Source: Barthelona sp. PCE
Lineage: Eukaryota
DNA: 22,953 nt
Assembly (NCBI GenBank): GCA_040285745.1
Contig: JAUFOR010000005.1
Coordinates: forward strand, 744,001 to 766,953
Reading direction: 5' to 3'
Positions 1-22,953 of the stretch are shown here, piece after piece (the stretch's first letter is position 1; each line of letters begins with the position of its first letter). Made by a program: the position numbers and the translations under genes. Below the pieces are notes generated by a model that searched no databases, was not told the DNA's origin, and was given only the letters and a program-made list of their open reading frames with translations.

Positions 1-2
1 TA

Positions 3-683
3 CGTCGTCTGAAGGATTTCTCAATCGTCCGTAAGATTAAGACTGGTCTGAAACCAACGTGCCTCACTGCAAATTTCCGCAACGGAGATTTCATCGTCTG
101 TAGCCACTATGAGATGCATAGATACAGCATTAACGGCGAAATTCTTGCGGAGCACCGATTCACATCGCACAGGAAGCACATAATTGCGATCTCTGTCACG
201 CCTCTGCCGAGCCATTTGTTCTCGACTGTATATGTTGTTGGATTCAATGACGGATCGGTGATTCTCATGTCTTGCAATATCGATGGGGCCTTTGGACCAC
301 CTGAAATCAAAGAAACTCCTTTTCCATTTATTGAACGGAACTCTTTCTGTCCCTCACGTTGCAAGATCACAGGACTCACGTTACAACCCGATCTCAAGGC
401 TATATACATCGGTTATGAAGATGGTAACGTGTACGTAATAGAGTTCAATGATGAGACAACAACACAACACTGGACCAAGGATACAAACGCTCCAAACTGC
501 CACTCCTGCACCAAGGAATTCACTTCATTTAACAGGAGACATCACTGTCGCAACTGCGGTAACGTTTTCTGTGGGGGATGCTCGAAAAAGAGGTGTTGTT
601 TGCCAAAACTAGGGTTTATTCATGAAAAGGAGCGTGTTTGTGATGCTTGCTTCGCGCTGGAAGAACAACTCCGCACTATGTGA
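3..683 (+). CDS. 3' end (5'-partial) of a WD40 + FYVE protein, probably BEACH-WD40-FYVE (WDFY3/ALFY-like)
   Basis: The frame of ORF 114..683 is open back to the window edge (RRLKDFSIVRKIK...NFRNGDFIVCS...HRYSINGEILA, WD40-like and similar to the BEACH-protein propeller). It ends in a canonical FYVE finger: WxxD (WTKD), CHSC, RRHHCRNCG, FCGGC, RVCDAC. Confidence 0.85.
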   Translation, partial: RRLKDFSIVRKIKTGLKPTCLTANFRNGDFIVCSHYEMHRYSINGEILAEHRFTSHRKHIIAISVTPLPSHLFSTVYVVGFNDGSVILMSCNIDGAFGPPEIKETPFPFIERNSFCPSRCKITGLTLQPDLKAIYIGYEDGNVYVIEFNDETTTQHWTKDTNAPNCHSCTKEFTSFNRRHHCRNCGNVFCGGCSKKRCCLPKLGFIHEKERVCDACFALEEQLRTM

Positions 684-706
684 TTCCATTTCAATGTAAA
701 TAGTTA

Positions 707-2305
707 TTATGTTTGCTCAAACTCGGCCGTATCGAAGTTAAAACGCCTGTCGGCCATGAACTTCTGGAATTCTGTTTCGAGCGCTGTGTTGATGAATCCT
801 TTGCTCTCCTCGTCCATCAGCTCAAATACTTCTGTTGTACGTTCAGCAGGACTGCTTTGGACTGAAACTTCCTGAGCTGGAAGCAAATTCACCCGAGGAG
901 GAGACACTGGAACATGAACAGTCGTGTGTTTTTCTGGTGAATGAACCTGTAAAACGCGTCCTTTGGGCTTAGAATGTTGCTTACCAGTATTTTTTCGCTT
1001 CTTTCGCTTCCTTGGTGATCTCTGTATTAGATCGGACATAGAAATTTTCTTTTTCTTCCCATCTGGAGACGCACGACGCATGTGCTCACTGACTCGGCTT
1101 CTTTGCACACGTTTCATTGGTGATGACATCAACTGAGGCTCAAACGTACAATTCGCATCAATTTCCTGTGCTGATCGTGCTTGTCCTCGCTTTTCCAGTT
1201 TCTCCTTGCCCATACTGTACAATCGTGTGGCGTTCTCCTGGATAGTCTTCTCAGCAACCTTTTTAACGGGCGGACTCTTCTCCAAATTAGACAGCACTTT
1301 TCTGTATGTCTTGTTTATCTTTTGTCGTTCCATATCATCTTCCATACGTTTCATAAAAGGTTTTTTAGGGGTATATTTCTTTGTTTCTTTGATAACTGGA
1401 GAAAATGAGCAATCTTTTAACTGCTCCCTTTCTATCCTTTTCTTTAGCTCCTTTATGTGCTTTTTCCTCTGTAGTGCGTGGTTTTGCAGCCTTTCAAAGA
1501 CGCTTTCCTCGCCAAGATAGATATCGTCGTGAACTTCATTTGTTTTTGGTTTGAAACTATACCGCTTCAACTCTTTCTTCTTTGATTCTTTCAATTTCTT
1601 CAAATTTTCACGTTTACGCTCCAAAAACTCTTCTTCACGTTTAAGAAAGCTTGTCCTTCCTCTCTTCTCAACCAATTGAACAGAGGATTTGTTGACAGAA
1701 GGCGCAAAAGAAAAAGCTCGAAGCTCGTCTTCCTTCGCCTTCAATCTCTGGTCAATGATCCTCTTCTTACGGCCCTCCTCCTTAGAGTACAACCGCTGCA
1801 CAACCTTATCAAACTGTCGACTGGAAAGTTGGGTGGGTTGTTGGATTTCAGTAGAATCCTGCTTTGAAATGGGTGACCGCTTCTTCGGAGGTGCAATTAC
1901 GGATGATGGTGAAGCGTCAAAGTCACTAATAGCAAAAGAAACACGTGGGGGATCATCCACAATATGTTCAACTTCCTTAAATATTTGTGCTACCTTGGAC
2001 TCAACATCACGCTTCCTAGGCGGAGTAACACGCTTCAAATCAGCAATGCGCCCCGATTGAACAACAAAAGCATCTTCTTCTATGTTTTCCTCAGCCTCAC
2101 TATCAAACATGGCCACCTCTTCAAATGGATCAGAGCCTTCATCAAAGAGCTCCTCGCTTCCAGGGCTTACTGGAATCTGGCTTTCATTTTGCTCAACTTT
2201 TTTTGGTGAAACTACAACCGATGGTGGAATTAGGGGTTGTGATCCCATCTGGCACTCTCGCAAAAGATCTGTGATCCTATTGACGGTATCTCGTACCTCA
2301 GACAT
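707..2305 (-). CDS. Lys/Glu/Arg-rich coiled-coil protein with repeated (C/Y/F)(S/T)FxP and RLY motifs; possibly microtubule/basal-body associated
   Basis: Uninterrupted 532-aa ORF with repeats FSFAPSVN, YSFKPKTN, CSFSPVIK, CTFEPQL and QRLYS/TRLYS. Function is inferred only from resemblance to protist cytoskeletal repeat proteins. Confidence 0.75.
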   Translation of the reverse strand: MSEVRDTVNRITDLLRECQMGSQPLIPPSVVVSPKKVEQNESQIPVSPGSEELFDEGSDPFEEVAMFDSEAEENIEEDAFVVQSGRIADLKRVTPPRKRDVESKVAQIFKEVEHIVDDPPRVSFAISDFDASPSSVIAPPKKRSPISKQDSTEIQQPTQLSSRQFDKVVQRLYSKEEGRKKRIIDQRLKAKEDELRAFSFAPSVNKSSVQLVEKRGRTSFLKREEEFLERKRENLKKLKESKKKELKRYSFKPKTNEVHDDIYLGEESVFERLQNHALQRKKHIKELKKRIEREQLKDCSFSPVIKETKKYTPKKPFMKRMEDDMERQKINKTYRKVLSNLEKSPPVKKVAEKTIQENATRLYSMGKEKLEKRGQARSAQEIDANCTFEPQLMSSPMKRVQRSRVSEHMRRASPDGKKKKISMSDLIQRSPRKRKKRKNTGKQHSKPKGRVLQVHSPEKHTTVHVPVSPPRVNLLPAQEVSVQSSPAERTTEVFELMDEESKGFINTALETEFQKFMADRRFNFDTAEFEQT

Positions 2306-2389
2306 GCCAGAGAAAGGGAAAAAAATATTTTACACACTTTTGGGCTCTTGTCCTATTTCACTTTCTTTTATGTGTTGTGGAGTTTTTTG

Positions 2390-2942
2390 ATGCCGCGTTT
2401 CTTGCCTAACATTTCCAAATCCTTCATTTTCACTCCTGTTGGAAGTGAAAAGATTGTTGTCAGCAGCATTAATGAAGCTACAAATAGTAGTTCGTTTACT
2501 TTTGTTAAAAAAGATACAGATAGTATGATAAATGGGCCTCCAGCAGATTCTTTCTTCAATAATTCTGTCAATACTGAGCTGTATTGAATTAAACCCACCT
2601 TAATAGACCATACGTTGTTCATTGGAAAGCGCGGAAGACGAATATGGTGTGATGGTAAGTATTTCAGCACCTGGCTTCCTCTTATTAGGCAAAAAACTTT
2701 ATAGAGTGAGTTTTTATGGTGTTACCAACGTTTGGGATTTTGCAGAAGTAGCTGAGAAAGAAATAATATACTCACTAAGACGTGGTGTTGCAATGATGCA
2801 TCAACGTTCATGTGAAAATTTCTACATGAACATAGACATTCTTACATTTGACGATGGTGATTTGGAAATACAACACAATACTGTGAATATTATCGATTTT
2901 CTTACACAATGCGATGTATCTACATTATTTTATGGTGAATAA
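2390..2942 (+). pseudogene. Short disrupted member of the MPR-start beta-rich family
   Basis: ATG CCG CGT TTC (MPRF) at 2390, in-frame TGA at 2585-2587, probable frame change near the A6 run at ~2692-2697. It ends with VNIIDFLTQC, matching the family C-terminal motif. Confidence 0.45.
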
Positions 2943-4811
2943 TCACAAAAAATACTCCATGCTGAACTCATCCAGAACAGTTAGGTTACAATTTTGTAAA
3001 AAATCAAGCAATCTCACATAGAAAGGTTCAAAGCTCAATGAATCATCATTGCTGTTGTAACTAATGTAATTTCCACTGATTTGATGGTTGGTAACTGCTC
3101 TGTTTATCCGAATTGCACCATTTTGTCTGTTGCATATCCAAACACTGTTCTCATAAGGTAGCGTTGCAGACAAAAGCTCAAAACCTTTATCAACAGAACA
3201 TTTAAACACTTCATCATCAATAACCAGTATATTTTCAGCAATAAATTGCATAATTTTCGGTTCTGTTAGACGCTCTAATGTATGCCCGGTTGCACTTCCA
3301 CTCTCGAAATCAAAAGATACAAATTGAACAATGCCTTCTCGACAAAAACCAGCAATATTATGCGAAGCCCATGGATCAGTCACCAAAATTCTAATTTCAG
3401 GTACATCAAACACGATCTTTGAGCTATATCCTCCAATTGTGTTGAAAAACAGTGCTGTTACACCAAAACGTGATGCAATGAACCCAACATCTTCCTGAAT
3501 TGCAACAATCGCAATACCATCATCGAATCTAAGCACAGATCTGTCTCTAGTCATAATGCTGTAATAACCATCAATTAGTAAATGGTTTTCAGTTGCAACT
3601 GCGTACTTGAAGTAACCATCGTTGTGCAGTTCGTCATACGAAATGCTGAATAAAATTTCGTGTGTTTGAATATTGTATACTTCACAACTTTGTTCGAATT
3701 GCTGAACATAAACCTTGTCACTCATCGAAACTAATTGCTTTCCAAACATGGTACCAAGTCCTTTCTTGACCACTAACATATTATCAGAGAACGGATCAAT
3801 TAAAGCATACATATCCTTTGTGGCAAAACCAATGAGACTTGCCTTGCTCCTCAGTTTATACAGTTGGTTAAAACCATTAACTGTGAAAACAGTTGATGGC
3901 CGAGCTTTCGTAACATACATACGATGGATTTCACCATTTGAATACATGAACAGTTCCTCATCTCCTGACATTAGCTGTTCAATAACTGTACACGTGGAGT
4001 CAGTGTGAATGCCAAGTTCTGAAACACCATATATACAATTCTTGTTGGGAGCAAATAAATGGAGCACAGAATCTTTGTATATTGCACCTGTTCCATCACG
4101 ATATGTACAATTAGGTAGCTCTTGTAAAGACAAATACTCGTCTACCAGAAAAGGAACTCCTCCATTACTTGCCAGAAAAAACGCTTTGTTTTTAAAAATT
4201 ATGACATCCTTATACGTTGAGTGACCATGAACACGCATTGAGATCATATGAATGCGGTCTTCCATAAACATCAGCCTTTCCAAAACATCATGTTCGACGA
4301 TCTTTGCTTCCAACATATCTTCATCGTTAAGATACATCACCAAAATTTTCTTTCGGGCCACAGAAACGGTAAAGTAGCAATCACGCCTTCTTCCACAGTG
4401 AGAATTCACACAAATGTAGAAATTTATGTCCTCTTCACAGCGTTGGAGATCTACCGCGGTATCTTTCTGGTCCAAAGTGACTACGTATCGATCTCCAATA
4501 ACATAATCAATATCTCCACCTTCATACGCAATGTCATGCTTGAAAACAAACTCCCCATCGAATAGCTCATAAAAACTTATCCTTCCGTCATTATAGTGAT
4601 AGAATAGCGATGAACAACGACATTGCCTTGGCAGAAACGGTACTTGATGAGCGCAAACGTTACTATGAACGATAATAGGTGGTGCAACCATTTCTTTCTG
4701 TCGTTTTTGCTGTATAATGGAAAACTGAGTCCCAAACGCTGGCAAATATGATGTGTTTGTAATTAAATTACCCTGCTTAGTTTGAATATCAGATTGTATA
4801 AATCGAGGCAT
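2943..4811 (-). CDS. Hypothetical beta-strand-rich (beta-propeller-like) protein, MPR family, ~622 aa
   Basis: Long open frame. The in-frame ATG at 4811 gives MPRF, like the neighbours. Short hydrophobic strands alternate with D/G turns; C-terminal VRLLDFLQNC. Confidence 0.8.
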   Translation of the reverse strand: MPRFIQSDIQTKQGNLITNTSYLPAFGTQFSIIQQKRQKEMVAPPIIVHSNVCAHQVPFLPRQCRCSSLFYHYNDGRISFYELFDGEFVFKHDIAYEGGDIDYVIGDRYVVTLDQKDTAVDLQRCEEDINFYICVNSHCGRRRDCYFTVSVARKKILVMYLNDEDMLEAKIVEHDVLERLMFMEDRIHMISMRVHGHSTYKDVIIFKNKAFFLASNGGVPFLVDEYLSLQELPNCTYRDGTGAIYKDSVLHLFAPNKNCIYGVSELGIHTDSTCTVIEQLMSGDEELFMYSNGEIHRMYVTKARPSTVFTVNGFNQLYKLRSKASLIGFATKDMYALIDPFSDNMLVVKKGLGTMFGKQLVSMSDKVYVQQFEQSCEVYNIQTHEILFSISYDELHNDGYFKYAVATENHLLIDGYYSIMTRDRSVLRFDDGIAIVAIQEDVGFIASRFGVTALFFNTIGGYSSKIVFDVPEIRILVTDPWASHNIAGFCREGIVQFVSFDFESGSATGHTLERLTEPKIMQFIAENILVIDDEVFKCSVDKGFELLSATLPYENSVWICNRQNGAIRINRAVTNHQISGNYISYNSNDDSLSFEPFYVRLLDFLQNCNLTVLDEFSMEYFL

Positions 4812-5025
4812 GAAAAGAAGCAAAAGAAAGTTAACTTTTGTTTATTGTGTTTGTTCTGTGCATATGATCCCTTCTCCACACTAAATGCGATGTTGCACAC
4901 AACCCACAAAAAATGCAACATGCATTTGAAGGAATGCCATAATAGTTGTCTGTCACGTTTTTTATTACCTTCTCTAACTTCTTGAAGGCCGTTTTTTCTT
5001 TCAATCAGCATACAAACGTCAGAAT

Positions 5026-7149
5026 ATGCCTAGAAAGATTAATAATGGTATTAATTTTTGCTTAAAGCTTGCATCGAAGTATAATCAAGTGGATGATGCA
5101 AGTGTGGATGATGATGGGATACTACACGACTCCATTCGTGAGATTTTTTATTCTGAAAATGAGGGCCAGCTAGATTTTGGTGAAAATCATACTGTTGATA
5201 TTTATTTGGGACAAAAAACCAATATTCCTTCTATAAATTCCCATAAGAACATTGTTTCGTGTATGTATTCCACAACAACTGCGTTCAATTTAGGTTCAGT
5301 TCCAAAATGGTGCTCTAGTCTTAAACGATGCGCATGGGATCATATGCTGTACTACTGTGAACCAGAGAGAGTGTTACGAAATGACAAATTCTTAAGTGTT
5401 GCTTTTTTCACCTTCTATTATGGCCAGTTTACTTTTTCGGGAGTTGATGAACTATATAATGTTGACGATAACAAAGAGTTCATTTTCTTGGATCGCAACA
5501 CGTTCATATCATACTCAGGAGAAGATATACAGATGGTACTAATGGAAGAGGGCTTTCCAATTAAGAAGATCTACGTTAAAGGAAAGGATTTTGGCACAAT
5601 AGGGTCATGTTTTTATTTTACGTTCAGGCAAGAAGGTTTTATTATTCGCACGAGGGATTTCCAATCAGATGCAGATATTACCGGTGATCTTGCCGTGTTT
5701 AACTTCCGCTACATTTGTAACCAATCGTATTTACATTCCATGACAGACTGTTTCACAACATGTTTATATGGGATGGAGAGAGATGGATATAGTGAGTTAA
5801 AAGTTCATTATTTTGATGGTGAATTCGTCAGATCCATTAATCTTTGTCTTGCTTTCCCTCAGCTGACCAACATGGCACGAATGTTTAATATTGAGTACTT
5901 GAAACTACAATTGGATGGAGCTGAGAAAGTTATGGTAATGTCCTGCACATTGAACCGACGTGAGTGTATCATAGTTTTTGAAGGCGATGATCGCTTACAT
6001 ATTGAGGATTACTCAACTTACGGATACTTTGGACCAAAATATCCGTTTTCACGTAATTTTGATTATTTACCTCAAATAACAAAGAGATTCATATTTTCAG
6101 GAGGTGATTTATTGAAAACAAGCATGCTGTTGAATATTGATGATCTTTTGCTGTCTATTGATACACGAAGCTATGATATAAAGTGTGTTTTTGAACAAAG
6201 TATCGTTTTTACAACAGGCACTCAAATAATCAACTTTGATTTAGGTGGTCAAACAGTCTATTCGACAGATAAGTGGTCTTTCTGGTCTCCTGGGAACAAT
6301 AAGATGCCAAATATTCACACATCAATGAATGTTGGAGGGTATCTTGTGCTTGTTGTTCATGAAAATAACCTTTTCAACTACTTCTGTTATGATGTCAGAT
6401 CATATAATCCTGCTGATTCTTCCAATGTGATGAGTGGTTTTCTCTTTCGAATAGGTCGAAGACACATTTTGTTGGACATATCAACAGAATACGTTCGTTT
6501 TTGTGTCCATATCAACAATATTTGTAGAGTATATGATTACCTGATTGGTTCCAAGTGTGTTAAGCTGTTATTTGAAATCGATAACTGTCAAATTTCGCAG
6601 TGCACAGGAATTACAGAGAAGAAAATTCAGATAAACTCGGAATACATCTATTATTTTGAATTAAGAGGCGATGAATGGGTTAATACCATGGATGAAAGAA
6701 AGTTTAAACCAAACAGCGGTTGTACAACTGTTGTTTTTGGTGAGAAACAATGCACTGTCAAAGATCTGTTTTCTTATGCAATTACCAGTAATGTGATTCT
6801 TTGTGAAACTGGAGTATATTTGGTAGAGAATGATGGTCTGAGTGCAGAGTTGAATTGTAGAAAAATAGTCGATCTGAAAGGCCAAGGAATTGAAGGATTA
6901 CATATGTTCACTACATTGCTTATGCCAAACAGTTTCGTTGCTGCAAAATTGGATGGAAAGACTTTGCGTCATCGCACCTATATTTTCAATGAGAATGGTG
7001 CTTGCAATATGGAGCAGAACGATATAGACTTATGTAATTACTTCATGAATGCAGTATATTCAGACTTTACTGACTGTTTTGTGGGTAATGATCGGCAATT
7101 ATTAACAGAGAATCTGTGCGAGATAAACATCCATGTTGACCAATTATAA
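5026..7149 (+). CDS. Hypothetical beta-strand-rich (beta-propeller-like) protein, MPR family, 707 aa
   Basis: 707-aa ORF starting MPRK, with C-terminal IDLCNYFMNA. Confidence 0.82.
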   Translation: MPRKINNGINFCLKLASKYNQVDDASVDDDGILHDSIREIFYSENEGQLDFGENHTVDIYLGQKTNIPSINSHKNIVSCMYSTTTAFNLGSVPKWCSSLKRCAWDHMLYYCEPERVLRNDKFLSVAFFTFYYGQFTFSGVDELYNVDDNKEFIFLDRNTFISYSGEDIQMVLMEEGFPIKKIYVKGKDFGTIGSCFYFTFRQEGFIIRTRDFQSDADITGDLAVFNFRYICNQSYLHSMTDCFTTCLYGMERDGYSELKVHYFDGEFVRSINLCLAFPQLTNMARMFNIEYLKLQLDGAEKVMVMSCTLNRRECIIVFEGDDRLHIEDYSTYGYFGPKYPFSRNFDYLPQITKRFIFSGGDLLKTSMLLNIDDLLLSIDTRSYDIKCVFEQSIVFTTGTQIINFDLGGQTVYSTDKWSFWSPGNNKMPNIHTSMNVGGYLVLVVHENNLFNYFCYDVRSYNPADSSNVMSGFLFRIGRRHILLDISTEYVRFCVHINNICRVYDYLIGSKCVKLLFEIDNCQISQCTGITEKKIQINSEYIYYFELRGDEWVNTMDERKFKPNSGCTTVVFGEKQCTVKDLFSYAITSNVILCETGVYLVENDGLSAELNCRKIVDLKGQGIEGLHMFTTLLMPNSFVAAKLDGKTLRHRTYIFNENGACNMEQNDIDLCNYFMNAVYSDFTDCFVGNDRQLLTENLCEINIHVDQL

Positions 7150-7409
7150 CTGATGTTGAAGTCATGAAGGGTATATGGAGCACATTAAATAATACATAGC
7201 GCAACAATCCGAATCAACACAAGCTACAAAAAAAAAATAATATCAAATGTCATACATCAAAGTATTTGTAATGTTGTGATACAATATTAGTTATATTGTA
7301 AAACATTTAACTGAACTCAAACTTAAAAAAGACCCAAATTCATTAATTTTTAAAAATAATTTCGAAAACTTCAACAACCCTCTTGTAATTATCACAAATA
7401 TGCTCTCAA

Positions 7410-7440
7410 TCATAATTAAGTGAGTCTCACTTAATTATGA
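7410..7440. repeat. Perfect 15-bp inverted repeat with 1-nt spacer
   Basis: TCATAATTAAGTGAG-T-CTCACTTAATTATGA. Confidence 0.95.
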
Positions 7441-7539
7441 AAGTAGTAAATATGGACTCAATGTAAGATCAAGGTTTGTTTTCCCTTTTAACCACTTAAT
7501 CTGTGTAGTTAAATTTAATAGAAACAGTGTACGCCGAGA

Positions 7540-8535
7540 ATGCCACAAATCACAGCTTTTGAACACGAACAAGACAAACCCACCTATCACATTGAACAAC
7601 ATCAGTACTCAGGAATTGATTCGTTGGATTTCATTGGCGGTTCTGAGCATATTTTTTACGTTGAATACGGTGATAACACAACAGTATCACTTAAGATTAT
7701 CAGAGTTGCTGATAATTCCGTTGTGGATTCTTTGGATTTTCATGATGAATTTCGAATCGATGTTGATGAGTTCCTTATCCATCGAGAAAATGATGCCCTT
7801 GTTATATTTGTTATGAATGGATCTGGTTACTATCATGTGAAACTAGATTCGAATTTCAGGATTTTGAGCTCAGAATACATATCACGCAGCTTGGTGTACT
7901 CTTGTTTAACAGTGGACAACGCAACCCTTTACTACCTTACTCGAAGCTTTTCCGAATCAGGGAAGTTAGATTACAAAGTTGTTGCTACTGGTTTGAGGGG
8001 TGAGAATCCAAGAACTATATTTGAGCAGGAATGTGATCTTATTGATGATATATACGCGCAAAAAGAGATTTTGTTTATTCTTGATGTTGACAGATTGATA
8101 ATTATCGATACGAAAAACAGTAATTCGATTTTTATTGAAATCAACCACAATGAAGCATATCCTGTAGTGGTAGATGATCTATATAGTGCTGAATTTGATT
8201 GTTTTATTATGTTTTTTAAGGATACAGAGGAATATAAGTGTCTTGTTTTGAAGCGAGATCTGAATTACGAAATTTTTAGCACTGAAATTTCCTCTGAAGA
8301 AACTGACTTTAAAATGTGCACTTCCAAACTTTTGGCTATTGATGAGAGTATCTATGTTATTGAGAATATTGATTTTAATCTCAAAACCCTTCAATTTACC
8401 AATGTTTTACTTGAGCAGTCTGAAGATGCTTACTCTGCTATGAATGCAGCATGTGGGAATAGAATACTCTCTGTTGAATATAATGATGACATGTCAGTAT
8501 TTGATGGAGTTTTATCAATGTTTTTCAAGAATTAG
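7540..8535 (+). CDS. Hypothetical acidic beta-rich protein, probable MPR-family member, possibly C-terminally truncated
   Basis: 331-aa ORF starting MPQI. The same frame continues past TAG (8533) and TAA (8563) into FPLFEMLFQA, which resembles the family C-terminal motif. Confidence 0.7.
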   Translation: MPQITAFEHEQDKPTYHIEQHQYSGIDSLDFIGGSEHIFYVEYGDNTTVSLKIIRVADNSVVDSLDFHDEFRIDVDEFLIHRENDALVIFVMNGSGYYHVKLDSNFRILSSEYISRSLVYSCLTVDNATLYYLTRSFSESGKLDYKVVATGLRGENPRTIFEQECDLIDDIYAQKEILFILDVDRLIIIDTKNSNSIFIEINHNEAYPVVVDDLYSAEFDCFIMFFKDTEEYKCLVLKRDLNYEIFSTEISSEETDFKMCTSKLLAIDESIYVIENIDFNLKTLQFTNVLLEQSEDAYSAMNAACGNRILSVEYNDDMSVFDGVLSMFFKN

Positions 8536-9543
8536 GTGGTAAATAGTGATAGCAATAAAGTATAATTTTTCTCTAAAAATCATTTGGTTAACCAATCAAG
8601 ACAAAGGAATTTTCCACTCTTTGAAATGCTGTTCCAAGCAGTCAATGATGAGAGGCATTGTGTCACTAGCATACTGCAAAAACATATGGAATGTCTCAAT
8701 ATCCCGATTCCTAATAAAGAAATAGAAAACATTAAAACACAACATACTCTGAGTGCTACCCTCAGATGTTAACTTCAAATCTGAAAATTAGTGATTTGTA
8801 AGCATATGCAGTTGTACAATATTCTTATGAAGCACCCATATCGTACATCCATTTGTAACGATACCTTGTATAAAAAATTGAATTTCGGTTCCCCTTATTA
8901 TTCAATTTTTAAACCTTCGTCTCTTTCAACAAACATACATCAGTCGAACAGCCTGTCGGCAACTGGATCTCTTCCTAAACATATGTCACTAAAATTGGAA
9001 TCGTTGGACAAGATTGGCATCATGACTTTCGTAATGCAACCAAAAGAGTGGTTCAGTCCAGCACAAACTCAAAAGGCGTTTGGACGTCGATATCATCGTC
9101 CTCAAGTCCGCGCTTTACGGTTGGCATCATGTAAATCAGGAAAATCTGATGAGAATTAGGCTGAAAATTTGGAAACAGAAGTTTTGGCGCAGTCCAGCAT
9201 CCAGCGGTGCATGCAGCGGTGTTTACTGAATGCTTATGCATGTGCAATGAAGCACGTCCCAAAAGGCGGCTGCTTCGAGCCGTACCCACAACGCAGCAAA
9301 AAAGTGCCCCACAACCAAGCCAATGCCCACACGTGCCAACAATCTTACGTGTCACGCGCTACAAGCCCTGCGAACCACATCAATAAATCTGTGAGCGGAT
9401 AGAAATGCGAATGCAGTTCTGTTTCACATTCTCGCTTTCTGTTTACGCTTCTCGTGTATTATATCATCTATATATGCCACGTGCAAGCACTAATATTTAG
9501 AAATACATGCTTTATCACTGTTCACCTACTTCATTACAGCTAT

Positions 9544-11647
9544 ATGCCTAGGGTTCGTAAATTCGAGGACGACCTTATCATGCATGCATATCCTGAGGGG
9601 CAGCTTATATTTGAGGGCCAGGGTCTAATATTGCTTAAGTCAAGGGAAAACATCAGCCTCATTGAAAGCGCCATTGAAGGCAAGGACTTTGTTGGGTATG
9701 TGGAGGATACGCGTAAGCCTCTTCAGCACACATCCAAATTAAAAGCTGGAGAATCTTACATGATTATCGATGTGCTTCGTGATGTGCTTCGTGATGACGA
9801 TAATATTGTAATCCATATTGATATCTTATTATTTAGTGATATCATGAGCGATGAACATACAAGCAGAAGAATATCCTTCCCATTTGAGATCAGTCTAACA
9901 AGCGAAATAATTCCGATTGATGAAAACCATCTATTATTCACCTTTTGGGAAATCGTTAACAGACGATCACATACCCGTAGACATAGATGCTGCATATTAA
10001 ATGTTATAACCGAGGAATATAGATGTCTTGGAGATTATGTTCAATCAATCATTAATTCAAACAACTACATTATGTTAAGGAAATACCAAGATGATACCAC
10101 ATGGCATTACAATTTTTCTGCAGATGACATGGACGATGCACATGAACCTGATATTGAGCAGTTAGATGGTGTTAATTTAAAATTCTTCGGGTGTTACAAC
10201 TCGGATTGCATTTTCTCAGTCAGGTTACTTATGGGGAATGTTGATGAACTAATAATATTTGACAGTCAGAGGAACCAAGATAACTTGACAGAAAGGTTTC
10301 CACAGCTTAAAGGATTGAATATTCCAAACAGCCCAGATATGGGATTATTTGAGCTCACTCAAGATGTTTTGTCAATGGTATTCATTTATGTAAGATGTGT
10401 GGTAGTTCATATCGAAAACGGTGAATTGAAGATGTCAGAGGGTAAACTGAATTTCAAGAATGTAATTTGCGATGGCTTGAAGCATATAGATTTGAACGAT
10501 AATTACTTTCATCATGAAGATTGTGTTTTTTATGGTGTTGATGAAATAACAGGAAGTTATGGCCCAATCAAATTCAGAACAGTTGATAATGACGTTGTGC
10601 GTTTGAAAAGTCTTCAACCAAGAGGAATTTTTTTTGACGGAATAGCGGAAGTGTATGGTCATATCGCTTCAATAAGATGTTACTTTTTTTTCAGAAAGGA
10701 AGCTTATTGTGCTGCGTTGGCGTAGGAAACTGCTTTCACGTATGTGGTGCCATATCTTATCAGTTCATCCAAATGAAGGAGATGATTTTTTTGTAATGGC
10801 AGAGGACCATGGTGAAACAAATACATATGTCAAAATTCACTGGCGCTGGTCAGAATCCAAACCTGTCACAACCATTTTACCTCATTGCGGTTCTATAAAC
10901 TATGGTTTTATTCTTGGGTTGCCCTTAAATGTTGACTATCGTGAAGATACAGAACTGGTGTATTTGGGAGAAAAGGTGATTTTAGAGCTTCCCCCGAATA
11001 TTTATATTCGAAGTGTTCATGGTTCACATTTTGATAATTCAGCGTGCATTTTATGTGAAGAAGCAATCCATTTTTTTCAGCTTAATGTCAACGGGTATGA
11101 CGTGGAGGTTCAAAAGCACATTGTTTTTGAACATGAATATTTATATGATGTTTACTTCAACCCTCGTCCATTGGCTGAAACACCTGATCATCAGCTGTTT
11201 GTTGTACATAGACGCAGTGAAGAAGCAGCAACGCAACATTTACACTGTTTAGATTGGTCAACAGGAAGCTTCTTAGAGCCTGTTCTCCTTTGGAAGAGAT
11301 CATATGATGATGAAGCGGAGGAAGGCAACTATTTCCGTAATTTCTTGGGTGATTCATACATACAGGTGAGGGGTGGTATCATTAAAGTATACGTTGAAGA
11401 TGGTGCAATTGAAACGCATTTTTACATAAACGACAGTTTACCATATGAATTGAACATAAGCCACGATCCAAATCTGCCCAATAACACTGTTCAAGACATG
11501 TCATACGAAGAAGAGACCAAGACAATGGTGCTGAAAACTTACAATATTGAGGAAGACCCGGAATCGATCAATCCCACAGTGGAATCGTTCCACCTTCCTT
11601 CGTTTATGGCCAAGGCGTCCATCGTTGAGTACCATATGCCCGATTAA
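9544..11647 (+). CDS. MPR-family beta-propeller-like protein, paralog of 13411..15531, split by one frameshift at a T8 run (10684-10691)
   Basis: ORFs 9454..10725 and 10709..11647 align collinearly with the intact paralog (MPRVRKFE...; CYFFF-x-E-x-KLIVL; ...FHLPSFMAKASIVEYHMPD). The break lies in a homopolymer, so it is either a sequencing error or a young pseudogene. Confidence 0.8.
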
Positions 11648-11881
11648 CATGCCCAGATGAATAATGAATAGCTTCATTACCTTAGCATTAAAAAAGACAC
11701 TTTTTTTTGAACACTTGTTATAATGGAACAAATTTTTTTAAATTCAGCATAATTCATTTCTGCTTCTGAATCATAGGTAACACCTAATGACATATTCCCG
11801 CAAGTACAATTGGTAAAAGTAAACAAAGAATAGAATAACAAATGTAGTTCAATTTTTCACATGCCTAAGGTTCCAATTTAT

Positions 11882-13345
11882 TTATTTAATTAATACTAGA
11901 AAAATAATAACAACTAAAGCTATAAAAAATGAATATAATGTACATTTTTCACAATCCTCAATAGGCTTATGGGAATACTCCAAATTGGTTAAACCTTGCA
12001 TGGTTATGTTTGCATGTATTTTGTTTAAAGGAAATTCCAAAAAAATGCTGTTTTTGTGGCTAAACTTTGCAGAAATGACTTTGTTACCAAAAAATCTCTT
12101 GCCAATTTTAAAACATCCGTTCTTGCTAATTCCATACAAATAAAGAGTACTGTAACCGATAACATCAAAGTTTGGTACATTGGCACAAATAACCATATAA
12201 TGTTCATTTACCCTCATCAAATATGCAGCATCAGGTTCATAAACCTCTACAGTTGAAAAACTCTCTCCTGTGACATCATTAACTAAGATCAATTTTCCGT
12301 CATTGGACATCAATTCAAAGCTGCCATCTCTGGTAAGCACCTTCCCATCACCTTCCTCCATCTTCGGGTTCGCAGCCGCATGCATTGTTGCAGCTATTGA
12401 GGGCAATGACTTTTCTGGTTGTTTTTGCTTCTTAGGCTTCGGTTCCAGATCAACGCACACAGAAACGCTTCCTCCAAATGAAGGTGCACTGGGTTCAATT
12501 ATATCAGCGACTGTTAGCGTTTGGTAATCCTCACTGGAAATGGAATTCATCCTCAATTCATCCGTTGTCTCGTACTTTTGGTTAGCATTAGCAGTGCTCA
12601 TTGTGTACATCTCCTTGTTTAGAAACGAAAGCGTCACAAACACAATCTCATCGCGCATTGCCATGTTACAGGCATCAAACGAATAGCTGTTGCTCGCTGA
12701 GATAGAAATGTCCAGCTCAGTCACAATATGCGGAAGAGTCGTATGCTCTCCAGAATCTATATTGTAAAGGCCGATAATAGACTCATTCAGATGCAGATGC
12801 TTGGTGGCGATCACCCAGTTGTGGGGGCAAAGGAAAAAACTTATAATCGGAAACGGAAGATGGTGCTCGGTTCTGTTCACGAGCGATCCGTCGTTAAGTA
12901 CTAAGTAAGTGGTTATGACGTTTTGGTTAGCACCGATGATGCCCAGATTCCTGTCATACACGCACATGTGAGTGCAAACTTCCGGAACAACGACACGGTT
13001 CAGAATTTCAATACCATCATCGTTGTATGTGAAAGTAACAAAGTGCGTCTCGCACACCCCATCTCTGTTGCTATTGTTGACGATACCGATGGCTCCGTAC
13101 GTGTCACCGCACGACATCAAGACCTTTTCAGGATTTGTTCCGTTGATGAGTGATGACACGTCGTTGTTAAGCTGCGTGTCGATGAACGTGCCCCCTGTGC
13201 TCGAGTGCAGGGTAACTTTCCACGCACCGCCGTCAGACGGGGAGAGCAAGATATGAACGTGTTTGAACGTGCATTTTGAAGCGTAATTGGGCGCCTCCCG
13301 GGCTATATCCGCGATTTTTCGTGCTTTTGATGCATTTCTGCTCAT
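11882..13345 (-). CDS. Hypothetical beta-rich protein with C-terminal transmembrane helix (predicted tail-anchored)
   Basis: 487-aa ORF ending LYSFFIALVVIIFLVLIK-stop, with no evident N-terminal signal peptide. Confidence 0.8.
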   Translation of the reverse strand: MSRNASKARKIADIAREAPNYASKCTFKHVHILLSPSDGGAWKVTLHSSTGGTFIDTQLNNDVSSLINGTNPEKVLMSCGDTYGAIGIVNNSNRDGVCETHFVTFTYNDDGIEILNRVVVPEVCTHMCVYDRNLGIIGANQNVITTYLVLNDGSLVNRTEHHLPFPIISFFLCPHNWVIATKHLHLNESIIGLYNIDSGEHTTLPHIVTELDISISASNSYSFDACNMAMRDEIVFVTLSFLNKEMYTMSTANANQKYETTDELRMNSISSEDYQTLTVADIIEPSAPSFGGSVSVCVDLEPKPKKQKQPEKSLPSIAATMHAAANPKMEEGDGKVLTRDGSFELMSNDGKLILVNDVTGESFSTVEVYEPDAAYLMRVNEHYMVICANVPNFDVIGYSTLYLYGISKNGCFKIGKRFFGNKVISAKFSHKNSIFLEFPLNKIHANITMQGLTNLEYSHKPIEDCEKCTLYSFFIALVVIIFLVLIK

Positions 13346-13410
13346 AAATTTCGAGCTGAAAGAGGTTATGAAAATTTGTTCATTGTTTTCAGTATTCTCA
13401 CCACATCCAC

Positions 13411-15531
13411 ATGCCCAGGGTTCGTAAATTCGAGGAAGGCCTTGTCATGCAGGCTTATCCTGAGGGGCAGATGATATTTGAGGGAAAGGGCGTAGTATTG
13501 CTTAAGTCAAGAGAAAACAAAGATATAAGCCTCATTGAAAGTGTCATTGAAGGCAAGGACTTCGTTGGATACGTTGAGAATACGCGTGAGCCTCTCAAGT
13601 ACACATACAAGGAAAGAGCTGGAGAATCTTACATGATCATCAAACAGCTTCATGGTTACGATAATATTGTAACCCATCTTGATATCTTATTATTTAGTGA
13701 AATCATGAGTGCTGAACATACAAGAAGGAGAATACGCTTCCCGTTTGACAACATAGAAAGGTTTCAAATTAGCAGAATATTTCCGATGGATGAAAACCAC
13801 CTACTATTCACCATTAGTGATACCGTTAATAACAGACAAGTGATTCTGTGCTACATATTAAATGTGCTAACCGATGAATATAGATGTATTGGAGAGTATA
13901 GCTCTCAACCAACCGTTAATTCAAACTACATTTTGTTAAAGAAATGCCAAGATGATACCATATGGCATTACAATTTTTCTGCAGATGACATGGACGAGGC
14001 ACATGAACCTGATATTGAGCAGTTACATGGAATCTATTCAGGATGCATCAGGTGGTGTTTTAACTCGGATTGCATTTGCCTAGTTAGCTTTCGCGATCAA
14101 GAAATTGATGAACTAATAATATTTGACTGTCTGAGGAACCAAGTTAACTTAACAGAAAGGTTTCCACAGCTTAAAGGATTGAATATTATGAAAAACTCAA
14201 AATTTGCATTATTAACGCTCACTCAAAATGTTTTGTCAATGGTATTCATTGGATTTGGATCAAGATGTATAGTAGTTCATATCGAAAACGGTGAATTGAA
14301 GATGTTAGAGGGTGAAATGAATTTTTGGAATGTACTCTGCGATGACTTTAAGCATATAGATTTGAACGATAATTCTTCCTTTCATCATGAAGATTGTGTT
14401 TTTTATGGTACTGATAAAATAACAGAACGTTATGGCCCAATCAAATTCAGAGCAGTTGATAATGAGGTTGTGAGTTTGAACAGTCTTCAGCCATCTAACA
14501 TCTTTTTTGATGGAATAGTGGAAGTGTATGATGATGACTCTTTGATAAGATGTTACTTTTTTTTCAAAGAAAAGAAGCTTATTGTGCTGCATGGGTGTAG
14601 GAAACTGTTTTCACGTATGCGCTACGAGATCCAATCAGTTCAACCAAATGAAGGAGATGAATTTGTTGTATTCGCAAAGGTACATGGTTGTGCATATAGC
14701 AAATTATGCTGGACAGGCTCAGAATCCAAGCCAATCACAACCATTTTGCCTCATTGTGGCTCTAAACACTTTGGATTTATTCAAGGGCTGCCCATCAATT
14801 TTGAATTTGATGATTATACACAACTGGTGCATTTGGGAAGTGAGCTGATTTTGGAACTTGATGATGTTAATTTACGAAGTGTTCATGGTTCACATTTTGA
14901 TAATTCAGCGTGCATTCTGTGTAGAAATTCAATCCATTTTTTTCAGCTCAATGTCAACGGTTATGATGTGGAGGTTCAAAAGCACATTGTTTTTGAACAT
15001 GAATATAATGATGTAATAGTTTACTTTAACCCTCGTCCATTGGCTGAAACATCTGATCATCAGCTGTTTGTTGTACATAGACGCAGTGAAGAAGCAGCAA
15101 CGCAACATTTACACTGTTTAGATTGGTCAACAGGAAGCTTCTTAGAGCCTGTTCTCCTTTGGAAGAGATCATATGATGATGAAGCGGAGGAAGGCAACTA
15201 TTTCCGTAATTTCTTGGGTGATTCATACATACAGGTGAGGGGTGGTATCATTAAAGCATACGTTGAACACGGTGCAATTAAGACGCGTTTTTTCACTAAC
15301 AATAATTTCCCTTATGTGAATATAATCCACGATCCAAATCTACCCAATAACACTGTTCAAGACATGTCATACGAAGAAGAGACCAAAACAATGGTGCTGA
15401 AAACTTACAATATTGAGGAAGACCCGGAATCGATCAATCCCACAGTGGAATCGTTCCACCTTCCATCGTTCCTGGCGGAGGCTTCCATCGTTGAGTACCA
15501 CATGCCCGATTATCATGAACAATGTTGTTGA
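13411..15531 (+). CDS. MPR-family beta-propeller-like protein, 706 aa
   Basis: Intact ORF starting MPRVRKFE, collinear paralog of 9544..11647, with C-terminal FHLPSFLAEA. Confidence 0.85.
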   Translation: MPRVRKFEEGLVMQAYPEGQMIFEGKGVVLLKSRENKDISLIESVIEGKDFVGYVENTREPLKYTYKERAGESYMIIKQLHGYDNIVTHLDILLFSEIMSAEHTRRRIRFPFDNIERFQISRIFPMDENHLLFTISDTVNNRQVILCYILNVLTDEYRCIGEYSSQPTVNSNYILLKKCQDDTIWHYNFSADDMDEAHEPDIEQLHGIYSGCIRWCFNSDCICLVSFRDQEIDELIIFDCLRNQVNLTERFPQLKGLNIMKNSKFALLTLTQNVLSMVFIGFGSRCIVVHIENGELKMLEGEMNFWNVLCDDFKHIDLNDNSSFHHEDCVFYGTDKITERYGPIKFRAVDNEVVSLNSLQPSNIFFDGIVEVYDDDSLIRCYFFFKEKKLIVLHGCRKLFSRMRYEIQSVQPNEGDEFVVFAKVHGCAYSKLCWTGSESKPITTILPHCGSKHFGFIQGLPINFEFDDYTQLVHLGSELILELDDVNLRSVHGSHFDNSACILCRNSIHFFQLNVNGYDVEVQKHIVFEHEYNDVIVYFNPRPLAETSDHQLFVVHRRSEEAATQHLHCLDWSTGSFLEPVLLWKRSYDDEAEEGNYFRNFLGDSYIQVRGGIIKAYVEHGAIKTRFFTNNNFPYVNIIHDPNLPNNTVQDMSYEEETKTMVLKTYNIEEDPESINPTVESFHLPSFLAEASIVEYHMPDYHEQCC

Positions 15532-16429
15532 TGGACTGAAAATCAGATAAACAAATATTCAGACTGGTGTCCAACAAACATTCTTTACTAAAAATAATTG
15601 TGATTTTTAAAATTGGTGTGTTCTATGTTATTCCCTTATGAGGTTATTGTGAGTTCTGAAAGATGTTTTTATGAAAATTCTATAATCAAGATAAAAAGGG
15701 CGCTTTGGGATTTTTTTTTATAGTTTTTTTCATTCTTTACTTTTGCACATTATTTTTTAATGTATTTTGAAAATATTATGTTATCAAGAAACGATGACGT
15801 AGAACTTTTCGACTTCAATTGGATACCATGTTAACTATTGAATTTCTTATATATGGCAACAGAAGACTTGAACGATGAGGATTTATTTTTTAAGTTTTCT
15901 CTTTCTTGTTTACAAGGAATCATGCTCTGCGTTTTCTAAACATATGTAATGGTGCCTGAACGTTTTTTATTCGAATTTAACATTTTTTCCGCTTTAAATA
16001 TTTATAGTTGTTTGGTGGAACAGGCTGGCTTACCATACATGCGTTTGTTATTATTTTTATTCTTATTTGTACCATGGACTTACTGAATATCAAACCGGTG
16101 GTTGATGCTTAAAGGAATCATAACATTCTAAAATGAAATACATAAAGACCGTCTCTGGTCACATATTCATGATATACTAGATACGTGAACATGATAATTT
16201 TAGTTCTCCTGAATACACTGTAGAGATTACTTTTGATAAAAATGTCTCCGAAACATTAATTATTTTTCTAAAAAATAAATACAAAATAGCAATAAGAAGT
16301 TCAATAATCATTATTATTTGAGCAGTAGTTAATGATAATTGATCCCTATCGTCCATAAAGTTTGATTTTGAAGTGTATAAGTGAGTTGAATGAACTTTCA
16401 ATATATGACTTAAATCCAACCAATGAGTG

Positions 16430-16666
16430 GGTGACATATAGGCTAGCCTTCAGACTTTATACTTGAGGTAGTAAACAGCGAAGGGGGACGAAGCGAACCT
16501 TCTTGTGTGGATGGTGTTCCTGGAACCCTACATAGTTTTTGTCTTCCCTTTTTTTAAAAAATAAAAAGGGGTATTGAGCCAATTCCAGGACGAAACACAC
16601 TCCACGCTTGAAGGCTCGCCTTCCTGTGTGAGCGTTCCCCGACGTCAAAAAACCTACTTCAGTATA
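16430..16666 (+). ncRNA. Unidentified structured RNA-like element, copy 1 (short form)
   Basis: Closing stem TATACTTGAGGTAG (16458-16471)/CTACTTCAGTATA (16654-16666). Nested stems GGGGGACG/CGTTCCCC, GTGTGGA/TCCACGC, GTGTT/AACAC, CCTGGAA/TTCCAGG, CCCTTTTT/AAAAAGGG. G.U pairs indicate the + strand. Homologous to copy 2 with compensatory changes. Transcript ends are unknown. Confidence 0.7.
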
Positions 16667-17203
16667 AAACAGCGAATTATAAACATGCATTTTCGTTGAT
16701 TTTATTTGAGTGCAAAAAATATCTATAAGAGGATTGACTTAGACTTTCTCACTTGCACTTATGGAATTGAGAACCATTGGCATGGTGAACGTAACGATTT
16801 ACAAAGAATGACAGAGAAACAGTAAGAATCATATCCAATATGCTTCATAGTAGCTGTTGTAATCCTGTTAAATGGCTAGCATAGGAAGCATTAAACATCT
16901 CCTCAAGTATGAGTGATATGGTCGGAAGAAAAATAGGAAGAAATTTCAAAAATTCAAAAACATGCCTAAAGCCACTAATGATACAGTATAACTCGTGCAA
17001 ACCTGTCCAACGTGCGCTTTTACCGTAATTAATTAAACTAATTCGGCCCAGGAAGAAAAATACAACTGGAAATGCCCACATAACCGCATATACTCATTTA
17101 TAATGCCAGGAGACATACTTCTATTCCCAGTTAAACTGTTGTGACAAATATTTTAACGTTGTAACATGATGTAGGGGTGATAAAATTTAAACCTTAAAAT
17201 AAC

Positions 17204-17692
17204 GGTGACATACAGGCGCTAGCCTTCAGACTTTATACTTGAGGTAGTAAACAGCGGAGGGGGACGAAGCGAACCGTCATGTGTAGTAGGTGTCCGTAGG
17301 ACCCGATACGGTTTTTCTTACCTTTTTCAAAAAAAAAAGGTTTTAGGCCACTTCCCGGACGAAACACCCTCTACACGTGAAGGCGAGCCTTCCCACGTGA
17401 GCGTTCCCCGACGTGATTCTTACTTCGAGTGCATGTTACTCTATCAAAGGAGTAAAACTTGCTAGTGTGTTTACTGAGTTTCAGAGTGGGATTCAGAAGA
17501 AGACGAGCCTACTGAGGACGCAGGTACCTCGTACCTACACCCACAATAGTTTAAAAATAAATAAAATAGTAAGTCTCAAAAGAGGGAAGAAACGTAAATC
17601 TACGTTTTCCACCTCTTTCTCGTCTTCTTTACTCTCAGTAGACATCAACAGACAGCCAGGGGCAACAAGATCAATAAACCTACTTCAGTATA
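17204..17692 (+). ncRNA. Unidentified structured RNA-like element, copy 2 (long form with ~257-nt structured insertion)
   Basis: Same leader, closing stem (17234-17247/17680-17692) and nested stems as copy 1. An extra domain at 17415-17671 has its own stems. Confidence 0.7.
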
Positions 17693-17971
17693 AGAACTAT
17701 AATTCATATTCAGTAAGTGATGCTCATATTACTACTATTTAATCCATAGTATTATTTTTAAAACTTCAATACATTATAATATAAATATTTATTCCTTTTT
17801 TTTTAAATTTGATTATTAACGAATGTTTTTATGTTGAAATGGTGAAATTATAAAGAGAAATTATGAAAAAAGCAATTTTACAATATAGAATAAATCGGTA
17901 TTGAACACAAGCTCAGAAACAGCAGATTATTTATGGTATTTACTTTAAACATTTAGAGAATTATTTCTGGG

Positions 17972-18051
17972 ATCAACGTGGCCGAGTGGTTAAGGCGCCA
18001 GATTCAGGTTCTGGTCTTTCGAGATCGCAGGTTCGAGTCCTGTCGTTGATA
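17972..18051 (+). tRNA. tRNA-Leu (anticodon CAG)
   Basis: Acceptor ATCAACG/CGTTGAT plus discriminator A; D arm GCCGAGTGGTTAAGGC; anticodon arm CCAGA-TTCAGGT-TCTGG; long variable arm TCT-TTCG-AGA; T arm GCAGG-TTCGAGT-CCTGT; followed by T5. Confidence 0.96.
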
Positions 18052-18056
18052 TTTTT
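18052..18056 (+). terminator. Pol III oligo-dT terminator of tRNA-Leu
   Basis: TTTTT directly after the discriminator base, with a T9 run a few nt later. Confidence 0.75.
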
Positions 18057-18138
18057 ACAAGTTTTTTTTTGGGTTGGTATTCCTGGTAATGAGCTAAAAC
18101 AATGCTTGAGTCATTTCCGTTATTATACGTTTGTATAA

Positions 18139-18210
18139 GTCCCATTGGTGTAATGGTACCACGCTACATTCGGGTTGTAGAGATCGGGGGTTCGATTCCC
18201 TCATGGGACC
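18139..18210 (+). tRNA. tRNA-Pro (anticodon CGG)
   Basis: Acceptor GTCCCAT/ATGGGAC plus discriminator C; anticodon arm CTACA-TTCGGGT-TGTAG; T arm GGGGG-TTCGATT-CCCTC; 72 nt. Confidence 0.94.
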
Positions 18211-18212
18211 TG

Positions 18213-18219
18213 TTTTTTT
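18213..18219 (+). terminator. Pol III oligo-dT terminator of tRNA-Pro (could double as the A-tail of the opposite-strand retroelement)
   Basis: T7 two nt after the tRNA end. Confidence 0.7.
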
Positions 18220-18222
18220 GCT

Positions 18223-18728
18223 CTAATATTTTCGCAATAGTAGTTTAAATGAAACTCACGTGGAATTTTAAGTTTGATAATATTTTTATTAGTAGCTCGG
18301 CTGAGTTGTCGCTCAATCCATTAAGCACAATAATTTGTGAATGAATACTGGCTCATGCTTATTACTGTGGTAGATTAACTTATACGAAATAGATAGCTCG
18401 CAGCTCCCGAAGAAGTAGTTTTTATCAAATGGGCCTGCCTTATCTGATTTCACTAATACAATATATTAGCGATTCTTTTATATATTCGCGTGGAATTTAG
18501 TATTGGCTAATATTTGTGTTTGTGAACTCTTTGAGTTCGCATCACTATTGTTAAGATTTTTTTATGATGCCCAACTTTTGGAATTCACTAATATTTTTAT
18601 TAGCAATTCGCTTAAAGTGAGCACAAGTAAATTTTTTTATTAGGCGCTAATAAATTATATTAGGGAGAAAATGAATAATTGGCGAGAAATCTCCGTTTAC
18701 TAACATTTTTATTACTAATATTTTTGAG
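18223..18728. repeat. Dispersed array of ~9 degenerate CTAATA-(T-rich)-TATTAG mini-hairpin motifs
   Basis: Copies start at about 18223, 18278, 18453, 18507, 18588, 18627, 18647, 18700 and 18715. CGTGGAATTT precedes the copies at 18278 and 18507. Confidence 0.75.
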
Positions 18729-18880
18729 ATGGTCAAAACAAATCAAACTCCGCCGAAACGCGCATAGACCAAAATTCTTGGTCTATTTCAATTTTGGTAG
18801 TAAATAGTTTATTAATTTTCGAGCAAGCTGTCCCGGATTCTCGTATGTACTGTTCCTTGGTCTTCTGCTAACTGTTAGTA

Positions 18881-21800
18881 TCAGACTCTACGCCTGCTCC
18901 TTGCTGCCCTCATAATGTTCTTCATAGCATAAGCGTGAAAAGCAAATAGATGGTAGCTAAGACCTTTTTTAAGTTTCGTTCCACTGGTCTTAATTGATTG
19001 CGACGTTGATCTCTCGTTCAACGACTCGAGCACCTGTTCCCACGACGTGTAAGCTAGCTCGAAATTGTATTTCTCGCGTGCCTTCGACGTCGGTTCCCAC
19101 AACATCGGATCCCAAATGGCTCCTCCGTGCGCAACGGCCATAATCTTGACCGGCGGGTCATCAAAGTTTTGTACTTATTTAGCTTCTTGTAAAAATAGGC
19201 TGCACGTACGTGACCTCGATCTTTGCTCGTGAACGGCGATGTAGTCATAACATCCACCACAACCTTGGGTCCGCTTGCTTCCAGTATTGCAAAATCTGGT
19301 CGCTTACGTTCTTTCCGATTGGGGCACGACTCACCACTTTCGTACCGTTCATGTGTCCAACCCAATTGTACACGATGTATGTCACTGTACTCCTCAAACT
19401 TTCTTTTAGGAATTGGCTTATCCAAGTTGAAAATATGAGCATTTCCTGATTTTCGAACAGTATCAACTGTTTTCTCAAGAATGTTGTTGTGCAGTTTGAC
19501 GACAAGACCGTGATTTTTTTGAACAAGAATAATGATGACTTCTTCTGTCCAAAACCTTCTCTCCACAGAAGTTGCACCGCCCAGAGGCGTACATTTCGCG
19601 AAGTTCAGGGAACAACAATTGGTATATACCGGCTAAAGCATAACCAAACATGTAACGCTCATCAAACATTGAATGAATATTGGCAACTGACCTTTGGGGC
19701 CATGTGGCGACGGTAGCATCGAGTGACCAGGCAACAGAACGCTGAGACATCAAGGCGTCTCGGGATATAAATGATTCTGGATGGAAACGACAATGTTTGA
19801 TCGCATAATCAAACAATTCGAAAAAACGTTTTGTGAGAATGTTTTGTAGTTTGCTTTTTTTGACGCACAATATTAGTAGCCATACTGATCTCAACATCGT
19901 ACGACTCCATCTGAGTGTGCTGCCCATAGTTTACGGCAAGCCACAGTAAATTTGAAGCAAATTCATGCTTTGTTTCACTGTTAAGAGAAACTGCTTCCAC
20001 AAGTTTGTGTTGGCAATCCTCATCTTGGTAATGAGCATCCGGCATAAAGTAGGGTTTGTTATCTTTGTCATAGTTGAATCTAGCTGCGGCCAAATAACGT
20101 GGGCTAAGCCTAGTGAAATCCGACCACTCAATCAAATTGAAACGCTTGATTGAGCTACTTACCGAAGCGGTACTTGCCAAGTCAGCTATTTTGTGGAGAA
20201 ACACAAAGTCTAGACAACCAGTCCCACCAAGAGACAAAGGATAACGGAGAGTTGGAGCTTCATCGATCGATAACTCATCGGCTCCAGGAATCATCTCAAG
20301 AAGTAAATTCTGTTTGATGGTCCTTTCCATATCATCAACTGCATCTTCAGTGAGAGTCACCGAGCGTACGTGATGAATGAGCATCTGATCAATCGACATA
20401 GAAGCAAGATACTTGAACAAAGCTGTCCCTGGACTTATATACTCGAGAAGTTGTTTGACGCCATTGCTAAATCTTGCGCATGCATGACTAACATTAAAGT
20501 CGCCAATCTGAGTACCTAACAATTGATAAAAGCTAAGCTTAAGTTGTGGGTAGCGATGTTCTCTTGCTCTTCACCTCTTGGAAATATCCTTGAAGCGAAA
20601 GCAATACTCCCGGCTCCATACCCCACCAGCTCACACTTCTCAGCATTCACTTTCAGGTTATAGAACTCGAGCTTACCCTTGATTACATCAAAGGTTGACA
20701 TGACAGTTGATGGTTCACCAACAATATAAATATCGTCAGCATACGCGTACATATTGACTGAATCTGGGGCTACGGCTTTCGTATCCTTCAACACTTCAGC
20801 AATAAGAAGAGCAAACAACAACGGAGACGTTGCGTTACCCTGTAACACGCCCATACAACTATCAAAAAGGAAGGCGCTCTCCATTCGACCAAATCGGAAT
20901 TGGCCTTTTGCACATCTGATGATATGCTTGGAAGCACCAAGGAGCATGTGCAGCGACAATATGCAGCAGCTTGTCACGACGAACGCTGTTGAAGGCGTTA
21001 GCAATGTCAATAACAAGAGCAACATTACGATCACTTCGCTTTAGATTGACATCAACGAGGTTTGCGACCAGAGCAGTAGCATCCCGCATCCCAGCACCGA
21101 ATTGTTTGTGTTTAAACAAGTACTTTTTGACACGTTCAGACTGAAACTTCAGATCTTGACTCGCGATGATCTTATCAGCGATACCACCGAGTGCAGAGGC
21201 AACTGCGATGGGGCGTACAGGCATATGCTCACCCTCTTGAAGCTCCTCCACATGCTTTTTTGTTAAGAGCAATTAGTCGGATATTCCAAAGGGCCCACGG
21301 GCGCGATCCGAACGCATAATCATTGATAACTTGAGTAAAAGCATCCATGTAGCGATCGTTACGATAGATTTCAGCCACAAATAACTTAAGTAAATATGGC
21401 ATCACTCCATCGGCACCGGCAGAAATGTACTTTTTGACTTTTTTGGTGGTCTCATACACCATATCTTTCGATATTATGAATTCCTCAGGGTCCCACTCAC
21501 CTCTCTTGAAAGAACTCATGGTTTCGCGCAGAATCGCATCAGAAACTGGTGCACTGACTGGATGCTTTGATTGCATCTGTTCCAGCACGTTAGTATCTGA
21601 TAAAGGCATGGTACCTTGACTCTTTGCTAGCCTTATGGCCTTTCCTGGTTGGTTGGCGTCTGCGTACTTCTTCATACGAAGGCTTACAGACTCCCTAGAC
21701 TCAACGGATGGCTGATTGGAACGTTGCCTCGGCGTCTTACCAAAACATAGCGCAGAAGCTGCAACTATTAGAGCCTCGCCTATACATCGTTGAGACTCAC

Positions 21801-22953
21801 GTAATGGAGTATTCCGTATTAACAAACCAATCTTCAGGACACAGAAATATAGCTTTCTTGATTTCTTATCACCAATTAAATTATCTTGGTTCTCGATAAC
21901 TTTCTGAAAAACAAACTCATTAAAAACTTCTAGAGCATCGTCTTTGTCTAGGTCTGGTCGTAAAGAATGTAGAGCCAGGACCCCGGACAATTTGTTGACA
22001 AACTCCTTGATTCTCACAAGTGTTTCAATATTACCGCTCTGCCACTGAGGCAATCGCGGTGGATTAGCGCAATAAGCGCCCAGAAGTTCTCCAAAGAAAT
22101 CTTCAGCAACTCTTCTCTCAGCAATTTCGCTATTACCGTCAGTTGCACAAAGTCGATTGAATCGGACCAGCGGGTCGTACAGTAAAATGGGGAAAGTGTA
22201 TTCCATACGAGAACTTGAAACTGGGTATGTAACATTGCTCATAATAGGAGGAGCTTGGTTGGTAACACTGCTCGTAACAGGAATTGAAGGCGTCGGGTTA
22301 GTATCTACCGGGTCAACATCCAATGTATGTGACTGTGACTGGTTCCGGTTAACCAATGCTGGCGCTCCAACTTCTTGGAAGACAGAATCATGCGATTCTG
22401 GATCACTTTCCACCTTAAAAATATGACTGAGTAGAGGAATCATTCTACTACTAAAAAAATGGGAAGAGCTCGTACAAGTTTCTACTTCCATTAAATTCCA
22501 AACAGGCCTTGATAAACGCAAACATCACGAAATAGAAATTATCCGTGAACGGTTCTACATTCTGCCAATGATAAACATTCTGGCCACGCGAGTCCATTCT
22601 GAATTTCATACAAGACACACTTCTAACGAAATTGATTGCTGCCGGATGTAAAATCCTGCAACGCTCATCTTCCTTTTCCTCAGAAGCGACACGCCTTATA
22701 GTGTCATCCAAATGTGTGAATCTCTCGTCTCCAAACTTCTCATTGATAGCATGTACAATCTCGTTTGCATCAACGCCAGTGCTGCATACTTTCAGGATAG
22801 CATGTGCAATAACGAGTTGTCCTCGTGTACCTGGGCTTGAAAGACGTACACCAACGGTTTCCATCTTCTCACCTTCAATACTGCGTAAAGACAACCAATC
22901 TGCGTCAGTGCACAAGCCACTCCACTGATCATGAACATTTTGTCGAATTATTT
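18881..22953 (-). pseudogene. Single RT-RLE polyprotein ORF (>1350 codons, open to window edge) interrupted by seven frameshifts
   Basis: Eight overlapping minus-strand ORFs tile collinearly into one protein. Every junction contains an A/T homopolymer, and no nonsense codons are needed to explain the breaks. It may be intact in vivo. Confidence 0.8.

Follow-up and report, generated by a model that had tools for sequence, protein, structure and literature searches.

We report two tandem copies of a structured element within the window, the whole stretch of 22,953 nucleotides analyzed here, which have been duplicated with sharp boundaries, fold with exceptional stability, are unevenly conserved and non-coding, and are absent from Rfam. 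We tentatively interpret them as paralogues of a candidate non-coding RNA (ncRNA) gene, structured, unclassified and selectively maintained, which would be specific to the lineage of its host, a barthelonid metamonad. The original prediction of a functional ncRNA family, either new or very diverged, thus keeps its descriptive part, since the element is bounded, structured, unevenly conserved, non-coding and Rfam-negative, but loses its claim of selection in the form in which it was stated. Barthelonids form a deep branch within the metamonads, and in their better-studied relatives core splicing RNAs were overlooked for years owing to divergence. The element is best regarded as a lead, behind which there could be either a universal RNA so far missing and merely disguised, or a ribonucleoprotein (RNP) specific to the lineage.

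The Element Is Present as Two Tandem Copies with Sharp Boundaries

The two tandem copies are genuine and differ in length.

16430-16668, + strand: copy 1, short form, about 239-243 nt, with leader, terminal helix, helix B, long arm and hairpin D
17204-17694, + strand: copy 2, long form, about 491 nt, with the core of copy 1 plus a 263-nt extra domain before the common 3' strand

They are direct copies whose starts are 774-776 bp apart, which matches the described spacing of ~775 bp. Local alignment gives 80.7% identity over 216-218 nt, and the final 23 nt of the 3' end are 95.7% identical (22/23 positions). We set the boundaries of copy 1 where similarity to copy 2 stops. The 300-nt flanks on either side of the two copies are similar only at shuffle level, and their comparison revealed no shared upstream, promoter or terminator element. 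When the whole 23-kb window was searched using blastn with a word size of 7, the element matched these two copies only. Within the window, the 15-mer CCTACTTCAGTATAA is found at exactly two places, and the common leader that had been described, GGTGACATA[T/C]AG..GCTAGCCTTCAGAC, is present in both copies.

A protein-coding reading was rejected. The copies are separated by indels of 2 and 7 nt, which excludes a conserved reading frame, and the long open reading frames (ORFs) over the element have neither a Pfam match nor a protein relative. For the 77-aa minus-strand ORF over copy 1, there were zero candidate relatives.

Both Copies Are Predicted to Fold into the Same Set of Helices

The minimum free energy (MFE) of copy 1 is -83.8 kcal/mol (z -5.03), with 0/200 dinucleotide shuffles as good, and that of copy 2 is -150.8 kcal/mol (z -4.68), with 0/100 as good. 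Matching helices emerge independently from the two folds, and their parts are as follows.

16430-16499, + strand: 5' module of copy 1, nearly invariant
17204-17275, + strand: 5' module of copy 2, nearly invariant
16456-16471 with 16654-16668, + strand: terminal helix of copy 1 (predicted fold)
17232-17247 with 17680-17694, + strand: terminal helix of copy 2 (predicted fold)
16654-16668, + strand: 3' strand of the terminal helix, CTACTTCAGTATAAA in copy 1, with its counterpart in copy 2 at 17680-17694
16483-16490 with 16633-16640, + strand: helix B of copy 1
17259-17266 with 17402-17409, + strand: helix B of copy 2
16505-16607, + strand: long arm of copy 1, with a bulge at 16590-16594, GTTTTT at 16535-16540 and an apical T-run/A-run stem
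17281-17376, + strand: long arm of copy 2, with a bulge at 17359-17363 and GTTTTT at 17311-17316
16610-16623, + strand: hairpin D of copy 1, GAAGG-CTCG-CCTTC
17379-17392, + strand: hairpin D of copy 2, GAAGG-CGAG-CCTTC

The end-to-end closing helix is as had been proposed, with 15 bp, one bulged U and one G.U pair in both copies. Its duplex energy of -16.2 kcal/mol is reached by none of 1102 other 20-mers (15600-19000) and by none of 2000 shuffled tails. The 5' module, which provides the 5' strand of this helix, also contains a leader with a small AGGC..GCCT hairpin, GTAGTA (16468-16473), the joiner TAAACA and the 5' strand of helix B. Helix B itself, formed by GGGGGACG and CGTTCCCC, is found in both copies. 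The same is true of the long arm with its conserved ACGA(A) bulge, which is ~100 nt long with a bulge of 4-5 nt, and within which GTTTTT is invariant across copies. When folded alone, the long arm reaches -34.8 kcal/mol in copy 1 (z -3.9) and -28.8 kcal/mol in copy 2 (z -2.9). At its apex is a stem of low complexity, a palindrome made of a T-run and an A-run, in a region with 35% G+C. The predicted GAAGG-CNNG-CCTTC hairpin (hairpin D) can likewise form in both copies, with five unchanged stem pairs and a loop in which the two middle letters differ.

The Long Form Contains an Extra Domain and a Second Potential 3' Strand

Two features are found exclusively in copy 2.

17416-17678, + strand: extra domain, predicted to fold as a Y that has an outer stem of 12 bp, another stem of the same length and two hairpins
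17419-17430, + strand: proximal, diverged duplicate of the 3' strand (CTTACTTCGAGT), at the position where copy 1 has its 3' strand

The extra domain has an MFE of -69.6 kcal/mol (z -3.36), with 2/200 shuffles as good, and shows neither an Rfam match nor similarity to anything elsewhere in the window. The proximal and distal 3' strands of copy 2 share the local alignment TACTTC(G)AGT, at p about 0.05-0.06 against shuffles. The duplex between the proximal strand and the 5' strand is calculated at -12.3 kcal/mol and displays, by eye, 11 continuous pairs, three of which are G.U.

Conservation Is Uneven and the Signs of Selection Are Confined to a Few Tests

Divergence between the copies is far from uniform. 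Alignment columns 1-72, which correspond to the 5' module, are 97.1% identical, with two substitutions in 70 ungapped columns, compared with 68.9% in the long arm (Fisher p 1.5e-5) and 83.8% in a third segment. The 3' strand of the terminal helix is kept despite the intervening 263-nt insertion or deletion. Partial gene conversion could be an alternative source of uneven conservation.

We built a curated model of 43 pairs, among which 33 never vary, three show double changes, three show single changes and four are broken in copy 2 as aligned. In this model 95.3% of cells are paired, versus 43-61% once the 3' partners are slid, and three G.U pairs are conserved across the two copies. However, 64/500 shuffles equal the observed pair-change counts in this two-sequence alignment, so the covariation is not significant and would not be demonstrable from two sequences. 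The claim that the family is under structural selection is hence not supported as it was stated. Of the three covarying positions on which it relied, the G-C to A-U change in the outer arm holds in a plain alignment, while the other two depend on how the sequences are aligned: one requires a 1-nt register shift, the helix having four broken pairs in copy 2 as aligned, and the other lies in a slippable T-run/A-run stem where MAFFT instead shows two C-G to U-A changes.

Positive statistics of the kind expected from selection are limited to the relocation tests on the long arm and to one of two threading tests. In the long arm, where 31% of aligned positions are substituted, stability is retained better than when the same substitutions are placed randomly (p 0.011 and 0.004). 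Applied to the entire core, the relocation/refolding test gives p 0.0007 in one direction and p 0.10 in the other. Of the threading tests, the one that places copy 2 on the structure of copy 1 is at chance level, with 13/62 pairs broken (p 0.17-0.26).

The preference for one strand is modest. The G.U pairs had been said to favor the + strand. The ~240-nt core is more stable on the + than on the - strand by about 7.7 kcal/mol in both copies, and the number of G.U pairs is similar in the folds of the - strand (5 and 15, vs. 7 and 14 on the + strand). Mirroring the + structure onto the - strand costs 9.4 and 19.3 kcal/mol. Over all 491 nt of copy 2, neither strand folds better than the other (-150.8 on + vs. 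-150.5 on -), and the long arm of copy 2 is slightly better on the - strand (-31.7 vs. -28.8).

The Neighboring tRNA Genes and Retroelement Are Genuine

The clustering with tRNAs and a retroelement is borne out by ARAGORN, Rfam and Pfam-type domain matches. Two tRNA genes, each followed by a T-run, lie outside the element and provide its context.

17972-18051, + strand: tRNA-Leu(CAG), ARAGORN, Rfam tRNA 58.8 bits
18139-18210, + strand: tRNA-Pro(CGG), ARAGORN, Rfam tRNA 58.0 bits

A frameshifted reverse-transcriptase (RT) remnant is found 1.4 kb from the element, with RVT_1 matches in two frames (2.2e-12 and 3.8e-4). No sequence link between the element and either the retroelement or the tRNAs was detected by blastn (word size 7) in the window. 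All four RNA-type genes at the locus are on one strand. The locus is surrounded by paralogues restricted to the lineage, by the dead retroelement and by short repeats, and repeats are common in such settings.

Neither Copy Can Be Assigned to a Known RNA Family

We searched the 4227 covariance models of Rfam 15, which include U1-U6, U11/U12, U3, SRP, RNase P/MRP, telomerase RNAs and self-cleaving ribozymes. At the gathering threshold, the only matches are the two tRNAs. At E<=10, using 1.5 kb or each copy alone, the only matches have 10.7-21.6 bits and belong to unrelated families with cut-offs of 42-94 bits. RNaseP_nuc and RNase_MRP give no match at E<=10 with either copy.

The stated absence of diagnostic motifs of known RNAs holds for ACAGAGA, the Sm site and box C. 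The ACAGAGA box of U6 is absent from both, the nearest sequence being ACAGCGA. The Sm site has the consensus RAU4-6GR, and RAT{4,6}GR is found in neither copy, while T5G occurs in copy 1 only. Box C (TGATGA) is absent from both copies; box D (CTGA) is absent from copy 1 and occurs in copy 2 within the extension only. GTAGTA, the sequence of the branch-point-binding hexamer that U2 has near nt 33-45 in an accessible position, lies in the invariant module of both copies, at 16468 and 17244, and is paired inside the terminal helix in both MFE folds. The loops of hairpin D are CTCG and CGAG rather than the GNAR tetraloop of SRP RNA, for which there is no model match. CCCTA, within ACCCTAC (16525-16531), occurs in copy 1 only, at 16526, and is without a counterpart in copy 2, in a segment with 69% identity. 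The Giardia pattern CCTTYNHTHAA is missing from the 3' elements, its sole match being the T-run in the long arm of copy 1. Likenesses to human U2, U12, U3, 7SL and telomerase RNA were considered as leads only, with no model match behind any of them.

Beyond the window, two metagenome scans, with a 20-mer of the invariant module and with a two-block pattern of helix B, and one exact-pattern scan of viral contigs each produced zero matches. A 17-mer scan of prokaryote genomes produced 73 matches, which by a rough estimate is about the number expected by chance; not one of these is accompanied by the partner strand, by GTAGTA upstream or by GGACGAAAC downstream. As far as our searches show, nothing on barthelonid ncRNAs is in print.

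Alternative Explanations for the Element

The host is a barthelonid metamonad by 43 of 43 protein matches, and the element may be a universal RNA so diverged that it is beyond the reach of Rfam models, that is, a U2/U12-like snRNA, SRP, telomerase or RNase MRP/P RNA, or U3, but we regard this as rather improbable. There are precedents in diplomonads. According to PMC3510501 and PMC6679479, the snRNAs of Giardia are divergent enough to explain why they were hard to identify, and in Spironucleus the authors' own covariance models, rather than those of Rfam, still recovered only U2 (in both species) and one U5; the telomerase RNA of Giardia is described as still unknown in PMC10999387. The U2-type snRNAs of these diplomonads are hard to detect with standard models. 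In the element, a small 5' hairpin (4 bp, at nt 11-22) precedes the GTAGTA of the invariant module, and the DNA upstream is AT-rich. In contrast to them, the element has no conserved Sm site, no recognizable stem-loops IIa/IIb/III and no model match, and pairing with the 3' end locks its GTAGTA into a helix of 15 bp. The topology is reminiscent of SRP (7SL) RNA, with a small 5' hairpin domain, a long 5'/3' terminal helix and, at the distal end, two hairpins on a three-way junction, and 240-490 nt falls in the size range, but the GNAR tetraloop, the helix-8 loop motifs and a model match at E<=10 are all lacking, and internal T5-T7 runs speak against a gene of the SRP/P/MRP type read by polymerase III. 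Similarly, the enclosing helix and three-way junction resemble those of telomerase RNA, and ACCCTAC in copy 1, a 7-nt complement of TAGGG-type telomere repeats, falls within an unpaired loop of 13 nt, whose neighboring U-rich and A-rich tracts could in principle form U.A-U triples. A template, which is complementary to about 1.3-1.8 telomere repeats, is expected to be the most conserved part, whereas this heptamer is lost in copy 2 and located in the least conserved segment. It is a far-fetched idea that copy 1 is the first telomerase RNA recognized in a metamonad, with ACCCUAC of the 13-nt loop as its template next to a U/A hairpin capable of forming a triplex, copy 2 then being a template-dead paralogue. 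Against a diverged universal RNA in general stand the lack of a credible Rfam score at E<=10 for each copy alone and the absence of ACAGAGA, the Sm site and box C from both copies and of box D from copy 1.

The element would be ordinary if it were a non-autonomous mobile or foldback repeat, MITE-like or retro-copied, in which a DNA-level inverted repeat was copied twice into a repeat-rich region, an explanation that we consider unlikely, yet not negligible. As in such repeats, the whole element is a single long foldback with sharp ends and unrelated flanks, an RT remnant is 1.4 kb away, and tRNA genes, which are common landing zones for mobile elements, adjoin it. Over its whole length, and in its long arm, copy 2 folds equally well on the - strand, and the 263-nt insert of copy 2 lies between the diverged direct repeats TACTTC(G)AGT, which resemble a target-site duplication. 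Unlike in foldback elements, the inverted repeat is not terminal, as 26 nt of leader are outside its 5' arm, and no target-site duplication is seen around either copy when the flanks are read by eye. By blastn, the element resembles neither the retroelement nor any other part of the window, and only two copies occur within 23 kb. Moreover, conservation is strongly uneven rather than decaying uniformly, the long arm remains stable despite its 31% substitutions, and three G.U pairs have been retained on one strand. A neutral tandem duplicate of AT-rich palindromic intergenic DNA, with apparent compensation arising from chance and alignment slippage, would fit the non-significant covariation, the failure of one threading and one refolding test, the low-complexity apical stem and the lack of a promoter-like element common to the flanks; it is nevertheless improbable, because even decay that includes the flanks would be expected, instead of 97% identity over 70 columns next to flanks at shuffle level, and because the 3' strand of the terminal helix is kept at 22/23 across a large indel and both copies have a fold z near -5. 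Least probable among these broader alternatives is that the element belongs, as a structured segment, to some longer transcript, be it an untranslated region, a diplomonad-type structured intron or a precursor cut into smaller RNAs. Giardia ncRNAs are made as mono- and dicistronic precursors cleaved at a short conserved 3' motif, and long introns of diplomonads and Trichomonas rely on base pairing to stay together, as reported in PMC3510501 and PMC6679479. The short conserved 3' element, found before and after the extra domain in copy 2, is what would be expected of a dicistronic precursor, as in the Giardia ncRNA genes of PMC3510501, and the four RNA-type genes are all on one strand. By contrast, there are no convincing flanking exons or ORFs, and the 3' strand is off the pattern of the Giardia processing motif, which is 12 nt long, is searched for as CCTTYNHTHAA and is predicted to be single-stranded (PMC3510501), while the strand of the element is fully paired; that motif is reported as not conserved even in Spironucleus (PMC6679479).

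A Working Model for a Putative Lineage-Specific RNP RNA

Returning to the reading that we prefer, a selectively maintained ncRNA gene, a more specific version of it is possible, although we hold it with less assurance. The pair would found an undescribed, barthelonid-specific class of RNP RNA, unrelated to SRP, snRNA, snoRNA, RNase P/MRP or telomerase RNA, in which the 3' end would hold an invariant 5' module of 58 nt in a clamp and the long paralogue could switch between two 3' partners. Within the preferred reading itself, we infer that the element is transcribed, with a + strand reading, and probably by RNA polymerase II since the internal T5-T7 runs would stop polymerase III. The 3'-terminal 15 nt would clamp the invariant 5' module into the long terminal helix, which would define and protect both ends of the RNA and stack on helix B, itself predicted to close a three-way junction. 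Together with the leader, this junction may form a platform for protein binding that shows a series of repeated elements, i.e., two near-identical AGGC-NN-GCCTTC hairpins, two GGACGAA elements and a tandem G-A/A-G internal loop. Because these repeated elements would be displayed as a protein platform, we propose that the putative function of the RNA is that of a stable RNP scaffold. We envisage the long arm as a stability arm that evolves fast, in which pairing would be kept but sequence would not. In copy 2, a single 5' strand would have two alternative 3' partners, and the RNA could therefore adopt either a short fold like that of copy 1 or a long fold enclosing the extra domain. As for the two hairpins of the putative platform, the leader hairpin region and the hairpin D region are complementary at 12/13 positions, because the AGGC-NN-GCCTTC sequence occurs in both.

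Two direct copies of a stable fold

The tandem pair claimed in the original prediction is indeed present: copy 1 (16430–16668) and copy 2 (17204–17694) lie in direct orientation and align over 218 columns at 80.7% identity, with a separate 3′ block of 23 nt that is 95.7% identical. Copy 2 has 263 extra bases (17416–17678), placed between helix B of the common core and the 3′ block. The units have sharp ends, GGTGAC and CAGTATAA, and over the 300 bases upstream and downstream the two copies resemble each other only at the level of shuffled sequences.

Both copies are predicted to fold stably, with MFEs of −83.8 kcal/mol for copy 1 (z −5.03, 0/200 shuffles as good) and −150.8 kcal/mol for copy 2 (z −4.68, 0/100). 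Folded alone, the long arms have z-scores of −3.9 and −2.9, and the copy 2 extension −3.4. The helices named from sequence alone were recovered: the MFE folds of both copies display a terminal helix of 15 bp that includes a single bulged U and a single G.U pair, a GCG/CGT helix, a GGGGGACG/CGTTCCCC helix and a long arm with a 4–5 nt ACGA(A) bulge, while the GAAGG-CNNG-CCTTC hairpin (hairpin D) is seen in the consensus fold. The terminal helix, at −16.2 kcal/mol, is equalled by none of 1102 other nearby 20-mers and by none of 2000 shuffled tails.

Mixed support for a selected structure

Support for selection on this structure is mixed. On the supporting side, identity differs strongly by segment (Fisher p 1.5e-5), at 97.1% in the first 72 columns, which contrast with unalignable flanks, 68.9% in the long arm, which holds 32 of the 40 substitutions between copies, and 83.8% in the 3′ part. 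When the same substitutions were relocated at random and the sequences refolded, the real long arm partner was more stable (p 0.011 and 0.004); for the whole core, p was 0.0007 in one direction and 0.10 in the other. In a curated model of 43 base pairs, 95.3% of cells are paired, versus 43–61% with the 3′ partners slid. On the opposing side, 33 of these pairs are invariant, three change on both sides, three on one side, and four are broken in copy 2, where one helix is out of register by 1 nt; the observed pair-change counts were reached by 64 of 500 shuffles. Copy 2 threaded on the copy 1 fold did no better than chance (13/62 pairs broken), and the reverse threading was significant for energy only (p 0.007). 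With two sequences only, covariation is not demonstrable, and two of the three covariations originally proposed depend on the alignment, one through a register shift and one in a slippable T-run/A-run stem.

The element has further internal regularities. AGGC-NN-GCCTTC is common to the leader hairpin and hairpin D (complementarity 12/13), GGACGAA occurs twice per copy, and the GCG helix is separated from helix B by an internal loop that reads AA/GA in copy 1 but is a tandem GA/GA in copy 2. In each copy the apical U/A stem is preceded on its 5′ side by an invariant GTTTTT; that the two form a U.A-U triplex is geometrically possible, but only an idea. At the site of copy 1's own 3′ strand, copy 2 has a diverged second 3′ strand (17419–17430), which still pairs with the 5′ strand (−12.3 kcal/mol; by eye 11 pairs, three of them G.U), so that both a short and a long fold are available to copy 2. 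This direct repeat could mark either an insertion into copy 2 or an inter-repeat deletion in copy 1.

As for the strand, the folding models favour +, though not firmly. The + strand core is ~7.7 kcal/mol more stable than the − strand in both copies, and mirroring the + structure onto the − strand costs 9.4 and 19.3 kcal/mol. For full-length copy 2, however, neither strand has an advantage in folding, and its long arm folds slightly better on −. Three G.U pairs, the feature from which the + strand had been proposed, are common to both copies, but the − strand folds are just as rich in G.U pairs as those of the + strand.

Identity of the element

We tentatively read the two copies as a pair of unclassified structured RNA genes, to which we give somewhat less than an even chance. 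A foldback or mobile repeat is unlikely, and a diverged member of a known RNA family is more doubtful still. In favour of the latter are papers on the related diplomonads: the divergence of Giardia snRNAs is described as sufficient to explain their hard identification (PMC3510501), custom models are reported to have recovered only U2 and one U5 in Spironucleus (PMC6679479), and the telomerase RNA of Giardia is given as unknown (PMC10999387). Against it, no defining feature of a candidate family was clearly recognised, and the heptamer that looks telomere-like in copy 1 has not been kept in copy 2. Neither copy matched Rfam at the gathering threshold, nor did a 1.5-kb stretch or each copy alone match any family at E≤10. 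ACAGAGA, Sm site, box C, box D and hammerhead core are each absent from one or both copies, GTAGTA being the only scanned motif common to both. It is improbable that the copies are neutral DNA, and least probable that they are part of a longer transcript.

A coding element was rejected, the element being non-coding. A similarity search found no further sequence like the copies elsewhere in the window. Relatives were also sought by scanning metagenomes twice and viral sequences once, each time with zero matches; all matches in a prokaryote genome scan lacked every other feature of the element, and an ORF-based protein search found no relatives. The main text of the Barthelona genome paper mentions neither snRNA, ncRNA, non-coding RNA, tRNA nor Rfam.

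Genomic neighborhood

The window is compact DNA (32–45% G+C) with long, intronless ORFs and the following features.

3–683: first ORF, a gene 3′ end with a zinc finger of the FYVE type (Pfam FYVE, 2.5e-18) after a beta-propeller-like region
17972–18051, + strand: tRNA-Leu(CAG), same strand as both elements
18139–18210, + strand: tRNA-Pro(CGG), 87 nt from tRNA-Leu(CAG)
~19054–22951, − strand: degenerate, frameshifted reverse-transcriptase retroelement remnant (RVT_1)

Lineage-specific genes appear to be clustered in the stretch 707–15531: none of the ten large ORFs scanned there (312–707 aa) has a Pfam family at E≤0.001. All 43 protein relatives of a 706-aa ORF upstream of the element are from Barthelona sp. 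PCE (45–78% identity), which marks this barthelonid metamonad, or a near relative of it, as the host. A segmental duplication (9454–11651 / 13398–15517; blocks 75–95% identical, spacing ~3865 bp) bears two paralogues of a ~700-aa protein family that lacks a Pfam domain and whose 43 relatives all come from Barthelona sp. PCE. The upstream paralogue is split into two overlapping frames (9454–10725 and 10709–11647) and is therefore probably frameshifted.

The predicted clustering with tRNAs and a retroelement holds in that both neighbors are present, but no sequence link ties the element to the latter. A T-run directly follows each tRNA gene, fitting polymerase III genes. The retroelement remnant, whose 3′ side faces the tRNA genes, has an RVT_1 domain spanning two frames (20862–21272 and 20516–21034), with broken ORFs around it. 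Between tRNA-Pro and this remnant, at 18256–18720, an AT-rich motif of the form (C)TAATATTTTTATTAG recurs at least five times, partly inside longer 38-nt repeats.
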